Source: Alphaproteobacteria bacterium
GTDB taxonomy: Bacteria; Pseudomonadota; Alphaproteobacteria; RF32; CAG-239
Assembly: GCA_015062585.1 (NCBI GenBank)
Contig: SUUJ01000001.1
Span: 72,736 to 136,735, forward strand
Length of the DNA stretch: 64,000 nucleotides
Direction: 5' to 3'
Part shown: one piece after another, positions 1 to 64,000 of the stretch
How the letters are laid out: every line of letters starts with the position of its first letter
Position numbering within the stretch: the stretch's first letter is position 1
Position numbers and translations under genes: made by a program
The notes under the pieces: model-generated
Databases searched by the model: none
Told to the model about the DNA's origin: nothing
The model's input: only the letters and a program-made list of their open reading frames with translations

Positions 1-55
1 AACGCTTAAGTGTTATTTTTCAATAAATTACCATTACTAACCGCAAAGCAATAAA

Positions 56-379
56 ATGAATAATACCGAACAAGAATTTAATCAATACGACGGAAAATAC
101 GAGATTCTGCAAAATGAAGCCGGCAATGTACTGTTTATCATCGGATATCGTGAAAGTGATATTGATGCACCTAAGGTCGTCTATGATGGCGGCTCGGCTA
201 TTCTGCTATACCGAAGTACTGAAAGTTCGGTATTTTTGACTAACATTTCCAAAGAGGCTAATCAAGCTGTGATGTATGCCAACAAAGTTGAAATTGCCGA
301 GGTCAAAGGCGACGAAGTCTTGCGTGAATATTATGCTCCCGTTCATTTAATAAAAGATATGCGGGAAATCTTGAATTAA
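56..379 (+). CDS. hypothetical protein (107 aa)
   Basis: Intact ORF followed by a hairpin terminator; no recognisable motif. Confidence 0.4.
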   Translation: MNNTEQEFNQYDGKYEILQNEAGNVLFIIGYRESDIDAPKVVYDGGSAILLYRSTESSVFLTNISKEANQAVMYANKVEIAEVKGDEVLREYYAPVHLIKDMREILN

Positions 380-403
380 GTTGTTTATATATTCTAATAT
401 ATT

Positions 404-435
404 TAAATAAGGGCTTTAAATACCCTTATTTTTTT
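404..435 (+). terminator. rho-independent terminator
   Basis: Stem ataaggg/cccttat with a ~9-nt loop, followed by a T8 run just after the 56-379 ORF. Confidence 0.5.
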
Positions 436-475
436 TATATATTATTGCTGATTTATATAAAAAGAGGCTAAATAT

Positions 476-2134
476 ATGATTTTACAGATTTTTATATGTT
501 TGTTGATGATGGCTTTTTGCTCATTACTGATTACACAGGGGCGAAGACGCAAAATATGGTCAGTTCTGCTATTATTTGGGCTTGGCATCATATCATACTT
601 TTTTGTCATAAGCCTGAATGCTCAGCCTCAGGGATCTTTTATCTATCAATGGTTACCTTATAATATATTGAAAGCTGATTTTAATATATCAGATGCTAAA
701 AACATCCAGCAAATGCTAAGGCCTCTCATTATTATGCTCTTGGGCCTGGTATACTTAAACACCATATCCAAAGGAGAACAGCATTCATTACATTTTAATA
801 CGCTTCTTATATTAAACTTTATCGCGCTTATTCTTATGTTATCCAGCCACGACTTTTTACAACTGATGTTTGCCGGCTGTATGTTTTCTGTCATAGGCTT
901 TTATATGCCTGATTCTATTGCGCCTAAAAAGAATCTGTTTATATTTTATTTTTTGGCTGAAACTGCGATTTTTATAGCCTTTGCGGTAGTCTATGGTTCT
1001 ACTCGCTCCATAAGTCTGGCCGATATGAGCTTGTTTGTAAAAAATGGTCAGCATAAAGATATTGTTTCCGGTTTGCTGTTATTTGCCATAGCCTGTAAGA
1101 GCGGACTCTTTCTGCTTAATGAACACTATTTTAACCTAAAACATATCTCATCCAATCGAATAGTCTGTACTATGCTGACATCGGTACCGGTTTCGGCTTT
1201 GGTATTACTGATAAAAATAAAGCCTCTATTAAATGCCACATCACTGGTTCCTGATATATTTCCCTATTGGATTGGTTTAAGTATAGTAGTTTGTCTGTTG
1301 TTTTATTTATTCAACAACAATCTCAAAACAAAGATTATTTCATTATTGATGTCAGCCATAGCTTTTTCGTTGCATTTTATATACAAAAATTCTGATTTAT
1401 TATACGATTTGGTGCCGTATGTTTTATGTGTAGCTTTTTTAATATCCTTATCATTGATACTTGTTTTTAATTCAGCCTCAAAAGAACCCGATATATCATA
1501 CATAGGAGGATTTTGGCGAATTACCAAACTGAATTTTGTACTTAATTTGTTACTGGGAATAACATCTTTGGCAATTTTATCAAGATTCCCGCTAAACAAA
1601 TATGAAAACATATATGTTATTTGCTTAACTGCCGTTGTTTTTGCCGTATTACGCCGAATATTTTTAACCAAACCTTGTGACAACAATGTCATATTGGCCA
1701 ATGCTAAAAGTACCGGAATTTTATATGCGTTACCTCTTGCCGTTATAAGCGGATGGTTTTTGTGGCAAACCAAATTTTGGAATTTTAGATCATTTTATAT
1801 TTTATTTGCCATAGCTGTATTTATGCTGATTTTGGCGCCGACAAAAATAATTGATATTATCAGCTCGTGGAAAATATGGCAAAATAGCTATTTGACAGGC
1901 TTTTACGAAAATATTTTTATCCGTCCGCTCAGATTATTCGGACGAATTTTGTGGTTGGCATTTGATGTTATGGTAGTCGAAAGAAGCATTGTTTCTACAA
2001 TTTCACATTTGTCAAAAGCATTCGTCGGCGGCATGCACAAAATCCAAGAAAGCGGCAAATACAGCTATTTGTTGAGTATTGTTACCGGCGCTTTGATTAT
2101 AATTGTTTATTTTTTGAGGAATATATATAAATGA
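476..2134 (+). CDS. nuoL: NuoL-like complex I antiporter-family membrane subunit (highly divergent)
   Basis: 552-aa polytopic membrane protein, first of three consecutive antiporter-like ORFs immediately upstream of birA and RNase J (conserved alphaproteobacterial nuoN-birA-rnj order). Canonical motifs not recognisable. Confidence 0.45.
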   Translation: MILQIFICLLMMAFCSLLITQGRRRKIWSVLLLFGLGIISYFFVISLNAQPQGSFIYQWLPYNILKADFNISDAKNIQQMLRPLIIMLLGLVYLNTISKGEQHSLHFNTLLILNFIALILMLSSHDFLQLMFAGCMFSVIGFYMPDSIAPKKNLFIFYFLAETAIFIAFAVVYGSTRSISLADMSLFVKNGQHKDIVSGLLLFAIACKSGLFLLNEHYFNLKHISSNRIVCTMLTSVPVSALVLLIKIKPLLNATSLVPDIFPYWIGLSIVVCLLFYLFNNNLKTKIISLLMSAIAFSLHFIYKNSDLLYDLVPYVLCVAFLISLSLILVFNSASKEPDISYIGGFWRITKLNFVLNLLLGITSLAILSRFPLNKYENIYVICLTAVVFAVLRRIFLTKPCDNNVILANAKSTGILYALPLAVISGWFLWQTKFWNFRSFYILFAIAVFMLILAPTKIIDIISSWKIWQNSYLTGFYENIFIRPLRLFGRILWLAFDVMVVERSIVSTISHLSKAFVGGMHKIQESGKYSYLLSIVTGALIIIVYFLRNIYK

Positions 2135-3561
2135 GTAACCCTTTTGCCATTTTATCACTGATTATTTGTATTCCTTTTTTGGGAATGTTGTTTACGCTTG
2201 TAGCAAAAGACAGCGACGAAACTAAAGGAAACAACAGCTCTAATGTTGCCATTTTTACGATTATCGCCAACTTGGTATTGATATGGCGTGTATTTATGAT
2301 AATTGATGAAAAGCGACTGAAATTGCAGCTTTTCGAAAAATTTGATTGGTTGTCCATTCCTGATATTAACTTAGTTTTTGCCGTCGATAACATTTCATTG
2401 ATGATAATATTGGCCGTTCACTTGGTAATATTGATGGGAATTGTCTTTAGCCGCTCATTAGTTGAAAATCAAAAAAGCCTAATGGTATTTACCTTGTTGT
2501 TCTTAAGCTTTTCAACCGGATTTTTCGTTTCTGCCGATATTTTTTCATTTTTTATCTTTTTTGAGGCAATGCTGTTGCCGTTATTTATGATTATCGGTAT
2601 GTATGGCGGATTTAAGCGTCCCGAACGCTTATCCGGTTTCTTTTTATATAATTTTATCGGCTCAATGATATTGTTTGTCAGCATTCTGTTAATATACAAA
2701 TATTATGGCAGTCTCCGATTGGATAAAACCGGTAAGATATTATGGAACAAAAATTTCGGATATTATATCTGGGGAGGCGTAGCATTGGGACTGCTTTGGC
2801 GTATCCCTATTTGGCCTTTTCATTATTGGATTTCATCCATTACTACCAGAATACACAATCCGCTCGTGTTTATTGTTACTTCGGTATTACCGCTAAGCAG
2901 TATATATGGTTTTGTTCGTTTTTGGCCCAAATATATTCCCTTGGAAATATCGCAACATTTTATTTGGCTTAGTGTAATAGGCTGTGTTACTATGCTTTTT
3001 ATCAGCATGATAGGTTTTATAAACAAAGATTTTCAATATAAGATTTTTGCTTTTACAACTGTTTATTACATTATGTATCTGCTGGGAATATTTACCCAAA
3101 ATGAGCTTGTCAGAAACAATATCGGCTATGTTTTATTCGGATTTTTGGTTGTTTTCGGAGCTTTGGAAGTGTTGTCGGCATATATATATAACTTAGAGCA
3201 AGACAATGATACTTCAGTTTCCGGATTTTTGTGTCGCGCCAAAAGGTTATCCATAGCCTATACCTTTATAACAATAGCTGCAGTCGGTTTTCCTGTTTCA
3301 GCAATGTTTACCAATAACTTTTTGATTATATCCGAACTCTTAACCGCCAATATTCAAATGGGTGTTGTCTTGATGCTGTCATCGGTCATAGCCTCGGCAA
3401 CCCTGATATCAGAAATGTTTAAGCTAAAAAACGACACCAAAGAGTGTCAACTGGGTAAAATACACGATTTATCTGCCGGAAAATTTGTGTTTATGATGTT
3501 TATAATGTTTATGCTGTTAATGTCATTTATCAGACCGTTATGGTTTGTAATCAGCGAATAG
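2131..3561 (+). CDS. nuoM: NuoM-like complex I antiporter-family membrane subunit (divergent)
   Basis: 476-aa polytopic membrane protein. 'PFHYW' segment resembles the NuoM/N 'PFHxW' helix. 4-bp overlap with the upstream gene. Confidence 0.45.
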   Translation: MSNPFAILSLIICIPFLGMLFTLVAKDSDETKGNNSSNVAIFTIIANLVLIWRVFMIIDEKRLKLQLFEKFDWLSIPDINLVFAVDNISLMIILAVHLVILMGIVFSRSLVENQKSLMVFTLLFLSFSTGFFVSADIFSFFIFFEAMLLPLFMIIGMYGGFKRPERLSGFFLYNFIGSMILFVSILLIYKYYGSLRLDKTGKILWNKNFGYYIWGGVALGLLWRIPIWPFHYWISSITTRIHNPLVFIVTSVLPLSSIYGFVRFWPKYIPLEISQHFIWLSVIGCVTMLFISMIGFINKDFQYKIFAFTTVYYIMYLLGIFTQNELVRNNIGYVLFGFLVVFGALEVLSAYIYNLEQDNDTSVSGFLCRAKRLSIAYTFITIAAVGFPVSAMFTNNFLIISELLTANIQMGVVLMLSSVIASATLISEMFKLKNDTKECQLGKIHDLSAGKFVFMMFIMFMLLMSFIRPLWFVISE

Positions 3562-3570
3562 GGAATAAAT

Positions 3571-4998
3571 ATGATGTTACAAAATTGGTTTATTTTATTA
3601 CCTGAGATTTGTATGTTAAGCTTTTTTGCTTTTATAACGCCAAAAGCTTATCTAAACAAAGATATTACGGCCAAATCGTTTTTTTCTTATGTTCAATTGT
3701 TTTTACTGGCAACCTTGGCTTCTACTATCATATTTTATAACAAAAGCCCGTTTCCGGAGCTGTGGCAAAATACTTCTTTTAGCACAATCTTTAAGATTTT
3801 TACCTATTTGTTAGCTTGGGCATGGTTTTACCTGTCATCGATTTGGTTCTTAAACAAAAATCGTCCGTCAGGTTATTTTTATTCCATTGGTTTTGCCTTG
3901 CTTTTGGGATTTGATATTTTGGCGTCGGCATCGTCACTTCTGACTTTGGCTGTTGTGATACCTTATATTTGCTTTTTTTATTACAAGTTGATATTGCGTC
4001 ACTGGGATGTCGAACATGTAAAGCTTCCGGCAAAAAATTATGCCATATGTGCAACAATTTTCTGTGCGTTGCTGATGTTGGGAATAGGGTTGATATACTA
4101 TCAAACCGGAAGTTTTGCTTATGCTGATATTAAGCAGTATTTTAATGCAAAGACCATACCGACAAATATGACCTTTGCCGGTGTAATGCTGATTTTATCT
4201 TGTATATTGTTTCTTATGTCAGCCGCACCTTTTCATTATTGGTTTGTAAGTTTTATTGCCTCGGGTGTATTACCTGTGTGCGGATTTATAACTATCATTC
4301 CGCCGTTGATTTATCTTTGTGCGTTAATCAATTTGACTAATGAATGTTTTGTATATTTTAGCAAATATATAAGTCAAATAGTGACGATTTTTGGAATTAT
4401 TTCATTGATAATCGGTGCATTGTCATCAAACCGCGAAACCAATTTAAGACGCTTGTTCGGATATCTTAATATATATTGTATCGGCTTTATGTTGATTGGT
4501 TTAATGCGTTTTTCCGATACTTCTGTCATAGCATCTTTTGCCTATACAATTATCTATGTCTTGTCATTCAGCGGTATATATACGGTTTTCCTAGGTGTAA
4601 AATCTCGCGGAGATTATTTAAGCAATACCGATTCTATCAGTGGATTTTATACGGTACGCCCGTTTATGTCGGCAGCGTTACTTATTTTTATGTTTTCACT
4701 GATAGGATTAGCGCCGACATTAGGATTTTTCGGTTATTTATCAATAATAAATAATTTGGTCGAAGCCGCCAAATGGAGCGAAATAGCATTTATATTGTTC
4801 GGTTTGATGTTTGTGGCCAATACTTGCTTGCAAATAGTTCGAGTTATATATTTTGAAAGTTTGGTTAACAAATTTGACCGTCCCGACAAGGCAATATATA
4901 TCTGTTTGTTTGTAAATGCGGTGGTGGTTTTTATATCTCTGATCAATCCGGCGTGGTTATTGTATGATGTTTTGGTCATTTTGGGGAGTATATCATAG
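3571..4998 (+). CDS. nuoN: NuoN-like complex I antiporter-family membrane subunit (divergent)
   Basis: 475 aa, 'AAPFHYWF' segment, position directly before birA. Confidence 0.45.
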   Translation: MMLQNWFILLPEICMLSFFAFITPKAYLNKDITAKSFFSYVQLFLLATLASTIIFYNKSPFPELWQNTSFSTIFKIFTYLLAWAWFYLSSIWFLNKNRPSGYFYSIGFALLLGFDILASASSLLTLAVVIPYICFFYYKLILRHWDVEHVKLPAKNYAICATIFCALLMLGIGLIYYQTGSFAYADIKQYFNAKTIPTNMTFAGVMLILSCILFLMSAAPFHYWFVSFIASGVLPVCGFITIIPPLIYLCALINLTNECFVYFSKYISQIVTIFGIISLIIGALSSNRETNLRRLFGYLNIYCIGFMLIGLMRFSDTSVIASFAYTIIYVLSFSGIYTVFLGVKSRGDYLSNTDSISGFYTVRPFMSAALLIFMFSLIGLAPTLGFFGYLSIINNLVEAAKWSEIAFILFGLMFVANTCLQIVRVIYFESLVNKFDRPDKAIYICLFVNAVVVFISLINPAWLLYDVLVILGSIS

Positions 4999-5001
4999 CA
5001 A

Positions 5002-5694
5002 ATGCAAAAAACTTGGAAAATACAAAAATATACCAGTGTAACTTCAACCAATGATTTGGCTAAAGAAACTGCAGAAGATAATGTTGTCATTGTTGCCGAT
5101 ATGCAAACAGCCGGAAGAGGTCGAAGAGCAAATAAATGGATATCGCAAGACGGTAATTTGTTTTTTTCACAAGTGTTAACTGCCCAAACAACGGTTTCTA
5201 ACTTGGCATTTGTATCATCTTTGAGTTTGGCTGAAGCAATTTATCATTTTGATAATAAGATTGATATTACAATAAAATGGCCAAATGACATTTTAATCAA
5301 TAAACGAAAAGTTGCCGGCATATTGATAGAAAATACGCCAAAAAATAAGGCTGTTATAGGAATAGGGGTAAATTTGATATCTAATCCCTCTGGTGATGAA
5401 ACATCGTACTTATCGGCCAATTTGCAAGCCGAAGGACTTAAACTAAGCAAAGAACAGCTATTGGAAACATACCTTAAATTCTTTGATATAAATTATGCGG
5501 ATTGCCTGCGTGATTTTGGCTTAATAAGAGCAAAATGGCTGAAATTTGCCTCATACATAAATCAAAAAATTAAGGTTAAACGCCAAGATCGTATTGACGA
5601 GGGAATATTCAAAGGTATTGACGAACAGGGGCTTTTGCTGTTAGAACAAAAAGATAAAATAACGGCAATTGCGGTTGCAGAAGTGTTTTTTTGA
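5002..5694 (+). CDS. birA: biotin--[acetyl-CoA-carboxylase] ligase
   Basis: 'GRGRRANKW' biotin-protein-ligase signature and size ~230 aa. Confidence 0.8.
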   Translation: MQKTWKIQKYTSVTSTNDLAKETAEDNVVIVADMQTAGRGRRANKWISQDGNLFFSQVLTAQTTVSNLAFVSSLSLAEAIYHFDNKIDITIKWPNDILINKRKVAGILIENTPKNKAVIGIGVNLISNPSGDETSYLSANLQAEGLKLSKEQLLETYLKFFDINYADCLRDFGLIRAKWLKFASYINQKIKVKRQDRIDEGIFKGIDEQGLLLLEQKDKITAIAVAEVFF

Positions 5695-5709
5695 TGTGAG
5701 TGAATAATA

Positions 5710-7380
5710 ATGACAAAAGAATTTGATAAAGAAGGAATTTATTTTATAGCCTTGGGCGGAGCCGAAGAAGTCGGCTTTAATATGTTTGCCTATATCGTTA
5801 ATCAAAAAATAATAGTGGTTGATGCCGGATATGGTTTTTTGCAAGATGATTTTCCCGGTATGGAAATGGGATTAGCCGATGCCTCATTTTTAGAAACTTA
5901 TCGCGATAATATTGAGGCAATGTTCATTACTCATGGCCACGAAGACCACTATGGTGCGATAGGTCATGTATTGCCTATGCTGAATTGTCCTGTATATGCT
6001 ACTGATTTTGCCATTGGTCACATTCATTCGCGACTTAAAGAATATCATATAGATAATTTTGCCGATATTATCTCGGTTAAAGACAATCCGGTTGTAAGAC
6101 TTGACAATTTCGAAGTTGAATTTGTTGATTTGGTACACTCGGTTCCGCAGACATCAGGATTGTTTATCAAAACGCAATACGGCAATATTTTTCATGCAAC
6201 GGATTGGCGTTTTGATGATGGGAAAACCGTAATTTTACCCACAGATCACAAAAGATTGAAAGAAATTGCCGAAGAGGGTGTTGAATTATATGTCGGTGAT
6301 TCGACCAATATGTCTTCATCAACGGAAGAACCTACGGAATACGAAGTAAGAAAAAGCTTGTTTGAGTTAATTCCTACGCTGGAAAACACGGTTGTTGCTA
6401 CTTGTTTTGCTTCGAATATTATGCGTTTGGAAAGCTTGATTTTAGCCGCTCGTGAAGCCGGAAGAACCGCGGTTATTTCAGGACACTCGCTAAACCAAAA
6501 CTATAAAATAGCTAAAGAATGCGGCTATTTAAAAGATTGCCCGTTAGCTTATGATATCAAAGACGCTAAAGATATACCTCTGGACAAGATTTTGTTTATC
6601 TGCGCCGGCTCACAAGGAGATTATCGTTCGGCTCTAAGCCGAATTGTAAAAGGCGAACACAAAGAGATTGCGTTAAGCCACGGCGATAATATAATATTTT
6701 CATCTAAAATTATCCCCGGTAATGAAGACAAAATTGAGCAAATGCAAGAAAAATTGCGTGACGCCGGTGTCAATGTTATTTCGACGGAAGAATATGTCGT
6801 TCACGCTTCAGGACACGCTACATCTAAGCAAATATTGGAAATGTATCGATTACTGAAACCCAAAACCGTTATTCCGGTACATGGTGATAAACGCAACATC
6901 AGAAAACAAAAGCGCTTGGCTCAACAAAACGGTGTCGGCAATGTAATGCTTGCCCGCAATGGCGATGTAGTATTGTTAAAAGACGGCAAAAGCGAAGTTG
7001 TTTCCGAAGTTTTTACTCGCAAACTAGGAGTTGACAGGCGCCAACTTACCCCGCTTGATTCTCAGTTGATTAAGAACAGAAAACGCATAGCCTTTAATTG
7101 CTCGGTATTTATAAGCGCAATGTTCAATGCCGATTGGAGCTTGGCATCGTTACAAATCTCATCAATTGATATATTGGAAGAAGCCGAATTTAATGAACTC
7201 AGAGATAAAATCATCAATGATATTAAAGAAGATATCGCTAAAGATGTCGTAAAATTCGACTATAAAGAAAAGCAGATATCAGAATATTTGGCAGCGCGTA
7301 TCAGAAAACAAATACTTAAAGCAACCGATATAAAACCGGTTGTCTTTATGCATTTTTACAAAGCTTCCGCTAATTGCTAA
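5710..7380 (+). CDS. rnj: ribonuclease J (metallo-beta-lactamase/beta-CASP RNase)
   Basis: 'HGHEDHYGAIG' MBL motif, 556 aa, position after birA as in alphaproteobacteria. Confidence 0.75.
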   Translation: MTKEFDKEGIYFIALGGAEEVGFNMFAYIVNQKIIVVDAGYGFLQDDFPGMEMGLADASFLETYRDNIEAMFITHGHEDHYGAIGHVLPMLNCPVYATDFAIGHIHSRLKEYHIDNFADIISVKDNPVVRLDNFEVEFVDLVHSVPQTSGLFIKTQYGNIFHATDWRFDDGKTVILPTDHKRLKEIAEEGVELYVGDSTNMSSSTEEPTEYEVRKSLFELIPTLENTVVATCFASNIMRLESLILAAREAGRTAVISGHSLNQNYKIAKECGYLKDCPLAYDIKDAKDIPLDKILFICAGSQGDYRSALSRIVKGEHKEIALSHGDNIIFSSKIIPGNEDKIEQMQEKLRDAGVNVISTEEYVVHASGHATSKQILEMYRLLKPKTVIPVHGDKRNIRKQKRLAQQNGVGNVMLARNGDVVLLKDGKSEVVSEVFTRKLGVDRRQLTPLDSQLIKNRKRIAFNCSVFISAMFNADWSLASLQISSIDILEEAEFNELRDKIINDIKEDIAKDVVKFDYKEKQISEYLAARIRKQILKATDIKPVVFMHFYKASANC

Positions 7381-8807
7381 TTTTTCCAAATAGGAATATA
7401 GACATTAAAGGTTGTGCCATCAGTTTTATCGGATTTTACGGTAATATTTCCTTGGTGTCTGATGACAATATGCTTAACAATAGACAAACCCAGTCCTGTA
7501 CCTTTAATGTTTTGGTCTTTGTGTTGTTGCAAACGATAAAAGCGCTCTGTTAAGCGAGCCAGCTTATCTTCGTCAATTTTAGGACCTTTGTTATTTATGG
7601 CAATGTTAACAGCCTTAGAATCCTTAATTTCCGTAGTTTTAGATTTTGGAATATTATCGACATTACTCAAATTTATCGTAATATCCGTTCCTTTTTCGCC
7701 ATATTTTATGGCATTGTGTATCAGGTTATGAATGACTTGTCTTATTTGTCCTTCATCAGCCCTAATATAATTTATATTTTCATCAGCCTTTATTATAATA
7801 TTCATATCATTGTCTTTAGCTCTCAATTTCATAGATTCTGCAACATCTTGAGCTATTTCAACAATATCTGCTTTTTCGGTCGGCGGATTGTCCTGATTTA
7901 ATTCAATTCGAGACAATGACAACAGGTTTTCGATCAGATTTGACATATATTCGGCTTGATGGGATATAATTTTCAAAAATTCTTCACTGGCTTTCGGGTC
8001 ATCTTTTGCTGTTGTTTGCAGAGTCTCGACAAAACCCGAAATGACCGATAAAGGCGTTCTTAATTCATGAGAAGCATTAGCAACAAAATCCGATTGCATT
8101 TTTTCGATTTTTAGTGATTTCGTCAGGTCATAAATTGAAATAACCGCGACGGCTTTTCCTTTTGACACCCAAGGTAATTGCTTAATGTGAGCATACAGCT
8201 TTTGGTCAATCGGTTTTTCAACATAGAAAACCAAATTTTCTGATTTTTTCTCTTTTTTCAACACTCGAGAAACAGCATTAACAAAACTATGCGAGTTAAA
8301 TATTTCATCAATTTTTTTATCGGCAATATGTTCCCCGAAAGATGTTCTGGCCGAAAGATTTGCACCTAAAATATTGCCTTGTTTATCAATAACCATAATC
8401 GGATCGGGCAAAGAATCCAAAACCGCGGTATCAGATATGGTCTGCGCCTCTAAAGTATCGGTTTTTTCAGCCCAAAACTTGTGCATATTGTTGATGGCAG
8501 AAATAATTTCCTTAGTTTCGTCTTCTGACAAATTGATTAAATCATCTTGTGAAATTTCGCCTGTTGACAATTTTGAAATATATTTTTTTATCTGTTGTAA
8601 CTCAAATGTTAAGGGAAATAGCATAACAATATTAAAAACCACTACCGCAGCCAGTGAGATAACAGCCAAAATAGGGTCAACCATATTAAAAGCGGCCAAA
8701 ACCATAAAAACTAAGGCTGTTGGAAAGCTTAAAAACAATATTCTTTCCGCAAATTGTGTGTTTTTTTCAAAACCTAAGGCTTTACGCGATTTTTCAAACA
8801 TAAGCAT
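7377..8807 (-). CDS. PAS-domain sensor histidine kinase
   Basis: Two N-terminal TM segments, PAS-like region, HisKA 'ASHELRTPL', HATPase_c G-boxes 'GTGLGLSIVK'. Confidence 0.8.
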   Translation of the reverse strand: MLMFEKSRKALGFEKNTQFAERILFLSFPTALVFMVLAAFNMVDPILAVISLAAVVVFNIVMLFPLTFELQQIKKYISKLSTGEISQDDLINLSEDETKEIISAINNMHKFWAEKTDTLEAQTISDTAVLDSLPDPIMVIDKQGNILGANLSARTSFGEHIADKKIDEIFNSHSFVNAVSRVLKKEKKSENLVFYVEKPIDQKLYAHIKQLPWVSKGKAVAVISIYDLTKSLKIEKMQSDFVANASHELRTPLSVISGFVETLQTTAKDDPKASEEFLKIISHQAEYMSNLIENLLSLSRIELNQDNPPTEKADIVEIAQDVAESMKLRAKDNDMNIIIKADENINYIRADEGQIRQVIHNLIHNAIKYGEKGTDITINLSNVDNIPKSKTTEIKDSKAVNIAINNKGPKIDEDKLARLTERFYRLQQHKDQNIKGTGLGLSIVKHIVIRHQGNITVKSDKTDGTTFNVYIPIWKN

Positions 8808-8905
8808 TATCCCACTATAATAAAAAACAGACTAGACCATTTATTTAAAATATAATAATATGAAACAAGTTTAAAAATACTAAATTTTTTATTTATGCGG
8901 AAAAT

Positions 8906-11590
8906 ATGACAACAGAAGAAGAAAATACAGCAAATTTAACGCCGATGATGGCTCAATATATGAAAATAAAGCAAGATCACAAAGATTATTTGCTTTTTTA
9001 TCGTATGGGCGATTTTTACGAATTGTTTTTTGATGATGCCGTCGTGGCATCTCAAGCCTTAGGTATTGTGTTAACCAAACGCGGCAAAACCGAAACCGGT
9101 AATATACCTATGTGCGGCATTCCTTTTCATGCCTATGAAAGCTATTTGGCAAAATTGATAAGACAAGGCTTCAAGGTTGCCATTTGCGAGCAAACCGAAG
9201 ACCCGAAAGAAGCCAAAAAACGCGGCGGCAAGGCTTTGGTTAACCGCGAAATAGTTCGCTTGGTTACAGCAGGAACTTTGACCGAAGACACGCTTCTTGA
9301 TGCCAAAAAGAACAATTTTTTAATGGCTGTTTCCAATATTTCTTCCAATATCGGTATTGCTTGGGTTGATATTTCAACCGGTGAGTTTTATACGCAAGAA
9401 ATTGATATATCACAAGGCAATGAAGGACAAATTTTAAGCTCTATATTACAAAGATTACAACCGGCTGAGCTGATAATTGCCGACAATTACTTGCATAATC
9501 CCAATATTTTTGAAGTTTTGAAAAATTACAAAGAACAACTCAGCGTTTGGCCGGACGAAAGATTTAATTCGCATAATGCTTACAAGCGTTTAACCGATGT
9601 CTACAAAGTTCACAACTTGGACGCCTTCGGTGATTTTTCACGCGCTGAGATAAGCTCTGCCGGTGTATTGATAGATTATGTCGAATTGTCGCAAAAGGGC
9701 AATTTACCTCATTTGTTTCCGCTAAAGAAGATAAATTCTTCACAGATTGTCGAAATTGATGCCTCAACTCGCTTGTCGTTAGAGCTTACCGAATCAACTT
9801 CGGGTGACAAGTCATCAACCTTACTAAAAACTATTGATAGAACCGTTACACCGGCAGGTGGCAGACTATTGGCTAATCGAGTGTCCAATCCTTTGTCAGA
9901 CATAAATATGATAAATTCTCGACTTGATATGGTTGAATTTTTCATAAATAAAACAGCCTTGCGTGAAGATTTGCGTGCTCTGTTAAAAGCCTCGTATGAT
10001 ATCGGGCGTGCCGTTGCTCGTCTTAGTATCGGTAGAGGCGGTCCTCGTGATATGCTAAACATCAAAAATACTTTGGGCATAATTCCGAATTTGCGCAATC
10101 AGATTTTGTTTGCTTATAACAATGGCGATATCATTGACGCCAATGTGCCGGCATATATGCAAAAAGTTTTGGATAATTTAGGTAATCATAATCATTTGGT
10201 CTGCAAATTAAGTGACGCGCTAAAAGAAGATGATTTACCCTTACTAAGTCGCGACGGCGGTTTTATCCGCCAAGGATATTCTCCGGCCTTGGATGAAATG
10301 CGCAGTTTCAGAGATAATTCACACGAGGCCGTAGCCAAATTACAACTGAAATATGTTGAAGAAACCTCCATACCCAATCTGAAAGTAAAATACAACAATT
10401 TGATTGGCTATTTTATTGAGGTTCCGTCAAAAAATGTTCAACAAATACTGGAAGATAAAAAGTTTATTTTCCGTCAGTCCGTATTAAACGCTTCACGCTT
10501 TACCACGGTTGAACTAACCGAAATCGAAGACAAAATAAGAGGAGCTTCGGATAAAGCGCTTGCCATTGAGCTGGAATTATATGACGAATTGCTAAATTCC
10601 ATAAAAGCCTCGGCTGACGATATTATCAAATGCGCGAATGCCATTGCCGAAATAGATGTAGCTATGGGCTTGGCTGATTTGGCCATAGAGCATAATTATT
10701 GCCGTCCGATCATTGATGAAAGCTATTGTTTTGAAATAAAAGGCGGACGCCACCCGGTGGTAGAAGAAGCAATCCGCAAAGCAAATTCAGGCGTTTTTGT
10801 GGCAAATGATTGCCATATGAATGAAGAAAAAGGCAATTTATGGCTTATAACCGGACCAAATATGGCCGGTAAGTCGACCTATTTGCGTCAAAATGCCGTT
10901 ATTGTAATAATGGCGCAAATGGGGTCGTATGTTCCTTGTCAAAGCGCTCACATAGGTGTGGTAAACAAGATATTTTCCCGTGTCGGTGCCTCTGATGACT
11001 TGGCCAAAGGTCGTTCAACATTTATGGTTGAAATGGTCGAAACAGCCGGCATATTAAATCAAGCCGACGAGCGTTCGTTTGTTATATTAGATGAGATAGG
11101 CCGCGGAACCGCTACTTTTGACGGTTTGTCAATTGCTTGGGCGGTAGTAGAATATTTGCACGAAATCAATCGTTGCCGCACAATATTCGCCACACACTAT
11201 CACGAACTTACATCGCTGAGCACCAAGCTTTCACGCCTTAGTCTTCATTGTATGAAGATAAAAGAATTTAATGACAATGTTATTTTTATGCACGAGGTAG
11301 TTGACGGCGCGGCCGATCGAAGCTATGGAATTTATGTAGCCAAGCTTGCCGGTCTTCCAAAGTCGTTGATAAGACGGGCTGACCAAGTCCTGCACAATTT
11401 GGAAAAACAAGACAAGGGCTTGTCAGTCAAAGATATTGCCGAAGATTTACCTTTGTTTGCCTGTATCAAAGAAAAGGTGGTCGAAAAAGTATCATCGCCG
11501 GCCTTAGATGAGCTTACTTCTCTAAATCCCGACGACCTAAGCCCCAGAGAAGCATTAGAAAAGCTTTATGAGTTAAAAAAACTGTTATAA
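8906..11590 (+). CDS. mutS: DNA mismatch repair protein MutS
   Basis: 894 aa. Walker A '[13 protein letters not shown]' and 'STFMVEM' motif. Confidence 0.9.
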
Positions 11591-11595
11591 TTTAA

Positions 11596-11622
11596 GAGCC
11601 GGATATTTATTCCGGCTTTTTA
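11596..11622. terminator. bidirectional hairpin terminator between mutS and the rubredoxin gene
   Basis: gagccggatatttattccggcttttt palindrome flanked by T/A runs. Confidence 0.5.
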
Positions 11623-11757
11623 TTCGACATCGCGCAATTCAAAAAAAGACTTATCAACTCCGCATATCGGACACATATAATCATCGCCGAGTTTTTCAAA
11701 ATCGATTTCTCCGTCATACACATAGTTACATACACAGCACACCCATTTTTTAGCCAT
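11620..11757 (-). CDS. rubredoxin-like small protein (45 aa). Not in the ORF track
   Basis: Hand translation: [45 protein letters not shown]. Two CxxC pairs (CCVC...CPIC). Start overlaps the stop of the upstream flavin-reductase gene by 8 nt. Confidence 0.6.
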
Positions 11758-12265
11758 TTTTATTCTCCTTGATTATTTGTTGATAAGCCGACATAACTTC
11801 GTCTTTTAATTTTCCCCGATAATCCTGATATAATAGCGATTCACCGTTTTTGTTTGTTTTAGCATCTATAACTTCGGCAATAAATATGGTATTGGAACAA
11901 AGCTCATACTTATGAATTACCTTAGCATAGATATGCACCAAGGCGTCATCAATAACCGGAAGTTTATGAAATTGGTGATGTTTGACAAAACTCCATTTAT
12001 CACGGTCTTTGCTCGAAAAAAATCCGAAATTGGCAATAACAAACGGTGAAATATCTTTAGGAAGCACCGACAGGCTGAAGCACAAGTTTTTATCAATAAC
12101 TTGTTTGGTATATCCCTGATTACCGCAAGAAACGGCCAAAGCACAAGGCTGATTCGAAGCCATCATAACCGCGTCAATAATAGCACCGGCATCTTTTTTA
12201 TCGTCGTTGGCCCCCAAAACATATAACCCCAGCGGTATTTTGTACAATATATCCCAATCAATCAT
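11750..12265 (-). CDS. flavin reductase-like (FMN-binding split-barrel) protein
   Basis: 171 aa. '[14 protein letters not shown]...[19 protein letters not shown]' resembles the flavin reductase domain of high-molecular-weight rubredoxin-type proteins. Confidence 0.55.
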
Positions 12266-12357
12266 TTTATCAATCCTTATAAAGTCACAGATATATATAA
12301 TTTCAAATTATATGGATACAACAGCTGATAAAATATTTTGTTTTAGACAAAAACATC

Positions 12358-12393
12358 TTGCAAGAATATGAAAAAAATGGTACACTGCATACA
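12358..12393 (+). promoter_or_regulatory. candidate sigma70 promoter for the secreted-protein gene
   Basis: TTGCAA -17 nt- TGgTACACT (extended -10 like) about 30 nt upstream of the ATG at 12420. Confidence 0.3.
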
Positions 12394-12419
12394 GTTTTGT
12401 AAAAAAATGTGAGGTCAAA

Positions 12420-13679
12420 ATGGAAAAGAAACAAACATCAGGTATTAAACACAAGGTTGTAACATGGGGCCTAACCTTTTTATCGCTGTTTGGTGGCGCA
12501 AAGCTATCAGCTCAGGAAAATGCCCAACCGCAAAGTAAGCAACCGACTATGGAGCAAGTTGTTGATAGTACACTCACAGAACAATATGCTATGTACGATA
12601 TTGGAACCCCTAAAAGAGATAATATGTATAAAGAACAACCGGGAGATTCCAAGGCTCTTAAAAAACTTAAAGCTAAGACGCGAATCCTCTATAATAGTGT
12701 AAAATCAAGAAAAACAGAGTTAGATAAAAGGTTGGCCACGCTTAATTTATTTAAGTCACAACACCCGGAACTTGCAACTGATAGTGTAGTTTCTGTGGCT
12801 GATATGTCAGATGATCATAAAACACTAATCGCACTTGAGGGTGAGCACGCCGTTGCATTGATTATGTATAATAGTGCACTAGAAAAATTAAATGAGGTTG
12901 ATGCTGAACTACTTAAACAGCAACTTAAGTCTGCTATTAGAAATGACAAAGATTCTGTGGATATGTATAAAGGGTATATGGAAGAGTGGTTGGAGTATCA
13001 GGAAGAAATTAAAGAAAAGCAAGGCGAGCTTAATGAATTAAAAACGAGTAAATATGATAGCGAAATCACAGTTACTGGCGATGCAGGCCAAAATAAACCG
13101 GGAGTTGATAAAAATAGCGAAGTTGCCAGTAATAATGTAACTGCAGTAAATACCGGACTGACATATATAACTCAAATAAAAGAATTTCAGTTAAAACAAG
13201 CCGGATTGCCGGGAGATAGTGCTTATTTGAGTGATGCTATAGAAAGAAATAAGTTGGAGATTGAATGGCGCAACAAAGTGTTGAAAAAAATAAAGCATGG
13301 TAAAAAAGGTAAAGGCGCTAATCCGATGCAACAAGTTGGTGATTCTACCAAGACTTCAAAGCCTACATCTCCCGCTGGATTAAATCCAACATCAAAACCA
13401 AAAACATTTGAAGAGGTTATTGCGGAACTTGCAAAACTGGATCCGAATGCTCAAACGGACACATTACCGGGCAATGTTGAAAAGACAACATATACGCTAA
13501 CAACAAAAGAAGGTGAAAAGTTTGATGTTGTTGTTCTTAAGCAAGATGGTACGAAAAGAGTTACTTTTGGGGATAAAAGTACAGAATATGGTGCTGATGG
13601 ACAACCTAAGACTGATGGTAAAAAAGGTAAAGTGCCTGATATAAGCAAATTCTTTCTTAATGAGAGAGGCGGAAAATAA
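12420..13679 (+). CDS. secreted Lys/Glu-rich protein of unknown function (signal peptide)
   Basis: N-terminal signal peptide 'VVTWGLTFLSLFGGAKLSAQE'. 419 aa, low complexity, no enzymatic motif. Confidence 0.5.
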   Translation: MEKKQTSGIKHKVVTWGLTFLSLFGGAKLSAQENAQPQSKQPTMEQVVDSTLTEQYAMYDIGTPKRDNMYKEQPGDSKALKKLKAKTRILYNSVKSRKTELDKRLATLNLFKSQHPELATDSVVSVADMSDDHKTLIALEGEHAVALIMYNSALEKLNEVDAELLKQQLKSAIRNDKDSVDMYKGYMEEWLEYQEEIKEKQGELNELKTSKYDSEITVTGDAGQNKPGVDKNSEVASNNVTAVNTGLTYITQIKEFQLKQAGLPGDSAYLSDAIERNKLEIEWRNKVLKKIKHGKKGKGANPMQQVGDSTKTSKPTSPAGLNPTSKPKTFEEVIAELAKLDPNAQTDTLPGNVEKTTYTLTTKEGEKFDVVVLKQDGTKRVTFGDKSTEYGADGQPKTDGKKGKVPDISKFFLNERGGK

Positions 13680-13698
13680 CAATTATTTTTCAAAACAT

Positions 13699-13733
13699 AA
13701 AAAACATCTCCTGATTTTAGGAGATGTTTTTTT
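13699..13733. terminator. bidirectional terminator
   Basis: aaaaacatctcc-tgatttta-ggagatgttttttt hairpin between convergent genes. Confidence 0.6.
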
Positions 13734-13745
13734 AGAGAATACCGT

Positions 13746-14423
13746 CTATTCTTTTAAGTAACTGTAAGGAGCATATTGTATCGGCAAAATCCCGTCCTGA
13801 GTTATTTTTTCTCTATATCGCAGGTTGTCGCAATATTTATTGTTAAAAGGCGTATCAAAACTCAAATCAATAGGTGTAGGCTCGCTACAAGACCAACACA
13901 TCATAAATCTGTCCATTAAAGGTCTGTTTGAAGGACATTTATATACACTGTACACATTTTCTGTGCTATTATAATGTTTTGATATTCTGCCTTTACAGTT
14001 TGTATGACAAAAACGCTCCTTATCGCAATTTTCCTTGTTTACTTTAACTGCTTCTTTTGTTGAACATTTATAGCATTTTCCATTGTGACCTTTGAAATAA
14101 TTTTCGACAGTATCATCATTTGCTTTTGTGGATTCGCCTTCTTTAATTTCGCAATTCTTCATATCTACGCTGGTGTCTTCAGATGCCGGAAAGGGTTTGT
14201 TTTCTCCTACCTTAAGTCGACAAGTTCTGTCTTTGAATACATAAACTCGGTTTGGGCACTTTTTTTCACAGTTTTCCATTGTGCCAACTTTCAAATTGTA
14301 GGGAGTATCACAATCATAACAAGTTCCATGCAACGAAAAAACACAATCATCGGCATAAGTTTGAGAAGTAAATCCGATAATCGTACAAGCAAGTAAAACA
14401 GCAAATTTTGATTTGTCAGTCAT
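13746..14423 (-). CDS. secreted cysteine-rich protein with internal duplicated module
   Basis: Signal peptide 'FAVLLACTIIGFTSQTYA'. Many Cys. Module 'G(T/K)CY(D/K)C(D/S)T...KV...ENC(E/D)K' occurs twice. Confidence 0.5.
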   Translation of the reverse strand: MTDKSKFAVLLACTIIGFTSQTYADDCVFSLHGTCYDCDTPYNLKVGTMENCEKKCPNRVYVFKDRTCRLKVGENKPFPASEDTSVDMKNCEIKEGESTKANDDTVENYFKGHNGKCYKCSTKEAVKVNKENCDKERFCHTNCKGRISKHYNSTENVYSVYKCPSNRPLMDRFMMCWSCSEPTPIDLSFDTPFNNKYCDNLRYREKITQDGILPIQYAPYSYLKE

Positions 14424-14498
14424 AATGAAATAAGCTCCAAATTAAAAGATATAAAATATACTAATCAATCTGTAAAGCAAGTCAACCCATAAATATTT

Positions 14499-14759
14499 TT
14501 ATATCATCAGGGTTTTCATATTCTCATTCAGCCATTTTTCGATACCTTGTCTGGCAATATTGCGAAAATTTTCGATTCTTTCGACAGAGCTTGTTTTAAT
14601 AAAATCGGCAATTTGTTTATCGGAGAGTCCTTCGATATAATCCCAAAACGAAAATATCAAATTGACTTTTCTCGGCCACACTCCGTCATTTATAAAAATA
14701 TTTTCTTCAAAATCGAAGAACAGTTCGTTTAGTTTTTCAAAAATTTCTTTATCAGTCAT
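14499..14759 (-). CDS. hypothetical protein (start trimmed to internal ATG with AAGGA RBS)
   Basis: ORF 14499-14816. 'MTDKEIFEKL' start is preceded by aagga 9 nt upstream. No motif. Confidence 0.35.
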   Translation of the reverse strand: MTDKEIFEKLNELFFDFEENIFINDGVWPRKVNLIFSFWDYIEGLSDKQIADFIKTSSVERIENFRNIARQGIEKWLNENMKTLMI

Positions 14760-14861
14760 TGTAGTATCCTTGCATTGTATAAATACAATAGATAATACAC
14801 TTGTATATAAAATCAATATAAATATTGTTTATTTACAATATTGGTGGATAAAACTTCAAAG

Positions 14862-15563
14862 CTATATTTTTCTTGTTATACAAAATATCTTTCCGCAGAT
14901 ATTCAATGACTTGATATCTTTGACCAAAAACGGCTTATAAGAAGGATTATCAGAAGATATTTCGACCGAATTATCAAAAGGATTGGTTTGAACACGGCGA
15001 ATAATCGTGTCGCTGTTGGTAGATATCATATAGATACCGTCAGAAGATGGAATACTATAAGACAAATCAACCCAGACAAAGTCACCGGCATTTATGGTTG
15101 GTGACATCGAATCGCCGCAGACCTTAAATATCAAAACATTCTCACTTGTCTCTGAATAGTGATGGTTAAACAGCTCTTTAGTTATAATTTCTTTACCGAT
15201 AAGATTCTGTTTTATTTGGTCAAATTTACCTTTCTTTTCGCCGTTCATATCAATAACATCAATTGCTATCATCTCAGAATTGCCGGTTTTACTAAAATTA
15301 AAAAAGCTTGTCAAAGCTGAAAATTTGTCTTGAATAAGATTGTTCGGTAAAGGAAAATCGCACAAATCCTGCTCATTAACATCGAGGATTCTTGCCAGTT
15401 TTCTTCTGGTGTTTTCATCCAATCTTTTGGGTGAGTTTCTTTTTACAAAATGGAATAAATAAGTAGAGTTTTTGCCAAGTTGCAAAGAAAGGGCATTCAG
15501 ACTGAAGCCTTTTTCTTTTACTTTTTTTTCTAACAAATCTCTAACCTGCTGCAACTTATCCAT
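14862..15563 (-). CDS. phage CI/LexA-like repressor (XRE HTH + S24 peptidase)
   Basis: N-terminal HTH region. C-terminal 'FKVCGDSMSPTINAGDFVWVD' S24 Ser motif plus downstream Lys. Confidence 0.8.
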   Translation of the reverse strand: MDKLQQVRDLLEKKVKEKGFSLNALSLQLGKNSTYLFHFVKRNSPKRLDENTRRKLARILDVNEQDLCDFPLPNNLIQDKFSALTSFFNFSKTGNSEMIAIDVIDMNGEKKGKFDQIKQNLIGKEIITKELFNHHYSETSENVLIFKVCGDSMSPTINAGDFVWVDLSYSIPSSDGIYMISTNSDTIIRRVQTNPFDNSVEISSDNPSYKPFLVKDIKSLNICGKIFCITRKI

Positions 15564-15615
15564 AATAACGATTCCCTTTGTATATTGTTAAAATACTTCA
15601 ACTTTATATTGCATT

Positions 15616-15696
15616 TTTACAACTTTGTAAACAGGTTTTACAAAAAAATATGAATTTATATTGACCTTAAATTTTTTCTGTATTGTAATATTACAA
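15616..15696. promoter_or_regulatory. candidate repressor operator palindromes in the divergent promoter region
   Basis: tttacaa-ct-ttgtaaa (15616-15631) and perfect ttgtaat|attacaa (15683-15696) share TTGTAA/TTACAA half-sites. Third half-site cattgtaaaa at 15703. TTGACC -35 at 15661. Confidence 0.45.
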
Positions 15697-15728
15697 TAAA
15701 TCATTGTAAAAAACTATCGGAGCTATTT

Positions 15729-16226
15729 ATGATTAAATATACTTCTAAGCAAGATGTAACAAATAAAGGAATCGTAAAAAGAAATGGCAAAATATTAAAA
15801 TTGTCTGTTTTGGAAATATGGCATTCTAAAGGGTTTCTTGATTACACACCGTCAAAATACAGCGCCGACGAAAGACTTAGTTGCGGCTTAAGGCTTGCAC
15901 TTGACGCTTATATCATAAATCGAGCCAATTTACATTCATCTCATCGACTAAATACCAAAATCGACAACAATAATAATACTCAATCAGCGGCAATACTAGA
16001 AGCTATGCAGCGTTATAACCGGGCAATAAGGTCGGTTCCGGCAGAATTTTGGCCGGTTGTACGGCTGGTTTGCATTGAAGATCGCGATTTGGTTGCGCCG
16101 AACGAACTTAGTGAAAGGCACAAAAGCCATTTTTATTATATGAACAGAGTAGATTTGTGTCGGGGGTTGGATAGGATTATTGATATACAACAAAAGGTTG
16201 AAAATCAATGTTTAAGACAATTTTAG
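15729..16226 (+). CDS. hypothetical phage early/regulatory protein (possible late-gene regulator)
   Basis: 165 aa, divergent from the repressor. Followed by a promoter + terminator arrangement before the packaging genes. No motif recognised. Confidence 0.35.
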   Translation: MIKYTSKQDVTNKGIVKRNGKILKLSVLEIWHSKGFLDYTPSKYSADERLSCGLRLALDAYIINRANLHSSHRLNTKIDNNNNTQSAAILEAMQRYNRAIRSVPAEFWPVVRLVCIEDRDLVAPNELSERHKSHFYYMNRVDLCRGLDRIIDIQQKVENQCLRQF

Positions 16227-16439
16227 CTTTACATATTGAAAAAAATATTGTAACGATAATAAAAAATAAACTAGGGGACTAAAAATGGACTATATAGAAA
16301 TTTATGCAATTTTCTTCTTAATATTAAATGTTGCAAATCAAATAAGATTTGGTTGTTTATACACACATCTGATTTTTAGTATAGCCCTAGAAATTCCTAT
16401 ATTAGGACGAGTTTTTATGATATGGTGAAAAAATTTTTT

Positions 16440-16527
16440 TTCACTTATATTGACTTATCCGTCAGGTGACATTACAAATATAAGTATGGTGAGTAAGTGG
16501 GTTCAAACACTTCTCACCTTTTTTTAT
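16440..16527 (+). promoter_or_regulatory. candidate late promoter followed by an intrinsic terminator (antitermination-type arrangement)
   Basis: TTGACT-17-TACAAAT, then hairpin ggtgagtaagtg..cacttctcacc + T7 immediately upstream of the terminase small subunit gene. Confidence 0.35.
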
Positions 16528-16547
16528 GAATTGATTGGTAATAAGGA

Positions 16548-16961
16548 TTGATTGTTATGGGATTGGCGCATCCGGTAAAATATTCTTCGGTCTCGGCGAT
16601 GGAAAAAAAGATTGAAAAATATTTCAACGAACGCGCCAATTTTAAATCCGAAGTATATAGTCCCAAAAAAGGTGATATTGTAGAAATAGTTGAACAAGCC
16701 CCGCTTCATTTGACGGGGCTTTGTGATTATTTGGGTATTTCGAATCAAGACTTGGATGAATATCAACAAAAAGAAGAATTTAGCGAACTTATTCGCAGAG
16801 CCAAAAAAAAGTGCGAAGCCTATTTGGTTGATCAATGCGTCAGGCTTCACAAAGCCGATTTTATCTTAAAAAACAATTTTCCTGCTGCTTGGCAAGATTC
16901 GTCCGAGAATATTGTAGGGGAAGAACTGAAAAAAATATTGGTAGAATTTGTAAACAAATAA
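16548..16961 (+). CDS. phage terminase small subunit (putative)
   Basis: 137-aa acidic protein directly upstream of terminase large subunit. Confidence 0.5.
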   Translation: MIVMGLAHPVKYSSVSAMEKKIEKYFNERANFKSEVYSPKKGDIVEIVEQAPLHLTGLCDYLGISNQDLDEYQQKEEFSELIRRAKKKCEAYLVDQCVRLHKADFILKNNFPAAWQDSSENIVGEELKKILVEFVNK

Positions 16962-16973
16962 AAGTGAAACAAT

Positions 16974-18299
16974 ATGAACGATAAAACAATTACGGCGCAA
17001 ATACCTCAAATTTTTGCGCCTCTGCTCATTACTCAAAAAAGAATCAAATTTTATTATGGCGGGCGAGGTGGCGGAAAATCTTATGCTTTTGCCGACAGCC
17101 TTTTATTAAAAGGGCGAATGGAAAAACTTCTTATCGCTTGTCTGCGCGAGGTTCAAGACAGCATAAAAGATTCGGTCTATCGTCTTTTGTGTGATCGAAT
17201 TTCATTTTATCAAATGAAAGATTACAAGATTTTAGAATCTCGTATCGAAAATAAGATTACCGGCACAAAATTTATTTTCAAAGGACTTCGTGACCAAGAC
17301 GCTCAAAAAATAAAATCTTTGGAGGGCGTTGATATCGCGTGGATTGAAGAAGGACAAAGCATTTCTAAAAAATCGTGGGATATTCTGTCTCCGACTATCA
17401 GAAAAGACGGTTCGGAAATATGGATTTCGATGAACCGTAACGAAGAAAATGATCCCTTATGGGTGCTATTGGCTGCCAATCCTGACGAGCGAACCATGGT
17501 GGTCAAGGTAAATTATTATGACAACCCGTTTTGCCCCGAAGAACTTAAAATTCAAGCCCAAAAGTGCAAAAAAGAGCACCCCGATGATTATGCTCACATT
17601 TGGCTCGGGCAACCGCTAAGCCAAAGTTCGGCAAAGCTTATTGCACCAACCGATGTCAAACACGCCTTTGAAAGCAAAATATCTTCTTGCGATTCGCCTT
17701 TGGTTATCGGGCTTGATATTGCAAGGTTCGGGGATGATTCCACGGTGTTTTGTTTCAGACGAGGGCGTTATTGTCAGCGCTTTGAAGTATTAAAAAAACA
17801 AGACACCGTATCAATTGCAAACTATTGTCAAGGAATTATCCAAGCGCATAATCCGGCTCGAGTTTTTTTAGATGTCGGAGGAATAGGCGCCGGAGTTTAT
17901 GACATATTATACTCACGAGGATTTCGTTCGACAATTCGTGCCATAAACTTTGGTTCAAAGGCCATATTAGAAGACAGATATGTCAATCGTCGTGCCGAAA
18001 TGTGGGATAATGCTCGTGCTTGGCTGTGTCAGGAATTGCCGGTGCAACTTCCATGTGATGACGAGTTGTTAAATGATTTGTGCTCAGTTAATAAAAAATA
18101 TGATTCACTCGGGCGGCTACAATTAGAAAGCAAAGACGAAATCAAAAAAAGACTGGGGCGTTCACCTGACAAGGCGGACGCCTTTGTTCTAACTTTTGCC
18201 GAACCTGTTTACGATGTAGGCAAAGCCAAAACATTTGGAAACGGTCAGGTCGTTTTGGAAGATATGTTTGCTAATTCTTACAAAGAAAGCAAATGGTAA
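16974..18299 (+). CDS. phage terminase large subunit
   Basis: Walker A 'YGGRGGGKSYAFA' near the N-terminus. 441 aa. Size and position typical. Confidence 0.8.
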   Translation: MNDKTITAQIPQIFAPLLITQKRIKFYYGGRGGGKSYAFADSLLLKGRMEKLLIACLREVQDSIKDSVYRLLCDRISFYQMKDYKILESRIENKITGTKFIFKGLRDQDAQKIKSLEGVDIAWIEEGQSISKKSWDILSPTIRKDGSEIWISMNRNEENDPLWVLLAANPDERTMVVKVNYYDNPFCPEELKIQAQKCKKEHPDDYAHIWLGQPLSQSSAKLIAPTDVKHAFESKISSCDSPLVIGLDIARFGDDSTVFCFRRGRYCQRFEVLKKQDTVSIANYCQGIIQAHNPARVFLDVGGIGAGVYDILYSRGFRSTIRAINFGSKAILEDRYVNRRAEMWDNARAWLCQELPVQLPCDDELLNDLCSVNKKYDSLGRLQLESKDEIKKRLGRSPDKADAFVLTFAEPVYDVGKAKTFGNGQVVLEDMFANSYKESKW

Positions 18300-18340
18300 C
18301 ATTTTTTAACACTAACTCACAATATAAGGAAAATAAACAA

Positions 18341-18598
18341 ATGATAAATGCAGTTGCCGACCGGATATTTATTCGGTTAGCTCCGGATACTACCGCCACA
18401 TCCGGCGGTATTATTTTAGTTGATGATTATCACCGTACCCGAAATATCGGTGTGGTGGAAAGCATCGGCGACTTGGTCACTTCGGTCAAGGTCGGAGACA
18501 AGGTCTTGTTTCATCAATTTGATGAATTGCCGACACCGGATGATGACTTGGTTGTTGTTAGAGAAAATTCAATTTTAGGAGTTTATGAAGATGAATGA
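18341..18598 (+). CDS. GroES-like co-chaperonin (phage-encoded cpn10 homolog)
   Basis: 'ADRIFIR..ATSGGIILVDD..GVVESIG..VKVGDKVLFHQF..ENSILGVYE' tracks the GroES consensus (DRVLVK..KTAGGIVL..GxVxAVG..VKVGDxVLFxKY..DILAV). Start trimmed to the ATG with AAGGA RBS. Confidence 0.65.
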   Translation: MINAVADRIFIRLAPDTTATSGGIILVDDYHRTRNIGVVESIGDLVTSVKVGDKVLFHQFDELPTPDDDLVVVRENSILGVYEDE

Positions 18599-20411
18599 AC
18601 AAATATTTTACTCGCAAAAATCAGAGGTTTCTGATTGGCTGGAAAAGATTGCAAAATCTGAAAAGTCATATAATGAATATCACAAACTTTTTGATGATAT
18701 TCGCAAATATTATCGCAACGAACTGCGTAAAGATAAGCAAAATATTTTTTGGTCTTCAATTGAAACGCTAAAGCCGTTTTTGTATTTCAAACAACCGAAA
18801 CCATATGTCGAACGCAAAGAAAAAAGCGATAACAGAGTTCACAATTTGGCTTGCCGAATTATAGAAAAAGCTCTTTGCAACAATCTTGAACAATTTGATT
18901 TTGACAGCATTATTAAATATGCCAGAAACGACTTTTTATTGGGCGGATGCGGTATTGTCATAGAAAGATACAAGCCTGAATTTACATCGCTCAGTGATGA
19001 GAATGGCAATATTTTTGAAATTAAAACCGATGAAAAAGTCGTTACCGAATATGTTGATCCGCTAAACTTTATTTGTGATACCGACAAAGTCGGAACTTGG
19101 GAAGATTGCACTTGGTTTGCCATAAAGCAATTTATGACATTTGATGAAGTTGTTGCAAATTTTGGTGACGAATTTAGAAATTTGCTTTTTGATTATTCAC
19201 TAAAAGATGCCAAATCAATAGAAGTTTACGAGATTTGGGACAAAAAAACATTACAGGTTTTATATGTAACAAAAGCCTTACCTCATACATTCTTAAAAGT
19301 AATTTCCAAGAGCGCCGTATCGGGAAGTTTTTTTCCGATACCCAAGCCTTTGTTTGCTACAACCACCAACGACAGCATAATTCCGGTACCGGATTATGTT
19401 CAAATCAGGCCTTTGTTAGATGAGCTTGACGGGGTTACGGCCCGCATGGAAAAGACAATGAAAGCCTTAAAAATTTCCGGCTGTTATGACAATGCTTTTC
19501 CCGAACTTGCCAACATCTTAAACAAGGATACAACCTTGGTTGGCGTGTCTGATTTTGACAGATTAAAATCTGCCGGAGGAATTAAAAATATTGTCGATTT
19601 TATGCCCATTGACCAATATGTAACCGCGTTGCAAACCCTTTCCTCCCGTCGCAAAGAGATAATTGAGGCAATTTATGAGATAACCGGCGTTTCCGATATA
19701 ATGCGAGGTGTTTCAAATTCTAATGATACCGCGACAGCTGTAAACAAAAAGACCAATTTTGGAACATTGCGCAATCAGGATCGTCAAAATGATATGAATC
19801 GCTTTATATCTGAGATTTTCAAGATTAAGGCAGAATACATTTGCGAATATTTTGATACTGAAAAATTGCTGTCATATCTTTCAATCACAGAGCAAATGTC
19901 GACAGAGGCTCAACGAGCCGTTGCGCTGTTAAAAAATGACAAATTGCGTGATATGGTCTTAGGAATTGAAAGCGATTTGACTTTTAACGAAGCTGATAAA
20001 AAAGCGCAAAATATTGAGGCTATAACCTCGATTCACACCATGATCTTACAAGCTTTTGATGTGGTCAGCAAACAGCCGGCGCTTCTTGATTTGTATCGCC
20101 AAATGATTTCAGGTGTTGTGGCTTGTCTTTCAAATGCCCGCCAGTACGAAGGGGTTTTGGTAAATTGTTTTGATAAAATTGCTCAAGAATTTGCCACACC
20201 GGATGCACCGGCGGAAAAACAACCCAATACCCAACTTATAGCATTGCAAATGCAGAGCCAACGCAATGCTTGGGATTATGAAATTAAAAAAGAGCAAAAC
20301 GAAATCAAAAAAACTGAGTTGCTATTAAAACAGCAACAGGAAGAAGCTAAAAACAAACAGGCGGATAAAGAGCTGGATATTGAGCTGATAAAAACTGCTG
20401 CAAATAAGTAA
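18585..20411 (+). CDS. phage portal protein (putative)
   Basis: 608 aa between terminase and scaffold/capsid. Acidic coiled-coil C-terminus. Confidence 0.55.
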   Translation: MKMNEQIFYSQKSEVSDWLEKIAKSEKSYNEYHKLFDDIRKYYRNELRKDKQNIFWSSIETLKPFLYFKQPKPYVERKEKSDNRVHNLACRIIEKALCNNLEQFDFDSIIKYARNDFLLGGCGIVIERYKPEFTSLSDENGNIFEIKTDEKVVTEYVDPLNFICDTDKVGTWEDCTWFAIKQFMTFDEVVANFGDEFRNLLFDYSLKDAKSIEVYEIWDKKTLQVLYVTKALPHTFLKVISKSAVSGSFFPIPKPLFATTTNDSIIPVPDYVQIRPLLDELDGVTARMEKTMKALKISGCYDNAFPELANILNKDTTLVGVSDFDRLKSAGGIKNIVDFMPIDQYVTALQTLSSRRKEIIEAIYEITGVSDIMRGVSNSNDTATAVNKKTNFGTLRNQDRQNDMNRFISEIFKIKAEYICEYFDTEKLLSYLSITEQMSTEAQRAVALLKNDKLRDMVLGIESDLTFNEADKKAQNIEAITSIHTMILQAFDVVSKQPALLDLYRQMISGVVACLSNARQYEGVLVNCFDKIAQEFATPDAPAEKQPNTQLIALQMQSQRNAWDYEIKKEQNEIKKTELLLKQQQEEAKNKQADKELDIELIKTAANK

Positions 20412-20423
20412 AAGACTAATCAA

Positions 20424-20654
20424 ATGACATATTTTACCAAAGAATTTTCGGAAGATTTCATTCTTCCGGACAACACGGTCGCGACCTCATCGCAGGATAT
20501 CGACCGTTTCTTAAAGGCCAATAATCTGGCCTTAATGTCTGATTATTCTGACGAATATATGAAAAATGTTCGTTTGGATAATGATAAAGCTCAGCGAAAA
20601 GAAATTTTTGCCGAGGTTGTTCAACAATACAAAAAAAGGATATGGAATGAGTGA
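20424..20654 (+). CDS. small phage protein (76 aa)
   Basis: Stop overlaps the start of the scaffold gene (ATGA). Confidence 0.3.
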   Translation: MTYFTKEFSEDFILPDNTVATSSQDIDRFLKANNLALMSDYSDEYMKNVRLDNDKAQRKEIFAEVVQQYKKRIWNE

Positions 20655-21471
20655 AACTAAAGAAGATTTACAAGCTTTTGTTCAAGAGGATGAAACTGTT
20701 ACTCCTCAAGAACAAAATATTGAAGAAGCTTTGGGTGAGGATGAATTTTTAGAAGCACCCAAATCTTATGAAAAGGAATTAGCTAAGACTTTTTGCGAGC
20801 TTCCTCTTAACTGGCGCAAATACCTTTACACCAGAGAAGAAGAATTGGACAAAGGTTTTAGCGATTTGCGTGAACGAGCTCTGATGTATAAATGGTTGGA
20901 CGAAGTTTATACTTCGCGCTCGGATGAACTGCAAAAAGATGGTATCAAAAACTCTGATGATTGGCTTAAAAAAATGGTAGAGGTTGATGCCATGCTGAGC
21001 CAAAATCCGGCAGATACCATCAAAATGTTGGCTGTTTCTTACGGAATAAGCGACAGCAAAGAAACGCCAAACTCCGGAGTAAACAATCAAGAAACAAACC
21101 TATCGGAGATTATAAGTAAACAGCTTGTTGATAAGCAATTAAGCGATTTCATAGCCGAACTGGATGACGAGGGTGCCTTAAAACATCCGTTCTTCAAAGA
21201 GGTGGTTAAAGATATGCACGAACTCATTTCAAAGGGTGTGGCTAAAGATTTGAGCGAAGCTTATGAAACGGCTGTTTGGTTAAACTCTGCTACCAGAAAC
21301 AAATTGATTGAAAAACGCACCAAAGACGCGCTCGAGTTAAAAAGCAAAGATGCTATAAAATCGAAAGAAGCTGCTTTTGCACCTAAAGGCAAGGCTCCCT
21401 TAAACAAAAAGGATTTAACCCTGCGCGAAGAACTTGAAATGCGTTTTGCCGAACTTGGCGATAAATTTTAA
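20647..21471 (+). CDS. scaffolding protein (putative)
   Basis: Acidic, coiled-coil-rich, ~274 aa, immediately upstream of the capsid gene. RBS aggatatggaATG. Confidence 0.45.
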   Translation: MSETKEDLQAFVQEDETVTPQEQNIEEALGEDEFLEAPKSYEKELAKTFCELPLNWRKYLYTREEELDKGFSDLRERALMYKWLDEVYTSRSDELQKDGIKNSDDWLKKMVEVDAMLSQNPADTIKMLAVSYGISDSKETPNSGVNNQETNLSEIISKQLVDKQLSDFIAELDDEGALKHPFFKEVVKDMHELISKGVAKDLSEAYETAVWLNSATRNKLIEKRTKDALELKSKDAIKSKEAAFAPKGKAPLNKKDLTLREELEMRFAELGDKF

Positions 21472-21500
21472 ATAATAATTTTTTTAGAAAGGGAAAAATA

Positions 21501-22469
21501 ATGGCTAACAGCAATTATGATGAAATTTTTACAACTACCTTGGAATCTCGTAGTGCAAAGTTGGCTGACAATGTAACTAAAAACAACGCATTGTTAAACC
21601 GCTTAAAAGAAAAAGATAAAGTACGCCCGATTTCCGGTGGTTCAAAAATTTTGGAAGAATTAGAATATGGCGAAGGCGATATGGTTTGGTATTCCGGTTA
21701 TGATACCATCAGCTATACTCCGAAACAATTGTTTACCGCAGCCGAATATGCAATCAAATTAGCTGCTGTTCCTGTGGCTGTATCAGGCGAAGATTTATTG
21801 AAGAACTCAGGTCCGGAACAAGTTTTGGAATTGATGGAAAAGCGCATTCAAAATGCCGAAAAAACTATGGCCAATCAATTAGCAGCCGCAATGTATGGCG
21901 ATGGTACTGCCGCTGACGGTAAAGCAATAGGAGGCTTAAAACTATTGGTTGCCGATGATCCGACATCAGGAACAGTCGGTAATATCAATCGAGCTACTGC
22001 CGGCAACGAATTTTGGCGCAACCAATCAGCAACTTATGAAGGTTTGACTTCAGAAAACATTTTGCAGGCCATGGATGAAATGTATCTGAAATGTACTCGC
22101 GGCTTTGATAAGCCTGATTTGATTGTGGTTGATGACAAATTGTACTCAACTTTTGAAAATGCTTTGACACCTTTGGCTCGCTTTAGTGATCCGAAACTTG
22201 CCGAAGCCGGTTTTGCCAACATCAAATACAAAGGTTGCGATGTGATTTATGATGGTGGCCAAGGCGGTTATTGTCCTGACAATCATATGTATTTCTTAAA
22301 CACCAACTACATCTATTTGCGTCCTCACAAAGATCGCAATATGAAGGTAATCGGTGGTGACAGATTGTCAATCAACCAAGATGCAATGTATCGCATTATC
22401 GGTTGGGCCGGCAATATGACAATGTCAAATGCTGCTTTGCAAGGTGTTTTGATTAACACTGTTGCTTAA
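21501..22469 (+). CDS. major capsid protein (putative)
   Basis: 322 aa after the scaffold gene, followed by a strong terminator. Gly/Ala-rich. Confidence 0.5.
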   Translation: MANSNYDEIFTTTLESRSAKLADNVTKNNALLNRLKEKDKVRPISGGSKILEELEYGEGDMVWYSGYDTISYTPKQLFTAAEYAIKLAAVPVAVSGEDLLKNSGPEQVLELMEKRIQNAEKTMANQLAAAMYGDGTAADGKAIGGLKLLVADDPTSGTVGNINRATAGNEFWRNQSATYEGLTSENILQAMDEMYLKCTRGFDKPDLIVVDDKLYSTFENALTPLARFSDPKLAEAGFANIKYKGCDVIYDGGQGGYCPDNHMYFLNTNYIYLRPHKDRNMKVIGGDRLSINQDAMYRIIGWAGNMTMSNAALQGVLINTVA

Positions 22470-22510
22470 AAACTATATTAAGTATCAACTTTTAATTTAC
22501 GCTAACTTCA

Positions 22511-22548
22511 AAAGGGAAGCCTTGATAATTATTAAGGCTTCCTTTTTT
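22511..22548 (+). terminator. rho-independent terminator after the capsid gene
   Basis: aaagggaagcctt-gataattatt-aaggcttcctttttt. Confidence 0.65.
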
Positions 22549-22564
22549 ATTAAGGATTTTATCA

Positions 22565-23122
22565 ATGGATTTTGCAACATACCAAAACTTAATAAATCAA
22601 AATAAACATAGGCAAGACGACAGCTTATCAGTTCGCTTTTATGACAAATCGATAAAATGCGCCAACCTTAATGACAATGGTATTCCGGTATTTAAGTCGG
22701 TATGCTATTGCGAAATACGAATAAAAGACAACACTACCGAAGTTTTTGATCAGCCTGCAACTAAAGACAAGATTGATCGTTTTCCCATTGAATATGCCAG
22801 ATATCAACTGAGCAAACAAAAATCAACCAATGGTACGCCTTTGGAAATGTTTGCTTTTTTAAGCGCCGCCGAAATAGATATGTGTAAATATCGCGGTATC
22901 TTCAGTGTAGAAGATTTTGCCAATATCTCACAGGAACAGGCAAAATCATTGCAACTGGAAAAAGAATGGACTTTGGCGCAAAAATTTATTTTATCAGGCA
23001 AAGCAATTAAAAAAATTATCGATATTGAGGACTTGGAAGAAAAGTATAAAAGCCAAATTGATAAGTTAAAGCATCAAATTAAAGAACTAAGCAAAACCAA
23101 ATCAAGGAGAAAAAGCAAATGA
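22565..23122 (+). CDS. phage hypothetical protein
   Basis: 185 aa, C-terminal Lys-rich coiled coil. Confidence 0.35.
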   Translation: MDFATYQNLINQNKHRQDDSLSVRFYDKSIKCANLNDNGIPVFKSVCYCEIRIKDNTTEVFDQPATKDKIDRFPIEYARYQLSKQKSTNGTPLEMFAFLSAAEIDMCKYRGIFSVEDFANISQEQAKSLQLEKEWTLAQKFILSGKAIKKIIDIEDLEEKYKSQIDKLKHQIKELSKTKSRRKSK

Positions 23123-23832
23123 AATCAATTTTAGAAATATGTCAGGAAGTAGCCGACCTTGCGGCCACCAAAAGACCTCAAGATTTGTTTAATCCGGCAT
23201 CACAGCAAGATGCCATATTTTTAAGTACTGCCAAATCGGCGTTGGACAGTCTTTTGCGCTACGGTGATTGGCAAGAGCTTACCAAAGAAGGCATTTTAAG
23301 AACTTCGGGCAAAAAAGATAAGTATTTGATGGAAGAAGTTTGCCCCGATTTTTACAGTATCTTGAATAATACAATTTATGTAAAAGACGGTAACGAAAAA
23401 CTGATTGGAGCAATTACGCCGCAAGATTGGATGCGCGAAAAATATTTTAATGAGGCAAGCTCTAATACCAAATTTATTATTCAAAACGGAATGATAAAAT
23501 TTTTAACACCACCGGCAGACGGTATCAAAATTGTTTTTCAATATCGTTCCGATGTTGTTTGTCTTGATGCTAAAAACGGCTATATGGAAAAAAGCTCAAT
23601 TACTCAAAACACCGATATTCCGGTGTTTGACGAATATTTGGTAAAGCTCGGAATCTTGTGGCGTTGGCTTAAACGAAACGGAATGGATTACAGCGAAGAA
23701 TATAATGAGTACGAACGCGAAATAAAGAAAAAGTTCGCTTCATCAATGGCAATTAAAGACATTATTTTGTCTGCTTCAAATGATGATGTCGCCGCAAAGG
23801 GAGTATCAATTCATGTTAAAACTGACAAATAG
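23119..23832 (+). CDS. phage structural protein (head-tail adaptor / tail tubular A-like?)
   Basis: 237 aa, between the head genes and a large structural gene. Speculative. Confidence 0.3.
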   Translation: MKSILEICQEVADLAATKRPQDLFNPASQQDAIFLSTAKSALDSLLRYGDWQELTKEGILRTSGKKDKYLMEEVCPDFYSILNNTIYVKDGNEKLIGAITPQDWMREKYFNEASSNTKFIIQNGMIKFLTPPADGIKIVFQYRSDVVCLDAKNGYMEKSSITQNTDIPVFDEYLVKLGILWRWLKRNGMDYSEEYNEYEREIKKKFASSMAIKDIILSASNDDVAAKGVSIHVKTDK

Positions 23833-25366
23833 AGGCAATAAATCCGTAAATTATACCTTGCCGGCACCTTGTGGCGGGCTAAATATTCGTGACAGCCTTG
23901 ATGAAATGGATGCTTCCGATGCCATAAAAATGGACAACTATATTCCCGGTGATACCAAAGTAAGCTTAAGAAAAGGATATACTCAGTATGTCAGGACTAA
24001 AAAATCTTTTTTAACTTTGGCTTCATATAAAAAATATAATTCTTCGGTTTTTATAGGTATTTCAAATGGTCAAGCCTATAACTTAACATCCAAAAGAAAT
24101 GTTCGAACCTTTGAAAATATATCCTTTACCAACAGCCGTTGTCATACTTTTCAATATAAAGACAGACTGTTTTTTATGAACGGGGTGGATAAGCCGAAAG
24201 TATTTTATGTTGATGAAACAGATAACGAAAAATTTGAAGACTGGTCATTTACCGGCGAAGGTTTAATTGCCGAAAAAATAATAGCAGGCAGTGTATCCAA
24301 ACAATTTTTATGGTTTATCGAAAGGGGAAGCATGAATGTTTGGTATACCTCGGAAGGCGGAAATATTGCCGGCAATTTGTATCAATTTGATTTAAGTTCG
24401 GTTTCGCGTTTTGGCGGTCATATAATGGCTGTTTGCTGTTGGACACTCGACGGAGGGCAGGGACTTGATGACTTGACAGTGTTCATAACATCGGAGGGCG
24501 AAGCCTTAGTATATTCCGGTACCAATCCGAATGATGCTGATAACTGGGAATTAAAAGGATCGTACAAAATTGCCAAACCGATAGGTTATAAATGTACTTT
24601 AGCTTATCAAGGCGATGTGGTTATCATCACCGAAGACGGATATATGCCGTTGTCAAAAGTTTTGCCTCTAAATCAAGCTTCAAATTCGGCAATTGCCTTT
24701 TCCGACAAAATAAGAGGCCTTGTATTGTCAAGAACAGCCAATAACAAGAACAAAGACGGCTGGCAGGCAATAATTTATCAAAAAGGCGGATACGCCATAT
24801 TTAATGTTCCCGTTTATAGCAATTTTGAACAACATGTCATAAATTTGAGCAACGGTGCGTGGTGTCGTTTTACCAATATCAAATCATACTGTTGGGAATT
24901 GTTTGAAGGGCGTTTGTATTTTGGTTCTGACTATGGCGTTTATTTATTTGATGATGGTTATTCCGATGCCGGTAATCATATTTATGGCGAAGTTGAACAG
25001 GCTTATTCAAATTTAGGATTCGATGGTTTGAAAAAAATTCAACTCCTAAATCCTCGCACCAAGTCATCAACGCAATATGCTTTGGTCATTTATACCAATA
25101 TGGATTTTGAAGAACGCGAAGAAGCCTATGCCGAAAACTTGGGCTTTTCCGGTATAACCAAATGGAACGAGGCTAAATGGTCATGTTTGAAAAATCCGAT
25201 AGGTACCAAATGGCAAACCTTACGCGGCAAAATTCGTTCACAATGGATAGCCAATTCATCGACCGGTTTTAAGGCCGGTATTGTTTTTAAGACCAAAACC
25301 AGAGGAAATCTCATTGAATGGTATGATACGGGGGTAAGATATGAAAAATCCGGAGGACTATTGTAA
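23813..25366 (+). CDS. phage structural protein (tail tubular B-like or tail protein?)
   Basis: ~517 aa. Start trimmed to the ATG with AAGGGAG RBS that overlaps the upstream stop. Confidence 0.3.
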   Translation: MLKLTNRGNKSVNYTLPAPCGGLNIRDSLDEMDASDAIKMDNYIPGDTKVSLRKGYTQYVRTKKSFLTLASYKKYNSSVFIGISNGQAYNLTSKRNVRTFENISFTNSRCHTFQYKDRLFFMNGVDKPKVFYVDETDNEKFEDWSFTGEGLIAEKIIAGSVSKQFLWFIERGSMNVWYTSEGGNIAGNLYQFDLSSVSRFGGHIMAVCCWTLDGGQGLDDLTVFITSEGEALVYSGTNPNDADNWELKGSYKIAKPIGYKCTLAYQGDVVIITEDGYMPLSKVLPLNQASNSAIAFSDKIRGLVLSRTANNKNKDGWQAIIYQKGGYAIFNVPVYSNFEQHVINLSNGAWCRFTNIKSYCWELFEGRLYFGSDYGVYLFDDGYSDAGNHIYGEVEQAYSNLGFDGLKKIQLLNPRTKSSTQYALVIYTNMDFEEREEAYAENLGFSGITKWNEAKWSCLKNPIGTKWQTLRGKIRSQWIANSSTGFKAGIVFKTKTRGNLIEWYDTGVRYEKSGGLL

Positions 25367-25775
25367 TATAATTTATGACAACAGTTTGGCCGACTGGGTA
25401 TGCAAAGGGTTAAAAACCGACAAATCATGGCTTGAGGGTGAATATCATACAATCGGATTTAAGTTAGGAAATAAATTACTCGGCGGACTTATTTATCATA
25501 ACATCAGACCCAAAAGGGATTTATGGATGACAATTTACACCGCTGACAAAAGGTGGTGTTGCAGGCGAGCTCTCAGAGTTATATTCGGGCTCGCTTTTAA
25601 TTTGTGGCAAGTGGAACGCATCAGTATTTTAGTATCGGAAAACAACAATTCTTGTATAAAACTGGTTGAAAAACTCGGTTTTAAAAAAGAAGGAGTTTTA
25701 CGCAGATATTCTGATGACGGTTCTGATTGTCTTTTTTACGGAATGTTAAAATCAGAAAACGAATGGAGTAAATAA
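25341..25775 (+). CDS. GNAT family N-acetyltransferase inside the structural module
   Basis: 'RRALRVIFGLAF..VERISILVSENNNSCIKLVEKLGFKKEG' acetyl-CoA-binding motif region. Confidence 0.55.
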   Translation: MKNPEDYCNIIYDNSLADWVCKGLKTDKSWLEGEYHTIGFKLGNKLLGGLIYHNIRPKRDLWMTIYTADKRWCCRRALRVIFGLAFNLWQVERISILVSENNNSCIKLVEKLGFKKEGVLRRYSDDGSDCLFYGMLKSENEWSK

Positions 25776-25776
25776 T

Positions 25777-26451
25777 ATGAGCAAATCAATAGGAAAACTG
25801 ATGGGTGCCGGCGGAGCACCTACAACAATGTATGGTTCAGAAAATGCGGTGCTAAATTATCTCAATAATTACAATACAAGCAATTATGATAATACATTAA
25901 ATAATTTGACTTCATACGCCTCAAATGCTTCAAATCAACTAAGTAATATGGGTGATTACAATTTTAGCGTAAATGCGTCAGATGAAGCCAGAAACAGGGC
26001 AGAACAGGCTACATATCAGTCGTATGTCGACAAACTTCAACCGCAATTTGCCGCGCAAATGTCAGAGTTACACACTTCTTTGGCAAATAAAGGCATACCG
26101 GTTGGCTCACAAGCCTATCTAAATGCTATGGGTAGCCTGAATGCCTCACACAACAGTGCCTTAAATCAAGCAGCTTATCAATCGGTAACAGCAGGTCAAG
26201 AGGCATATTCCAACAGCCTAAACGATCAAATAAATTCAGCCAGCTTTGCCAATGATGCACAAAGCAATTACATCAATCAATTGCTTCAGGCCTTGCAAAA
26301 TTCTTATTCAGGTTACGATATTGCCATGGATAAATACAATATTCAAAACAAAGGCGAAACTCGTATCGGTGAAAACAAAGCTTATAACACCGCCGCTCAA
26401 GTTGCTGAGGGTAACAGAGTTATAGATAACACAATCAGAATATTCAAATAA
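25777..26451 (+). CDS. Asn/Ser/Gln/Ala-rich low-complexity phage protein (fibre-like?)
   Basis: 224 aa, compositionally biased. Confidence 0.3.
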   Translation: MSKSIGKLMGAGGAPTTMYGSENAVLNYLNNYNTSNYDNTLNNLTSYASNASNQLSNMGDYNFSVNASDEARNRAEQATYQSYVDKLQPQFAAQMSELHTSLANKGIPVGSQAYLNAMGSLNASHNSALNQAAYQSVTAGQEAYSNSLNDQINSASFANDAQSNYINQLLQALQNSYSGYDIAMDKYNIQNKGETRIGENKAYNTAAQVAEGNRVIDNTIRIFK

Positions 26452-26474
26452 AAGTTTTTAGAGAGGAAAATAAT

Positions 26475-27248
26475 ATGCCATTTGACAGTGAAGGAATGTT
26501 TTCCCGTCTGCATAATTGGGAAGACGACAGGATAAATGATATAGACATTGTAACCGATCATATGGATGAAGAAGATAATAATTTTGCCGATGGTCTCAGC
26601 CAATGTTTCTTAAAAAACGGAATTTCAAAAATGGAGGGCAACTTTAATGTCGGCAATTTCAAAATTATGAATTTGGCCGAGGGAACTCTTCCATCAGATG
26701 CCGTAACCAGAAGCCAATTGGACAGTGCTTCACAAATAGCCAAAGAATTTATGAACAATTTGATAAAAGTCGGCGATATCAAAGCTTCGGTAATTGCGCA
26801 AAATCACGATAATTGGATTTTGTGTAACGGACAGGAGTTATCGCGAAGCGATTACAGTGAGCTTTTTGAAATTATCGGCGAAAATTTCGGCAAAGGCAAT
26901 GGGGTTACAACTTTTAATGTACCTGATTATCAAGGTAAGTTTCTGCGTGGATTTGGTGGAAATTCAGCTGAAAATATCTACACATTACAAGAAGAAAGTT
27001 TGCCCAACATCGCCGGCAGTATCAACTCTGTTCCGTTATCTTCTAATTCGCCGGCGCAAACAGGAGCATTGTCTTCTGAAACAGCATCAGGTTCGCAAAA
27101 TTTTTCCGGCTCGGGATCAAGTAATCGTCCATGGAGAAGTATTGATTTTGATGCTTCTAAATCAAATAAAATATATGGTGCTTCAGAACATGTAACTCCG
27201 GAAAACTATGCGGTTTATTGGTTTATCAAGGCAAAAAGAGAAGAATAG
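26475..27248 (+). CDS. tail fibre protein with phage tail-collar domain
   Basis: 'ILCNGQELSRSDYSELFEIIGENFGKGNGVTTFNVPDYQGKFLRGFG' matches the collar-domain pattern LxCDG..S...YP.LF..IG..YG.GDG.TTF.LPD.RGRF. Confidence 0.7.
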   Translation: MPFDSEGMFSRLHNWEDDRINDIDIVTDHMDEEDNNFADGLSQCFLKNGISKMEGNFNVGNFKIMNLAEGTLPSDAVTRSQLDSASQIAKEFMNNLIKVGDIKASVIAQNHDNWILCNGQELSRSDYSELFEIIGENFGKGNGVTTFNVPDYQGKFLRGFGGNSAENIYTLQEESLPNIAGSINSVPLSSNSPAQTGALSSETASGSQNFSGSGSSNRPWRSIDFDASKSNKIYGASEHVTPENYAVYWFIKAKREE

Positions 27249-27257
27249 GAGGTAAAA

Positions 27258-27617
27258 ATGGTTGGTAAAATAACTCCCAATTATATTGAAGTTCGTCAAG
27301 GTGACAATTTTTCGATTTTGCTTCAATTTAAGGATGAGGATAAATTTATAGATATCAGCGGTTCAGTATTAAAAATGTTTGTAAAAAACAAAGCTGACGG
27401 CAAGACAGTTCTAATAAAACAAGGGATAATTGATGATGGGGAAAGGGGCAAATCTCACATTTCGATTCTTCCGGAAGATACTAAAAAATTGAATGTAAAA
27501 GATGAGTTTATTACCGATATTCAAATAACTTTTGCTAATGGTGAAACTCACACAATTTATCCGCAATCAATCGGTCAGGTAGCAGCCTTTATTGTTACTC
27601 AACATGTTACGGAGTAA
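27258..27617 (+). CDS. phage hypothetical protein (119 aa)
   Basis: Intact ORF between the two fibre genes. Confidence 0.3.
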   Translation: MVGKITPNYIEVRQGDNFSILLQFKDEDKFIDISGSVLKMFVKNKADGKTVLIKQGIIDDGERGKSHISILPEDTKKLNVKDEFITDIQITFANGETHTIYPQSIGQVAAFIVTQHVTE

Positions 27618-27622
27618 AAACA

Positions 27623-29251
27623 ATGGAAAATACAATCACTTTAACGACCGGTCAAAAAATCGAAGTTTTAATGCAAGATGAAGTAACTTTAGATATTGAT
27701 TGCTCACTTCGTTACATTGAATCGGGAAAAAAAGAAATCGAAACTTATGTGGAAGACATATCTAAACAGCGCCTTAATTCAATTGTTGAAGACGCCAAGC
27801 TACAAATGGATAAGCAGATTGAAGCCGGTGTTGTTGAAGCTCAAGAAAAAGCAGCTATTTCAGCTAAAGAAATTATTGACGAAAATATTTCTTCAATGAA
27901 AAGCGAAATTGACAATTATATCAATAATGATATCAAGCCCGAAATAGAAGGTGCCAAATCGGAAGCAATAAAATCAGCAGATACAGCCGTAGAGGCCGCA
28001 AATTCGGCTTTGTCATCATACAACGGGCTAAAATCCTCATTAGAATTGGCTCAAGAAGTGGCAAGCGGAAATATCGGTGATATCAAGTACACTTTAAGAA
28101 ATACAGAACCCTATGGCGGTGTTTTTTGTAATGGGCAGATATTGACAGAAGAACAATATCCCGATTTATATCAAATGTTGCTCGATGACAGACTTGAAAA
28201 AGTATCTTTAACAGAATACGAAAGTCAGGTAACATTAACCGGTGCTTGTAATTTTTTTGCTATCGATGAGATAAATCAAACGATTAAAGTTCCGACAATA
28301 ACATCAGAAACCCCGGATAAAAGGGCTTATGTTGTTTGTTATACCGGAAAAGATATCGAAATTGACATTACTCAGGAAATAGCTCTCAACAATCCGTTCT
28401 CTTTATTAGACTACAAATGGAGCGAATATGAGCTAAACAATGCTTCTTGGTTACTTTCAAATGGTGCTTTCCATAGTGGAGCAATTTATGTATCTGTTTA
28501 TGAACTCTTGCTAAATATTTATAACGGAACGCAAACAAAAGAAGGTGTAAGCGTTAAGTTATCGACAGAAGAATATACCGATACTGATTTTGTTATCAAT
28601 ACCGCTGATACAACTTTCAGATTACCGATTAAGGTAAAGCTTGCAAGTGGTAATATGATAGTTGGCAATGGTAAACAAGGAATTGGTGTCACAACAGGAA
28701 ATAATGATTTTGCACTATATAATTCAGCAAGTGCTACAACAGGAATTGGTTCCTATGCGGGATTCCAAGATGTAGGAACAGCAGGACATACAGTTTCAGG
28801 TGGCGAAAATAAAGTGTTAGGTATTACCACAGATCCTCTCAAATCCGGCATAGAAACATCAGCTCAAGGTTTATATTTGTATTTTTATGTCGGCGAAACA
28901 ATCCAAGATGCTAATTTGATAAGTGCCTCAGGCGTATTCACGGCTCTGTCCAATAAGGTTGGATTTGATGACAAAGAAACCATTATTGGTTGGGGTATGC
29001 CTGATTATTCTGCAGAAATTGCTTTAACATCAGGAAGCAATCCACATCAGTTAGGATATGTTATGTTTGTTGGTAACGATGTACAAAATGGCTATGCTTT
29101 GGGATATATTGATGGGGTTCAGGTTTTTAGATTCGGTAGTAATGGTTATCAAGCCGGTGAAACAGCGGGAATGTATTTAGTAAATGAACTGAATACTATT
29201 ACAACGGAAAGGGCAACGATAAAATTCTATCCGCTCAAAGGAGTAAATTAA
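27623..29251 (+). CDS. second tail fibre protein with tail-collar domain
   Basis: 'VFCNGQILTEEQYPDLYQML' collar motif. 542 aa with Gly-rich distal part. Confidence 0.65.
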   Translation: MENTITLTTGQKIEVLMQDEVTLDIDCSLRYIESGKKEIETYVEDISKQRLNSIVEDAKLQMDKQIEAGVVEAQEKAAISAKEIIDENISSMKSEIDNYINNDIKPEIEGAKSEAIKSADTAVEAANSALSSYNGLKSSLELAQEVASGNIGDIKYTLRNTEPYGGVFCNGQILTEEQYPDLYQMLLDDRLEKVSLTEYESQVTLTGACNFFAIDEINQTIKVPTITSETPDKRAYVVCYTGKDIEIDITQEIALNNPFSLLDYKWSEYELNNASWLLSNGAFHSGAIYVSVYELLLNIYNGTQTKEGVSVKLSTEEYTDTDFVINTADTTFRLPIKVKLASGNMIVGNGKQGIGVTTGNNDFALYNSASATTGIGSYAGFQDVGTAGHTVSGGENKVLGITTDPLKSGIETSAQGLYLYFYVGETIQDANLISASGVFTALSNKVGFDDKETIIGWGMPDYSAEIALTSGSNPHQLGYVMFVGNDVQNGYALGYIDGVQVFRFGSNGYQAGETAGMYLVNELNTITTERATIKFYPLKGVN

Positions 29252-29252
29252 A

Positions 29253-29615
29253 ATGAAAAAATACGCAAAAGTAATAAATGAAGAAACCAAAGCTTGTGAA
29301 GTTGGCTTGGGTACTAACTCTGCTTTTTATCAATCTATCGGTATGACTGAAATGGAAGTTGAGCAAGCTTATGACGGTAGTTGGTATGTTTTCGGGTTTA
29401 CTCCTGAGAAACCTGTACCGACAAAAGCTGATATTCAAAAAAATCGTGCAGAATTATATCGAATTAAGGTCGATCCGATTACTTCTCAAATCTCAAGGCT
29501 CAGAGATGAGGAACAAACCGATGATATTTTAGCAGAAATTGAAGCCCTTAAAATCAAAAGAGCTGAAATTGTTGCAAAAATTAAACAAGAAAATCCTTAT
29601 CCTGACCAGGAGTAA
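29253..29615 (+). CDS. tail fibre assembly/chaperone-like protein (putative)
   Basis: 120 aa immediately after the fibre gene. Position only. Confidence 0.3.
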   Translation: MKKYAKVINEETKACEVGLGTNSAFYQSIGMTEMEVEQAYDGSWYVFGFTPEKPVPTKADIQKNRAELYRIKVDPITSQISRLRDEEQTDDILAEIEALKIKRAEIVAKIKQENPYPDQE

Positions 29616-29619
29616 TAAA

Positions 29620-29814
29620 ATGCCCGAAAATATCATTGAAGACAGCAAGGTGATAGGTTCTGCCTCAATTGCCGTACTACTGGACTATGCTCAGATTTTT
29701 AACCAATTGATAACTCTGATGATAAGTGTATGCACCTTAGTTTATGTGGCCAACAGAGCTTATTACAGCTTATTTATACATAAGAAGAAAAAAAGGAAAG
29801 GAAAACGCAAATGA
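29620..29814 (+). CDS. holin-like small membrane protein
   Basis: 64 aa, one TM 'VIGSASIAVLLDYAQIFNQLITLMISVCTLVYV', highly basic C-terminus, immediately upstream of the endolysin. CAGGAG RBS. Confidence 0.5.
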   Translation: MPENIIEDSKVIGSASIAVLLDYAQIFNQLITLMISVCTLVYVANRAYYSLFIHKKKKRKGKRK

Positions 29815-30281
29815 TAGATATGTATACTGTCTGTCAAAGATTGATACTACACGAAGGGTTGCGATTGCAACCCTATTTTTGTAGCAAAAATAAGCTAACA
29901 ATCGGAGTAGGAAGATGTGTGCAAACTAATCCTATAACCGCCGAAGAAGAAAAGGTTATCGGGGACTGGCAGCACGGAATCACCAAATGCTCGGCTATGT
30001 ATCTTTTGCGCAACGATATCAAAAGAATATACAAAGAATTAAAAAAAGAGCTGAAATTCTTTCCTGATCTGGATTCTGAACGACAATATGCCTTAATTGA
30101 TATGGCTTTTAATATGGGAACATTCGGTTTGTTACAATTCAAAAAAATGCTAAAAGCCATAGAGTGCGGTAACTATCAATTAGCAGCTAAAGAATGTCTT
30201 AATTCCAAATATGCCAAAGAAGTCGGACAAAGAGCTTTAAGAATTGCTGATACTTTGGCTACCGGAGAGTTCAAAATATGA
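29811..30281 (+). CDS. GH24 lysozyme-type endolysin
   Basis: 'HEGLRLQPY..KLTIGVGR' resembles T4/lambda lysozyme 'EGLRLKxY...YTIGIGH'. Confidence 0.7.
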   Translation: MIDMYTVCQRLILHEGLRLQPYFCSKNKLTIGVGRCVQTNPITAEEEKVIGDWQHGITKCSAMYLLRNDIKRIYKELKKELKFFPDLDSERQYALIDMAFNMGTFGLLQFKKMLKAIECGNYQLAAKECLNSKYAKEVGQRALRIADTLATGEFKI

Positions 30282-30418
30282 CAAAACTTAAAAATATTAT
30301 AATCGTAGCCTTCGTTTTAACAATTCTATTGTTAATGATATTACGACCGCAATATCAAGAACAATCAATAAAAGCCCTTATAAAACTTATGGAGTGTGAA
30401 CAATGCTTAACCGAGTAG
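30278..30418 (+). CDS. small single-TM protein (46 aa; antiholin/second holin-like). Not in the ORF track
   Basis: Hand translation MTKLKNIIIVAFVLTILLLMILRPQYQEQSIKALIKLMECEQCLTE. ATG overlaps the endolysin stop (ATGA). Confidence 0.35.
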   Translation: MTKLKNIIIVAFVLTILLLMILRPQYQEQSIKALIKLMECEQCLTE

Positions 30419-30600
30419 TTGTTATTTGCTTATTGATAATAAGCGTTTATTGTCTTGGTTTTTCGCATTGTAAACAAAACAAGTTATCACAAAAAGTCGA
30501 GGTTATAAACTATGTTAAAAGCAAAGAAATTAAAATACTTTCAATGCCTAACGCTGATAAATCTGATTTGCTTAAGCTCATGTACATCAATAAACTCTGA
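30403..30600 (+). CDS. i-spanin (Rz-like) candidate
   Basis: 65 aa with N-terminal TM, then charged periplasmic region. Overlaps the o-spanin candidate in another frame. Confidence 0.4.
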   Translation: MLNRVVVICLLIISVYCLGFSHCKQNKLSQKVEVINYVKSKEIKILSMPNADKSDLLKLMYINKL

Positions 30601-30742
30601 ATATTGCCCTGTATATCCGATAGCAGGTCCCAAAGTTGCCGAAGAAATCAAAGATATTCACGGCAAATATTTTTGGGAATGGCTGGGGCGTATCAACAAA
30701 TTAAGACAACAACTTGAATTATGTAATAAAAAGGAGCTTTGA
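30512..30742 (+). CDS. o-spanin (Rz1-like) lipoprotein candidate
   Basis: Lipobox 'LICLSSC'. 76 aa. Starts inside the preceding ORF in a different frame (Rz/Rz1-type overlap). Confidence 0.45.
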   Translation: MLKAKKLKYFQCLTLINLICLSSCTSINSEYCPVYPIAGPKVAEEIKDIHGKYFWEWLGRINKLRQQLELCNKKEL

Positions 30743-30768
30743 TTAAAGCTCCTTTTTTTCGATTATTT
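30731..30768. terminator. bidirectional terminator between the lysis cassette and the convergent M23 peptidase gene
   Basis: aaaggagcttt-gatt-aaagctccttttttt. Confidence 0.65.
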
Positions 30769-32721
30769 TTTAGCTACTTTTATATCTTTTGCTTTTGCAA
30801 AATCTTTTCCGAAGTCTCGATCTATTTTGGCAACGAGCTTGTCAAAGTTTTTCAAATTATTTCCGCTCAAATTTTCACCCGTAGAAGCTTTAATGGTGCG
30901 GGGATTAACACGGCGTCCGTTTTGAATTACCTCATAATGCAAGTGAGGACCGGTAGAGCGGCCTGTTGAACCGACATAAGCAATGATTTGTCCTTGTGTT
31001 ACGCGAACACCCGGGCGAATTCCTTGAGCAAAGCGTGACATATGACCATAAGCCGTAGAAAACTCGGAATTATGACGGATTTTAATGTAGTTGCCGTAAG
31101 AGCCGTTATATTTTGCCACTTGAACAACACCATCACCACCGGCATAAATAGGTGTACCGGAAGCAGCCGCATAATCAACGCCCCAGTGAATTTTATATTT
31201 TTTCAATACAGGGTGGAAGCGTTTACCGAAAGGTGATGATATACGGGCATTTTTATTAGCCAATGGTTTGCGGTCCAAGATTTTTTTCAAAGCTCTTCCC
31301 TTATCGGTATAGTAATCAACTTTTCCATTAGAATCCTTAAAGCGATAGAGGCCGATTTTTTGATTTTTCAAAATCAAACCGGCATAAATAATGTTGCCGC
31401 TTTTTACTAAAGTTCCATCAGGAATTATTTGACTCTCATAGACAATTTCGAATCTGTCACCTTTTTTAATGTCACGTTTAAAATCAACCGAGTAAGAGAA
31501 CAAATTGATAAAGTTGCTGACAACCCTCATCGGAATGCCTTTTTTATTCATGACCGAAGAAAGGTTACCGTCAATTATACCGCTGACAGAGTTAATTTCA
31601 TCAATAAATTCTTGTTTTTCAATATGTGTTTCAAATACGCCGTTGTTATTTGCAGTAATAATGCGCTCGCCGGCATTTTGTTCAATCATCAAATAATTTA
31701 TGTCTTTAACCTCTTGAGACTGATTGTCAATTGCTACATTGATTTTTATTTTTTGACCGGCTTTCAAGTTTCTCGGATCATAATGTTCTTTAAGTGAGTA
31801 ATATATATCATTGGCAATTTCACGAGTGGCACCGGCCTTTTTTAACAAAGAAATAAGAGTGTCACCACTTTCTAAAGTAAGTTCTTTTTCTTCATTTTTG
31901 CTTTTGAGCAAGTTATCTACCATATCAAACATTTCTTTTATACTGTTAGATGTTTCATCTACAACATCAATTGATTCGCCTTCGATATTTTGATTGATAG
32001 AGTCTTCGACAATAAGATATGAAAAGTAGTCTTGATTATCAATAGAGGCTTCCACGCGGTTGTTATGAGCTAAAGAAAGTACAAAAGCAATAAATACAGC
32101 CGAAAAATAACAAGTGTTAATTATTCTTTGTTTATGTCTGTATTTTATCTTGAAAGTGAAATTATACTTTTGTCTTAGAGCTTTAATTCGTCCTTTTAAT
32201 AATTTTACCTCATTTTTCATCAAAACAGTAATATTTGCTAACAACTTAAGCTTATTTTTTATCAGGATTAAAACATTCGGTAATTGCTTAAGCAACAGTT
32301 TGGATTTATTTTTGGTTGAAATAAGGAACTCTAATAATGATTTAATCAATGCCTTAAATTTATTTGCAATAAGGATAATGAAATCTGACAATAGTTTAAA
32401 TAAATTGTTCATCAACAATCTGATTTTATTCAGTAATAATTTGCAATTATCCTTTAAGCAGTTGACTTTGTCTTCTAATCTGAAGTTGTCCTTCAATAAT
32501 TTGAATTTATCTTTTAATAAAGCAAAATGATTCTTCAGCATCATAAACTTATTTAATAACAAGCCTGATTTTGCTGTTATCATGTTGATTTTGTCACTTA
32601 ATTCAAAATTTAGTTTTAATTTCAATGTTTTAATCCTATTCAACCGAGTTTGAGTGAATATAGCAAAAATCCCTAGTAAAATAAAGGTTTTAAAGGGGTA
32701 ATGTGCATAACTTAGACACAT
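30763..32721 (-). CDS. M23 (LytM) family metallopeptidase with long N-terminal heptad-repeat region and one TM segment
   Basis: C-terminal 'HWGVDYAA..GTPIYAGGDG' and 'GSTGRSTGPHLHYEV' M23 motifs. TM 'CYFSAVFIAFVLSLA'. N-terminal ~190 aa of KLLKDNF-type heptads. True start uncertain (could be an internal Met before the TM). Confidence 0.7.
   Translation of the reverse strand: MCLSYAHYPFKTFILLGIFAIFTQTRLNRIKTLKLKLNFELSDKINMITAKSGLLLNKFMMLKNHFALLKDKFKLLKDNFRLEDKVNCLKDNCKLLLNKIRLLMNNLFKLLSDFIILIANKFKALIKSLLEFLISTKNKSKLLLKQLPNVLILIKNKLKLLANITVLMKNEVKLLKGRIKALRQKYNFTFKIKYRHKQRIINTCYFSAVFIAFVLSLAHNNRVEASIDNQDYFSYLIVEDSINQNIEGESIDVVDETSNSIKEMFDMVDNLLKSKNEEKELTLESGDTLISLLKKAGATREIANDIYYSLKEHYDPRNLKAGQKIKINVAIDNQSQEVKDINYLMIEQNAGERIITANNNGVFETHIEKQEFIDEINSVSGIIDGNLSSVMNKKGIPMRVVSNFINLFSYSVDFKRDIKKGDRFEIVYESQIIPDGTLVKSGNIIYAGLILKNQKIGLYRFKDSNGKVDYYTDKGRALKKILDRKPLANKNARISSPFGKRFHPVLKKYKIHWGVDYAAASGTPIYAGGDGVVQVAKYNGSYGNYIKIRHNSEFSTAYGHMSRFAQGIRPGVRVTQGQIIAYVGSTGRSTGPHLHYEVIQNGRRVNPRTIKASTGENLSGNNLKNFDKLVAKIDRDFGKDFAKAKDIKVAKK
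32100..32650 (-). repeat. imperfect 21-nt tandem repeats (encode Leu/Lys/Asn heptads) in the 5' part of the M23 peptidase gene
   Basis: Successive units such as AAATTATTGAAGGACAACTTC / AGATTAGAAGACAAAGTCAAC / TGCTTAAAGGATAATTGCAAA read on the minus strand. Confidence 0.55.
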
Positions 32722-32819
32722 TATAAAACAAAAAAGTGAATAAATTATAAAAAAATGTAAAAAATGAAAAAAAATACTTGCAATTATAATTTTTGTTGTT
32801 TATAAGATAATTCGTCCTT

Positions 32820-32896
32820 GGGGGTGTAGCTCAGCTGGTTAGAGCGTCTGCCTGTCACGCAGAAGGTCGCGGGTTCGAGCCCCGTCACTCCCGCCA
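32820..32896 (+). tRNA. tRNA-Asp (GTC)
   Basis: Cloverleaf folded by hand. Acceptor GGGGGTG/CACTCCC, D-arm GCTC-AGCTGGTTA-GAGC, anticodon loop CTGTCAC, T-arm GCGGG-TTCGAGC-CCCGT, discriminator G, CCA encoded. Near-identical to E. coli tRNA-Asp. Confidence 0.9.
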
Positions 32897-32935
32897 TTAA
32901 AAAAACCGCCTATAATGGCGGTTTTTTTTAATGGC
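32897..32935 (+). terminator. rho-independent terminator after tRNA-Asp
   Basis: aaaaaaaccgccta-taat-ggcggtttttttt. Confidence 0.7.
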
Positions 32936-33150
32936 TTGGAAGTGCGAGCTTGAAGTAAGCGACCTTGGTCGCGGGCATCAAGCTAAAAACAACCTCAAAA
33001 TGTTGTTTTTAGTGCAGATGGCGAAGTTTTGTTAATGAGTAAGCGAGATAAATCGAAGCGAAACGAATATTACAAAACGAGTGACCGAAGCGAGTTAGCG
33101 AGGGACGAGCTTATGAGCAAGAAGAGCTCCGTCACTCCTCCGCGACACCA
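32936..33150. ncRNA. GC-rich structured non-coding segment (candidate small RNA or att remnant)
   Basis: GC content visibly higher than the surroundings. Nested hairpins (agcttga..gcgacc-ttg-ggtcgc..tcaagct; gagct..agctc). 10-nt copy of the tRNA-Asp 3' end (ccgtcactcc) at ~33125. No ORF. Confidence 0.3.
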
Positions 33151-33283
33151 CATTTTGATAGTAATAATTATATTAACTTGTCGTTTTTTTTGCCTATTTT
33201 ACTTATGATAAACCATTTATTAACCATTAGTATCTATAACTGCAATCACAGAAACGTAATAATTAATTTTTAGGAGAACTATA

Positions 33284-33625
33284 ATGTACAAATTTAATGA
33301 AGATGCTATTCGTGAAGCAGCATACTATATATGGAAAAACAACGGCTGTCAGGCCAATACAAGCTTAAGTGATTGGGATGCCGCAATCAGTCAATTGTCT
33401 GCTCAAGCTTCATTTAATTTAAAGGCTCCTAAAAAAGCATCTTCTTTGAAAGTGTTGATGCCAAAGAAAAAAGAAGTAAAACCGGCAAGCTTCAGAAGTG
33501 CAAAATCAATCATTTTGAAACCTGCAACTGATGTTAAAGTAAAAGCGTCTGCTAAAAAGACTATTGTTCTTAAAGCAAGCAATTCAAACAAAAAAACTAC
33601 TGTAAAATCAAAAAAATCTAAATAG
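33284..33625 (+). CDS. DUF2934-like N-terminal domain fused to Lys/Ala-rich histone H1-like tail
   Basis: 'IREAAYYIWKNNGCQANTSLSDWDAAISQL' fits the DUF2934 pattern (IRxxAYxxWxxxG...DWxxAE). C-terminal ~70 aa KKA/KAS repeats. Confidence 0.5.
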   Translation: MYKFNEDAIREAAYYIWKNNGCQANTSLSDWDAAISQLSAQASFNLKAPKKASSLKVLMPKKKEVKPASFRSAKSIILKPATDVKVKASAKKTIVLKASNSNKKTTVKSKKSK

Positions 33626-33641
33626 TTTACAGATTTTTACC

Positions 33642-33677
33642 AAAAAAACGACCGAATTATTTTCGGCCGTTTTTTTT
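33642..33677. terminator. bidirectional terminator
   Basis: aaaaaacgaccgaa-ttatt-ttcggccgttttttt between convergent genes. Confidence 0.65.
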
Positions 33678-34106
33678 ATGTCCGAATGCAAAATATTTAA
33701 GTAAAATATAGCCTGTAACAGTAGTGCAAGCGGTACCTATTATTTGGGCGATATAGGCATTTATATTGCAATAAGTAACCAAAATTTCTAAAACTATGGC
33801 GTTTATAATATAAGATGTTACCCAAACACCCAAACATTTGACATATTCTTTAAGCCAATCAATAGGTCTTCCCTTTGTGCAAAAAACAAATATTTTTTGC
33901 GTGGCAAAAGAGGACATAGAAGAGATAAACCACGACAATATAAGAGCTGCTTGAAAATTTTCTTCTCCGCCAAAATACAAAAAACAGACATAAAGCAAAT
34001 ATTGTACCGACGCATTGAACCCGCCGACAAGCAAGAATCTTATTTTGTCGGGTAAAGTGAACCAAAAATTCCAAATTTTCCAAAACAATTTTATAAAATA
34101 GCCCAT
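33657..34106 (-). CDS. GtrA-family small membrane protein (polysaccharide/glycosylation-associated)
   Basis: 149 aa, 4 TM. 'RFLLVGGFNASVQYLLYVCF' matches the GtrA N-terminal motif. Confidence 0.6.
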   Translation of the reverse strand: MGYFIKLFWKIWNFWFTLPDKIRFLLVGGFNASVQYLLYVCFLYFGGEENFQAALILSWFISSMSSFATQKIFVFCTKGRPIDWLKEYVKCLGVWVTSYIINAIVLEILVTYCNINAYIAQIIGTACTTVTGYILLKYFAFGHKKNGRK

Positions 34107-34108
34107 TT

Positions 34109-35320
34109 TTAACTCTTTAAGTCTACAAGCAAAGAAATCATTTCATCATTAACCGTCAAGCTTTGAGCGTTAAGGCTGTATGCTCGTTGAACCGTAATCA
34201 TTCTGGCAAATTCTTCTTCCAAGTTCACAGTTGACGATTCCAGAGCTTGCGGAACTATAATGCCGTCAGGGTCAATGTAATATTCATTGCCTACTTCTCC
34301 GGTAGTTTCAAACAATGTGGTATTATAAGGGGAAAGATTTTCCGGTGCGGTAAATCCTGCTATTGCAAGTTTGGCAATAGCCAACTCTGTGTCATTCGAA
34401 TATCTTGCGCTAAGTACTCCGTTGTCATTAAAGCCCATAGCTATTAAATGTCCTGATGAAGCGCCATTTTGTTGGATGTTGACTATTTCAGAGTTTATAC
34501 CCAATTGTGTCATTTCTGAAATATCGACAGTCACATTACTCGAACTTCCGTCATCCCAGTTCAATGTAACATCAAGATTTTCCGGTGTCATAATCTTTCC
34601 GTCGGTGTTAAATGTTACGGTCTTGTCATTACATACGGCTGTTCCGTCATCTAAGGTCAGTGAAAGATTCCACATATTGTGTTGTCCCTCAACACGATCA
34701 AATATCAAATTGAGGTTAGAACCGTCATAATTTTCAGAATAAATATGAACGCTGTATATACTTTTATCAACTTCTTTGGCCGGCAAATTTGCAATAATCG
34801 AAGCCTTTGTAGTGGGTCTCTGAGCAATAGTGTTCGGTGCATCAATCATAATATCTGACGGAGTGTTGGCAAATTCAAATTCACCGTTTATCGCCTTAAA
34901 TCCTTGAACAAACAAACCTCCTGAAGATACCAAATAAGCATTACCGTCTTGGGCTGATTTTTTAAAATCACCGGCACGAGTATAAAAATAATTACCATAA
35001 CCGTCATGCAACTTATAAAATGCATTAGAATTACCGTTTATAGCAACATCAAAAGTATTGCCGGTTGCTTTGGTCACACCTTCAATATCTATGTTTGTTC
35101 TGTTAAAAGAATCTACACCGGTAATATCTGCACGGGACGAGTGTAAACCGCTCTGTGATCCGACATTCATGCCCGACGAACCCAACAGTGTATAAAACAG
35201 GGTTTGTCGTTGTTTGTATCCGGTTGTGTTCATATTTACAATGTTTTGCGCGACGCTTTCTTGCGCTTTGCTCATTGCGTTCATTCCCGAAACCGAAGGT
35301 ATAAAACTTGCCAGCGTCAT
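34109..35320 (-). CDS. flgE: flagellar hook protein FlgE
   Basis: N-terminal 'SGMNAMSKAQESVAQNIVNMNTTGYK' and C-terminal 'ALESSTVNLEEEFARMITVQRAYSLNAQSLTVNDEM' flagellar rod/hook family motifs. 403 aa. Confidence 0.8.
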   Translation of the reverse strand: MTLASFIPSVSGMNAMSKAQESVAQNIVNMNTTGYKQRQTLFYTLLGSSGMNVGSQSGLHSSRADITGVDSFNRTNIDIEGVTKATGNTFDVAINGNSNAFYKLHDGYGNYFYTRAGDFKKSAQDGNAYLVSSGGLFVQGFKAINGEFEFANTPSDIMIDAPNTIAQRPTTKASIIANLPAKEVDKSIYSVHIYSENYDGSNLNLIFDRVEGQHNMWNLSLTLDDGTAVCNDKTVTFNTDGKIMTPENLDVTLNWDDGSSSNVTVDISEMTQLGINSEIVNIQQNGASSGHLIAMGFNDNGVLSARYSNDTELAIAKLAIAGFTAPENLSPYNTTLFETTGEVGNEYYIDPDGIIVPQALESSTVNLEEEFARMITVQRAYSLNAQSLTVNDEMISLLVDLKS

Positions 35321-35373
35321 TTTTTTGCCTCATATTTAAATCAACCCACAGAGTTATATGCAAAAAATATGCC

Positions 35374-35399
35374 AAAAAAACCGCCTGTTTATCAGGCGG
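35374..35399 (-). terminator. rho-independent terminator after the bactofilin gene
   Basis: ccgcctgataaacaggcgg hairpin followed by T7 on the minus strand. Confidence 0.6.
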
Positions 35400-35420
35400 C
35401 GGAATAAAGCTTTTATTATA

Positions 35421-35876
35421 TTAGGCTGATTTATTATTTTTTCTTTTATCAACTAACATCAAATCAGGCTTTGGCGCTTCGGCCGGAATAGGGTCACCTT
35501 GACGCATGCAATGACCATCAATATAAGCGCCTGGCTCAATTGCAATAGTATTATGAATAGCATCACCGACAAGTTTGGCTGATTTTGCTACAAACAGGTT
35601 GTCAACCAAAGCTTTTCCTTTCAAGGAACCGTATAATTGCAGATTATTTGTGCTAACTGCACCGAAGACACTGCCTTTTATACCGATAATAAGTTCATCA
35701 CAAGATACATCTCCTTCAACACTTCCGTCAATGTGAATAATGCCATCACTAAAAATATTACCGATTACTTTGGTGTTTTCACTCACAATGCTGGGAACCG
35801 GAGCTCCGGTAGTGCTCCTGCTTAAACGACGGGCAAGTTTAATATAGATAAGTCTTTTAAGTTTTTTTACAAACAT
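35421..35876 (-). CDS. bactofilin (CcmA-like polymer-forming cytoskeletal protein)
   Basis: Beta-helical repeat pattern 'IIHIDGSVEGDVSCDELIIGIKGSVFGAVSTNNLQLYGSLKGKA' typical of DUF583/bactofilin. Confidence 0.7.
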   Translation of the reverse strand: MFVKKLKRLIYIKLARRLSRSTTGAPVPSIVSENTKVIGNIFSDGIIHIDGSVEGDVSCDELIIGIKGSVFGAVSTNNLQLYGSLKGKALVDNLFVAKSAKLVGDAIHNTIAIEPGAYIDGHCMRQGDPIPAEAPKPDLMLVDKRKNNKSA

Positions 35877-35890
35877 CTTAATTATCCTTT

Positions 35891-37087
35891 TTATAGTTTA
35901 ATTTGCATAAATGGCATCGGATCCACAGGATGTCCTCGGTACAATATTTCATAGTGTAGGTGAGGGCCGGTAGAACGACCTGTATTACCGACCTCGCCGA
36001 TATCATCACCGGCTTCCAGATAATCACCTTTTTTAACATAAATAACATGCATATGAGCATATTTTGTTGAAAAACCGTTTCCGTGATCGATTTCAACCAA
36101 ATTTCCATATCCTTTATTCGAAATAAGGGTGCGAGTGACTCTGCCTTTTGCCTGAACTTTTATCTTGTTTCCGGTTCGTGAGGCAAGGTCAACACCTTTA
36201 TGACCGGCTTTTTTACTATTGAACGGATCATCTCTTACACCAAATTTTGAGCTGACCCAATAGCTCCATATCGGTTTGCCGAAAGGAACAGTTTTAGATA
36301 CTTCGCGATAATACTCCAAGTCGTCAACAGCTTTATATATGCTGCTTATTTTATTTATAATAGCTTTATCGCGTAAATCAGACATTGAATCCGGAATATA
36401 GTTACCACCTTTAGAATCTCGTTTTTTCGAGTTTGCCAACGGATTAAAGTAAAGGCCTTTCCTCTGAAGAGAGCCATTAGCCTTTGAAAAAGCGCTTTTT
36501 AATTTGTTCACTTCTTTAGCAACAATGGTTTCAACTTTGTTAAATACCTCAATTTCGGCCTTTTTAATATTGTAAACAGCCACTTCAAGCTCTTTTAACT
36601 GGTCTTTCAAGGCATCGCGTTCGGCAGCAGCCAAATCTCTTTGCAAAACCAATTCGTTAATATCAGCTCTATCGTTAATTTTTTTGTTATCTGTTATATT
36701 TTTGTCATGAGTAATTTGTTTTAGCTTATTTTCGACTTTTTGTGCCTTGGTCTTATCCATAGAGGTCAAAACTTCATCAATATTTTTTTGAATAGCCACA
36801 AAATCACTCATCAAGTCTTCGTAAGCGTCACGAGTTTGCAAAAGCTCGATATCTTTGCCTAAAATGATTTTACCGGATTTGTTATACATGTGATAGGAAT
36901 AAAAAGACCAAAAAGACAGCAAAAGCACAAACATCAATATCAAAAATTGTGTTTTTGATGAAAATTTGAATACCATAGCCTTGCCGGAACCTCTGAAGAT
37001 TATTTCTTTTTCAGAGAAAAAAGGCTTTTTTTCGGTATAATGCGGCGAATATTTGCGCTTTAGTTTAATTTTGTTCCTATATTTCAT
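35891..37087 (-). CDS. M23 peptidase with N-terminal TM and periplasmic coiled coil (EnvC/Csd1-like)
   Basis: 'GHKGVDLASRTGNKIKVQAKGRV' and 'GNTGRSTGPHLHYEI' motifs. Coiled-coil middle region. Confidence 0.75.
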   Translation of the reverse strand: MKYRNKIKLKRKYSPHYTEKKPFFSEKEIIFRGSGKAMVFKFSSKTQFLILMFVLLLSFWSFYSYHMYNKSGKIILGKDIELLQTRDAYEDLMSDFVAIQKNIDEVLTSMDKTKAQKVENKLKQITHDKNITDNKKINDRADINELVLQRDLAAAERDALKDQLKELEVAVYNIKKAEIEVFNKVETIVAKEVNKLKSAFSKANGSLQRKGLYFNPLANSKKRDSKGGNYIPDSMSDLRDKAIINKISSIYKAVDDLEYYREVSKTVPFGKPIWSYWVSSKFGVRDDPFNSKKAGHKGVDLASRTGNKIKVQAKGRVTRTLISNKGYGNLVEIDHGNGFSTKYAHMHVIYVKKGDYLEAGDDIGEVGNTGRSTGPHLHYEILYRGHPVDPMPFMQIKL

Positions 37088-37306
37088 ACAATAGAACCGT
37101 TTGTTGTTACTACCTAAAAAGCTATATCAAAAAAAATACAAAAAATAAACTTATTTTTAAAAAGTTATCCAAAAGGGGATTTAAAATTAAGCTTAAACAA
37201 TAAGTTAGCGTTGTGGTTATATTGTTATTTTTTGCCGGAGTCAACAAAATTTTGTAGTATGAAGGTCTTTATACCGATATTTTCACTGTTTTATAAGGAC
37301 TTTAAT

Positions 37307-37894
37307 ATGATTTACGGATATTGCAGAATAAGTACAACTCATCAGCAAGTTTGCAATCAAAGTCATGAAATTCAAGCATTTGCTGATAAAAAAGGAATAA
37401 AAATTGACCAATGGATTGAAGAAATAATTTCTTCCAGAGAAGCTTTAGCCAATCGCAAACTTGGAAAAATATTAAAAAAATTAAGAAGGGGCGATATTTT
37501 GATTGCTACCGAGCTTTCGCGTTTGGGAAGAAATTTGCTTGAGGTAATGGGGATATTACAACAATGTCTTGAAAAAGATTGTCAAATATGGACCTTGAAG
37601 GAAAATTATCGACTGGGAGCAGATATTCAATCAAAAGTTTTGGCTTTTGCTTTTGGTTTGGCTGGTGAAATAGAGCGCCAATTGATATCCGAGCGCACCA
37701 AAAACTCGCTCCAAAGATTAAAAGATGAGGGCAAACACCTGGGAAGACCTTATGGTAAAACCTACAAAAAGCTAGAAAAAAAACACAGCGAGATAAAAAA
37801 ATTATTGAATAATAATGTTTCAAAGGCTGAAATTGCCAGGCTTATGAATTGCACCTGGCAAACTCTGCATAGGTATGTGAAAAAGGAGTTATGA
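37307..37894 (+). CDS. serine recombinase (resolvase/DNA-invertase family)
   Basis: 'MIYGYCRISTTHQQ' N-terminal catalytic-Ser motif, ~196 aa, C-terminal HTH 'SKAEIARLMNCTWQTLHRYV'. ORF-track N-terminal extension rejected. Confidence 0.75.
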   Translation: MIYGYCRISTTHQQVCNQSHEIQAFADKKGIKIDQWIEEIISSREALANRKLGKILKKLRRGDILIATELSRLGRNLLEVMGILQQCLEKDCQIWTLKENYRLGADIQSKVLAFAFGLAGEIERQLISERTKNSLQRLKDEGKHLGRPYGKTYKKLEKKHSEIKKLLNNNVSKAEIARLMNCTWQTLHRYVKKEL

Positions 37895-37919
37895 TTTAAA
37901 TATATTATCTAATTGAATT

Positions 37920-39791
37920 TTAATTAAAATTATGTTTAGTTTTTCTTCTCCAATATTTTCGGCTGATGTTATAAAATAATTTAAATATTTTCTTTAATAT
38001 TGAACTTTTAATAATCCTATATTGAAAATTGGATAATACATTATATTTTTTACACATCCTTAAAAAATCATTGAAAGAAATATCTAAGCATCCGACCCAA
38101 TTATATATTCCTCGTGCGGCACAATACATATTATAAGTTTTGTGTTTTGTAATTTTTCCTTTTTGATGATGTAGTAAATTCATTAATTGTTCGATTTTGG
38201 GATGCGTTGAAATATCATTTGAATCTGATAAAGTGTGCTGACGATATCTAAGTCCGCATCCTCTAATGATAATACTGTCACCCATAGAACTGATATCTAA
38301 AAGAAACGGTAAGTCAAATACTTTTCCAAATAGTTCAGGTTTGTAGTTACATTTGGTATAGGCGCTGGTTTTATAGATCATTGCTGCAAAACACCATCTC
38401 TGAATTGAATGCGCAAAATTAGCACTATTCGTTGCGTTCCACAGATAGTATGATTTGTTTAAGCTAGGCCAATTATTGTTATCAGGATTATACATAACAT
38501 CAAATGAACAACTGGCCATGACAGCATTAGGGTGTTTGTTAAATAATTTCATAGCTGTTTCAATAAACTGAGGATGAACGACATCATCATCATGAAATAC
38601 CGCCGTATATTCATTAGATGCTAAGATCTGGGTTTTTTGAAAATTTTTAGGATTTCCAATGTTTGTATCATTTTTGATATGTACTATATTTCTATCGGTA
38701 TATTCCTTTTGTATCATATTTATAACAGCATCTGTTTCATCTGTACTGGCGTTGTCTAAAATTTTAATAATAAATCCACTTGCTGTTTGTTTACACAAGG
38801 ATTCTAACATTGTTTTCAGATAGTTAGCCCTATTATAAGTTAGAACAAAAACATCTAAGTTAGGATAATTATTTGAGTTGTTAGATACAGAGTTTTTTAT
38901 ATGTTGTTTTTTCATAACGGACCTTATAATTGTAGTATAAAATTTTATGTTTTTATATAAATAAGGAAACCATAAATAAAGCAAATTTAGTTTATTTTTT
39001 ATTTTATTAGGACATATCAAATTTATAGGAACATACTTAACAAAAATATTAATTAACAAATTAATTTGTTTTTTAGTAATTCCAAATTCAGATGATTTTA
39101 TTAAAGTTTTCAGATGATCCGTATATATTGAAGGCCCTTTTGAATAATTAAGCCAAGTTTGTTCACCTAAATGTATTGTTACAATCGGTTCTTTATCACA
39201 AAATGTATAATATTTATGGCCTTTCGACAAACAGTAAAGAGCTAATAATAGGTGTAACCATTCTGAAGAGTAGTTTAGTTGCAAGAATTTTTTAGCATAA
39301 TCAGCCTTTACAACGATATTTGAACAACACCAAAAATGATATCCGCACATTGATAGAAACGCTGTAACATCATTTGACTCGGCTTCTTTTTCGATTTCCG
39401 TTCTTTGAATATATTTTTCATTTTGCAAAAAATTGTTCGTTAAATTTATTAGTGAATATGAAGTATCAGCTTTTATCAATGTGATTATTTTTTTTAATCC
39501 GTTTTCGCAATAAAAATCATCATCTCCAAGAAAATGTATGTATTTTCCTTTGGCTAGTTCACAGCATTTCAATATGTTTCCACTATATCTTATGATTTTA
39601 GGATGTTTTCTTATATATTCATTGACAATACTCTTTGTATTATCAGTAGAACAATTATCACTAATAACAATCTCAACACCGCTTATTTTATCCTTGGCGA
39701 TTTGTTGTAAAATGTTGTCGATATTATGTTTTATATATTTTTCACCATTATATGTTGGAATACATATTGATAAATAGATACATTTGTCCAT
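37920..39791 (-). CDS. two-domain family-2 glycosyltransferase
   Basis: 'LSICIPTYNGEKYI..ISDNCSTDNT' and second 'VFVLTYNRANYL..LDNASTDETD' GT2 signatures. Confidence 0.75.
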   Translation of the reverse strand: MDKCIYLSICIPTYNGEKYIKHNIDNILQQIAKDKISGVEIVISDNCSTDNTKSIVNEYIRKHPKIIRYSGNILKCCELAKGKYIHFLGDDDFYCENGLKKIITLIKADTSYSLINLTNNFLQNEKYIQRTEIEKEAESNDVTAFLSMCGYHFWCCSNIVVKADYAKKFLQLNYSSEWLHLLLALYCLSKGHKYYTFCDKEPIVTIHLGEQTWLNYSKGPSIYTDHLKTLIKSSEFGITKKQINLLINIFVKYVPINLICPNKIKNKLNLLYLWFPYLYKNIKFYTTIIRSVMKKQHIKNSVSNNSNNYPNLDVFVLTYNRANYLKTMLESLCKQTASGFIIKILDNASTDETDAVINMIQKEYTDRNIVHIKNDTNIGNPKNFQKTQILASNEYTAVFHDDDVVHPQFIETAMKLFNKHPNAVMASCSFDVMYNPDNNNWPSLNKSYYLWNATNSANFAHSIQRWCFAAMIYKTSAYTKCNYKPELFGKVFDLPFLLDISSMGDSIIIRGCGLRYRQHTLSDSNDISTHPKIEQLMNLLHHQKGKITKHKTYNMYCAARGIYNWVGCLDISFNDFLRMCKKYNVLSNFQYRIIKSSILKKIFKLFYNISRKYWRRKTKHNFN

Positions 39792-39802
39792 GATTGTTTT
39801 CT

Positions 39803-40855
39803 CTATGATATATGATATTTATTGTAATATTTTTTTAGTTTGCAATCAAATTTTTCTTTGTATTTTGTTGAAGAAATTTTTAATAATAATTTTAGACACT
39901 TAACCTTAAATTTTATAAGACTGAATTTAAGGTAAAAAGCAAGCAAGTATTTAATAATAATTTTTTTATATTTTGTTCTCATATTACAGTAAAAATCCAT
40001 GATATTATAAAAATTATTATGTATGAATGATAGATTTATATATTGCTTTATAACACTATCTATATCCCGTTTTCCGTTTCTCCAATCTATATATTCAATT
40101 AAAATATCCATGGTTTGATACTTTAGATTCGTATCATTCAAATCGGATATAGCAATTGCAAAGCCACCCTCAAAAGTCATATTTACAAATCTGCTGCTGC
40201 AAAATTTTTTATCATAACCCCTTAACCAACTTACATCTTCAGCTGTTTTGTTTTCATAAACTCCATGTTTAACAATTTGTTTATCCACGACATATAAGGT
40301 TCCATGGTTATTTATAAAATTTACCAAAGGAATAATATGGGGAAACATACAGTACACATTATCATATATTGTTTTAATAACAGTATCATTTAATAGGTCT
40401 TTAGAATAAATTACCGCACTTACAAAAGCAGATTGAGTTAATTGTTTTGATATATTATATTTGAATTTTTCCGGTAAATCCATTCTTGACACAATTATGG
40501 CTTTTTCATTTGCTAAAATTGCTTGTTCAACTTCAGACCAATTACTCCAGTCATAAGTATCATCATCTGCGACAATCCACAGATAGTCTTTTGTATTATA
40601 CTCAAAGGCCTTTGCTATGTTTGCATTTGCTCCGACATTATAGTTGTTTTTCTTGTATGTAATATTTTTATGCTGTTTCTGAAAGTGTTTCACAACAGAA
40701 TATGTATCATCATTACTGCAATTATCAAGAATCATTATATCATAATCTCTAACAGGTGATGTTTCACTTAAAAATATATCCAAGGTTCTCTGCAGATATT
40801 TTTTTCTATTAAATGTAATTATTATAATTTGTAACTTATTTTTTGCTGAAATCAT
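39803..40855 (-). CDS. family-2 glycosyltransferase
   Basis: 'IIIITFNRKKYL..LDNCSNDDT'. Start trimmed to the internal Met (MISAKNK) to avoid an 80-nt overlap. Confidence 0.65.
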   Translation of the reverse strand: MISAKNKLQIIIITFNRKKYLQRTLDIFLSETSPVRDYDIMILDNCSNDDTYSVVKHFQKQHKNITYKKNNYNVGANANIAKAFEYNTKDYLWIVADDDTYDWSNWSEVEQAILANEKAIIVSRMDLPEKFKYNISKQLTQSAFVSAVIYSKDLLNDTVIKTIYDNVYCMFPHIIPLVNFINNHGTLYVVDKQIVKHGVYENKTAEDVSWLRGYDKKFCSSRFVNMTFEGGFAIAISDLNDTNLKYQTMDILIEYIDWRNGKRDIDSVIKQYINLSFIHNNFYNIMDFYCNMRTKYKKIIIKYLLAFYLKFSLIKFKVKCLKLLLKISSTKYKEKFDCKLKKYYNKYHIS

Positions 40856-41690
40856 TGCTTCTTTCCTTAAGCATGTTTTTGATACCATCGTGATAGGGAG
40901 TAAAGTTAAATTCATTAATAATACTTTTTAGTAGAGTATTATCCGCCGTATATTCATTGTTCATACCATCTTGCTTAAATAATATAGAAAAATTACTATT
41001 GTTAACCTCATTAGCTATTTCAGCTAATCTTTTAATCGTTATGTCGTCGGTTTGTGTAACATTAATAAATTTATATTTAGGAAAATTTTTAATAAAATAT
41101 TCAACAATTTTACAAAGATCATCAATATAAATAAAACTAAATTTTACATTTTGATTAAGTTCTATATTCTTTTTGTTTATAATACTATTGATAATACAGC
41201 TTGTTACTCTGGTTGGATTTTCTCCTATTCCATAAACTCCAAACAGGCGAAGATTTAATATATTTTTGCTATTAGTAATCATTTTAGATATAACATATTT
41301 AGAATAGCCATATGGATCTTTAGGAACAGATTTGCCAAAATCTTCTTCTTTGACATTTGTTATATTTGTGCTTTTATCATACTCCGCTCCGGAACCAAGA
41401 ATAATCATTTTGCAGCTATCAGAAGTGTGTTCTGCCAAATTGTTAAACATTTCAATATTTGGTCTGGCTACATCATCATTTGTTGCACCAGGAGTTATTC
41501 TAACGCCCATAGCAGCGCAATGAATAATAAAATCTATTTTGTTTTTATCAAAATAATTAGCGACTTCTTGTTTATTCAATAGGTCCAATTCTGTTATCGA
41601 AGGAGTAAACAAGGTATAATTATCAAGTAAATAACTCTTTATGTGAGAGCCAATAAAACCATCAGCACCTGAAATGAAAATGTTGGTCAT
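40836..41690 (-). CDS. NAD-dependent sugar epimerase/reductase (YerF-like candidate)
   Basis: 'IFISGADGFIGSHIKSYL' Rossmann motif. 284 aa. Adjacent to the TPP enzyme and ddh genes. Confidence 0.6.
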   Translation of the reverse strand: MTNIFISGADGFIGSHIKSYLLDNYTLFTPSITELDLLNKQEVANYFDKNKIDFIIHCAAMGVRITPGATNDDVARPNIEMFNNLAEHTSDSCKMIILGSGAEYDKSTNITNVKEEDFGKSVPKDPYGYSKYVISKMITNSKNILNLRLFGVYGIGENPTRVTSCIINSIINKKNIELNQNVKFSFIYIDDLCKIVEYFIKNFPKYKFINVTQTDDITIKRLAEIANEVNNSNFSILFKQDGMNNEYTADNTLLKSIINEFNFTPYHDGIKNMLKERSNDFSKK

Positions 41691-43399
41691 TATAGTTCTT
41701 CCTTTTTTATTTGCTCTAATTCTTCATCAGAAATTAAAGGATGCATTTTATCTATAGTATTTCCAAACAGAACCTTAGGGGTAATTTGTGTACTCTGTTC
41801 AAATATAATATTTATCAATACATGATCGTTTGATTCTAGAAAATCATTTATCATATCATCTGTGAGGTCTTCAGCCCTGACTGTTATTCCATTAATTTTA
41901 TATGCATTGGCAACTAAAGAAAAATCAGGAGCTGAATAATCATGTACAGTCGATGCGTTTCTACCTTCAAAATATAAATCTTGAAATTGTCTAACCATAC
42001 CTAGACTAAAGTTATTCATAATCACTATTTTGATAGGTAAGTTTCTTCTTTTAATTATTTCTAACTCTTGAATATTCATTTGGAAACCGCCGTCTCCTGA
42101 TATTACAATACTTCGAGCTCCTGATATACTTGCGCCAATGGCTGCCGGTAGGGCAAATCCCATGCATCCCAGTCCACCAGATGATAAGTGCCGTGAATGT
42201 TCTTTTACAACTAAAGATTGTCCGACCCACATCTGATGTTGTCCGACATCTGAGCAAACAACATCATCATTATTCAACTTTTCGCTGATCTTCTTAATAA
42301 TTATGTTGGGTAAATTCTTGTTTCCATCCAAATCCTCTGTTGATGGATATTTTTTCTTTAACTGAAGAACTTTACTTTGCCAATTTGTAATATTTATATT
42401 CAATTCTTTTTGACATAATTGCTGGAAAAAACTATCTATGGATAAGTTAACGGTTATTTTATTCAGATTACTACACTTCAGTTGACCTTCATCTATATCA
42501 ACATGTATAATTTTTTTATTGTTAAAAATAGATGTATTAGCTCCTATTTGCCTGATATCCAACCTTGATCCTAAAACTAATATTGTATCAGCTATAGATA
42601 ACGCAATGTTAGCATATCTGTTTCCATAAGTGCCAATCATTCCCAAATTGTATATATACTCAGAAGGTACACAATCCAGACCTAATAAAGACTCTACAAC
42701 AGGAATTTGTGTTTTGTCCAAAAAATCTCTTAAATATTGTTGAGCCGAAGATAAACGCACGCCATTGCCAACAAGAATAATAGGAGATTTTGAAGAATTT
42801 ATAATATCAATAATGTTTTTTAGATCTATTTCATTTTGGGGAACGCAAGGAGCATAAAAAGACCTTGCTTTAGAAAAATCAAAATCAATTCGCTGAATAT
42901 CCATAGGAATATCAATTAAAACAGGACCTTTTCTACCATCCTGAGCAATAAAAAACGCTTTTTCAAGTTCATATCGTAAATTTTTAATATCATCAATAAG
43001 GACGGCATATTTTGTTATTGGTTTTGCCATAGAAACAATATCTGTTTCTTGGAATCCTGTTTGTCGTATTTCAGGAAACTTTTTATATTCAAAAGTATTA
43101 ACTTGCCCTGTTATAAATACTACAGGAGTAGAATCAAAATAGCAACTTGCCATAGGGGTTAATAAATTTGTTGCTCCAGGTCCTGATGTTGCTATTGCAA
43201 CAGATACTTTTCCTGTTACTCGGGAATATCCTTCTGCTGCAAAACCAGCCCCTTGTTCTGTGATGGTATTAACCATTTCAATATAATCTGATTGATAGAT
43301 GCTATCTGTGAGATGAGCAACCATTCCTCCAATATATCCAAAAATTTTAGAAATATTTTTCTGTATAAAAAAATCTACTATAAAGTCAGAAGCTTTCAT
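41690..43399 (-). CDS. thiamine-pyrophosphate enzyme of the acetolactate-synthase family (YerE-like branched-sugar synthase candidate)
   Basis: ALS-like N-terminal 'GYIGGMVAHL..EQGAGFAAEGYSRVTGKVSVAIATSGPGATNL'. 569 aa. Placed between ddhC and a reductase. Confidence 0.6.
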   Translation of the reverse strand: MKASDFIVDFFIQKNISKIFGYIGGMVAHLTDSIYQSDYIEMVNTITEQGAGFAAEGYSRVTGKVSVAIATSGPGATNLLTPMASCYFDSTPVVFITGQVNTFEYKKFPEIRQTGFQETDIVSMAKPITKYAVLIDDIKNLRYELEKAFFIAQDGRKGPVLIDIPMDIQRIDFDFSKARSFYAPCVPQNEIDLKNIIDIINSSKSPIILVGNGVRLSSAQQYLRDFLDKTQIPVVESLLGLDCVPSEYIYNLGMIGTYGNRYANIALSIADTILVLGSRLDIRQIGANTSIFNNKKIIHVDIDEGQLKCSNLNKITVNLSIDSFFQQLCQKELNINITNWQSKVLQLKKKYPSTEDLDGNKNLPNIIIKKISEKLNNDDVVCSDVGQHQMWVGQSLVVKEHSRHLSSGGLGCMGFALPAAIGASISGARSIVISGDGGFQMNIQELEIIKRRNLPIKIVIMNNFSLGMVRQFQDLYFEGRNASTVHDYSAPDFSLVANAYKINGITVRAEDLTDDMINDFLESNDHVLINIIFEQSTQITPKVLFGNTIDKMHPLISDEELEQIKKEEL

Positions 43400-44760
43400 T
43401 ATACAATACTCCGGATGAAGTCGTGAATAACCTTAGATGTCTTTTTCATATCTTCCGGAGTATTGTTCTGAGCAACACCTACCCAAAATGTGTGATTCAT
43501 TATAAATTCTGTTCCGGGTAAACTAGCATAATGTATTTCATGTAATTCTTTTGCATTCAATAACTCTGAACTACCAATCCGTAAATTGATATCATTTTCC
43601 ACAATCATTGGTTGACGCAAAATGTTACCCGCAAACAATTGACGTGTTCCAATGCCATTAGCTTCTAGATACTTTACCAAGTCTTGCTTAGTAAATGGAG
43701 CATTCTCCTTTACTGAAATTAAAAAACCAAACCATGATGGAGTACAATTTTCTGTAATTTTTGGTAAAATTAAATAATCTTCTAAATCAGATAGTTCTCG
43801 CAACAGTGTTTCTGCATTTTCTTTACGCATAGCTAAAAATTTATCTAATTTTTTAAGTTGGGCTAAAGCAATGGCTGCTTGCCAATCAGTAATCTTTAAG
43901 TTATAACCGATGTGTGAATATGTATATTTATGATCATAACCTTTCGGTAAATTGCCTAACTTTAAGTTAAATCGATTATGACAAGTATCATCACAACCAG
44001 GTTTACACCAGCAATCACGTCCCCAATCTCTAAAAGACATAATGATGCGGTGTAATATAGGATCATTAGTTACGACAGCGCCACCTTCACCCATTGTAAT
44101 ATGATGCGCAGGATAAAAACTATATGTTCCTATATGACCAATTGTTCCGGCATATTTACCATTCCATTTTGCACCCAATGCATCACAACTATCTTCAATT
44201 ACCCAAAGATTATATTTTTGAGCTAAATCCATAATTTTATCCATATCATACATATTACCCAATGTATGAGCTAAGAAAATTGCTCTGGTTTTAGGTGAAA
44301 TAGCTTCTTCAATTTTGTTTACATCAATATTATATGTTCCAACCTCACAATCAACAAATACGGGAATCATACCATTTTGAATAATAGGATTCACTGTCGT
44401 TGGAAATCCTGCAGCCACGGCAATAACTTCATCACCTTTCTTTAATGCTCTGTCTTGTAGCTTGTGAGATGTCAAAGCTGAAAATGCTAACAAGTTGGCT
44501 GACGATCCAGAGTTTGTTGTAAGTGCATATTTTACACCTAATTTTTGTGCAAAGTCTTTTTCAAATTCATCATTAAAACGACCGGAGGTCAACCACATAT
44601 CCATAGAAGCCTCAAACATATTTATAAGTTCTTCGCATCCAATATTTTTACCCGATGCTGGAATATATTTTTTTTCTCTTTTTGCTTTCTCTTCTTCTAA
44701 ACAATTAGCGTAATCTTTAGCTAAATCCAAAATTTGTTGTTTGATGCTTTCTTTATTCAT
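43399..44760 (-). CDS. ddhC: CDP-6-deoxy-D-xylo-4-hexulose-3-dehydrase (E1)
   Basis: DegT-family fold with 'SFYPAHHITMGEGG', i.e. His in place of the PLP-binding Lys, the hallmark of the E1 dehydrase. 453 aa. Confidence 0.75.
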   Translation of the reverse strand: MNKESIKQQILDLAKDYANCLEEEKAKREKKYIPASGKNIGCEELINMFEASMDMWLTSGRFNDEFEKDFAQKLGVKYALTTNSGSSANLLAFSALTSHKLQDRALKKGDEVIAVAAGFPTTVNPIIQNGMIPVFVDCEVGTYNIDVNKIEEAISPKTRAIFLAHTLGNMYDMDKIMDLAQKYNLWVIEDSCDALGAKWNGKYAGTIGHIGTYSFYPAHHITMGEGGAVVTNDPILHRIIMSFRDWGRDCWCKPGCDDTCHNRFNLKLGNLPKGYDHKYTYSHIGYNLKITDWQAAIALAQLKKLDKFLAMRKENAETLLRELSDLEDYLILPKITENCTPSWFGFLISVKENAPFTKQDLVKYLEANGIGTRQLFAGNILRQPMIVENDINLRIGSSELLNAKELHEIHYASLPGTEFIMNHTFWVGVAQNNTPEDMKKTSKVIHDFIRSIV

Positions 44761-44761
44761 A

Positions 44762-45853
44762 TTATAAACTCCAATCTATATTTTTTGCTTGTGCGTTTGC
44801 TACAAATTCATTGATTTGTTTTTTTGTAAAATCAACCATATCTGTATCGTTTTTATAAAAAGCTTTGTACCATTCTGTTGTTTTAATAATTGCTTCTTCT
44901 GCACTATAAACAGGTTTCACACCCAGTTCTTTTTCTGCTTTTTCAATGTTAAGTTGAAGTAGGTTAGCCTCATGCAATCCATCAGCTTTGCCGACTTCAA
45001 CTTTCCCATTTCCCCAAACCTCAGAAACTTTTTGTGCGACCTCACAAACTTTTACATCTTTATTCATTTCCGGTCCAAAATTATACCCCTGAGCATATTT
45101 AGAGCCTTCTTCTAATAATTTTTGTCCTAAACGCAGATATCCGGCTAATGGCTCTAATACATGTTGCCAAGGACGAGTTGCTAAAGGATTTCTTATAAAG
45201 ACAGTTTCATTTTGTTGAAATGCTTTAATACAATCTGGTATAAGCCTGTCTTTTGCCCAATCACCACCACCAATAACATTACCCGCACGACCGGATGCCA
45301 AAGCATAAGGTTTACCATCAGTCAAGAATGAACGACGATATGAAGATGTTAGAATTTCAGAACATCCCTTGGATGAGGAATAAATATCATATCCGCCCAT
45401 TGGCTCGTCTTCTTTATATCCTTCTTTTTTCTCTTTGTTTTCATAGCATTTATCTGTGGTTACATTCACAAAGGCCTTAACAGATGGTGTTTTACGTGCG
45501 GCTTCTAAAACTTTTAGTGTGCCAATAATATTAGTTTCATATGTTTCCACAGGTTCAGAATATGAAAGACGAACAATCGGCTGCGCGGCTAAATGGAAAA
45601 CGATGTCAGGATTATGCTTGGCAAAATATGTTTCTAACTTTTGGTTTTCTCGAATATCCGCAATTAAACTATCATCTAAAGTATTTTCTAAATTTAACAC
45701 TTTAAACAAATGTTTTTCAGTATCAGGCAAAAGAGAATATCCGACAACTTTAGCACCCATCTGCTTCAACCAAAATGCAAGCCAACTTCCTTTAAAACCC
45801 GCATGACCGGTAATTAATACGGTTTTATTTGAATAAATATTATTAAATAGCAT
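44762..45853 (-). CDS. ddhB: CDP-glucose 4,6-dehydratase
   Basis: 'VLITGHAGFKGSWLAFWL' N-terminus. 363 aa. Between ddhA and ddhC. Confidence 0.75.
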   Translation of the reverse strand: MLFNNIYSNKTVLITGHAGFKGSWLAFWLKQMGAKVVGYSLLPDTEKHLFKVLNLENTLDDSLIADIRENQKLETYFAKHNPDIVFHLAAQPIVRLSYSEPVETYETNIIGTLKVLEAARKTPSVKAFVNVTTDKCYENKEKKEGYKEDEPMGGYDIYSSSKGCSEILTSSYRRSFLTDGKPYALASGRAGNVIGGGDWAKDRLIPDCIKAFQQNETVFIRNPLATRPWQHVLEPLAGYLRLGQKLLEEGSKYAQGYNFGPEMNKDVKVCEVAQKVSEVWGNGKVEVGKADGLHEANLLQLNIEKAEKELGVKPVYSAEEAIIKTTEWYKAFYKNDTDMVDFTKKQINEFVANAQAKNIDWSL

Positions 45854-45854
45854 G

Positions 45855-46637
45855 TTAATTATTCCAAATCTTCCAAGGGGCTCTATTTTCAGCCCATAAT
45901 TGATTTAAATCTTGCTTATCTTTCAACATGTCCATCGGATGCCAAAAGCCTACATGTTTATATGCATTCAATTGTTTATCCCTAGATAAAGATAATAAGG
46001 CACTTTTTTCAAACATTAACTCATCTGAATTTTCTGGAAGATAATTAAATATCGCAGGTTCACAAATCATAAATCCGGCATTGATCCAAGATCCGCTTTC
46101 CTTAGGTTTTTCCGCAAAATTTGATATTGTTCCATCACCTTCAATTCCTAATGACCCATATTTACCTTCAGGTTGATATGCTGTTAATGTGCATATTTTT
46201 CCGGATTTCTTATGAGCTTCTAATAAGTCGGGGATAGATATATCTGCTACACCATCACCATATGTCAACATAAAAGGTTCATTACCAATATATTTTTGAG
46301 CCTTTTTAATTCGTCCTGCAGTTAGAGTGTTTCTTCCGGTATATAGCAAAGTAACTTTAAATGGTTCACAATGATTTTGGTGCACTGTTATATCATTTGT
46401 TGATAAATCAACAGTTACATCGGAGTTATTCATATAGTAATTAACAAAGTAATCTTTTATTACCTCTTGCTTATAGCCGGTTAAAATAACAAAATCATTA
46501 TAACCATAGTGAGAATATATTTTCATTATATGCCATAAAATAGGATATCCTCCAATTCCGACCATAGGTTTAGGTTTAATTGAAGTTTCTTCTCCTAATC
46601 TTGTTCCTAGGCCACCGGCCAATATTACTACTTTCAT
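45855..46637 (-). CDS. ddhA: glucose-1-phosphate cytidylyltransferase
   Basis: 'MKVVILAGGLGTRL..SIKPKPMV.IGG.PILWHIM' motif. 260 aa. Confidence 0.8.
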   Translation of the reverse strand: MKVVILAGGLGTRLGEETSIKPKPMVGIGGYPILWHIMKIYSHYGYNDFVILTGYKQEVIKDYFVNYYMNNSDVTVDLSTNDITVHQNHCEPFKVTLLYTGRNTLTAGRIKKAQKYIGNEPFMLTYGDGVADISIPDLLEAHKKSGKICTLTAYQPEGKYGSLGIEGDGTISNFAEKPKESGSWINAGFMICEPAIFNYLPENSDELMFEKSALLSLSRDKQLNAYKHVGFWHPMDMLKDKQDLNQLWAENRAPWKIWNN

Positions 46638-47473
46638 TTTTTATTTCTCCTCAATTTAATTTGCAATTTTCCGATATGATAAATCTTATGAGACGATGTT
46701 TTTTCCTTATATAAAAACGGCGGTTTCTTTCCACAAAATGCGTCAAACCTACGACGCATACTTTTTGCCAAAAAGTTATAATTTTGCTTGTACATATCCG
46801 TGTGAAATGAAAAAATTTTATTGAACGAAAAGGTATACTTTTCAAGACTATCACTCAGCTTGGTAATCATCGATACTTCATGTTGCCGGTAATAAAACAA
46901 AACCTCCGGAATTCTATACACTCCAACGCCGTTTTCAATCAGAGAAAGCCAAAATTCATAATCTTCTAAGCCATAAATCATTTCTTTCTTGTAACCACCG
47001 ACTTTTTCCCAATCTGATTTTCTAAACAATGCCGTACAAAAGATACGATTACTATTTAAGATATCAGGAAACTTATATTCTTTTAGGGGCCACAGTCCTT
47101 GTTTGGCTCCAAAAAACTCTGCCAAACAGTAAACTATTCCTATTTTATCATTATTCTCAATAACATTAACGGCCTTTTCAATATAGGTAGGCCCAATTTT
47201 ATCATCAGCATCAAGAGGCAAGATATACTTACCAGTTGCTGCTGCGATACCGGTATTGCGAGCTTCGGCCAATCCCTCATTTTGTTTGTTGATTACTTTT
47301 GTCTTAGGTTTGGAATAATTATTTAGTAAAGTATTAGTTGCTTCATCCGTTGAACCGTCATTAACAATAATTATTTCAATATCATCATAACTCTGTGCCA
47401 AGCATGAATTAACAGCCTCATCAACATATTGTCCGTGATTGTAACAAGGAATTACTATACTAACTCTAGGCAT
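46634..47473 (-). CDS. family-2 glycosyltransferase
   Basis: 'VSIVIPCYNHGQYV..DIEIIIVNDGSTD' GT2 signature. Confidence 0.7.
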   Translation of the reverse strand: MPRVSIVIPCYNHGQYVDEAVNSCLAQSYDDIEIIIVNDGSTDEATNTLLNNYSKPKTKVINKQNEGLAEARNTGIAAATGKYILPLDADDKIGPTYIEKAVNVIENNDKIGIVYCLAEFFGAKQGLWPLKEYKFPDILNSNRIFCTALFRKSDWEKVGGYKKEMIYGLEDYEFWLSLIENGVGVYRIPEVLFYYRQHEVSMITKLSDSLEKYTFSFNKIFSFHTDMYKQNYNFLAKSMRRRFDAFCGKKPPFLYKEKTSSHKIYHIGKLQIKLRRNKK

Positions 47474-47476
47474 ATA

Positions 47477-48334
47477 TTACTTCTCCTGCAATTTAATTAC
47501 AGATTTGCTTGCAAACAGCGGCAATTTCTTAAAAAGGTATACTTTTGTGAGATTTGCTTGTTTTTTGATTGTTATAAAAGGAATAAAACCAAACAGTCTT
47601 ATTCTTGTGGTATGCTTGGCTTTGAATAAAAATTCTTCATACAATTGCGGGTTGTCATTTTTTACAAAAGACCAAATACTCAAAGTTGCCTGACGCATTT
47701 TATCACTTTGTCGGTGTGAGGTATTTTGTCCGTGATCTCTGTAATGAAATAAAATCTCGTTCAAATTGTGAAAATTGGTAAAAGGTATCAGTCTGCACCA
47801 CAAAGCGTAGTCTTCAGAGGGTGAAAATTCTTCTTCATAACGGATGTTATTTTCAGTCAAAACTGATTTTCTAATCATGGCGGCCGAGTGGTTTATACTG
47901 CAAACCCTCATTAAAGCCAGTTTTATATCGTGGTTATTGCTCGGATTTCTGGATGTTTTGCCTCTTATCATGGTTTTGACCTTGCAAGAAACAACCCCGA
48001 CATCCGAATGTTCGTCTAAATAAGCTACTTGCTTTTCCAGTCTGTCGGGTAAAGATATGTCATCATGGTCAAAAACTGCCAGATATTCGCCACTTGCCAT
48101 ATCTATAAGCTTATTTCTACTTGGCGTAATTCCTAGATTTTGCTCATTTTTAGAATATTTTATGCGTTTGTCTTTGTATGATTTTACAATTTCTTCTCGG
48201 TCATCATCAGGACAATCGTCAAGAATCAAAAATTCAAAGTCCGAAAAGGTCTGATCGAGGATAGATTCTATAGCCTCTCTTAAATACTTTTCATTAGTTT
48301 TATATACAGGCATTAACACCGATACTTTGGGCAT
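47477..48334 (-). CDS. family-2 glycosyltransferase, copy 1 of an inverted duplicate pair
   Basis: 'VSVLMPVYKTNEKYL..FEFLILDDCPDDD'. ~95 % aa identity to 48560-49417. Confidence 0.75.
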   Translation of the reverse strand: MPKVSVLMPVYKTNEKYLREAIESILDQTFSDFEFLILDDCPDDDREEIVKSYKDKRIKYSKNEQNLGITPSRNKLIDMASGEYLAVFDHDDISLPDRLEKQVAYLDEHSDVGVVSCKVKTMIRGKTSRNPSNNHDIKLALMRVCSINHSAAMIRKSVLTENNIRYEEEFSPSEDYALWCRLIPFTNFHNLNEILFHYRDHGQNTSHRQSDKMRQATLSIWSFVKNDNPQLYEEFLFKAKHTTRIRLFGFIPFITIKKQANLTKVYLFKKLPLFASKSVIKLQEK

Positions 48335-48385
48335 TGCTAATCCTTTTCACTTTGAATTGTCCTAATTTTATGGAACACGACAGCT

Positions 48386-48544
48386 TATCCATAAACCACC
48401 GTTTACGGATAGTTATTCAAGAGGCTTTTGGTAAAGTTAAAAAAAATAAGGAAAAAGCTTGTATTTTCTATTTTTTTCCTTGCATTATTGTTTTTATTGG
48501 AGTAAGACTTTCACTATGTAATTTAAACGGTGGTTTATGGATAA
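48386..48544. promoter_or_regulatory. candidate invertible promoter segment: 117 bp bounded by perfect 21-bp inverted repeats
   Basis: ttatccataaaccaccgttta at 48386-48406 and its exact reverse complement at 48524-48544. Enclosed AT-rich segment contains TTGCAT/TTGTAT -35-like hexamers. Sits between two divergent operons. Confidence 0.5.
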
Positions 48545-48559
48545 ATAGAAGGAGTCAAA

Positions 48560-49417
48560 ATGCCTAGGGTCTCGGTATTGATGCCTGTTTACAAGACAAA
48601 AGAGAAATATTTGCGTGAAGCAATTGAAAGTATCTTAAACCAAACTTTTACAGATTTTGAGTTTCTTATTTTAGATGATTGTCCTGATGATGACCGAGAA
48701 AAAATTGTAAAATCATACAAAGACAAACGCATAAAATATTCTAAAAATGAACAAAATCTAGGAATTGCGCCAAGTAGAAATAAGCTTATAGATATGGCGA
48801 GTGGCGAATATCTTGCTGTTTTTGACCATGATGACATATCTTTACCCGACAGACTGGAAAAGCAAGTAGCTTATTTAGATGAACATCAGGATGTCGGTGT
48901 AGTTAGTTGTAAAATAAAAAATATGATTAGAGGTACAACCTCTAGAAATCCGAGCAATAACCACGATATAAAGCTGGCTTTAATGAGGGTTTGCAGTATA
49001 AACCACTCTTCCGCCATGATTAGAAAATCAGTTTTGACTGAAAATAACATCCGTTATGAAGAAGAATTTTCGCCTTCTGAAGACTATGCTTTGTGGTGCA
49101 GACTGATACCTTTTACCAATTTTCACAATTTGAACGAGATTTTGTTTCATTACAGAGATCACGGACAAAATACTTCACACCGACAAAGTGATAAAATGCA
49201 TCAGGCCACTTTGAGTATTTGGTCTTTTGTAAAAAATGATAATCCGCAATTGTATGAAGAATTTTTGCTCAAAGCCAAGCATACCACAAGAATAAGACTG
49301 TTTGGTTTTATTCCTTTTATAACAATCAAAAAACAAGCAAATCTCACAAAAGTATACCTTTTTGAGAAATTGCCGCTGTTTGCAAGCAAATCTGTAATTA
49401 AATTGCAGGAGAAATAA
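48560..49417 (+). CDS. family-2 glycosyltransferase, copy 2 of the inverted duplicate pair
   Basis: Near-identical to copy 1. Strong RBS aaggagtcaaaATG. Confidence 0.75.
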   Translation: MPRVSVLMPVYKTKEKYLREAIESILNQTFTDFEFLILDDCPDDDREKIVKSYKDKRIKYSKNEQNLGIAPSRNKLIDMASGEYLAVFDHDDISLPDRLEKQVAYLDEHQDVGVVSCKIKNMIRGTTSRNPSNNHDIKLALMRVCSINHSSAMIRKSVLTENNIRYEEEFSPSEDYALWCRLIPFTNFHNLNEILFHYRDHGQNTSHRQSDKMHQATLSIWSFVKNDNPQLYEEFLLKAKHTTRIRLFGFIPFITIKKQANLTKVYLFEKLPLFASKSVIKLQEK

Positions 49418-49420
49418 TAT

Positions 49421-50470
49421 ATGCCTAGAGTTTCGGTATTGATGCCTGTTCACAAGACAAAAGAGAAATATTTGCCCTTTATATCTTGTAAATTTAAACG
49501 AAAAATTACTACACTATTAGATTTAAAAAAACTCAGTGTAATTATAACTGTATATAATGAAAAACCCGAATATATCGAACGAGCAATAACATCTCTAAAT
49601 AATCAAAATTTTCAAAATCTTGAAATAATAGTTGTTAATGATGGTTCTAAAAATGAAGATACCATAAGGTTTTTAAATAATCTTAAACAAGATAACCTAA
49701 AAATAATTAACAAAGAAAACGGAGGACCGGGAAGTGCCAGAAATTTAGGATTACAACACACTTCTGGCGATGTCGTTGGATTTCTTGATGCTGATGATTG
49801 GGTAGAAAAAGATTTTTATTCCGAACTAATGTACAATTTAATAAGGTATAACGCAGATGTTGCATGTGGCGTTTTGATATGTAATGGCAAAAGTTATGAT
49901 AAATTTCCGCGATATATTGCCTCTACTGTTCAAGAAAAATTAAAATATATAAATAATGGTTCGGTTTGCTCAAAAATATTCAAAAAAGAATTGTTCAATG
50001 ACATAAAATTTTCCGAAGCCAAAATTTATTACGAAGATAATCCGGTTTTATTAAAGCTTTTGTTGCAAGCTGATAAAGTGTCTTTTAATCCAAAGGCTGA
50101 ATATATTTACTTTACCAATGATACATCCATAACCAGAAACAAAGATGAAAGTAAAGAACAAAAAAGAATAGATGATAGTGTGCTTATTTTAGAACAAATT
50201 AAAAAATGGGCTGATTCATATGATAAAAAAACATCTGATTTGATAATGCTGACGGTAGGTCAGATACTATTTCGTGCTTGGCAATATACTAAAAACGAGA
50301 ATTATCGCAAAAAAATAGATAAAATTTTTACAAAAGAACAAATGGCAATTCTTATAAAACCGCAATTAACATTTGCCCAAAAAATTTTCTCACTAAAAAA
50401 ATCAAAAGATAAATCTTATAAAATCATCACCTTTCTCGGATTTCAAATCAAATGGAGGCTCAAAAAATGA
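49421..50470 (+). CDS. family-2 glycosyltransferase with chimeric N-terminus
   Basis: First 18 aa (MPRVSVLMPVHKTKEKYL) and 55 nt are a third copy of the duplicated gene's 5' end. Then a distinct GT2 domain 'LSVIITVYNEKPEYI..IIVVNDGS'. Confidence 0.65.
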   Translation: MPRVSVLMPVHKTKEKYLPFISCKFKRKITTLLDLKKLSVIITVYNEKPEYIERAITSLNNQNFQNLEIIVVNDGSKNEDTIRFLNNLKQDNLKIINKENGGPGSARNLGLQHTSGDVVGFLDADDWVEKDFYSELMYNLIRYNADVACGVLICNGKSYDKFPRYIASTVQEKLKYINNGSVCSKIFKKELFNDIKFSEAKIYYEDNPVLLKLLLQADKVSFNPKAEYIYFTNDTSITRNKDESKEQKRIDDSVLILEQIKKWADSYDKKTSDLIMLTVGQILFRAWQYTKNENYRKKIDKIFTKEQMAILIKPQLTFAQKIFSLKKSKDKSYKIITFLGFQIKWRLKK

Positions 50471-51756
50471 GCCAGAAGAAAATATTTATAGTATCCCTAT
50501 CCGAGATTACACATGTTGTTGGTGGCGCAATTACCATAACAATAAATATGTGCAATTTTTTAGTAAAAGCCGGATATGAAGTATATTGTATTTGTTCTGA
50601 TAATATTGACGGCAGACCGCAGCAAATTGATGAAAAAGTAAATTTTATCAATTTGGCATACAGATATAATGGGCAACCGTTTTCTAAAGCGATAAATCAG
50701 TTGGCTGAAGAAGTTAAACCGGATTTGTTTATATTTTTCTTTTCCTTTTTATACGAGAATGCACAATTATCAGCTGGTTATATCAACACTCCTAAAGTGA
50801 TAATGTTTCACTCAAGACCTGATTTTTATTTTCAGAATAATTGCGACAAACTGAAAAAGCTATATTCTTGTGATAAAAATATTATATCGCAAATCTTGTT
50901 TGACAGTTATAAATCATTATTGCCTGATTTTATAAGGAATAGAAATGTTATAACCATTCCAAACGGTGTAAAAACAATTGATAAAACAATAAATACAGAC
51001 ATTGAACATAAAAAAATCATATATTTATCACGCATTAATTGTTGGAAAGGCTTAGAATTTTTAATCAACTCTTTTAAGTTGATTGCACAAAAATATCCTG
51101 ATTGGTCAATTGATATTTATGGTCAATCACAACCGGAAGAATATGTAAACGAACTAAAATGTTTAGTAAAAAAATTAAAGCTTGAAAAACAAATAAATTT
51201 TCAAGGAATAACAAGAAATCCTATAGAAACAATGATGAACTATGATTTTTGTGTATTTCCCTCATATTTTGAAGGATTTCCTATGGGGTTAATTGAATCA
51301 TTAAGTGTCGGATTACCTTGTATCGGTTTAGAAGAATGTTCCGGAGTTAATGAAATAATATCAGACGGTGAAAACGGATTTTTAGCACAAGAAGATTACG
51401 CAGACTTTTCTCAAAAAATAGAAGCCTTAATAAAAGACAAAGAGCTTAGAGAAAAAATGAGCCAAAAAGCTAAGCAAACAGCCGATAAATATGATAAGAA
51501 ACAGATTGATGAAAAATGGCTCTCTGTAATCAAAAATCTATTAAACAATGAGGCAATAAGTATAGAACAAACCCCGGATGTTAAAGGTAAGAAGTTATTT
51601 CCATTGGCTAAAATACAACAAATGTATAAACAGCAACACAAAAAATACATAAAGCCTTGGGATTATATCTTTTCTATCAAAAATTCTCAAAATAAAAAAC
51701 GCAAAATTATAACTGTTCTCGGTCTTCAAATTAAATTTAAAAGGAAGAGAAAATGA
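50452..51756 (+). CDS. family-4 (GT-B) glycosyltransferase
   Basis: 'EGFPMGLIESLSVGLPCIG' GT4 C-terminal motif. Confidence 0.7.
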   Translation: MEAQKMSQKKIFIVSLSEITHVVGGAITITINMCNFLVKAGYEVYCICSDNIDGRPQQIDEKVNFINLAYRYNGQPFSKAINQLAEEVKPDLFIFFFSFLYENAQLSAGYINTPKVIMFHSRPDFYFQNNCDKLKKLYSCDKNIISQILFDSYKSLLPDFIRNRNVITIPNGVKTIDKTINTDIEHKKIIYLSRINCWKGLEFLINSFKLIAQKYPDWSIDIYGQSQPEEYVNELKCLVKKLKLEKQINFQGITRNPIETMMNYDFCVFPSYFEGFPMGLIESLSVGLPCIGLEECSGVNEIISDGENGFLAQEDYADFSQKIEALIKDKELREKMSQKAKQTADKYDKKQIDEKWLSVIKNLLNNEAISIEQTPDVKGKKLFPLAKIQQMYKQQHKKYIKPWDYIFSIKNSQNKKRKIITVLGLQIKFKRKRK

Positions 51757-52979
51757 AAATCGTTTATGTTACAATGGAATATATCAATCCGGATAATCTA
51801 AATGTAATAGATGGTGGCTTAGCAAATTATTTGCATAAGATAACAACCTGTTTATATAAAATGGGACACGATATAACGGTTATTGTCGCGGATTCTTATC
51901 CTAATAAGCATATAGACTATAATGGAATAGATGTAATATATATAAATAATAAATTTCAAAAAAAACTAATTCAAAAAATATTATGGCCATTTATTACCAA
52001 AAAGAAGCGAAAGTTGTTAAAAAGAAACTTTTTGCATTACGCAATAAGTAACGCCATAAATAAAATTAATAAAAAAAATAAAATAGATGTTATACAGTAT
52101 GCCAGTTGCCGAGGGCTTGGAAGATATCCTCAAAAAGATATTCCGTCTTGTGTGAGAATATCCTCTTATGCAAAATTAATGCAAAAATTTTATAGTTATC
52201 ATGATGATTGTGAAATTGAAGCGGAAACTTTACAAATTAAAAATAATAAATTTATTTTTGGACCTTCTTCGCATATAGCCAATTATATTAAAGATGATTT
52301 GGGTGTAAATAAAGATATTAAAATAATCGAGTCACCTTATTCTGAATGCAAAATATCAGCAGATAACACTATATTAAATGAATTGCAAAGCAAAATTAAA
52401 AGTGCTCCATTTTTGTTATTTTTCGGTACTATAGGAGAATTAAAAGGGTGTAAGGTTATTGCAGATTGCATTTATGATATTTTAAACCAATATCCGAATT
52501 TACATATGGTGTTGGTTGGTAAAAATGCAACTTTTATCAATGATATTGATTACGCTCAAATAATTAATAAAAAGGCTAAAGAACATGCAAACAGAGTTAT
52601 TCGTTTTCCTAGCCTTCCTCATTCACAATTATATCCCCTTATAAGTAATTGTTTAGCTGTTGTAATGCCGTCTTTAACGGAAAATTTTTCCAATGCTTGT
52701 GTTGAAGCCATGCGCTTGAAAAAAATAGTTATCGGAACCGAAGGAAATTTTTCTCAGCTCATAACTGACGGGCAGAACGGATTCTTAGCAAAAGTGGGAG
52801 ATTCCGAAAGTCTCAAAGCTAAAATTGTCGAGGTTATGTCATTAAACGCAGATAAAAGACAAGAAATTGAAGAAAAATCATTTCAAAGGACAGAAAGCTT
52901 GTCGCCTGAAAATATATGCAATCAGCTTTTGGATTATTACAAATTTATCATTAAAAATTGGGAGAATAAAAATGAATAA
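51753..52979 (+). CDS. family-4 (GT-B) glycosyltransferase
   Basis: 'SLTENFSNACVEAMRLKKIVIGTEG' E-x7-E-like GT4 region. Confidence 0.65.
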   Translation: MKIVYVTMEYINPDNLNVIDGGLANYLHKITTCLYKMGHDITVIVADSYPNKHIDYNGIDVIYINNKFQKKLIQKILWPFITKKKRKLLKRNFLHYAISNAINKINKKNKIDVIQYASCRGLGRYPQKDIPSCVRISSYAKLMQKFYSYHDDCEIEAETLQIKNNKFIFGPSSHIANYIKDDLGVNKDIKIIESPYSECKISADNTILNELQSKIKSAPFLLFFGTIGELKGCKVIADCIYDILNQYPNLHMVLVGKNATFINDIDYAQIINKKAKEHANRVIRFPSLPHSQLYPLISNCLAVVMPSLTENFSNACVEAMRLKKIVIGTEGNFSQLITDGQNGFLAKVGDSESLKAKIVEVMSLNADKRQEIEEKSFQRTESLSPENICNQLLDYYKFIIKNWENKNE

Positions 52980-53730
52980 TACATCTGTCGGAATAATAGG
53001 ATGCGGTTTTGTCGGTGGCGCATTAAAGAGATGGCTAGAAGAACACAACCAATCAGTTAACATTCTTGTTTCTGACCCGCCAAAGGGAATGAATGATGAT
53101 GTATCAAAGTCTGATGTTATATTTATCAGTATTCATATACCGACAGAGGCTGACGGCACACAGGATTTGACATTGTTAACCGAGATAATCAATGGCTTGC
53201 CAATTGATAAACCGATATTTATCAGGACAACCATTGTTCCTGGTACTGCTGATAAGTTATCAATAAAAACAGGTCGAAATGTATATTTTATGCCGGAATT
53301 TTTAACTGAACGCACAGCTTATGAAGATTTTTGCTCGCAACCGATGATTTTTACAGCCGAAGAAGAGTTACTTAAAAATATCTTTATCGGAAAAAAATAT
53401 ATTACAATGACTTCTTTAGAGGCTGAAATAACAAAATATGCACACAATGTTTTTGGCGCACTGAAAGTTACTTATTTTAACGGTATTTATGACTTATGCA
53501 AAAAGATGGAAGCTAATTATCGTAAAATTCAACAAGGTATTTTGTTGAGCGGTTATATAAACGCTCCTCATACTATGGTACCGGGTCCTGACGGCAAATT
53601 CGGATATGGCGGAAAATGTTTTCCAAAAGATGTTAATGCATTAACCAAAATGACTGAAGGATTGCCAATATACAATTTGTTAAAAGAATTAAAACCATTG
53701 AATATTGAATTTAGAGGGGAAGATAAATAA
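52972..53730 (+). CDS. UDP-glucose 6-dehydrogenase-like protein, C-terminally short (~252 aa)
   Basis: 'VGIIGCGFVGGAL', 'FMPEFLTERTAYEDF', 'KYAHNVFGALKVTYFN', catalytic-Cys region 'GYGGKCFPKDVNAL'. ORF stops ~30 aa later, lacking the UDP-binding C-terminal domain. Confidence 0.55.
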   Translation: MNNTSVGIIGCGFVGGALKRWLEEHNQSVNILVSDPPKGMNDDVSKSDVIFISIHIPTEADGTQDLTLLTEIINGLPIDKPIFIRTTIVPGTADKLSIKTGRNVYFMPEFLTERTAYEDFCSQPMIFTAEEELLKNIFIGKKYITMTSLEAEITKYAHNVFGALKVTYFNGIYDLCKKMEANYRKIQQGILLSGYINAPHTMVPGPDGKFGYGGKCFPKDVNALTKMTEGLPIYNLLKELKPLNIEFRGEDK

Positions 53731-54749
53731 TGAAACTGCTTGTAACAGGAACAGCCGGTTTTATAGGGCATTTTGTAGCATTGCAACTGTTAAAAGACGG
53801 ACATGAAGTTGTTGGCGTTGATAATGTAAACGATTACTATGATGTAAATATAAAAGAGGCAAGATTAAAAAATTTGCACAAATTTGAAAATTTTATCGAG
53901 GCCAGAGTAGATTTGATTGATAGAAATGCTTTGGAAAAAATATTCAATGAACACAAGCCACAGCGTGTTCTAAATCTTGCAGCACAGGCCGGCGTCAGAT
54001 ATTCATTTGAAAATCCGTATGCCTATGTGGATTCAAATTTGATTGGCTTTGTAAATTTGGAAGAACAATGCAGACATCATAATGTAGAACATTTTGTGTT
54101 TGCCTCTTCGGCGTCCGTATATGGAGCCAATAACAAATTGCCTTGGGATGAAGCTGATGGTTGTAATCATCAATTGAGTCTTTATGCGGCTACTAAAAAA
54201 GCAAACGAGGTAATCGGACATTCTTATGCGCATTTGTTTAATCTTCCGACAACCGGATTAAGATTTTTTAACGCCTATGGACCTTGGGGACGCCCTGATA
54301 TGGCTTTGTTTATATTTGTTAAAAACATTATTGAAGGCAAACCCATAAATGTGTTTAACAACGGAAAAATGGTACGAGATTTCACCTATGTAGAAGATAT
54401 TGCAAGAGGTGTTTGCAAGGTATTACTCGGTCCGGTCCCGACAATTGATAAAAATTGGGATAGAGGCGCAACTGTTCCGGATCCTTCACGCAGCGGTGTG
54501 GCACCTTTCAGAATTTATAACATCGGTAATTCTAATCCTGTTGAACTAATGCGTTATATTGAGCTTATGGAAAAAGAAATCGGTAAAAAAGCTATTATCA
54601 ATTTTATGCCTATCCAACCCGGAGAAATCGTCAAATCAGAAGCAGACAATTCAGATTTGTACGAAACATTTGACTTCAAACCTCAAGTAAAGGTGGAGGA
54701 AGGTGTTCATAATTTTGTCAAATGGTATAGAGAATTTTACGGAGTATAA
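53730..54749 (+). CDS. UDP-glucuronate 4-epimerase (GalE/SDR family)
   Basis: 'LLVTGTAGFIGHFVA', 'YAATKKANE' YxxxK catalytic motif. 339 aa. Downstream of the Ugd-like gene. Confidence 0.7.
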   Translation: MKLLVTGTAGFIGHFVALQLLKDGHEVVGVDNVNDYYDVNIKEARLKNLHKFENFIEARVDLIDRNALEKIFNEHKPQRVLNLAAQAGVRYSFENPYAYVDSNLIGFVNLEEQCRHHNVEHFVFASSASVYGANNKLPWDEADGCNHQLSLYAATKKANEVIGHSYAHLFNLPTTGLRFFNAYGPWGRPDMALFIFVKNIIEGKPINVFNNGKMVRDFTYVEDIARGVCKVLLGPVPTIDKNWDRGATVPDPSRSGVAPFRIYNIGNSNPVELMRYIELMEKEIGKKAIINFMPIQPGEIVKSEADNSDLYETFDFKPQVKVEEGVHNFVKWYREFYGV

Positions 54750-54751
54750 AT

Positions 54752-55339
54752 ATGAGAATATTTAACAAAAAGAAAGGTTATGACGGATTACGAGAATTTT
54801 TTCTGTTTGGAATAAAAGTATACTCGTATAAGAGAAAAAACAAAAACTCTGAGCACAATAACCCTAACAAAGCTGAGTTATTAAAAAGTATGGGCGTTAT
54901 TATAGGTGATAATGTTAAAATATGGGGCATGCCTAATCTTCCTACCGAATACTTTTTTATAGAGATTGGTGATAATTCGACAATTTCTTCAAATGTTACA
55001 TTTTTAACTCATGATGGTTCTATGAATGCTTGTCGGGAATATTATAAAGGTTGGTATGAAACAATTCCCTCTCCTTTGGGTAAAATAAAAGTCGGAAAAA
55101 ATTGTTTTGTCGGAATAAACAGTATCATTTTACCAAATGTAATCATTGGAAATAATTGTGTAATCGGAGCCGGTAGTGTTGTAACCAAAAATGTTCCTGA
55201 CGGTGAAGTATGGGCCGGAAATCCTGCTCGTTTCATCAAAACGACCAAAGAGTTATCAGACAAATTTGAAATAATTATGAATAGCAAACAACAAGCAGAA
55301 CTTGACGAATTTGCTAGAAAACAAGGAGTTTATAAATAA
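54752..55339 (+). CDS. hexapeptide-repeat O-acetyltransferase (WbbJ/MAT-like) with basic N-terminal extension
   Basis: 'VGINSIILPNVIIGNNCVIGAGSVV' left-handed beta-helix repeats. Confidence 0.65.
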   Translation: MRIFNKKKGYDGLREFFLFGIKVYSYKRKNKNSEHNNPNKAELLKSMGVIIGDNVKIWGMPNLPTEYFFIEIGDNSTISSNVTFLTHDGSMNACREYYKGWYETIPSPLGKIKVGKNCFVGINSIILPNVIIGNNCVIGAGSVVTKNVPDGEVWAGNPARFIKTTKELSDKFEIIMNSKQQAELDEFARKQGVYK

Positions 55340-55341
55340 AA

Positions 55342-57642
55342 ATGTTCAGAGTTGAAAAAAACAATCATAAGATAAAAGTTAACGTACTAGGCTTAAAACT
55401 TTCCTTTAAGGAACGGAAATTTTTAAACCCTTTTAGGCATCCAGTATTTCGTAATGACGATGTATCCGTAGACTCTCATATGGAGCATTTTAAGGAATTT
55501 TGTGAGATTTTTCATAAATACGGCTATACACAGCTTCATGCAATTAACTTATACGGATATACAAACTGTAACTTTTTGACTAGTGGTTTACCGACTCCTT
55601 ATGAGGGCTATAAGAATTTAAGTGCAATTCCAAATGACAAAATAAGAGAACTTTCACAAGGCAAGTTTATTGGAGATAATAAAGAACTTGTAGATTATAT
55701 AAATTCTATTCCTGATGAGATCGCTCTGCATGGCCTTTATCATACAAATTATTCTACAATGTCTTATGATGAACAATACAAGGATATCGAGGAAGGATTA
55801 AGACTATTAAAAGAGTTATTTCCAAACAAGAAAGTAAAAGTTTTTGTAGCTCCGTTTAATAAAACAAATAAAGACACATATAAAGTGTGTAAAGTGTTTG
55901 GATTGCGTTTAAGCGCTCTTGAGGGACAACACCTTGAAGATATGATTGAATATCATAATTATGGAATAAAAAATGGTGAAATATATCGTTATCATCATCA
56001 CAGATTTTATCCGGAATCTACATTTAATAGCTATGATTTAAGTTTAGAAAAATTAGATAGATTTTTGGGCTATAAGAAGCATTCAAAACGTAAATTGCCT
56101 AATATAAATGTTTTTGCTGATATCGTACATAAGTATAATGCGCAGGAATGGTTTATATATTCATTTAATGATTTTAAAAACATACAACATGCCTATCTTC
56201 CATATAAATGGATTTTAAAAAACATAAAAAAGAAAAGAAGTATTCTTGCAACGGGCTGTGGTGTAGGCGATATGCTTTATCATTTATATAAAAACGGCTA
56301 TAAACATTTATCCGGTTATGACTATGACGAAAAAGCGATAAATGCAGCAAAAGAAATTACAGAAACAGTTTATGCTTCTATTGATTTTGCAGTGCAAGAT
56401 GGGCGGGACCCAAAGCTAAACAAGAAATACGATGTAATTGTTGGTGTAAATTGGATATATCATGTTCCTAACTATGGTTTAGAGGATTTTATTAAAGTAC
56501 ATGTCCCATATATTAATAGTGACGGATATTTTATTTTTGATACGGTTGATATTAAATACAACGAAGTGCCAAACAATCAATATGGGGTTCAAGATTGGGA
56601 CAAACCAGTAGAACAAAGACGACCAAGTGAATATTTATACAGATATTCAAAAGATGATGTTGAAAAACTTGCAAAAAAATATAATTGCGATGTTGTATAT
56701 TCAAAATTTATTGAAAATATAGTGCCTCATGCATTTTATGTTTTAAAAAGGAAAAAACTTCCCAAAATATGCCTGTTGTGTGACCGTCCGAATTGGGCAC
56801 ATGATCATAGTGCACAAGAAATAAAAAAGCAACTTTCTAATGATTTTGATATTGATATTAAATATGTAATCAAAAAACCAAAATTAAAACCTAGAAAATA
56901 TGACCTAATTCATGTATTTTTCTGGGGAGAAGATTATTATAAAAAATTTAAATTTCCTAAAAGTAAAATAATAAAACAAGTTTCATCACACAGATGGCAG
57001 GACAACCCTATGTATGGCCCTTTAACACCTGTTGAATTCCAAAAGAAATATTTGGATGATGCAAAATTTGTAAGCTGCCCTTCTAAGATTCTTTATGATT
57101 TATTAAAAGATGTATGTCCTAATTTGTTTTTGATTGGGAAAGGCTATTCTCCTAAGAAGTTCTATTACAAGAATGGTAGAGCAGGCGAGATGTCAATTTG
57201 TTGGGCAGGAAATATTAAAGATCCGGTAAAAGGGGTTGAAGAAATATTAATTCCTGCAACAAAAGATAAATATAACTTGAATTTGGCTTCAGATTTAAAA
57301 CATGAGGAATTGTTTGATTTTTACAATTCAAATGACATTTATGTCGTTACTTCACGCAATGAAGCCGATCCGTTGCCTTTGATAGAATCAATGGCTTGTG
57401 GTTGTTTCCCTGTAGCGAACTATGTGGGTATCGCTCCGGAATTAATTCGTCATAAAGAAAACGGATATTTGGTTAAAGAAAGGACTGTTGAAGCTTATCA
57501 AAAAGCTTTTGAATGGTGTAAGAATAATATTGAATATATTAGAAGCCAACAGGAAAAAATATCAAAAGAAATTTATGAAACTCGCCGTTGGGAAATCAAG
57601 GCACAAGAATATAAAAAGATGTATGATGAATGTTTGAAATAA
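55342..57642 (+). CDS. multidomain protein: deacetylase-like region + SAM-methyltransferase + GT4-like C-terminal domain
   Basis: 'ILATGCGVGDMLYHLYKNGYKHLSGYDYDEKAI' class-I MTase motif I. C-terminal 'ADPLPLIESMACGCFPVANYVGIAPELIRHKENGYLV' GT-B motif. Confidence 0.55.
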   Translation: MFRVEKNNHKIKVNVLGLKLSFKERKFLNPFRHPVFRNDDVSVDSHMEHFKEFCEIFHKYGYTQLHAINLYGYTNCNFLTSGLPTPYEGYKNLSAIPNDKIRELSQGKFIGDNKELVDYINSIPDEIALHGLYHTNYSTMSYDEQYKDIEEGLRLLKELFPNKKVKVFVAPFNKTNKDTYKVCKVFGLRLSALEGQHLEDMIEYHNYGIKNGEIYRYHHHRFYPESTFNSYDLSLEKLDRFLGYKKHSKRKLPNINVFADIVHKYNAQEWFIYSFNDFKNIQHAYLPYKWILKNIKKKRSILATGCGVGDMLYHLYKNGYKHLSGYDYDEKAINAAKEITETVYASIDFAVQDGRDPKLNKKYDVIVGVNWIYHVPNYGLEDFIKVHVPYINSDGYFIFDTVDIKYNEVPNNQYGVQDWDKPVEQRRPSEYLYRYSKDDVEKLAKKYNCDVVYSKFIENIVPHAFYVLKRKKLPKICLLCDRPNWAHDHSAQEIKKQLSNDFDIDIKYVIKKPKLKPRKYDLIHVFFWGEDYYKKFKFPKSKIIKQVSSHRWQDNPMYGPLTPVEFQKKYLDDAKFVSCPSKILYDLLKDVCPNLFLIGKGYSPKKFYYKNGRAGEMSICWAGNIKDPVKGVEEILIPATKDKYNLNLASDLKHEELFDFYNSNDIYVVTSRNEADPLPLIESMACGCFPVANYVGIAPELIRHKENGYLVKERTVEAYQKAFEWCKNNIEYIRSQQEKISKEIYETRRWEIKAQEYKKMYDECLK

Positions 57643-57652
57643 GGAGAATGTT

Positions 57653-58379
57653 ATGCAGAATTTACAAGAAAATACATGGACTGATGAAGAAGTAAAACGC
57701 TTTTGGGATTATCAATCTACAATTCCGGAAAATTATTTTACATATCAAATTGGCGATAAATTGGTAGACTTTTTTAGAGAATATATAAAAGATGATATTT
57801 TTGTTTTAGACTACGGTGCAGGTGCAGGGTTTTTTAGTGAACAAGTCTTGAAAAAAACTAATGCTAAAATAACATCTTGCGATTTTTCACCTGAATCTGT
57901 TAAAAAAGAAATTGAAAGATGTTCAAAATATCATAATTATCAAGGTGGATATACTGTTGATGAATTAATCAAACAAAATAAAAAGTTTGATTTAATTTTT
58001 TTGTTTTGAAGTAATTGAACACTGCAACGACAATTATTTAAATTTAACATTTGAAAATTTTAAAAATCTATTATCAGAAAACGGCAAAATTATTGTTTCA
58101 ACGCCAAATAATGAAAATCTGAGAAGAAATTATATTGCTTGCCCTTGTTGCGGAAAAGTTTTTCACAGATGGCAGCATGAAAGAAGCTGGACCAAAGAAT
58201 CCTTATCAGAATATGCTAAAAATCAAGGATTGGATGTTATAAGTGTTAATCCTACTAATTTTACTATCACTAAGAGTAAAAAAACAATTTTAACAAAATT
58301 TGGGTTAGCAAAAAGAAAAGACATAATAGAAAAGAATAATCCCAATGGGTATAATTTAATTGGCATATTTAGAAATTAA
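57653..58379 (+). pseudogene. SAM-dependent methyltransferase interrupted by a +1/-1 frameshift at a T7 tract
   Basis: Frame 1 ends 'DLIFLF*' at 58009. Shifting one nt after the T7 run (57988-57994) gives a continuous C-terminal ORF '..EVIEHCNDNYLNL..CPCCGKVFHRWQHE..' ending at 58379. Confidence 0.6.
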
Positions 58380-58397
58380 TATTTATAGGATAAAGAA

Positions 58398-59480
58398 ATG
58401 AAATTAATTGAAAAAATAAAGGAAAAAGATGGCGCAAGGCAAATAAATATTTGTGGCATAAAAGTGTTAAGATACAATAAATATGATAATTTGTTGTTGA
58501 ATACCTTTTCTATAAGAACTCATCACGATTGGACGTGTTCCTATAAATATATGACTATTTTAGGTTTTAAGTTTATCATTTGGCCAAGATATATGATGAT
58601 TTATGCAAAGCGTTTTAAAAAAGAACTTTCTTTGAAAGATAAAAAATATATTTTGGAATATCAATTTAAAAGAAGAATGGGATATAAACCAAATATTGAT
58701 AATCCAACAACTTTTAATGAAAAACTTCAATGGTTAAAATTGTATTATCACAATCCTGTGATGACAACTTGTGCAGATAAATATTCAGTTAAAAGTTATG
58801 TCTCTGAAAAAGTTGGCACAGAGCATGTAGTACCTTTACTTGGAGTTTGGGATAAACCTGAAGATATAGAGTTTGATAAACTCCCTAATCAGTTTGTTCT
58901 AAAAACTACCTGGGGCTGTGGTAATAATTTAATAGTAAAAGACAAATCAAAACTTAATATTGAAGAAACAAGAACTATATTTAAGAAATGGCTGAATATC
59001 AAAAAAAATCACTATTATCTTTCTTTCGAATGGGGATATAAAAATATTGTTCCAAGAATTATAGCTGAAGAATATGTTGGCGAATTAGGTGACAATTTGA
59101 CATGTTATAAAATTTTTAACTTTAATTCTAAGCCATATTTAATTCAAGCTGTTTTTGACGACAAAACAAGTTATGAAACAATCAATTATTACGATTTGAA
59201 TTGGAATAAATTGGACTTGCGGCAAAATTTTCCAAATAATGAAAATGAAATGCCAAAACCAAAAAATCTTGATAAAATGCTTAAATTATCCGAAAAATTG
59301 GCTCAAGAATTTCCTTATTTTGTAAGGGTAGATTTTTATGAATTCGGAAATAAAGTTCTATTCAGCGAATTCACATTTTATTCCGATAATGGTATGGCTA
59401 AATTTCAACCAGAAGAATGGGATAAAAAACTTGGCAAGTTAATTCATCTGCCAACAGATAATAAATCAAAAGTAGGATAA
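58398..59480 (+). CDS. ATP-grasp-fold (TupA-like) amidoligase-family protein, tentative
   Basis: 360 aa, 'FVLKTTWGCGNNLIVKDKSK' region reminiscent of ATP-grasp nucleotide-binding strands. Common in polysaccharide loci. Not verified. Confidence 0.35.
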   Translation: MKLIEKIKEKDGARQINICGIKVLRYNKYDNLLLNTFSIRTHHDWTCSYKYMTILGFKFIIWPRYMMIYAKRFKKELSLKDKKYILEYQFKRRMGYKPNIDNPTTFNEKLQWLKLYYHNPVMTTCADKYSVKSYVSEKVGTEHVVPLLGVWDKPEDIEFDKLPNQFVLKTTWGCGNNLIVKDKSKLNIEETRTIFKKWLNIKKNHYYLSFEWGYKNIVPRIIAEEYVGELGDNLTCYKIFNFNSKPYLIQAVFDDKTSYETINYYDLNWNKLDLRQNFPNNENEMPKPKNLDKMLKLSEKLAQEFPYFVRVDFYEFGNKVLFSEFTFYSDNGMAKFQPEEWDKKLGKLIHLPTDNKSKVG

Positions 59481-59485
59481 TAAAA

Positions 59486-60901
59486 ATGTATATAGAAGAC
59501 AGATATATTTATGAAAAGTTTCCCAATGGCAAGGGGGGGTATGAATGGTGTGAAATACCATTAAATATTGATGGTCCTTATTATGCTCCATCTCCGTTAA
59601 TAAACCTACAGGCTGATGAAGATGTTATTTTATCATCATTTAAGGCAACTGTTAGAAATGAAATTCGTCGTTGTGAAAAAGATGATGCTCCTATTTTAAA
59701 TTTGAACACAAATCCATCAAAGATTGATATTGAATTGCTATTGCAAAAGTATGAGGAATTTGCCAAATCAAAAGGTTTAGAAAATATATTAGAACAAAAT
59801 ATAAATCACTATAGAAACTATTTGGGAATATTAGCTAAAAACAATTGTTTGGTTATAGCAACCGCAACTACTGATAACAATGAAAATTGCAGGGTGACAG
59901 ATGCTCTATTTATGAAAAAAGAGTGTGGATATTCTCGTTTAAATGTATCTGTCTCTAATTTTCGATATCAAGATAAAGAAATACAAAAAATAAATTCCAG
60001 ATTAAATAAATGGTTAAAATATCAGGAATGTAAATTTTTTAAGAGTTCTGGTATAAAATATTTTGATTTGGGAGGAGCCCCAAAAGACAAAGTGGAAGAT
60101 GAGCAAATAAATATGGTACGCGACTTTAAACTAAGTTTTTCTAATAATTTTGCTTGCTTTTATAATTTTGAAATTCTCAAAAAAAGAAGTTGGTGGTATA
60201 ATTTCAGACATAACATAAAAAACAGCACCCAAAAATCCAAACAATCTAGAATATGTTTATTATTTGATAAAAAAGTTGACGATCATGCATATGAAATAGT
60301 AAATCAGCTGGCCTATTGTTATTGCTTCGACATAAAACTTTTTAATAATTACAATAAGAACAATAGTTATGACCTAGTTCATATTGCTGACAAAAATCTA
60401 TTTGATAAAGATATAAGAAATATAAAAATAATAAAACAAGATTTTAGGTCGGATAATATCGGTTTCAATCCTTTACAATATTTTTATGCAAGGAATAGAT
60501 TAGGTGAGTTACAGATATTAAATCAATCCGATTATTCTGCTGACTTTATTGCAAATGCAAAATTTGAACAATATAATAATTTTGATGTCTATGTATGTAC
60601 TAAAAATGATATATCGCTTGTTTATGCGATGGCCTGCGGTTGTTTTCCAATTTGTCAAATTAGCGACCTGTCTAAACAGATAATTCGCCATAAACAAAAT
60701 GGGTTTATTTTGGAAAACAATACCGAAGATGAATTAAAAGCGGCTATTTCTTGGTGCAATGATCATACTAACTTTATAAGAAGAGAAAGTATACAGATTG
60801 CGAAGGATATTTATAACTCTCATCGCTGGGAAATAGTATCACAGCGATATAAAGAGTTGTATGATAATTCCATAAACAACGAAAAAAGCTCTGATAGTTA
60901 A
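59486..60901 (+). CDS. protein with unknown N-terminal domain and GT4-like C-terminal domain
   Basis: C-terminal 'VYAMACGCFPICQISDLSKQIIRHKQNGFILE' is paralogous to the C-terminus of 55342-57642. Confidence 0.5.
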   Translation: MYIEDRYIYEKFPNGKGGYEWCEIPLNIDGPYYAPSPLINLQADEDVILSSFKATVRNEIRRCEKDDAPILNLNTNPSKIDIELLLQKYEEFAKSKGLENILEQNINHYRNYLGILAKNNCLVIATATTDNNENCRVTDALFMKKECGYSRLNVSVSNFRYQDKEIQKINSRLNKWLKYQECKFFKSSGIKYFDLGGAPKDKVEDEQINMVRDFKLSFSNNFACFYNFEILKKRSWWYNFRHNIKNSTQKSKQSRICLLFDKKVDDHAYEIVNQLAYCYCFDIKLFNNYNKNNSYDLVHIADKNLFDKDIRNIKIIKQDFRSDNIGFNPLQYFYARNRLGELQILNQSDYSADFIANAKFEQYNNFDVYVCTKNDISLVYAMACGCFPICQISDLSKQIIRHKQNGFILENNTEDELKAAISWCNDHTNFIRRESIQIAKDIYNSHRWEIVSQRYKELYDNSINNEKSSDS

Positions 60902-60915
60902 ATCAGAGCTTTTTC
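60878..60915 (+). terminator. rho-independent terminator closing the polysaccharide operon
   Basis: agctctgat-agttaa-atcagagcttttt. Confidence 0.6.
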
Positions 60916-60920
60916 TTAGT

Positions 60921-61006
60921 TGGTAGGGGTAGTCAGACTCGAACTGACACGGCCTGAGGCCACAAGATTTTGAGTCTAGCGCGTCTACCAGTTCCGCCAT
61001 ACCCCC
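60921..61006 (-). tRNA. tRNA-Leu (CAA)
   Basis: Minus-strand read GGGGGTATGGCGGAACTGGTAGACGCGCTAGACTCAAAATCT..long variable arm..GTCAGTTCGAGTCTGACTACCCCTACCA. Anticodon loop CTCAAAA. 86 nt. Confidence 0.85.
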
Positions 61007-61116
61007 ATAAACTGAAAGCATTGATAATATATTTATTTGATATAGTCAATACTTTTTTTATCAAATTTTATATTTTTTTACACAGTTAATAATTTTGCTC
61101 AAATCAAAGAGCATCG

Positions 61117-61482
61117 TTACGCATTACCGGATAGGCCTCTGGCTATGTTCATATTGATACTGATTAGAATATCAAGCTTTTGCGGTTCCGGTTTAGCGAT
61201 GATTTCTGTGGTGCGCTTAAAAATGAAATTAGCCAAATTTAAGATATTTTGCTTTATCTCAAGCGGCTGAGGACAGTCTTCTTCCTGCATGGCCGAAGCC
61301 AAAATACTCCACAAGCGTCGATTCTTATCCAAAGCCTTGCTCAAATCTTCTTTTGCTTTGTTTTCCCAGTTTTCTTTAACGGAATTAAGGGCAGAAGCGG
61401 TATTTATCAAGGCTCTTATTTCCAATTCGGCCTCGTTCATACCGGCAATTTCGTTTTGAATATATCCGCCTGTTGTATTCAT
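61117..61482 (-). CDS. FlaF-like flagellin-synthesis regulator (tentative)
   Basis: 121 aa helical protein. Size and alphaproteobacterial context. Similarity judged from memory only. Confidence 0.3.
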   Translation of the reverse strand: MNTTGGYIQNEIAGMNEAELEIRALINTASALNSVKENWENKAKEDLSKALDKNRRLWSILASAMQEEDCPQPLEIKQNILNLANFIFKRTTEIIAKPEPQKLDILISINMNIARGLSGNA

Positions 61483-61576
61483 TTATTAAGCAATCCTTCA
61501 AAATAAAGTTTTTTTTAACAGATAAGTTGTACAATACACACAAACTATATATACAACTGTGGAGATAAAAGCAACA

Positions 61577-62476
61577 ATGAAAAAGATACTGCTAACAATT
61601 TTTACAACTGTTCTTTGTTTTAGTACATTAAATAAGGCGTACGGATTTGTCAGATATGAGGAAAAACACCCCAAAAAGACAATACTTGTAAATGTATCCG
61701 GAGTTGTACATTATGAACCGTTTGGTTGGGAAGAAAAAAATATCAGTGTAAAATTAAGCGGGTATCGTACGGTTTTTAAGCCGATACTCGATATTTTGGC
61801 CGCAGATATCAATGCCGACCTGAGATACAAGACATATTTCAAAAATGTTGAGGCTGCTATGAAGGAAGTGCGCAAAAATGATATCGATTTGTTCCTTGGG
61901 GCATACAGTAAAACAGAACTTTATAAAGGCTTACACTTCTTATATCCCGCAGTTTTGTACAATCCTATAACGGTTTTTATGATGCCAAACCGAATTGACG
62001 AGGTAAAATCTACCGACGATCTGAAAAAACTCAAAGGCGTAAGAATCGTTAGTGAGTTGTTCAGCGATTTTGTTGATAAAAAAGTATCAGAACTCAATCC
62101 GATAGAAGTAAACACACCCTACGAAGCCTTTGAAAAACTGTTTACCCGCGAGGCTGATTATATTATAACCAGCTACTACTCGGGAATGGTCGAAGCCATA
62201 AAGTTGGGATTGTTGCAACAAATTGCACCGGCTAAACAAACTTTGTGGAAAATCCCCATGTTTATCGGCGTAGGTAAAGCATCTATATATCGTGATAAGC
62301 TATCAAAAAGAATAACCAAATATTTAACCGATGAAAAAAACTTAAAGGCTGTCGAAGATCACTTGCAACAGTTGATAAAGGACTTAGAAAAGAAATATGA
62401 GGGCGTTGTTCCTCCGACATTTGTTTCTTTTAAGGATACCGATACACAGGTCACATCACCTGATAATGCGCAATAA
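61577..62476 (+). CDS. periplasmic solute-binding protein (family-3-like), signal peptide
   Basis: Signal 'MKKILLTIFTTVLCFSTLNKAYG'. ~300 aa two-lobe SBP size. GGAGA RBS. Confidence 0.45.
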   Translation: MKKILLTIFTTVLCFSTLNKAYGFVRYEEKHPKKTILVNVSGVVHYEPFGWEEKNISVKLSGYRTVFKPILDILAADINADLRYKTYFKNVEAAMKEVRKNDIDLFLGAYSKTELYKGLHFLYPAVLYNPITVFMMPNRIDEVKSTDDLKKLKGVRIVSELFSDFVDKKVSELNPIEVNTPYEAFEKLFTREADYIITSYYSGMVEAIKLGLLQQIAPAKQTLWKIPMFIGVGKASIYRDKLSKRITKYLTDEKNLKAVEDHLQQLIKDLEKKYEGVVPPTFVSFKDTDTQVTSPDNAQ

Positions 62477-62568
62477 ATAAAGAGAAAATATCCTTTTTTG
62501 TACTCGTGTTTGAAAAATATAATAACAAGCTTGACGACGCGTAAATCAGCATATATATTCGAGTTGTT

Positions 62569-63234
62569 ATGGTTTTATTGGTTCATCACACAACATCGCC
62601 GTTTGCTCGTAAAATACGCCTGCAAATGAGCGAAAAGAAAATGCTCTTCGTCTTAAAGGAAGAAGAGCCATGGAATTTATCGCCCGATTTGTACAAGCTT
62701 AATCCCGCCGGCGAGCTACCGGTATTTTTGAACGACGGCAATGTGATTGTCGGTCATTATGCTATATCCGAATTTTTAGAAGAAACTCAGACAGAAACTC
62801 CGCTTATCTATGGACCTGCTAAGCAAAAAGCCGAAATTCGTCGTATGATAGACTGGTTTGACAACAAGTTTTATCGCGAAGTTTATCAAAATATTGTCTT
62901 TGAAAAGGTAAACAAACGATTTTCCAGCGGAATGGCGCCTGATTCCAAAACCTTGAAAATAGGGCTAAACAATATCGGATACCATCTCGAATATATTGAA
63001 TGGCTTTTGAGCAAGCATCAATATTTGGTTGGTGAAGAGCTTACTTTGGCTGATTTGACTGCCGCGGCTCATTTTTCCGTTATAGATTATTTGGGTGATG
63101 TGCCTTGGGATGAGTTTCCGGCCTCAAAATTATGGTATTCTAAAATAAAATCTCGCCCTTCGTTTAAGGATTTGTTGAAAGATACCATAAAAGGCATATT
63201 GCCTGCAAAAAATTATACTAATTTGGATTTTTGA
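62569..63234 (+). CDS. glutathione S-transferase family protein
   Basis: N-terminal 'LLVHHTTSPFARKIRL' thioredoxin-like GST motif. 221 aa. Confidence 0.65.
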   Translation: MVLLVHHTTSPFARKIRLQMSEKKMLFVLKEEEPWNLSPDLYKLNPAGELPVFLNDGNVIVGHYAISEFLEETQTETPLIYGPAKQKAEIRRMIDWFDNKFYREVYQNIVFEKVNKRFSSGMAPDSKTLKIGLNNIGYHLEYIEWLLSKHQYLVGEELTLADLTAAAHFSVIDYLGDVPWDEFPASKLWYSKIKSRPSFKDLLKDTIKGILPAKNYTNLDF

Positions 63235-63235
63235 T

Positions 63236-63700
63236 ATGAAAAAAATAATACTTGTTGCTTGCATATTTCTTTGTTCATGCTCTTACTTCGGCGGAGGAAG
63301 AGGGCAGTTGGTATACCATTGGGAGCGCCTCAACACCGGTGTTGAAAAATTCTCTCGAGACCACAGCGAATGTATGCGCTCAGCCAAGGCAATAAGCTTT
63401 ATGCCCGATTTTCGTTCTTGGTTTTATACCGAAGAAACCAAGTTAAATACCAAGGCTGACTGGAACTCTACCAGCGGTATTTGGGCAAGTTATATACCAT
63501 ATGCCGGTGCTCAACCGTTGATTGTTAATTCTCCGGTTGATGATATAGATGTCGATCCGCAAGAATATGTTGCTTGCATGAAACAAAAAGGCTATTGGTT
63601 CCGCAATCATACCATCCCTGAGATTACCAATATCAACCTTTATAAAGCCCGCAGACCTATGTTAAGCAATCCTTTCGGTCGCCCTGAGCACTATAATTAG
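63236..63700 (+). CDS. lipoprotein of unknown function
   Basis: Lipobox 'ILVACIFLCSCS'. Confidence 0.5.
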   Translation: MKKIILVACIFLCSCSYFGGGRGQLVYHWERLNTGVEKFSRDHSECMRSAKAISFMPDFRSWFYTEETKLNTKADWNSTSGIWASYIPYAGAQPLIVNSPVDDIDVDPQEYVACMKQKGYWFRNHTIPEITNINLYKARRPMLSNPFGRPEHYN

Positions 63701-64000
63701 TCCTTGTCTCGCCTCCGATAGCTTTGTAAAAATAGATAACTTGTATAAGTAAGTCGTTCAATGCTTGGTGTTTTTGAATTTGTGCTGATATTTTATCTTT
63801 TTCGGCATCTAAAAAATCACTAAAGGCAATAAGACCTTGCGTATATTTTGTATTACTCAGCTCGGCAATATTTTGGTAAAGCGCTGAATTATCCTTAGCT
63901 AAAGTATAGTTTTCAATACTTTCTTCGACATTTTTGATAGAATTTGAAACATCGGCAATTGCTTGTAAAACTGCAATTTTATAGTTGTTTAAGGCCTCTT
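63657..64000 (-). CDS. TolC-like outer-membrane efflux protein, C-terminal part (gene continues beyond the window)
   Basis: Hand translation of the minus strand ends '..LIQVIYFYKAIGGETRTNYSAQGDRKDCLT*', resembling the outer-membrane-factor C-terminal 'LYKALGGGW' motif. Overlaps the convergent lipoprotein gene by ~44 nt. Confidence 0.4.
   Translation of the reverse strand, partial: EALNNYKIAVLQAIADVSNSIKNVEESIENYTLAKDNSALYQNIAELSNTKYTQGLIAFSDFLDAEKDKISAQIQKHQALNDLLIQVIYFYKAIGGETRTNYSAQGDRKDCLT

Follow-up and report, generated by a model that had tools for sequence, protein, structure and literature searches.

Why a phage-derived element in the chromosome of an alphaproteobacterium carries a gene for a GroES-like protein between its terminase and portal genes, and what the product may do there, is the question raised by this locus. 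The window, i.e. the whole stretch of DNA that was analysed (64,000 nucleotides of contig SUUJ01000001.1, positions 72,736 to 136,735), is bacterial chromosome with a G+C content of 27-40% in 2-kb windows; its host genes include those for MutS, flavin reductase, FlgE, bactofilin and M23 peptidases. The element measures about 16 kb and has host genes on both sides. A first-pass annotation, made from the sequence alone, had reported a GroES homolog between terminase and portal. The open reading frame was found at the position given there, with an ATG start, a TGA stop and a product of 85 aa (MINAVADRIFIRLAPDTTATSGGIILVDDYHRTRNIGVVESIGDLVTSVKVGDKVLFHQFDELPTPDDDLVVVRENSILGVYEDE), and the three motifs quoted for it (TTATSGGIILVDD, VKVGDKVLFHQFDELP and SILGVYEDE) were all recovered. 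Its placement was likewise correct, as seen from the profile matches of the two neighboring genes (Table 1).

The NCBI annotation of the gene ('co-chaperone GroES [Alphaproteobacteria bacterium]', MBE6467056.1) is a longer reading of 101 aa from the ATG at 18293. The start at 18341 is considered better because exactly 85 aa is the length of 121 of the 214 unique Cpn10 homologs and the N-termini align with the N-terminus of GroES; the Shine-Dalgarno-like AAGGA in front of it likewise favors the 85-aa reading over the one of 101 aa. At the other end of the gene, Cpn10 and portal overlap: ATGAATGA contains the stop of the one and the start of the other. The gene in the scaffold position yielded no family match in Pfam or PHROG.

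Table 1. Positions of the features in the window, with the evidence for each
Feature	Position	Strand	Evidence
Predicted Cpn10/GroES-family gene, 85 aa	18341..18598, stop codon included	+	Pfam Cpn10, PHROG 3188, AlphaFold2 and Foldseek, dN/dS
Shine-Dalgarno-like AAGGA, 10 nt 5' of ATG 18341	18326..18330	+	direct sequence reading
Mobile loop, codons 14-34, with T20-x-G22-G23-I24-I25-L26	18380..18442	+	alignment, 214 homologs, pLDDT
Missing GroES roof beta-hairpin (9 residues), at codons 44-45	18470..18475	+	gap against E. coli 'GRILENGEV'
Family-specific motif F-H-x-F-D-E-L-P, codons 57-64	18509..18532	+	214 sequences
Small terminase subunit gene (TerS)	16557..16961	+	Pfam GP3_package, PHROG 606, L015 gene call
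Large terminase subunit gene (TerL), upstream neighbor	16974..18299	+	Pfam Terminase_3 1e-37, PHROG 3717
Portal gene, 606 aa	18591..20411, alternative ATG 18585	+	PHROG 12082 1.3e-106, weak P22_portal match, L015 gene call
Putative scaffolding protein gene	20647..21471	+	position, colinear with Mx8 p47
Major capsid protein gene (MCP), 322 aa, candidate chaperonin client	21501..22469	+	PHROG 9953 6e-109, Mx8 identity
Whole phage-derived element	14499..30742		Pfam/PHROG, recurrence elsewhere, L175 provirus, flanking host genes

Regarding family membership, Pfam PF00166 (Cpn10) scored 44.7 bits (gathering cut-off 21.1; E 1.4e-11, profile positions 2-93 of 93), and PHROG 3188 ('co-chaperonin GroES') matched at 5e-14. 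The best sequence match in the PDB was Chlamydomonas Cpn20 (3e-10), followed by bacterial GroES and human Hsp10. An AlphaFold2 model of the monomer, built on 23 family members, had a pLDDT of 79 and a pTM of 0.67; its strands comprise residues 8-13, 36-42, 54-57, 70-74 and 78-81, with low confidence between the first two. When this model was compared with the PDB using Foldseek, the top 30 matches were all GroES, Cpn10 or Hsp10 chains (best E 1e-5), with TM values of 0.63-0.74 for most of the top matches and a maximum of 0.74; the GroES-like domains of alcohol dehydrogenases ranked lower in the list. In BFVD, 68 structures matched at E <= 0.001, and those with names among the matches listed were phage GroES. 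A different fold without a mobile loop, which the first-pass annotation had named as contrary to its reading, did not emerge: AlphaFold2 and Foldseek gave the GroES fold only, and the loop is present. Its description of the product as a GroES/Cpn10 homolog with a mobile loop, encoded by a phage-derived element inside the head-morphogenesis block, thus stands.

The gene shares with that of lambda gpW its map position between TerL and portal. An identity as a gpW-like head-completion protein was rejected on the basis of the fold, all significant structural matches being GroES, and no match to a gpW-type family was obtained with Pfam and PHROG, which gave only Cpn10, PHROG 3188 and weak matches to GroES-like alcohol-dehydrogenase domains. 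A chance open reading frame was also considered and rejected. As judged from sequence comparison, the predicted 85-aa protein is a member of the Cpn10/GroES family, with a resemblance far beyond chance.

The protein is nevertheless distant from its cellular relatives, with an identity to cellular GroES of about 25-33%. An alignment with E. coli GroES gave approximately 26% for the window's protein, and tblastn gave 25-35% for its family members. The cut-offs of the NCBIfam GroES equivalog and subfamily models were all missed (best 35.2 bits against 96-142); the best-fitting of these models, NF001537, is only 86 positions long. In the alignment the mobile loop is as long as that of E. coli GroES, and in the AlphaFold2 model it is the block of lowest pLDDT (61). 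Among the 214 unique homologs T20 is conserved in 85%, G22 in 93% and G23 in 95%, and the docking triplet consists of I/V/L at position 24 (99%), I/L/F at position 25 (100%) and L/I/V/M at position 26 (98%); positions 14-19 are variable and contain indels. Such a pattern would suit a flexible tether with a GroEL-docking motif at its end.

The gap at the roof hairpin recurs in the alignments with PDB sequences, and the model has no hairpin between strands 36-42 and 54-57. Three further residues are missing relative to E. coli GroES, after the next strand. The motif F-H-x-F-D-E-L-P is not a canonical GroES motif; its conservation in the 214 sequences is 99% for F57, 97% for H58, 95% for F60, 100% for D61, 98% for L63 and 91% for P64. 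The most invariant parts of the protein are this segment (F57-H58-x-F60-D61-E62-L63-P64) and V71-V-V-R-E-x-S-I/L-L-G80, both of them family-specific and located outside the mobile loop. In sister clades of 40-50% identity the loops are 3-4 residues shorter and the Gly-Gly is gone, while F-H-x-F-D-E-L-P and the portal neighbor are kept; a clean hydrophobic triplet is sometimes missing as well (e.g., 'SAIWQPE'). The elements that carry these clades are apparently intact. The strongest constraint in the wider family therefore does not fall on the loop.

On its minus strand the carrying element has orf86 (a small ORF) and a gene for an S24 (cI/LexA-type) repressor. The plus strand begins with orf165, a 47-aa ORF, TerS, TerL, Cpn10, portal, a 76-aa ORF, the scaffold-like gene and MCP, and continues with tail proteins, an acyltransferase, collar-domain fibers, a holin, a lysozyme and two spanin-like ORFs. 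No match in Pfam, PHROG or NCBIfam was obtained for a 419-aa ORF, a Cys-rich ORF and orf165, and none in NCBIfam for orf86. Regarding the extent of the element, an IMG/VR provirus (L175) spans exactly the region from orf165 to the last spanin gene (Rz1), 15,433 bp, and a compact element with an identical left edge (small ORF plus repressor) recurs in other species beside different host genes, namely CrcB/flavodoxin/phosphodiesterase (L101-L103), a tRNA synthetase plus CorC (L106) and AspS/OmpH (L111-L113). In larger relatives an early region is present, coding for ERF, a clamp-like protein, a C5 methylase and DUF6291. Integrase and replication families were not found between 12420 and 30742 by Pfam, PHROG and NCBIfam. 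A direct-repeat search for att-like repeats over 11.5-33.5 kb gave only short repeats at chance level, and a metagenome scan with the flavin reductase revealed no empty site, the matches being one contig of the same species and distant homologs in unrelated contexts. A tRNA-Asp at 32820 sits past a host M23 peptidase gene.

The closest cultured counterparts of the head genes are podophages of the Mx8 type. The MCP is 48.6% identical to the major head protein of Myxococcus phage Mx8; against its counterparts in ppBjS10J-1 (a Bradyrhizobium phage) and BUCT555 (a Stenotrophomonas phage) the identity is 45-48%. With these three phages the element shares a colinear head-tail module (TerL, portal, small ORF, scaffold, MCP, tail protein), as well as a 520-aa protein annotated as 'amidase' and the acyltransferase. 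In all three, however, TerL abuts portal and the Cpn10 gene is absent, whereas the element has it. The head type in general therefore does not require Cpn10, and the gene entered a single time, at the root of one sub-lineage of the Mx8-like podophages. That lineage comprises podophages and prophages of uncultured Alphaproteobacteria from the gut and rumen.

Within this lineage the gene is widespread. A word-index protein search returned 134 relatives at E <= 0.001, nearly all of them 84-86 aa in length; among the 120 relatives listed, all but one were 79-109 aa long with a Cpn10 Pfam domain. IMG/VR held 11 loci with the gene. The scan of GTDB species representatives found it in 95 genomes. The labels of nearly all of these name uncultured Alphaproteobacteria of the gut or rumen; some of the records bear the title 'Azospirillum sp.', and others are Rhodospirillales MAGs from samples of human, ruminant and mouse origin. 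The few exceptions are Bacteroidales or Clostridia MAGs that are probably mis-binned. A tblastn search of 50,697 phage records yielded MT835830, an unannotated, uncultured human-faecal phage record with a copy of 59.5% identity, plus a borderline match in a Staphylococcus phage and no other relative. It had been proposed that the gene might compensate for an unusual host GroES. A trait peculiar to a single host does not account for its presence in 95 host species genomes. No host groES or groEL was found by tblastn with E. coli sequences across the window and the fetched loci, nor was Cpn60 or groESL detected by Pfam among 38 of the larger ORFs of the window.

Regarding gene neighborhood, a portal hit was present in 108 of the 109 fetched Cpn10 loci. 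The portal start lies at most 400 nt downstream of Cpn10 in 105 of these 108 loci and at most 120 nt downstream in 98; among the IMG/VR contigs, only L011 and L012 have the two genes apart. Of the 95 loci with a TerL match, 81 have that gene within 400 nt of Cpn10. In ten loci TerL and Cpn10 are separated by 0.6-2.4 kb of inserted DNA, and the inserts examined code for proteins with no relation to the phage genes (one Mu-F-like, one serum-amyloid-A-like and one of 577 aa of no known kind). In four loci (L011, L012, L111 and L112) TerL is downstream of Cpn10. The gene order in one sister clade (L111-L113) is repressor, orf158, Cpn10, portal, fibers, lysis genes, TerL, scaffold and capsid, i.e. 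the Cpn10-portal pair moved together and the terminase stayed with the capsid genes. The short contigs L107-L110, in which Cpn10, portal and fiber genes occur with no terminase or capsid genes, might be taken for decaying remnants; this was rejected, as the longer contigs L111-L113 carry the missing genes downstream, which shows the loop-poor sister clade to be rearranged and not decayed. The first-pass annotation had suggested the folding of the capsid protein as the task of the product. The link of Cpn10 to the portal gene is the tightest observed, tighter than that to the capsid gene, with the terminase link looser.

Across loci, Cpn10 identity follows the identity of TerL, portal and MCP. 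The dN/dS ratio of Cpn10 is 0.09-0.15 against three loci with the chromosomal context of the window and 0.24 against a more distant locus, and the Cpn10 homologs examined contained neither frameshifts nor internal stops. By these comparisons the gene is functional and under purifying selection. The low identity to cellular GroES, the co-divergence with TerL, portal and MCP and the wide presence show that Cpn10 is a vertically inherited core gene of the phage lineage and not a recent capture from a host.

Regarding known systems, likeness to E. coli GroES (PDB 1AON) extends to homology over the full length, a predicted beta-barrel, a loop of equal length with Gly-Gly and hydrophobic triplet, and the N-terminal (D-R-V/I-F/L-I) and C-terminal (I-L-G-V) strands. 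Unlike in bacteria, the gene is not adjacent to groEL; it lies inside a phage late operon, with terminase and portal as neighbors. The N-terminal domain of Chlamydomonas chloroplast Cpn20 (PDB 7EKQ chain R) aligns through the roof region without a hairpin insertion, but Cpn20 is a tandem two-domain co-chaperonin of a eukaryotic organelle, and the similarity reflects shared family features and not a specific relationship.

Large lytic myoviruses that infect E. coli are the source of T4 gp31 and RB49 CocO; the sequence of gp31 bears hardly any resemblance to GroES. To our knowledge, functional studies of phage GroES have been confined to these two, both of which serve the capsid protein of large lytic phages. 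Like the window's Cpn10 they are phage-encoded, GroES-like and devoid of the roof hairpin; they work with host GroEL and are needed for the folding of the capsid protein (PMC5649160). As the hairpin is absent from gp31, CocO and some viral clusters (PMC5649160), it is not a universal feature of GroES. The window's protein differs from both in being a recognizable Cpn10, in belonging to a small element of the temperate podovirus type and in its link to portal; gp31 was absent among the 50 PDB structural matches listed for the Cpn10 model.

Phage GroES is already known as a kind, and NCBI already labels the window's protein GroES. The view expressed at first that phage co-chaperonins are rare could not be upheld: 165 of 2178 GenBank phage genomes carry a co-chaperonin gene, and viromes contain 1479 full-length viral GroES, with some clusters lacking the roof hairpin (Marine et al. 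2017, PMC5649160), in addition to the 68 BFVD matches and the existence of PHROG 3188. Phage GroES occurs in the SAR11 podophages (pelagiphages) HTVC023P and HTVC027P, the Pseudoalteromonas siphovirus B8b and Campylobacter phage NCTC12673; several known viral GroES are 83-88 aa long, some are without the roof hairpin and some lie in structural modules, e.g., that of B8b. The GroES of PHROG 3188 and of virioplankton (Marine et al. 2017) resemble the window's gene in standing alone, with no phage GroEL. Low identity, the fixed slot directly 5' of portal and the F-H-x-F-D-E-L-P motif set the present family apart from other viral GroES. The clade itself, its fixed position before portal and the body motif look new; a full-text literature search found no description of the pre-portal position or of the motif.

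In the reading preferred here, the protein is probably a co-chaperonin for host GroEL that acts in head assembly, with the portal and/or the capsid protein as client. The link to head assembly is a matter of observation, consisting of the overlap with the portal start, the adjacency to portal in 105 of 108 loci and the retention of the pair through rearrangement and cargo insertion. For the predicted Cpn10 we infer, in addition, heptamer formation, docking to GroEL and a part in the folding or assembly of head proteins. The gene would be transcribed with the terminase and portal genes and, in view of the overlap, its translation may be coupled to that of portal. The product would fold as a GroES beta-barrel, as modeled, and form a heptameric lid, whose mobile loop, to judge from the conservation of G-G-I-I-L, would dock on the apical domains of host GroEL. 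Being roof-less, the lid would bear the near-invariant F-H-x-F-D-E-L-P segment, which, going by the structure of GroES, presumably lies near the cavity-facing part of the dome, and it would redirect host GroEL to phage head proteins. At 35 kDa the capsid protein could fit inside the cage, and the 69-kDa portal would be the genetically linked candidate client. A precedent for a portal as client is lambda gpB, which needs GroEL/GroES. The usual figure for encapsulation under GroES is approximately 60 kDa, and the portal monomer exceeds this limit, which counts against portal as an encapsulated client.

A different reading of the same link is that the GroES fold has been repurposed, the protein being an assembly factor or minor structural component that works on portal directly and independently of GroEL. 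It could mean a chaperone of portal oligomerization or a head-completion protein like lambda gpW, given the same map position. The constancy of the Cpn10-portal pair (105 of 108 loci), which survives both the rearrangement in L111-L113 and the cargo on the terminase side, agrees with it, as do the location of the most invariant residues in a family-specific motif of the barrel body instead of the loop, the retention of body motif and portal neighbor in sister clades whose loop is shorter and has no Gly-Gly, and the score far under the GroES equivalog cut-offs. This reading is considered unlikely. The clade of the window keeps the GroEL-docking signature at 93-100% over 214 sequences, which is hard to explain without GroEL; the structural matches are all co-chaperonins; and a seven-fold ring would be mismatched with a twelve-fold portal. 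We know of no portal accessory or head-completion protein with the GroES fold. Adjacency to portal is equally expected if portal is a client of the chaperonin, and 23% of viral GroES have non-canonical loop triplets (Marine et al., PMC5649160).

The conserved GroEL-binding loop would also suit a protein that binds host GroEL in order to take it over or block it, be it for a shutdown of host folding or for evading a GroEL-dependent response, and there is a precedent for modulation of GroEL by a phage in T4 39.2 (in the reference list of PMC5649160). The location of the gene in a late structural operon, overlapping portal and not among early genes of host takeover, and its retention in compact elements whose early regions have been lost make such a function quite improbable. 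Least probable is that the gene is a moron or auxiliary gene recently acquired from a host groES copy, or else a decaying remnant without function. Such an origin would fit the absence of integrase and replication genes, which gives the element a defective look, and the plain NCBI name of the product, 'co-chaperone GroES'. Against it stand the low identity to cellular GroES, the return of family members only by the word-index search, the fixed position in more than 100 loci, the co-divergence with structural genes at a dN/dS of about 0.1 and the cultured out-group phages without the gene, which point to a single gain at the base of the lineage. Recent capture or decay is thus largely refuted, and the co-chaperonin for host GroEL in head assembly remains the preferred reading.

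Regarding the nature of the element, which looks defective, it may be a defective prophage, a helper-dependent element or a system resembling a gene transfer agent (GTA). A GTA-like trait that the element shows is the presence of head, tail and lysis genes without genes for replication or integration. The structural genes are all intact, with dN/dS values of 0.004-0.2, and their dS is 0.6-2, compared with 1.6-3.1 for the flanking host genes, which argues against simple co-divergence with the host. Relatives with similar capsid proteins package 39-50 kb; since the element has only about 16 kb, its particles, if made, would carry other DNA. Among human gut commensals, no GTA-like element is known except FpGTA of Faecalibacterium (2026 paper, PMC12946183). 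A more speculative possibility, rather unlikely as a whole, is that Cpn10 and portal form a dedicated module, in which the roof-less lid adapts host GroEL or acts alone in the folding or oligomerization of portal, possibly within an Mx8-derived element of about 16 kb that has been domesticated as a producer of GTA-like or lateral-transduction particles and is kept by purifying selection in many gut Alphaproteobacteria.

The Cpn10 clade overturns nothing in current understanding, but its link to portal is unusual and can be tested. The clade is small and recognizably GroES-like, which makes it easy to test in E. coli, and the single gain within the Mx8-like type means that close relatives without the gene provide natural controls. 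The hosts are uncultured, widespread gut Alphaproteobacteria, and 95 species genomes contain the element, which makes it of interest in its own right as a possible vehicle of gene transfer in the gut. A co-chaperonin tied to portal could show which head protein makes a phage need a lid of its own, and the same clade could show what the loss of the roof hairpin achieves.

The phage-derived element that carries the gene for Cpn10, the 85-aa GroES-like protein, is compact (about 16 kb) and holds a repressor gene together with genes for packaging, head, tail and lysis. No integrase, replication genes or att repeats were found within it. All of its structural genes are under purifying selection, and in other gut Alphaproteobacteria the same compact unit is flanked by at least four distinct sets of host genes. 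An early region with ERF, clamp and methylase genes is present in larger relatives (locus L036). Candidate identities for the element are a defective prophage, a helper-dependent element and a GTA-like system.

A sister clade (homologous loci L111-L113) has a permuted gene order, in which repressor, orf158, Cpn10, portal, fibre and lysis genes are followed by TerL, scaffold and MCP. In the Cpn10-like protein of this clade, the mobile loop is shorter by three to four residues and lacks the Gly-Gly pair, but the family-specific F-H-x-F-D-E-L-P motif is retained. The junction between the TerL and Cpn10 genes is an insertion hotspot, with cargo of 0.6 to 2.4 kb, such as a Mu-F-like head protein domain or a 577-aa protein of unknown function. 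The cargo of locus L081 includes a 147-aa ORF that matches the Pfam family 'Serum amyloid A protein' (68.8 bits against a cut-off of 30.8), an odd find for a prophage. Inside the Cpn10 ORF of the window, a terminator-like hairpin lies exactly over the mobile-loop codons for TATSGG; the coding sequence probably gives rise to it incidentally.

Positions of features in the window and in homologous loci.
Feature	Sequence	Positions	Strand	Remarks
Phage-derived element	window	14499-30742		also L101-L103, L106, L111-L113, L175, L177
ORF, 419-aa protein	window	12420-13679	+	between host flavin reductase gene and element
ORF, Cys-rich 225-aa protein	window	13746-14423	-	same interval; hydrophobic N-terminus
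Terminator-like hairpin	window	18391-18410	+	7-bp stem, 5 G-C pairs, then T-run
528-aa protein	window	23780-25366	+	PHROG 5107, 'amidase' (lysis)
Small serine recombinase	window	37211-37894	+	resolvase/invertase type
Glycosyltransferase gene cluster	window	37920-43399	-	very low GC, 27-29%
Cargo at TerL-Cpn10 junction	L049	7750-9864		
Cargo at TerL-Cpn10 junction	L065	4415-6145		
Cargo at TerL-Cpn10 junction	L081	8994-9926		
Cargo at TerL-Cpn10 junction	L001, L043, L048, L060, L067, L084, L086, L093			
Sister clade	L111-L113	around 8800-20250		also short contigs L107-L110

The 'amidase' label of the 528-aa protein is also borne by p52 of the Myxococcus phage Mx8. Since neither Pfam nor NCBIfam finds an amidase domain in the 528-aa protein, and its gene is located among tail genes, the label seems to be a mis-annotation that has been propagated.

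Neither ORF to the left of the element gave a family match. The 419-aa protein is only 82% identical in contig L114, whereas the flanking host genes there are 99-100% identical; the Cys-rich protein is 50-58% identical across loci in which MutS is at 85-89%. Both ORFs are fast-evolving, and they are possibly surface or cargo genes. Farther to the right, the serine recombinase gene adjoins the low-GC glycosyltransferase cluster, and together they may form a surface-polysaccharide locus that is invertible or was acquired horizontally.

The window was also compared with the orthologous loci L021-L023, which have MutS and flavin reductase in common with it. The dS of the element genes was 0.6-2.0 (MCP, 0.63-0.76), clearly below the 1.6-3.1 of the adjacent host genes for MutS and a histidine kinase. 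The element may thus postdate the species split; alternatively, species may exchange it with one another at this one site.

Follow-up and report, generated by a model that had tools for sequence, protein, structure and literature searches.

Results

A serine invertase gene beside a glycan operon

The 64-kb stretch of alphaproteobacterial DNA analysed here (hereafter referred to as the window) carries on its plus strand a gene for an Mpi-like serine DNA invertase (37307–37894), which begins with ATG at 37307, ends with the stop codon at 37892–37894 and encodes a product of 195 residues with the N-terminus MIYGYCRISTTHQQ. The Resolvase N-terminal domain (Pfam PF00239) was found in this product with an E-value of 3.4e-29, covering model positions 1–144 of 145. 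The catalytic residues R7, S9, R72 and R75 are all present and are invariant in 60 of 60 aligned homologues. The best relative of solved structure is the Gin invertase (E = 1e-11), with which the protein aligns over Gin residues 1–177, including the helix-turn-helix (HTH), Ser9 falling on Ser9 of Gin. Although the Pfam HTH_7 model scored 20.4 bits at the C-terminus, below its threshold of 23.8, the alignment with Gin and a full-length match to the Mpi model both place an HTH there. The protein has the features of the small serine recombinases, namely a catalytic domain with the serine and arginine residues and a C-terminal HTH, in agreement with the initial annotation, which had described a serine recombinase of about 196 residues with a catalytic motif and a C-terminal HTH.

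The sole strong NCBIfam match was the 'master DNA invertase Mpi family' model NF009949, which aligned over the full length with 262.1 bits (E = 3e-78), a score below the curated cutoff of 272. Members of the same clade straddle this cutoff (P0019, 276.6 bits; P0024, 274.0; P0086, 265.3; P0118, 264.9). Judged by these scores, the window invertase is either a member of the Mpi family or a protein at its edge. Homologues with 73–100% identity are abundant in metagenome-assembled genomes (MAGs) labelled Alphaproteobacteria, and several of them bear the NCBI name Mpi family. Outside this clade, the nearest annotated relatives share 45–59% identity and comprise Mpi-family proteins of Prevotella, Phocaeicola and Parabacteroides, together with proteins of a few further phyla and of the Bacteroides phage B124-14.

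Inspection by eye of the upstream region suggested a putative promoter for the invertase gene itself, TTGCCG-N17-TAGTAT (37232–37260, plus strand), and this region is conserved in the 97%-identical relatives (L020/L021). In several other relatives, a perfect palindrome, AATAGTT-N4-AACTATT, which looks like an operator, lies just 5′ of the ribosome-binding site of the invertase gene (L005:9960–9990, L016:9960–9990 and equivalent positions); it has been lost from the window (about 37270–37300) and from the closest relatives. The start region of the gene (37307–37321; also L016:9995–10014) reads ATGATTTA(C/T)GGATA, encodes MIYGY and resembles the recombination half-site GTTTA(C/T)GGATA, a resemblance that coincidence or an autoregulatory binding site could explain.

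Gene neighbourhood and the question of a mobile element

The invertase gene stands alone on the plus strand, as noted initially, between the minus-strand genes of an M23 peptidase on the left (35891–37087) and a double GT2 glycosyltransferase on the right (37920–39791); genes for bactofilin, FlgE and GtrA lie further to the left. The GT2 gene is the last of a glycan operon (operon A, described below) whose end is 26 nt from the invertase stop codon. The initial annotation had called the recombinase an orphan; this label does not fit, as the invertase clade is always linked to glycan loci and the window gene abuts the 3′ end of an operon that is led by a switch.

A prophage occupies about 14862–30281, with genes for an S24 repressor, a large terminase, a portal protein, a major head protein, an amidase and a tail collar protein. 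The last ORF of clearly phage-like character ends about 7 kb from the invertase gene; the distance of 4.5 kb proposed earlier holds only if the M23/Csd3 peptidase at 30763–32721 is counted as a phage gene. As had also been proposed, host genes separate the two, namely those for M23/Csd3 peptidase, GtrA, FlgE, bactofilin and M23 peptidase. Searches with Pfam and PHROGs revealed no recognisable prophage integrase within the window, and two ORFs at the left prophage edge (12420–13679 and 13746–14423) matched neither collection. Among the approximately 45 window ORFs screened with Pfam or PHROGs there was no other recombinase, and phmmer detected no second serine recombinase; these searches cover 64 kb of the genome.

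The recombinase might be part of a mobile element, as an invertase or integrase of the prophage or as a resolvase of a transposon or plasmid, and be unrelated to the glycan switch. The prophage 7 kb away indeed has no recognisable integrase in the window, PHROGs groups the protein with phage DNA invertases, and Mpi-family genes are known on plasmids and on the phage B124-14. Against this stand the intervening host genes and the surroundings of the gene: the initial annotation had considered that res sites or transposon ends of its own would assign the recombinase to another element, and our scan around the gene found only AT-rich chance repeats, without res arrays or terminal repeats. Furthermore, no phage or plasmid record exceeding 60% identity was found, and orthologues in at least six other contexts adjoin glycan genes, none of them accompanied by phage structural genes. 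Because host genes intervene, res sites and terminal repeats are lacking and every orthologue examined lies beside glycan genes, membership in a mobile element is essentially excluded, and we consider this explanation very improbable.

A segment with a putative promoter between two divergent glycan operons

At a distance of 10.49 kb from the invertase gene, measured from the gene end to the inverted repeat (IR) and close to the 10 kb given initially, an IR-bounded segment is located between two divergent glycan operons. Operon A (37920–48334, minus strand) starts 50 nt from the left site of the segment and encodes GT2, GT2, nucleotidyltransferase, dehydratase, DegT aminotransferase, thiamine pyrophosphate (TPP) enzyme, epimerase, GT2 and the double GT2. 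Operon B (48560 to about 57642, plus strand) starts 15 nt from the right site and encodes GT2, GT2, GT1, GT1, UDP-sugar dehydrogenase, epimerase, hexapeptide acyltransferase and a deacetylase-methyltransferase-GT1 fusion.

The IR is perfect over 21 bp, with arms at 48385–48405 and 48524–48544 and 118 nt between them. Further copies, for which a search had been suggested, were not found elsewhere in the 64-kb window even when three mismatches were allowed, and none of 100 shuffled sequences gave two matches. Each arm is part of a longer candidate crossover site. The left, promoter-distal site (48386–48411) reads TATCCATAAACC-AC-CGTTTACGGATA and is nearly palindromic with a 12-2-12 layout: its 12-bp halves match at 10 of 12 positions as inverted repeats around the predicted crossover dinucleotide AC (48398–48399), and its outer 21 nt (48385–48405) coincide with the left arm of the IR. 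The right, promoter-proximal site (48518–48543), GTAATTTAAACG-GT-GGTTTATGGATA with the core GT at 48530–48531, shares the outer half and the core with the left site; its outer half is strong and its inner half weak, retaining only TAAAC. Two 12-bp inverted half-sites around an asymmetric 2-bp core are the hallmark of sites of the Hin/Gin type, and the initial expectation of short IRs with a 2-bp core was thus borne out. As established for Hin and Gin, an asymmetric core dinucleotide restricts serine recombinases to inversion between inverted sites.

The unique part of the segment (48406–48523) carries a promoter-like element on the plus strand, consisting of a −35 sequence TTGCAT (48480–48485), a 17-nt spacer, a −10 sequence TAAGAC (48503–48508) and a TATGTAA box (48515–48521), which in the assembled orientation points toward operon B. 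A strict sigma-70 scan of the segment called no promoter; the −10 sequence TAAGAC is non-canonical. We aligned the switches of six species, each oriented by its internal asymmetry. Shared by all six, and on one strand throughout, are the distal site, which is nearly palindromic, TTGC(A) without variation, a spacer of 17 nt, a hexamer rich in T and A, a TAT(A/G)TAA box and the proximal site. The strand-specific TTGCA-N17-TAnnAn element is thus conserved in the switches of six species, and we infer that it is a promoter facing the proximal site. With a perfect 21-bp IR around this conserved element, the segment has the composition of an inverton, that is, an IR-bounded segment with a predicted promoter.

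Linkage of the invertase clade to the site family

To examine the relationship between the invertase and the sites, we compared the surroundings of four orthologues, P0019 (85% identity), P0024 (83%), P0086 (76%) and P0118 (73%). In all four loci the invertase gene is arranged head-to-head with a glycan operon. A scan with the 20-mer of the window sites detected one inverted site pair per locus, as compared with none in shuffled loci, and in each case the pair lies in the gap of about 270 nt upstream of the invertase gene (L005–7, L008–9, L010–12 and L016–19), with the right site ending 81 nt before the invertase ATG. A homologous promoter segment is found directly beside the invertase gene in these four related species, at 81 nt, as against 10.49 kb in the window. 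The IRs diverge in step with the invertases, showing 1 mismatch in 20 at 85% identity and 2–4 mismatches at 73–83%.

In the species of P0024, a gene for a 519-residue tyrosine recombinase (DUF6538 and Phage_integrase domains; L005:10583–12142, minus strand) immediately follows the invertase gene. This arrangement recalls the mpi-tsr19 pairing of B. fragilis (PMC4747536).

The site family also occurs away from the invertase gene. The 20-mer of the window bounds, with 20 of 20 identical positions, a different switch in another species (L003/L004, a Hadza gut MAG), which is the only exact occurrence that we found among the GTDB genomes, at a single locus. This switch is located between a glycan operon led by a cytidylyltransferase gene and one led by rmlA, and no invertase gene lies within the 8 kb of surrounding sequence. 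The flanks and the interior have diverged while the sites are unchanged, a pattern that speaks for selection acting on the sites. In L022, the invertase gene is intact although the sites beside it have decayed. Both loci point to action of the invertase at a distance.

Natural inversion in an orthologous system

Three assemblies carrying the P0118 invertase gave direct evidence of flipping. The invertase and the flanks are identical in L010, L011 and L012, and the segment of L011 is the reverse complement of that in L010 and L012. The inner bases of the sites are exchanged between the orientations (…CACCGTTTT / TAAACGGTGG… in L012 and …CACCGTTTA / AAAACGGTGG… in L011), and the discriminating outer bases have not moved. 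This exchange brackets the crossover within CACCGTTT, a sequence that contains the predicted central AC. Natural inversion thus takes place in this orthologous system, whose invertase is 73% identical to that of the window. The flipped copy (L011:9144–9256) lacks 32 nt (TTTTTTGCTGTTATAAGTCTGGCTATATAAAA) in comparison with L012:7536–7680, and with them the −10 sequence and the TATATAA box, so that the two do not form a clean ON/OFF pair; the deletion could represent a promoter-dead variant or an assembly artefact.

Within these local systems, most assemblies have the invertible promoter directed at the invertase gene (L005–7, L010, L012 and L016–19, as against L008–9 and L011); in L008 and L009 it faces the glycan operon. 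The orientation of the switch may accordingly feed back on expression of the invertase.

The kinship with the Mpi family, the linkage to the sites in four species, the inversion in the orthologous system and the 12-2-12 architecture of the sites together support the pairing of the window invertase with the distant switch, and the earlier suggestion that this recombinase serves the IR-bounded segment gains comparative evidence along these four lines. We consider it probable that an active Mpi-like invertase acts in trans on the two 26-bp sites 10.5 kb away and thereby toggles operons A and B.

Orientation of the switch in the window species

All readable assemblies of the window species (the window itself, L001/L013, L014, L015 and L025) have the promoter facing operon B, and the inverted orientation was absent from them; consensus assemblies report the majority orientation only. 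After inversion, the left junction would read GACAGC followed by the IR TTATCCATAAACCACCGTTTA and AATTACATAG, and the right junction GAATAACTATCCG followed by TAAACGGTGGTTTATGGATAA and ATAGAAGG. A scan of metagenome contigs for the flipped junction gave no match, a result of little weight because the contig collection barely samples the window organism; a scan with the IR by itself gave a single contig, from another species. The IR was not found in viral contigs.

Three further observations are no more than suggestive of flipping. In sample 3300018494 the assembly is interrupted within the switch, with contig L002 beginning at the first base of the right IR and contig L015 ending 16 nt short of it; both contig ends fit the reference orientation and leave a gap of 16 nt between them. 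Another sample yielded a contig of 924 bp (L025) that comprises little more than the switch and the starts of both flanking genes. In addition, a 65-codon ORF that spans the switch and exists in one orientation was present on 16 contigs, as compared with 21–22 for the flanking genes. SNPs or gene calling could explain this gap, which leaves the census an ambiguous hint.

A single orientation in every readable assembly, together with the lack of flipped junctions in the metagenome contigs, is what one would expect if the window switch were a fossil locked toward operon B and the invertase served other genomic targets or none. There is a precedent for such decay in L022, in which the invertase is 90% identical and intact, the same promoter has a fixed orientation facing a GT2 operon and the sites are unrecognisable. 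The sites of the window are unlike these: the arms are identical at 21 of 21 positions, and the inner half of the left site still matches at 10 of 12. One assembly is interrupted within the switch, the orientation-specific ORF is missing from 6–7 of about 22 long contigs, and consensus assemblies show the majority orientation only. We regard a locked switch as quite unlikely.

Duplicated lead genes of the two operons

The lead genes of the operons are inverted duplicates of each other. GT2-A (47477–48334, minus strand) and GT2-B (48560–49417, plus strand) share 95% amino acid identity and 91% nucleotide identity over 858 nt, with a longest exact run of 95 nt. The nucleotide identity rises from about 70% in the first 120 nt to about 96% in the rest, a pattern that suggests gene conversion sparing the 5′ ends, and the pair is a possible substrate for homologous recombination.

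Homologous recombination between GT2-A and GT2-B would likewise swap the promoter between the operon bodies. Hence, the toggle could be run mainly by RecA-dependent recombination between the inverted GT2 genes, with the invertase being irrelevant at this locus or merely additive. The high identity beyond the first 120 nt and the long exact runs are compatible with this explanation, as is a 924-bp contig from one sample (L025), which comprises the switch with both 5′ gene ends and stops inside the identical GT2 runs; k-mer limits of the assembler would be enough to account for these ends. Recombination between the GT2 genes offers no account of a perfect gix-like IR that recurs at 20 of 20 positions in another species despite diverged flanks and interior, and it leaves the strict linkage of the site family with the invertase clade unexplained. 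We therefore prefer site-specific inversion by the Mpi-like enzyme and consider a RecA-driven toggle unlikely.

Possible history of the locus

The arrangement in the window, with the invertase gene tail-to-tail with glycan genes, is shared by L020/L021, whose invertase is 97% identical. The upstream homology between the window and these relatives stops at GTG(G/T)TTATATTG (window 37206–37225; L021:95–120), the position occupied elsewhere by the outer half of the proximal site; past this point, the M23 peptidase gene follows in the window and a different gene in L021. This break may be the scar of a rearrangement at a recombination site, an interpretation that we hold loosely. The corresponding sequence, …GTTGTGGTTATATTG (37206–37225), may, with low confidence, be a decayed remnant of the outer half of an ancestral right site. 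A candidate relic of the left site upstream of the window invertase was rejected as indistinguishable from chance.

The phase-variable glycan operon of the relatives begins with a gene for an invertase paralogue of about 200 residues (L016:9154–9756, L010:9171–9758 and L005:9130–9729, all on the minus strand), which is absent from the window. The paralogue family has 151 members, all unnamed and found exclusively in Alphaproteobacteria MAGs, often on the same contig as an invertase. The HTH is kept, and the catalytic arginines are replaced: R7 by D in 89 of 90, R72 by C in 84 of 90 and R75 by S or N in 88 of 90 sequences. Judging from these replacements, the paralogue looks catalytically dead and may be a site-binding lock or a directionality factor.

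These observations allow a tentative reconstruction, which we put forward as possible and rather doubtful. The gut Alphaproteobacteria would possess their own Mpi-like clade, the ancestral circuit of which regulated itself: the flipping promoter would drive either the glycan operon or the invertase gene, and the dead paralogue leading the glycan operon could, by binding to the sites of the invertase, lock the switch or bias it. In the window lineage, the circuit would have been rearranged at a recombination site, giving a remote, trans-acting invertase and a glycan toggle of one promoter and two operons.

Discussion

Proposed mechanism of the toggle

The arrangement of the genes, sites and promoter-like element, the conservation of sites and element across species, the linkage of the sites to the invertase clade and the inversion in the P0118 system are observations on assembled DNA; from them we infer that the enzyme flips the window switch, as well as the exact position of the crossover, the activity of the promoter and the phenotype. 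In the proposed mechanism, invertase dimers would bind each 26-bp gix/hix-like site and synapse, and cleavage at the central AC/GT dinucleotide followed by rotation and religation would invert the 132 bp between the cores. The single outward promoter of the segment would drive operon B (from 48560 rightward) as assembled and operon A (from 48334 to 37920) after the flip. As one promoter is common to the two divergent operons, exclusivity would be structural, and a cell would express one of two alternative glycan programmes by a hard-wired either/or toggle.

Comparison with known invertible systems

Mpi of B. fragilis is a serine invertase that works in trans on glycan loci and flips their short promoter segments (PMC4747536, PMC4611039). 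The window system resembles it in having a serine invertase of about 195–200 residues in a gut bacterium, encoded outside the invertible segment, and short IRs that bound a promoter segment of about 130–200 bp upstream of surface-glycan operons; Mpi also provides the best NCBIfam model (262 bits), and Mpi-family proteins of Bacteroidota are 45–59% identical. It differs in its alphaproteobacterial host, in a score just under the family cutoff, and in having one target in the 64-kb window as compared with 13 in B. fragilis. Moreover, one promoter serves two divergent operons in the window, whereas each B. fragilis locus has its own ON/OFF promoter; exclusivity would be structural in the former and comes from UpxY/UpxZ in the latter; and the promoter is of a −35 TTGCA type instead of the TAnnTTTG type of Bacteroides. 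What is new relative to Mpi is the host phylum, the toggle of one promoter and two operons whose lead genes are duplicated, and the distance between invertase gene and switch, which are adjacent in the relatives. We found no published description of such an alphaproteobacterial two-operon toggle in the searchable literature.

The sites themselves resemble those of Gin. Compared with the gix site of phage Mu, taken from the Mu genome (NC_000929) as TTATCCAAAACC-TC-GGTTTACAGGAA, the window site has the same 12-2-12 layout and matches at 16 of 26 positions in register, sharing TTATCCA…AAACC and GTTTAC. The enzymes belong to the same superfamily, and in the relatives of the window the invertase gene is adjacent to the switch, as are gin and hin. 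In contrast, the proteins are only about 25–30% identical to Gin and Hin, the invertible segment of the window measures 132 bp instead of 1–3 kb, and the window gene lies 10.5 kb from its presumed target. Inversion by Hin, Gin, Cin and Pin involves a recombinational enhancer that is bound by Fis and lies in cis, most often within the 5′ part of the invertase gene; Fis is not expected in Alphaproteobacteria.

In the sap system of Campylobacter fetus, RecA-dependent promoter inversion proceeds via conserved 5′ regions of the genes. As in the window, a single promoter lies between oppositely oriented homologous genes, and inversion chooses the expressed gene set. What sets the window apart is the presence of dedicated gix-like sites together with a cognate serine invertase; in addition, GT2-A and GT2-B are least similar in their 5′ 120 nt.

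Implications

If the reconstruction of the ancestral circuit is true, serine invertases would have in the pseudo-recombinase a lock or directionality factor of a new kind. For the analysis of metagenomes, switches of this type explain breaks in contigs, and reads allow them to be scored directly. With one promoter for two operons, mutually exclusive glycan expression would be achieved without a second regulatory layer. Phase-variable surface glycans are linked to immune evasion, resistance to phages and survival in the gut over time, and the switch makes surface variation concretely testable in organisms that are known from MAGs alone. A trans-acting serine invertase that drives phase-variable surface glycans is a hallmark of the gut Bacteroidales, and the strategy is known mainly from Bacteroides. 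The presence of an Mpi-like enzyme, gix-like sites and homologous invertible promoters in uncultured, flagellated gut Alphaproteobacteria suggests that this strategy extends across phyla of the gut, by transfer or by convergence.

Follow-up and report, generated by a model that had tools for sequence, protein, structure and literature searches.

A five-gene cassette on the minus strand (46637-40836) of the window, the 64-kb stretch of DNA analyzed here, raises the question of which sugar it makes; the original prediction was CDP-yersiniose. The cassette comprises ddhA, ddhB, ddhC/E1, the gene of an ALS-fold ThDP enzyme and that of an extended SDR. All five ORFs were confirmed at exactly the predicted positions and on the minus strand, and their neighboring start and stop codons overlap or abut; the genes are translationally coupled. 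The G+C content is 0.33 in the cassette and ranges from 0.27 to 0.40 along the window. The host, a gut-type genome, is labeled 'Alphaproteobacteria bacterium' (MAG) through the NCBI names of identical proteins.

The cassette sits within a long leftward glycosyltransferase operon. The first genes of the operon encode two GT2 glycosyltransferases of 279 and 285 aa (46634..48334, minus strand; PF00535) and overlap ddhA by 4 nt, while the last gene encodes a 623 aa two-domain GT2 enzyme with two PF00535 stretches (37920..39791, minus strand). Directly downstream of the SDR gene lies another GT2 gene (39803..40915, minus strand; PF00535; 370 aa by ORF, 350 aa in the JGI call), whose product is a candidate transferase for the branched sugar. 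A GT2 gene follows the SDR gene also in Campylobacter lanienae, although its product shows no similarity to the one encoded here. Neither export nor polymerase genes were recognized in the 64-kb window.

The head of the operon also harbors a candidate invertible element (48385..48544), in which a perfect 21-nt inverted repeat flanks a 118-nt AT-rich core. The element lies between two divergent GT2 genes that are 95% identical. A small serine recombinase of the invertase/resolvase type (37211..37894, plus strand; PF00239) abuts the 3′ end of the operon; its best PDB match is the Gin DNA invertase (1.4e-11), followed by Sin and gamma-delta resolvase, and it is a possible partner of the inverted repeats. 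The repeat and the nearby recombinase suggest that the operon begins with an invertible switch; a flipped copy of the element was not seen in three other assemblies.

The identities predicted for the first three genes were upheld, as each product exceeds the cut-off of its NCBIfam equivalog. DdhA (260 aa; 45855..46637, minus strand) is a glucose-1-phosphate cytidylyltransferase, which makes CDP-D-glucose, and scores 358 bits against TIGR02623 (cut-off 300). DdhB (363 aa; 44762..45853, minus strand) is a CDP-glucose 4,6-dehydratase, which makes CDP-4-keto-6-deoxy-D-glucose, and scores 482 bits against TIGR02622 (cut-off 278). The third protein, DdhC/RfbH/E1 (453 aa; 43399..44760, minus strand), scores 667 bits against NF011936 (RfbH/E1; cut-off 423) and is a PMP- and [2Fe-2S]-dependent CDP-4-keto-6-deoxyglucose 3-dehydrase, an enzyme type whose mechanism is summarized in PMC8987622. 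DdhA and DdhB are 48-50% and 51-52% identical, respectively, to the Yersinia and Pseudomonas proteins, and DdhC is 54% identical to Yersinia DdhC. Residues 214-227 of E1 form the motif SFYPAHHITMGEGG, in which His219 aligns with His220 of Yersinia E1, in agreement with the predicted replacement of the Lys by His. Likewise, Cys192, Cys250, Cys252 and Cys260 align with the Yersinia residues C193, C251, C253 and C261, so that all four Fe-S cysteines are kept. The profile matches of the cassette proteins are strong, far beyond chance.

The fourth gene (41690..43399, minus strand) encodes a 569 aa protein with the N, M and C domains of ALS-type ThDP enzymes (PF02776, PF00205 and PF02775). It falls below every NCBIfam ALS cut-off, and so does a true YerE orthologue of Yersinia under the ALS equivalogs. 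Its best PDB match is 5ahk (PpYerE) at 2e-118, compared with 8e-95 for AHAS, and its identity is 38-41% to YerE and 34-39% to real AHAS. We constructed a neighbor-joining tree from 58 sequences, with E. coli PoxB and Gcl as the root (100 bootstraps). The window clade, the YerE clade and two intermediates grouped together in 100/100 bootstraps, with the window clade as sister to YerE in 72/100, and the window enzyme never joined AHAS (0/100). Thus, the phylogenetic check named in the original prediction, YerE versus IlvB, separated the enzyme from ordinary acetolactate synthases. A 6-aa insertion, GQVNT[FYH]E[YL]K...RQxGFQE, occurs in 36/36 sequences of YerE type and in none of 20 AHAS, Gcl and PoxB sequences; the window enzyme carries this loop insertion within residues 101-112. 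In addition, Phe471 replaces the AHAS Trp, a change common to YerE, and IGGM is found where AHAS has GYPGG. As for the pocket that had been singled out for inspection, the enzyme keeps the GDG-X24-NN ThDP motif, its catalytic Glu and a central domain of FAD type. These sequence features support the assignment of the 569 aa protein as a YerE-type sugar-branching carboligase rather than IlvB, predicted to add an acyl branch at C4 of a CDP-4-keto sugar. By sequence it belongs to a subclade that is separate from YerE and occurs in Campylobacter lanienae, Sulfurospirillum and many metagenomes, so the donor acid cannot be transferred by homology. The central YerE-type idea of the original prediction thus stands, while CDP-yersiniose as the specific product was overstated given the 38-41% identity, the separate subclade and a donor and product that are both inferred. 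The predicted YerE-like enzymes RhopE, SpirE and MygE did not accept ketones in vitro (PMC12247030).

The last gene (40836..41690, minus strand; PF01370) encodes a 284 aa extended SDR, which is predicted to reduce the branch carbonyl with NAD(P)H. GxxGxxG (residues 8-14), Ser100 and YxxxK (127-131) are invariant among its homologues. The proposal that this protein is YerF did not hold: BLASTP against the Yersinia and Pseudomonas YerF proteins gave only E = 5e-4 over 60 aa, which is not significant. We rejected orthology because the similarity goes no further than the general fold, and the YerE/YerF pairing is retained as an analogy. SDR homologues adjoin a window-clade YerE-like enzyme at six loci, all ddh clusters; in two further ddh clusters they lie beside a distant ALS-fold ThDP enzyme and an aldolase (L097) or beside a split transketolase (L098). 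As the SDR accompanies three different ThDP branching enzymes, it is probably an analogue of YerF that reduces the side chain.

Although the Yersinia gene logic of ddhABC followed by a ThDP enzyme and an SDR was predicted correctly, the canonical ddhD/E3 gene is missing, a point that the prediction overlooked. In the Yersinia and Pseudomonas clusters ddhD lies directly upstream of ddhA. We did not find it anywhere in the 64-kb window, and it is carried by 0/8 related cassettes versus 2/2 canonical clusters. With no dedicated E3 reductase, E1 would have to draw its electrons from a housekeeping ferredoxin or flavodoxin reductase pair, like the E1-type enzyme SpnQ, which can use general ferredoxin or flavodoxin reductases (PMC8987622). 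Unless another reductase stands in for E3, the acceptor would keep its 3-OH.

On balance, we favor a cassette that makes a CDP-activated, C4-branched 3,6-dideoxyhexose of yersiniose type, which would be a rare surface sugar with an additional two-carbon branch. Judging from the equivalog matches, DdhA would form CDP-glucose and DdhB would convert it to CDP-4-keto-6-deoxyglucose, from which E1, with its catalytic and cluster residues all present, would remove the 3-OH using PMP and [2Fe-2S], with electrons from the putative housekeeping reductase pair. From family placement and context, the YerE-like enzyme would decarboxylate a 2-keto acid, most likely pyruvate, and join the activated acyl unit to the ketone at C4, giving a tertiary alcohol with an acetyl branch. 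The position and co-occurrence of the SDR suggest that it would then use NAD(P)H to turn the acetyl branch into 1-hydroxyethyl, and one of the flanking GT2 enzymes may move the sugar into a surface glycan (O-antigen, capsule or glycoprotein). Pyruvate is the most likely donor because the locus lacks an aldolase or another donor-making gene.

The same chemistry with a longer or functionalized 2-keto acid would yield an erwiniose- or caryophyllose-like or a new branched sugar instead of yersiniose. YerE-like enzymes vary widely in donor preference, with ErwE and MMAR_2332 favoring C4 or longer hydroxy-keto acids and JanthE being promiscuous (PMC12247030; PMC9306805), and the window enzyme belongs to the separate subclade, so that its donor is not deducible by homology. 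We nevertheless regard this as rather unlikely, since the nearest families use pyruvate by default and no aldolase, dehydrogenase or other donor-supplying gene occurs in the window operons, unlike the clusters thought to use longer donors, in which an aldolase is present (ErwI of the erw cluster, PMC9306805; L097). Quite unlikely, in our view, is that E1 fails at C3 deoxygenation or is bypassed, the ThDP enzyme branching CDP-4-keto-6-deoxyglucose to a 4-C-branched 6-deoxyhexose that keeps the 3-OH. The consistent absence of ddhD speaks for it, as do L087 and L181, which combine a window-clade enzyme with ddhA (and, in L087, ddhB) and have no ddhC; evidently, the window clade can use a 3-hydroxy acceptor, and L087, which also lacks the SDR, indicates that this acceptor can be CDP-4-keto-6-deoxyglucose. 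Against it, the ddhC of the window is intact and well over its cut-off with the His and four cysteines kept, 6/8 cassettes retain the gene, which argues for function, SpnQ provides a precedent for general reductases, and ddhD could sit elsewhere in the genome.

It is very unlikely that the SDR acts as a C4-ketoreductase/epimerase giving an unbranched 3,6-dideoxyhexose of the abequose, paratose or ascarylose type, with the ThDP enzyme in a parallel or unrelated reaction. Apart from the lack of YerF orthology, this reading draws on the nearest solved relatives of the SDR, 4-keto-sugar reductases/epimerases such as GDP-fucose synthase (3.5e-8) and RmlD, and on a 36% homologue (L096) that accompanies ddhABC in a cluster where no ThDP enzyme is visible, but that contig stops right after the SDR gene. 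The start of the window SDR overlaps the stop codon of the ThDP enzyme, the pair is conserved in 6/8 cassettes, and the company of three unrelated C-C-forming ThDP enzymes is hard to explain unless the substrate is a branched product. The probability that the 569 aa protein is a biosynthetic acetolactate synthase of the ordinary kind (IlvB/G/I), placed in a glycan locus by chance, is negligible. ALS models give its top NCBIfam and Pfam scores, and some databases label it or its relatives 'acetolactate synthase'; this reading is effectively refuted by the cut-offs, the tree, the insertion, the Phe for Trp and IGGM for GYPGG changes and the context, in which no ilvN/ilvH small subunit gene is nearby and translational coupling ties the gene to those of ddhC and the SDR.

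The set of five genes is also present in C. lanienae, with identities of 80, 83, 77, 66 and 59% from DdhA to the SDR, and in one more genome. These 59-83% identical counterparts point to horizontal transfer and not to a lineage trait, and the cassette was probably acquired horizontally. The original prediction called it unusual in this lineage, which fits the rarity of yersiniose itself, for which Yersinia, Burkholderia, Budvicia and Pseudomonas are the only reported sources (PMC4753412), but not the C. lanienae counterparts.

Among known systems, the AHAS large subunit (IlvB/IlvG/IlvI) resembles the window enzyme at 34-39% identity, with the same fold of three domains, of which the middle one is FAD-type, the same ThDP motif and the catalytic Glu. 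It differs in its position in the tree (100/100), its regulatory subunit and its genomic context, and in the window enzyme, which lies below the equivalog cut-offs, a 6-aa insertion occupies the substrate-channel loop and the acceptor-selecting Trp is Phe. SpnQ, the TDP-sugar 3-dehydrase of spinosyn, is likewise an E1-type PMP/[2Fe-2S] enzyme without a partner reductase gene (PMC8987622), but its substrates are TDP-2,6-dideoxy sugars of an antibiotic pathway in an actinomycete, unlike the CDP-type RfbH equivalog of the window. The two-component branching enzymes AviB1/AviB2 and Pau11/Pau12 are split transketolases that also attach acetyl/hydroxyethyl branches at C4 of deoxysugars before stereospecific reduction by separate ketoreductases such as Pau7; in L098, a homologue of the window SDR adjoins a split transketolase. 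They belong to another ThDP superfamily and act on TDP-linked sugars in Gram-positive antibiotic pathways. Pau7 is an aldo-keto reductase, and the reductase family varies between branching systems (PMC4753412), much as another SDR takes the place of YerF in the cassette.

ErwE/ErwF of Pectobacterium atrosepticum, MMAR_2332 of Mycobacterium marinum and JanthE represent other YerE-like systems, of which >200 have been predicted in silico. As described, they too have, in surface-glycan loci, an ALS-fold ThDP enzyme beside the CDP-4-keto-3,6-dideoxyglucose genes and then an NAD(P)H reductase (PMC9306805; PMC12247030). Their clusters include genes that supply the donor, for an aldolase and a dehydrogenase in erw, and their enzymes prefer longer keto acids; the window locus has no such genes. 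The last comparison is with the pathway to CDP-yersiniose A in Yersinia pseudotuberculosis O:6 and Pseudomonas (ddhD-ddhA-ddhB-ddhC-yerE-yerF; structure of PpYerE, 5ahk). The cassette follows the ddhA-B-C-yerE-yerF gene order of Yersinia aleksiciae and P. protegens (pathway: PMC4509608; PMC9306805) with orthologous DdhA, DdhB and DdhC (48-54% identity). Its ThDP enzyme falls into the YerE superclade and has both the loop insertion and the Trp-to-Phe change in common with YerE, and the predicted chemistry, C4 acyl branching of a CDP-4-keto-3,6-dideoxyhexose and then branch reduction, is the same. It departs from this pathway in lacking ddhD/E3, in the distinct subclade of its ThDP enzyme (38-41% identity), in a 284 aa reductase of another SDR subfamily with no significant similarity to the 310 aa YerF, and in its host, a low-G+C alphaproteobacterial MAG whose closest copies are in Campylobacterota. 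The cassette is thus a variant relative of the known yersiniose system, interesting rather than surprising.

The five open reading frames predicted at 40836-46637 were borne out at those coordinates on the minus strand, adjoining or overlapping one another and encoding proteins of 260, 363, 453, 569 and 284 aa. The identities proposed for the first three held as well, since each scored above its curated NCBIfam equivalog cut-off: ddhA encodes glucose-1-phosphate cytidylyltransferase (358 bits vs 300), ddhB CDP-glucose 4,6-dehydratase (482 vs 278), and ddhC the RfbH/E1 dehydrase (NF011936, 667 vs 423). The 569 aa protein contains the three ALS-type ThDP domains PF02776, PF00205 and PF02775 above cut-off, and the 284 aa protein at the 3′ end of the cassette is an extended SDR. 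On the strength of these profile matches, we rejected the reading that the five genes are chance ORFs. The cassette is embedded in a minus-strand operon with two genes for family 2 glycosyltransferases (GT2) upstream (48334-46634) and two downstream (40915-37920), opposite a divergent plus-strand operon of more glycosyltransferases and sugar-modifying enzymes. The cassette has a G+C content of 0.33, against 0.36-0.37 for the housekeeping and prophage regions of the window. Genes for Wzx/Wzy or ABC export were not recognised at any point in the window.

The 569 aa protein was originally assigned to the type of YerE, the carboligase of yersiniose branching, and not to the ordinary acetolactate synthases (ALS or AHAS). 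Its start codon overlaps the ddhC stop codon, and it carries the GDG-X(24-27)-NN motif (GDGG...NN at residues 435-463) together with the catalytic Glu (Glu48 in TEQGAG). The ALS models were its top-scoring family in NCBIfam, which holds no YerE model, yet the protein fell under every cut-off (TIGR00118, 487 vs 538; NF006524, 491 vs 738; the other ALS models far under), and so did a Yersinia YerE orthologue. In the PDB search, 5ahk was the best match by a wide margin (2e-118), with plant, yeast and bacterial AHAS at 8e-95 or worse. We take 5ahk to be PpYerE of Pseudomonas protegens, reportedly described by Hampel et al. in 2018, a study cited in PMC12247030, because Val499 of its 20-residue-tagged chain is consistent with the published V479, and it is most closely related to Pseudomonas and Yersinia proteins encoded in ddhD-ddhA-ddhB-ddhC-yerE-yerF clusters. 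The code 5AHK returned no match in a literature search.

As the identities of the 569 aa enzyme to PpYerE (40%) and to AHAS (34-39%) were so close, a neighbor-joining tree was built by a distance method only (58 sequences, 548 columns, Kimura distances, 100 bootstraps), with E. coli PoxB and Gcl as outgroups and with ErwE, JanthE and the Yersinia pseudotuberculosis enzyme YpYerE itself left out. A contig search with the 569 aa enzyme, in which the generic AHAS peptide DVGQHQMW prevailed, gave 78 loci of ordinary AHAS and only two YerE-like ones, and served as the AHAS outgroup set. The subclade including the 569 aa protein (the window clade) and the Pseudomonas/Yersinia YerE clade each received 100% bootstrap support, as did the superclade that unites them with two intermediates (L001 and L002), both of which adjoin ddhC. 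The window clade was sister to the YerE clade in 72% of replicates and grouped with AHAS in none of the 100. The comparison with IlvB and YerE thus upheld the YerE-type assignment.

In support of the split between YerE and AHAS, a rare loop insertion has the same distribution: six additional residues in GQVNT[FYH]E[YL]K..[IV]RQxGFQE occurred in each of the 36 YerE-type sequences but in no AHAS, Gcl or PoxB sequence (0/20). The 569 aa enzyme differs from AHAS in this insertion, in Phe471 at the position of the AHAS Trp of MVxQW, and in the absence of an adjacent small-subunit gene, as neither ilvN nor ilvH was found in the window; moreover, GYPGG of AHAS is replaced by IGGM. The signature used here (the insertion after GQV, RQxGFQE, Phe and IGGM) was derived in this analysis and has no published definition. 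The loop in question borders the AHAS substrate-access channel at the herbicide-resistance Ala of 'GTDAFQE', so that the insertion plausibly reshapes the acceptor site. YerE is a flavoprotein with bound FAD. Judged by sequence alone, the 569 aa enzyme has the PF00205 central domain (106 bits), and its counterparts of AHAS VGGG, MLGMHG and GVRFDDR have the same form as in PpYerE. The enzyme is predicted to add a decarboxylated 2-keto acid to the ketone of CDP-4-keto-3,6-dideoxyglucose. Some predicted YerE-like members failed ketone carboligation in vitro (PMC12247030).

The E1 motif SFYPAHHITMGEGG (residues 214-227), in which His was said to replace the PLP-binding Lys, is present. When the protein is aligned to DdhC of Yersinia and Pseudomonas, H219, C192, C250, C252 and C260 match Yersinia H220, C193, C251, C253 and C261, so that it combines the four-Cys [2Fe-2S] motif C-X57-C-X-C-X7-C with a His where aminotransferases have Lys, the two features that define E1-type 3-dehydrases (PMC8987622). 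The reductase partner of E1 in canonical clusters, ddhD/E3 (Fer2, FAD_binding_6 and NAD_binding_1), lies directly upstream of ddhA in the Yersinia aleksiciae (L090) and P. protegens (L091) loci; neither Pfam nor tblastn matched it in the 64 kb window. A flavin reductase-like ORF at 11750-12265, some 30 kb away, belongs to a different family. SpnQ, another E1-type enzyme, obtains electrons from housekeeping ferredoxin/flavodoxin reductases (PMC8987622). Given the window without E3, the two electrons for E1 would likely come from such a housekeeping ferredoxin or flavodoxin reductase pair, or alternatively from a ddhD elsewhere in the genome.

The 284 aa SDR turned out not to be YerF. The 310 aa YerF of Yersinia matched it by BLASTP with E = 4.6e-4 over 60 aa and that of Pseudomonas with E = 0.017, and tblastn with YerF gave no match in the window. 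GxxGxxG, Ser100 and Y127xxxK131 are all invariant among the SDR homologues, and the nearest PDB relatives are GDP-fucose synthase and RmlD (1e-8 to 1e-6), none near enough to fix the substrate. With C4 converted to a tertiary alcohol, the branch would hold the one remaining carbonyl. The SDR alignment retrieved three true relatives from metagenome contigs, the rest being generic SDRs. All three (L096-L098; 36-39% identity) reside in ddh clusters. The SDR homologue of L097 is preceded by ddhA-ddhB, a distant ALS-fold ThDP enzyme, an HAD hydrolase and an HpcH/HpaI aldolase; the ThDP enzyme is 31% identical to the 569 aa enzyme and has a 9-residue insertion in the same loop. In L098, the homologue comes after a split transketolase, which stands in for the ALS-fold enzyme, while L096 shows no visible ThDP enzyme and its contig stops at the SDR. 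Since the SDR accompanies three unrelated ThDP enzymes that form C-C bonds, it is best read as the reductase of the branch carbonyl, and thus probably as a functional analogue of YerF. The same role is played in paulomycin biosynthesis by Pau7, an aldo-keto reductase (PMC4753412).

In the pathway proposed from these assignments, DdhA, DdhB, and then E1 with a general reductase would make the CDP-4-keto-3,6-dideoxyhexose acceptor, and the YerE-like enzyme would join a pyruvate-derived unit to C4. The SDR would reduce the branch to yield a CDP-linked 4-C-(1-hydroxyethyl)-3,6-dideoxyhexose of the yersiniose type, which an adjacent GT2 would transfer. We think it rather probable that the cassette makes a C4-branched 3,6-dideoxyhexose; our confidence is lower that the product is specifically yersiniose A or B. 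A donor other than pyruvate is unlikely: clusters with presumed longer donors carry an aldolase, such as ErwI/ErwJ in the erw cluster of P. atrosepticum (PMC9306805), and the HAD hydrolase and HpcH/HpaI aldolase of L097 presumably make one, but neither window operon contains an aldolase gene. Pyruvate and a two-carbon branch are therefore the economical prediction.

If E1 were left unserved, a 3-hydroxy acceptor might be branched instead. Two window-clade loci show that the clade can act without ddhC, namely L087, a reduced ddhA-ddhB-TPP-GT2 cassette lacking E1 and the reductase in another alphaproteobacterial MAG (GCA_017539865.1; 54% relative), and L181, with genes for a cytidylyltransferase, a TPP enzyme and a dehydratase; we nevertheless consider this quite improbable. 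Still less probable is that the SDR acts as a C4 reductase. There is next to no chance that the 569 aa protein is an ordinary AHAS, which we rejected on its scores under all cut-offs, the bootstraps, the YerE-type signature and the missing small subunit.

Each of the two divergent operons begins with a gene for a 285 aa GT2 paralogue; the two proteins share 95% aa identity, and their genes form a 907 nt inverted repeat (90%) within 47439-49455. Their 225 nt spacer contains a perfect 21 nt inverted repeat, TTATCCATAAACCACCGTTTA and its complement (48385-48405 and 48524-48544), around a 118 nt AT-rich core. We hypothesize that 48385-48544 is an invertible switch that chooses between the two glycan operons; the flipped orientation would read left flank, inverted repeat and AATTACATAG... 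The core had the same orientation in 4/4 assemblies and its flipped form was not seen; two contigs end at or near the element. The core showed no consensus promoter, and when the operon was scanned for promoter and terminator consensus sequences, promoter-like sites were fewer than in shuffled sequence. On the plus strand at 37211-37894, adjoining the 3′ end of the glycan operon and 10.5 kb from the 21 nt repeat, lies the gene for a small serine recombinase (PF00239); the ORF has 227 aa with a TTG start, and JGI calls a 195 aa product. Its best PDB match is the Gin DNA invertase (1.4e-11), followed by Sin and gamma-delta resolvase. This recombinase may act on the inverted repeats, or may be left over from a mobile element that brought the locus.

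In the same region, a 55 nt direct repeat (95%) occurs at 48560-48614 and 49421-49475, the 5′ ends of two consecutive GT2 genes, and the initial 18 codons are nearly identical in three glycosyltransferase genes, one of them the minus-strand paralogue. Glycosyltransferases may be shuffled by recombination at such repeats. On the plus strand, a UDP-glucose/GDP-mannose dehydrogenase-like ORF (52867-53730) shares about 110 nt with the preceding GT1 gene. At only some 250-287 aa, it has the central domain and a portion of the NAD-binding domain, lacks the C-terminal domain, and may be truncated or degenerate. A 766 aa fusion of polysaccharide deacetylase/DUF2334, SAM methyltransferase and GT1 domains (55342-57642, plus strand) is followed by a TupA-like ATP-grasp protein (58398-59480, plus strand), both of which are unusual tailoring functions in the rightward glycan operon.

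Between the glycan locus and a prophage, 33657-35876 on the minus strand encodes a GtrA-family membrane protein, the flagellar hook protein FlgE and a bactofilin, flanked by M23 peptidases at 30763-32721 and 35891-37087. In Campylobacter lanienae (L085), the homologous cassette is located near a Maf-type flagellin glycosylation gene, and on this ground a link of the cassette to flagellar glycosylation is conceivable. The prophage-like block (~14860-30300, plus strand) contains many ORFs without a Pfam match, alongside genes for an S24/LexA-type repressor (14862-15563, on the minus strand), a large terminase (16974-18299), two proteins with tail-collar domains (26475-27248 and 27623-29251) and, at 29811-30281, a phage lysozyme. 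About 2.5 kb past the block lies a tRNA-Asp gene (32820-32896).

The acceptor-gene neighbourhood of the ThDP enzyme recurs in 8 related loci. Members of the window clade (51-69% identity) were found in C. lanienae, Arcobacter, Sulfurovum, Sulfurospirillum, Seleniivibrio, Melainabacteria-type MAGs and many metagenomes. C. lanienae has the same five genes in the same order (80/83/77/66/59% aa identity), which is far too high for vertical descent between phyla, and the alphaproteobacterial relative reaches only 54%; the cassette was thus likely acquired by horizontal transfer. Among eight window-clade loci (the window itself, i.e. L081, and L085, L087, L088, L089, L179, L180 and L181), none has ddhD or YerF and six have the window-type SDR, while the two YerE-clade loci (L090 and L091) both have ddhD and YerF and lack this SDR. 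The consistency across the eight loci indicates that the architecture without E3 and YerF is a property of the cassette type and not an accident of one genome. C4 branching is modular across L087, L181, L098 and L097. Taken jointly, we offer only tentatively the reading that the window holds a second, widely transferred type of C4-branching cassette, as yet uncharacterised, with a distinct YerE-like subclade, a non-orthologous SDR instead of YerF and an E1 that needs no dedicated E3. Such a cassette would supply gut Alphaproteobacteria and Campylobacterota with a branched dideoxy sugar, be it yersiniose or a new stereoisomer or analogue of it, and would be switched against an alternative glycan operon by a recombinase-driven invertible element at 48385-48544.

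C-branched dideoxy sugars have so far been chemically documented only in the Gamma- and Betaproteobacteria Yersinia, Pseudomonas, Burkholderia and Budvicia. If the predicted pathway is right, these rare sugars would also occur on gut-associated Alphaproteobacteria and on C. lanienae and its relatives, with a bearing on serotyping, phage and immune recognition, and the horizontal exchange of surface-antigen modules. The window subclade offers new ThDP carboligases that accept ketones, a type of biocatalyst in demand for making chiral tertiary alcohols; the SDR is a candidate enzyme for branch ketoreduction, a step that is still poorly defined, and the window-clade cassettes provide a natural set of E1 dehydrases without E3. 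The cassette extends a known pathway type without overturning the current understanding, and would be useful rather than surprising to a specialist.

The canonical CDP-yersiniose product is 3,6-dideoxy-4-C-(1-hydroxyethyl)-D-xylo-hexose. For yersiniose, the only reported sources are Yersinia, Burkholderia, Budvicia and Pseudomonas (PMC4753412). YerE-like enzymes are a recognised subclass with YpYerE, PpYerE, ErwE, MMAR_2332 and JanthE characterised, and >200 were predicted from similar gene clusters, among them one of the alphaproteobacterium R. palustris (PMC12247030). The papers searched contained no description of an E3-less, YerF-replaced variant; what is new is an uncharacterised YerE-type cassette of variant architecture, without E3 and with a replaced reductase. 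As in the canonical set, the ddhA-ddhB-ddhC orthologues precede the ThDP gene in A-B-C order, collinear with and 48-54% identical in protein sequence to those of Y. aleksiciae and P. protegens. In contrast to that set, the window has no ddhD/E3, its ThDP enzyme falls in a subclade separate from YerE, and the SDR occupies the yerF position yet is not of the yerF type.

Follow-up and report, generated by a model that had tools for sequence, protein, structure and literature searches.

Gut Bacteroidales are characterised by invertible promoters that diversify their surface glycans and thereby influence how the cells interact with the immune system and with phages. The CPS operons of Bacteroides have conserved upxY/upxZ heads, and the core of their recombination sites is ARACGTWCGT. 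The hix and gix sites of the Hin and Gin invertases are 26-bp dyads with a 2-bp crossover centre, and the gix half-site is TTATCCAAAACC. In Salmonella, exclusivity is achieved through a repressor co-expressed in one orientation and not through one promoter aimed at two operons; fimS of E. coli uses tyrosine recombinases. In the S-layer locus sap of Campylobacter fetus, promoter inversion changes which homologue is expressed; this inversion is RecA-dependent, takes the conserved 5′ gene regions as substrate and flips kilobases. Promoter inversion at 7-13 CPS loci in Bacteroides is controlled by Mpi (PMC10403206), and under the hin system either one antigen or the other is expressed (PMC11868660).

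The locus described here lies in a window of 64,000 nucleotides (the whole stretch of DNA that was analysed) from an uncultured alphaproteobacterium. It consists of two divergent glycan operons headed by twin genes for a family-2 glycosyltransferase (GT2), with a spacer of 225 bp between the twins. The reading that we prefer, with moderate confidence, is that site-specific promoter inversion in this spacer toggles transcription between the two operons, each headed by the same GT2. The literature search returned no description of Mpi-type invertons in Alphaproteobacteria or of an inverton aimed at two divergent glycan operons. The locus is a new arrangement of a known switch type, that of the Bacteroides Mpi-type invertons, in uncultured gut-type Alphaproteobacteria. 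Its features, in window coordinates, are the following.

37307..37894, + strand: small serine recombinase, Mpi-like DNA invertase, 195 aa, convergent with the end of the left operon
37920..47473, − strand: rest of the left operon, with GT2, RfbF, RfbG, RfbH, a TPP-dependent enzyme, a reductase, GT2 and a double-GT2 protein (Pfam)
47439..48345: left arm of the long inverted duplication (repeat search; partner 48549-49455; mosaic identity profile)
47477..48334, − strand: GT2-A, 285-aa family-2 glycosyltransferase heading the left operon (ORF; PF00535, 109.6 bits; exact protein on 22 contigs)
48335..48384, − strand: GT2-A leader, 50 nt, with an AAAGGA ribosome-binding site, outside the invertible segment (read from the sequence)
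48385..48405: left 21-bp repeat, TTATCCATAAACCACCGTTTA (repeat search; perfect inverted repeat)
48386-48411: left 26-bp dyad site, TATCCATAAAC-CACC-GTTTACGGATA, centre dinucleotide AC
48406..48523: invertible core, 118 bp, putative promoter carrier, flanked by the inverted repeat pair
48476..48523, + strand: conserved promoter-like block, TTGCAT..ATTGGAGTAAGAC..TATGTAATT, abutting the right repeat and aimed at GT2-B
48518-48543: right 26-bp dyad site, GTAATTTAAAC-GGTG-GTTTATGGATA, centre dinucleotide GT
48524..48544: right 21-bp repeat (repeat search; perfect inverted repeat)
48545..48559, + strand: GT2-B leader, 15 nt, with an AGGAG ribosome-binding site only (read from the sequence)
48549..49455: right arm of the long inverted duplication (repeat search; partner 47439-48345)
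48560..49417, + strand: GT2-B, 285-aa family-2 glycosyltransferase heading the right operon (ORF; PF00535, 111 bits; exact protein on 21 contigs)
49421..49475, + strand: direct copy of the GT2-B 5′ end, 55 nt, 95% (repeat search), also in the sister strain L016
49421..60901, + strand: rest of the right operon, with GT2, two GT4, a UGDH-like protein, an epimerase, a hexapeptide acyltransferase, a deacetylase-methyltransferase-GT4 fusion, a TupA-like ATP-grasp protein and a GT1-like protein (Pfam)

Comparison with Bacteroides fragilis showed a small serine recombinase matched over its full length by the same NCBIfam family (here 10 bits under the cut-off), short promoter-bearing segments (putative here) between inverted repeats before glycan operons, and one invertase that likely serves sites at a distance. 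The GT2 as first gene parallels the upxY/upxZ heads. The locus differs from the Bacteroides systems in its uncultured, low-GC alphaproteobacterial host, in its site (CCATAAAC-CACC-GTTTATGG), in a head gene that is an enzyme duplicated in inverted orientation, and in the placement of one inverton between two divergent operons, which would select a glycan rather than switch one on or off. Imperfect 26-bp dyads are also the sites of the Hin/Gin/Cin/Pin systems, and in both cases the central dinucleotide is non-palindromic and is the complement of that in the other, inverted site; the half-site here, TTATCCATAAAC, resembles that of gix. However, the segment is ~130 bp compared with 1-4 kb in those systems, and the invertase gene lies outside it, 10.5 kb from the sites, unlike in hin, gin and cin. 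As in sap, a single promoter region would lie between oppositely oriented homologous genes; unlike in sap, divergence here is greatest in the 5′ regions, and the locus has a site-specific module. The likeness to Salmonella hin and E. coli fimS is that promoter inversion would lead to two alternative surface phenotypes.

The putative inversion module in the spacer

The spacer holds a perfect pair of 21-bp inverted repeats around the 118-bp core, for which shuffling gave 0 matches in 100 shuffles. The untranslated regions of the twins had been described as unrelated in the earlier note; this is right for the leaders, but the repeat pair in the spacer had been overlooked. Each repeat arm sits in an 11-4-11 dyad with the half-sites TATCCATAAAC and TATCCGTAAAC. 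The centres of the two sites, AC and GT, are complementary, as needed for inversion by staggered 2-nt cuts. The ATG of GT2-B is 15 nt from the right repeat, and its promoter therefore lies inside or beyond the invertible core. The distance between the left repeat and the ATG of GT2-A is likewise just 50 nt, which leaves fixed promoters no space outside the segment. An Rfam scan of the spacer returned a chance-level match only (18 bits against a gathering score of 100).

Alignment placed the conserved promoter-like block at the same position and in the same direction in the window and in two homologous loci (L007 and L006); in a further one (L009) it was located by eye. The −10-like hexamer of the block is 0-2 nt from the repeat, as in the homologous L035 inverton. 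The presence and direction of a promoter are read from this conservation and geometry only, because a sigma-70 scan of both strands of the spacer found no canonical promoter and the conserved block failed as well. On these grounds, the core is predicted to carry a promoter that is directed at GT2-B in the present orientation. The core also contains weak leftward promoter-like matches (TAGAAA-16-TATTTT, 8/12). With promoters both ways, the switch could be a swap of promoter strengths and not a strict toggle.

The recombinase matches PF00239 with 102 bits and, weakly, HTH_7 (20 bits, under the cut-off). Its N-terminus reads MIYGYCRISTTHQ; these features agree with a small serine recombinase that has an N-terminal catalytic domain (Tyr-x-Arg-x-Ser motif) and a C-terminal helix-turn-helix. 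Alignment to the Mpi family model of NCBIfam (NF009949) is full-length and gave 262.1 bits (E=3e-78), which does not reach the cut-off of 272. NCBI gives homologues at 83-85% identity the name 'master DNA invertase Mpi family', and the exact protein only that of 'invertase'. The best solved relative is the Gin invertase (E=1e-11, full length, at low identity); gamma-delta resolvase also matched. We regard the recombinase as a borderline case, a relative of the Mpi family and not a certified member. It would act on the two sites in the spacer, a link between enzyme and sites that is drawn by association only.

In the proposed switch, the Mpi-like invertase (37307-37894) would pair the two 26-bp hix-like sites and cut at the central AC/GT dinucleotides, so that the ~132 bp between the sites would be inverted. 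In the present orientation, transcription from the promoter-like block would cross the right repeat and enter the right operon, beginning with GT2-B. Once inverted, the block would instead serve the left operon, for a CDP-dideoxy/branched-sugar glycan, with transcription crossing the left repeat and entering at GT2-A. A clonal population would be a mix of cells with one or the other glycan. The same GT2 would head both operons because, in this bacterial group, operons of this kind conserve the gene for this enzyme in first place. An earlier suggestion that the two GT2 variants are expressed alternately survives in spirit, and the anatomy points to each copy alternating together with its operon.

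Homologous elements and the orientation of the segment

Exact scans with the 21-mer covered a metagenome collection, a genome collection and a viral collection; the JGI contigs with the locus are outside the scanned metagenome collection. The scans gave one other locus each in the metagenome and genome collections, both in one orientation, and no exact match in the viral collection. An exact copy of the 21-mer is present in another alphaproteobacterial MAG, at an unrelated locus (L007, L006) that has a homologous core between two divergent sugar operons and unrelated flanks. The cores and flanks of the homologous elements have diverged to ~68% or less, whereas the repeats are perfect, a contrast that speaks for selection acting on the sites. 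A third homologous inverton (L009-L014) adjoins an invertase gene that is 81% identical at the DNA level and precedes a GT2-headed operon.

At another group of loci (L035-L038 and L040-L042), the head GT2 is 75% identical to GT2-B and the Mpi-like invertase is 53% identical. A ~106-bp core (~140 bp with the repeats) bounded by 17-bp inverted repeats lies there between the invertase and the operon, in one orientation in L035-L038 and in the opposite one in L040-L042. The L035 inverton has a clear promoter, TTGAAA-17-TATAGT, which abuts the operon-side repeat. The two orientations are direct proof that the equivalent segment flips in a related species.

At the window locus itself, the native orientation is present in at least 16 JGI contigs and the window (at least 17 assemblies), and no flipped orientation was found among them. 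The flipped junctions were defined as the A leader, the repeat and AATTACATAG (GACAGC-TTATCCATAAACCACCGTTTA-AATTACATAG), and as the B leader, the repeat and CGGATAGTTA (CCG-TAAACGGTGGTTTATGGATAA-ATAGAAGG). The longest ORF crossing a junction in the flipped sequence has at most 33 aa, and a protein-based look-up is therefore blind to the flipped state. Contig look-ups with a 230-nt flank yielded two informative contig ends and no flipped contig. In sample 3300018494, the B-side contig (92 kb) begins with 48524, exactly where the right repeat has its inner edge, and the A-side contig (58 kb) ends at 48507, so that its end and the final base of the A flank span exactly one 124-mer. This pair of breaks is consistent with a de Bruijn graph in which a flipped junction co-exists in the sample, for an assembler k value that we take to be 123; one junction suffices. 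For the window locus itself, this pair of breaks is indirect evidence of flipping; the segment probably still flips there.

Other candidates for inversion were rejected. An estimate of ~6 flipped contigs had come from a 65-aa ORF spanning the core in its native orientation (on 16 contigs, compared with 21-22 for the GT2s); the ORF is called in JGI records only, and the difference is a gene-caller effect. The small ORF downstream of the GT2 in L009-L015 (38 aa in some, 46 aa in others), considered as a second inverton, differs by a single stop-codon SNP. The 811-bp inversion upstream of the invertase in L037 compared with L035 is without terminal repeats and accompanies differing prophage contexts.

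The flip might control one operon, most simply the right one, as an ON/OFF switch, with the other operon served by a separate promoter or by read-through and the glycans not exclusive. We consider this unlikely. It would agree with the classical invertons, the related L009 and L035 included, which are single-operon ON/OFF switches, with the weak leftward matches in the core, and with the orientation of all assemblies seen, in which the right operon would be on. However, the A leader has just 50 nt and is without a promoter-like site, and in either orientation one of the operons would receive whatever transcription leaves the core. The L007 inverton, also between two divergent sugar operons, further suggests that the two-sided layout is deliberate.

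A static locus, in which the divergent operons have fixed promoters, the 21-bp repeats are an inactive inverton relic, an operator or an RNA stem, and the GT2 pair is a recent duplication, appears improbable to us. The single orientation in at least 17 assemblies would be expected of it, as would the lack of a canonical promoter to support a switch. Such a locus is nevertheless difficult to reconcile with repeats that stay perfect while homologous cores and flanks diverge, with an intact invertase gene that has been kept, and with contig breaks exactly at the repeat edge. Moreover, no RNA family was found by Rfam, and the equivalent element flips in a relative.

The twin glycosyltransferase genes

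Both GT2 proteins score far above the cut-off of Pfam Glycos_transf_2 (PF00535, 23.3 bits) and have an acidic DxD-type motif (DHDD, aa 89-92); neither reached the equivalog level in the NCBIfam profile search. Their alignment showed 14 amino acid differences and 76/861 nucleotide differences, and the long inverted arms found by the repeat search are 907 nt and 90% complementary. The description of the pair as near-identical holds for most of its length (95-97%), but the profile is a mosaic that falls to 71-82% at nt 0-156 and to 77% at nt 312-390. A sharp end of the homology at the start codons, also claimed before, is seen on the 5′ side, where the limit is the ATG; on the 3′ side, a further 12 nt after the stop codon are still homologous, reaching into the ATG of the following gene, and the similarity decays from there. 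The 55-nt copy of the GT2-B 5′ end is joined in frame to the next GT2 gene and is a scar of an earlier rearrangement.

Mapping of the substitutions between the copies showed strong clustering, which was reached in 0/5000 permutations. The dS between the copies is saturated in two patches and 0.11-0.14 elsewhere, with a dN/dS of 0.085. As to the two specificity variants suggested in the earlier note, the 14 amino acid changes are mostly conservative, but four of them fall within aa 108-130, a stretch that is hypervariable across the family. V103 and V265 are common to A and B, and A103 and I265 are found in 10/10 other alleles of their 90% cluster, in which the alleles are a/b mosaics. The clustered substitutions, the patchy dS and the shared V103 and V265 bear out the gene conversion, or concerted evolution, that had been proposed in the earlier note. 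The twins are mosaics whose pattern of divergence indicates gene conversion; the divergence would be mosaic because occasional conversion keeps the copies similar.

The sister strain (L016, 95.5% identity) has an A-type leader and an A-type 5′ half on the right operon; its 3′ half is not diagnostic. Two assemblies of this strain share a break point to the base, 43 nt upstream of the ATG, and the reciprocal product of the arrangement was not found among the contigs seen. Homologous exchange between the copies has probably occurred over evolutionary time, with the sister strain carrying an A-type head on the right operon.

RecA-mediated inversion over the 858-bp arms, which had been suggested as the mechanism, is not upheld as the main one, given the dedicated module in the spacer (21-bp repeats in hix-like sites) and the Mpi-like invertase in the locus. 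The chance that it is the working switch, as in sap, with a crossover within the GT2 genes that flips the whole spacer and reconnects the promoter and the 5′ part of the gene with the other operon, seems slight. The longest identical runs between the arms (95, 62, 61, 56 and 49 nt) would allow it, the mosaic alleles of the cluster are in keeping with it, and the right operon of the sister strain, with its A-type leader, its A-type 5′ half and the break upstream of the ATG, would fit a repeat that includes the leader. However, the pair is most diverged at its 5′ end (71% identity, dS saturated), the opposite of sap, and a site-specific module exactly in the spacer would be redundant. The mosaic could come from rare evolutionary events and not from a programmed switch, and the reciprocal product is on no contig.

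An assembly artefact, in which a collapsed or mis-joined repeat made a false inverted pair, is effectively refuted: inverted repeats of this size do break assemblies, and contigs end inside GT2-B (sample 3300018475) and near the spacer (sample 3300018494), but the copies differ at 76 positions with codon-aware structure, and the arrangement recurs in several independent assemblies (the head-to-head pair on JGI contigs of samples 3300022661, 3300018495 and 3300018475; 5′A-spacer-5′B on a 924-bp contig of sample 3300023715) and in an NCBI MAG, where the four genes are the consecutive proteins MBE6467087-90. The head-to-head pair of 285-aa proteins, 14 residues apart, is thus real, as first described.

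The two operons and the meaning of the proposed switch

RfbH in the left operon was identified at the equivalog level (667 bits against a cut-off of 423, NCBIfam), and the product of this operon is predicted to be a branched or dideoxy CDP-sugar glycan. The glycan island of 23 kb is placed between the flagellar genes FlgE and FlaF, and neither a Wzx/Wzy/ABC exporter nor an initiating transferase was found in it. A prophage with tail-fibre genes is found 18 kb from the locus; given this prophage, phage evasion is plausible as a selective force.

More speculatively, the locus might be a two-layer glycan selector in uncultured gut Alphaproteobacteria. One Mpi-like inverton would aim a single promoter at either of the two operons, and the duplicated GT2 head with its leader would serve as a portable homology cassette, by which gene conversion or homologous inversion re-pairs operons with the switch. 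Given the place of the island between FlgE and FlaF and the lack of an exporter or initiating transferase in it, the switched glycan might decorate flagellin or lipooligosaccharide instead of forming a capsule. We hold this extended reading only tentatively.

For inverton-finding pipelines, the locus provides a concrete site motif for the clade, TATCCATAAAC-CANC-GTTTATGGATA. Site-specific promoter inversion between the two operons, the reading preferred here, suggests that uncultured Alphaproteobacteria of the gut or rumen use a related Mpi-like invertase. The layout would also be more economical than independent on/off switching of each locus, as one flip would pick between two complete glycan programmes. 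Mutual exclusivity would be built into such a layout, with no need for trans-acting regulators like those required in Bacteroides, and the layout would explain why a biosynthetic gene is retained as an inverted, partly homogenised duplicate.

The GT2 pair and the spacer between its copies

The twin GT2 genes rather likely head two alternative glycan operons that share one Mpi-like invertible promoter. Features of the pair:

47439-48345 and 48549-49455, long inverted arms found by repeat search
47477-48334, minus strand, GT2-A, ORF of 285 aa
48385-48405 and 48524-48544, perfect 21-bp inverted repeat TTATCCATAAACCACCGTTTA, enclosing 118 bp in the 225-bp spacer
48560-49417, plus strand, GT2-B, ORF of 285 aa

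Both twins match PF00535 (110-111 bits). A base-by-base comparison showed 76 nucleotide differences and exactly 14 residue differences, in agreement with the approximately 14 of 285 given in the earlier note. The similarity ends at the ATG, as had also been described, and on the 3' side 12 nt beyond the stop codon, in the ATG of the next gene. The arrangement recurs on contigs of several JGI metagenomes; one such contig, of 924 bp, covers the 5' end of GT2-A, the spacer and the 5' end of GT2-B. The four genes at the pair are consecutive accessions in one NCBI alphaproteobacterial MAG. These occurrences rule out the assembly artefact of which the earlier note had warned.

The 21-bp repeat, which was overlooked previously, had no equal match in 100 shuffles. 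Its left arm lies within a 26-bp imperfect dyad, TATCCATAAAC-CACC-GTTTACGGATA, and its right arm within another, GTAATTTAAAC-GGTG-GTTTATGGATA, a layout that is the hix/gix architecture used by serine invertases. The central dinucleotides of the two dyads are AC and GT; inversion through 2-nt staggered cuts needs complementary, non-palindromic centres. The right repeat is 15 nt from the GT2-B ATG, with space for an AGGAG site only, and the left repeat is 50 nt from the GT2-A ATG. Thus, the transcripts of both operons must start in, or cross, the invertible segment.

The exact 21-mer is also present in an alphaproteobacterial MAG from the Hadza gut (L007) and in an ENA contig (L006). In these it brackets a homologous core of ~68% identity, which separates two divergent sugar operons other than those of the window, with cytidylyltransferase/GMD on one side and RmlA/RmlC on the other; the flanks are unrelated. 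Alignment of the window, L007 and L006 showed a conserved block, TTGC-T...ATTGGA-TAAGA...TAT-TAAT, that adjoins one repeat and points outward, in the window toward GT2-B. The same promoter-like block is seen by eye in the related locus L009. Since the block fails a sigma-70 consensus scan, that it is a promoter is something we infer.

The invertase and the evidence for flipping

37307-37894, small serine recombinase of 195 aa at the far end of the left operon, Pfam Resolvase match

Over its full length the recombinase matches the NCBIfam model 'master DNA invertase Mpi family', with a score of 262 bits, which falls 10 bits short of the cut-off. Of the relatives with a solved structure, the Gin invertase is the best match. 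Homologues 83-85% identical to the recombinase in Alphaproteobacteria MAGs bear the NCBI name Mpi family; the family itself is already labelled by NCBI. About 120 nt upstream of its start codon, GTTATCCAAAAGGGGATTTAAAATTAAG (37164-37191) includes the half-site-like TTATCCAAAA, and could represent a solitary invertase-binding site or a chance occurrence.

In loci L009-L015, whose GT2 head is 82% identical, a homologous inverton with the repeat CCATAAACCAAC lies between the operon and an invertase gene with 81% identity in DNA sequence. The L009 inverton (4443-4675) separates the glycan operon from a divergently transcribed invertase gene, so its flipping might affect expression of the invertase itself. 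In six identical contigs (L019-L024), a GT2 gene 80% identical is the first of an rmlACBD-type operon that follows a tRNA gene. About 70 nt before the start of this GT2 lies one site only, AAACGTTCGTTT, which matches the Bacteroides Mpi core; no partner repeat was seen for it.

This kind of element does flip in a relative. In loci with a 75%-identical GT2 head, 17-bp repeats (TAACGAACGATTGTTTT) enclose a core of ~106 bp (~140 bp when the repeats are counted). On one side of the element is the operon and on the other an Mpi-like invertase, which shares 53% identity with that of the window. The element has one orientation in L035-L038 and the reverse in L040-L042, with identical flanks. A well-matching TTGAAA-17-TATAGT promoter in the L035-type element adjoins the operon-side repeat. 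For the window element, no flipped assembly was found, at least 16 JGI contigs all being in the native orientation. Only sample 3300018494 hints at heterogeneity. There, the start of a 92-kb GT2-B contig coincides exactly with the right repeat's first base, and a 58-kb GT2-A contig crosses the left repeat, continues for 102 nt into the core and ends at 48507, at a distance of exactly 124 nt from the last A-specific base. With k=123, which we assume to be JGI's MEGAHIT setting, one extra junction (B-leader, repeat, CGGATAG...) would account for both ends, while the 21-bp repeat alone is unable to break such a graph. The ends are suggestive, not proof, of a co-existing flipped junction.

In L035 (3406-4008) and L025 (4406-5008), the first gene behind the inverton, immediately before GT2, encodes a resolvase-like protein of 200 aa in which positions of the catalytic motif are altered (YFDET / YLDCS vs YxRxS); this protein may be an inactive recombinase paralogue acting as a regulator or inversion accessory factor. 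Just upstream of the invertase gene, an 811-bp stretch with an HU-like DNA-binding gene is inverted between L037 (1206-2016) and L035 (1652-2462) at 99.6% identity, with differing upstream contexts and no obvious terminal repeats.

Exchange between the GT2 copies

The earlier note had asked whether the substitutions are clustered or scattered. They are clustered: nt 0-117 hold 36 of them and nt 318-387 another 18, which leaves only 22 for the other 669 nt, a distribution reached by 0 of 5000 permutations. Synonymous divergence is saturated in both patches and 0.11-0.14 outside, and the overall dN/dS of 0.085 indicates that both copies are under purifying selection. The twins share V103 and V265, whereas A103 and I265 are found in all 10 of the other alleles in their 90% cluster. 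All close strains (L016, L018, L008) are of A type in the divergent patches, the GT2-B version of the second patch (KIKNMIRGTTS) is seen again in more distant homologues, and residues 108-130 are hypervariable across the family. The clustering, the saturated patches and the shared V103/V265 bear out the gene conversion proposed previously as shaping the twins; the pattern is the signature of patchwise conversion among old paralogues and not of a young duplication.

The inverted arms had also been viewed as a substrate for RecA-mediated inversion. They contain identical runs, the longest of which is 95 nt, and in a sister strain (L016/L017, 95.5% identity) an A-type leader and 5' half are joined to the right operon, consistent with evolutionary exchange. 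Yet divergence within the pair is highest at the 5' ends, and the spacer already holds a dedicated site-specific module; thus, we regard homologous inversion as an evolutionary process here rather than the working switch. Two assemblies of the sister strain have their first base in common, 43 nt before the ATG, which fits a repeat reaching into the leader in that strain.

49421-49475, 55-nt direct copy (95%) of the GT2-B 5' end, fused in frame with the next GT2 gene (MPRVSVLMPVHKTKEKYLP...)

The Pfam domain of that next gene begins only at residue 39. The copy, also found in L016, looks like the scar of an earlier head-gene exchange. Other strains (L008, L018, L019, L025) have the same leader and GT2 head with quite different downstream cassettes. 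Together with the A-type head on the right operon and the fused copy, this points to the head gene as a shared homology module for operon reshuffling. Annotated GT2 proteins of Campylobacter lanienae (P0177, P0180) are 72% identical to GT2-B, which suggests that the head gene has passed horizontally between gut Campylobacterota and Alphaproteobacteria.

The glycan operons and their setting

Left operon, minus strand: GT2-A, GT2, RfbF, RfbG, RfbH, TPP-dependent enzyme, reductase, GT2, double GT2
Right operon, plus strand, first genes: GT2-B, GT2, two GT4, UGDH-like protein, epimerase
Right operon, plus strand, later genes: acyltransferase, deacetylase-methyltransferase-GT4 fusion, TupA-like protein, GT1-like protein
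33657-35320 and 61117-61482, flagellar-gene flanks of the glycan island
14862-15563, S24 repressor-like peptidase, prophage-like block
16974-18299, large terminase, prophage-like block
26475-27248 and 27623-29251, two tail-collar/fibre proteins, prophage-like block
29811-30281, lysozyme, prophage-like block

RfbH is an equivalog match (667 bits), and RfbF/G/H with the acetolactate-synthase-like TPP enzyme and the reductase (41690-46637) resemble the yersiniose-type branched 3,6-dideoxyhexose pathway. The 23-kb island is flanked by an FlgE-like hook protein and a GtrA-like protein on one side and FlaF on the other. A Pfam scan of its ORFs of at least 120 aa matched no Wzx/Wzy/ABC exporter or initiating transferase; the island could therefore decorate flagellin or lipooligosaccharide instead of building capsule or O-antigen. 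The prophage-like block spans 12400-30300, and phage tail genes directly adjoin the invertase and GT2 operon in relatives L025 and L035.

No such alphaproteobacterial system is described in the searchable literature, whose coverage misses several key papers. Among known systems, the Bacteroides Mpi/capsule invertons (PMC10403206) and the Hin/Gin invertases come closest; the window locus differs from both in host, site sequence, two-sided layout and duplicated enzyme head gene. In the proposed mechanism, one Mpi-like invertible promoter would serve either of two alternative GT2-headed glycan operons.
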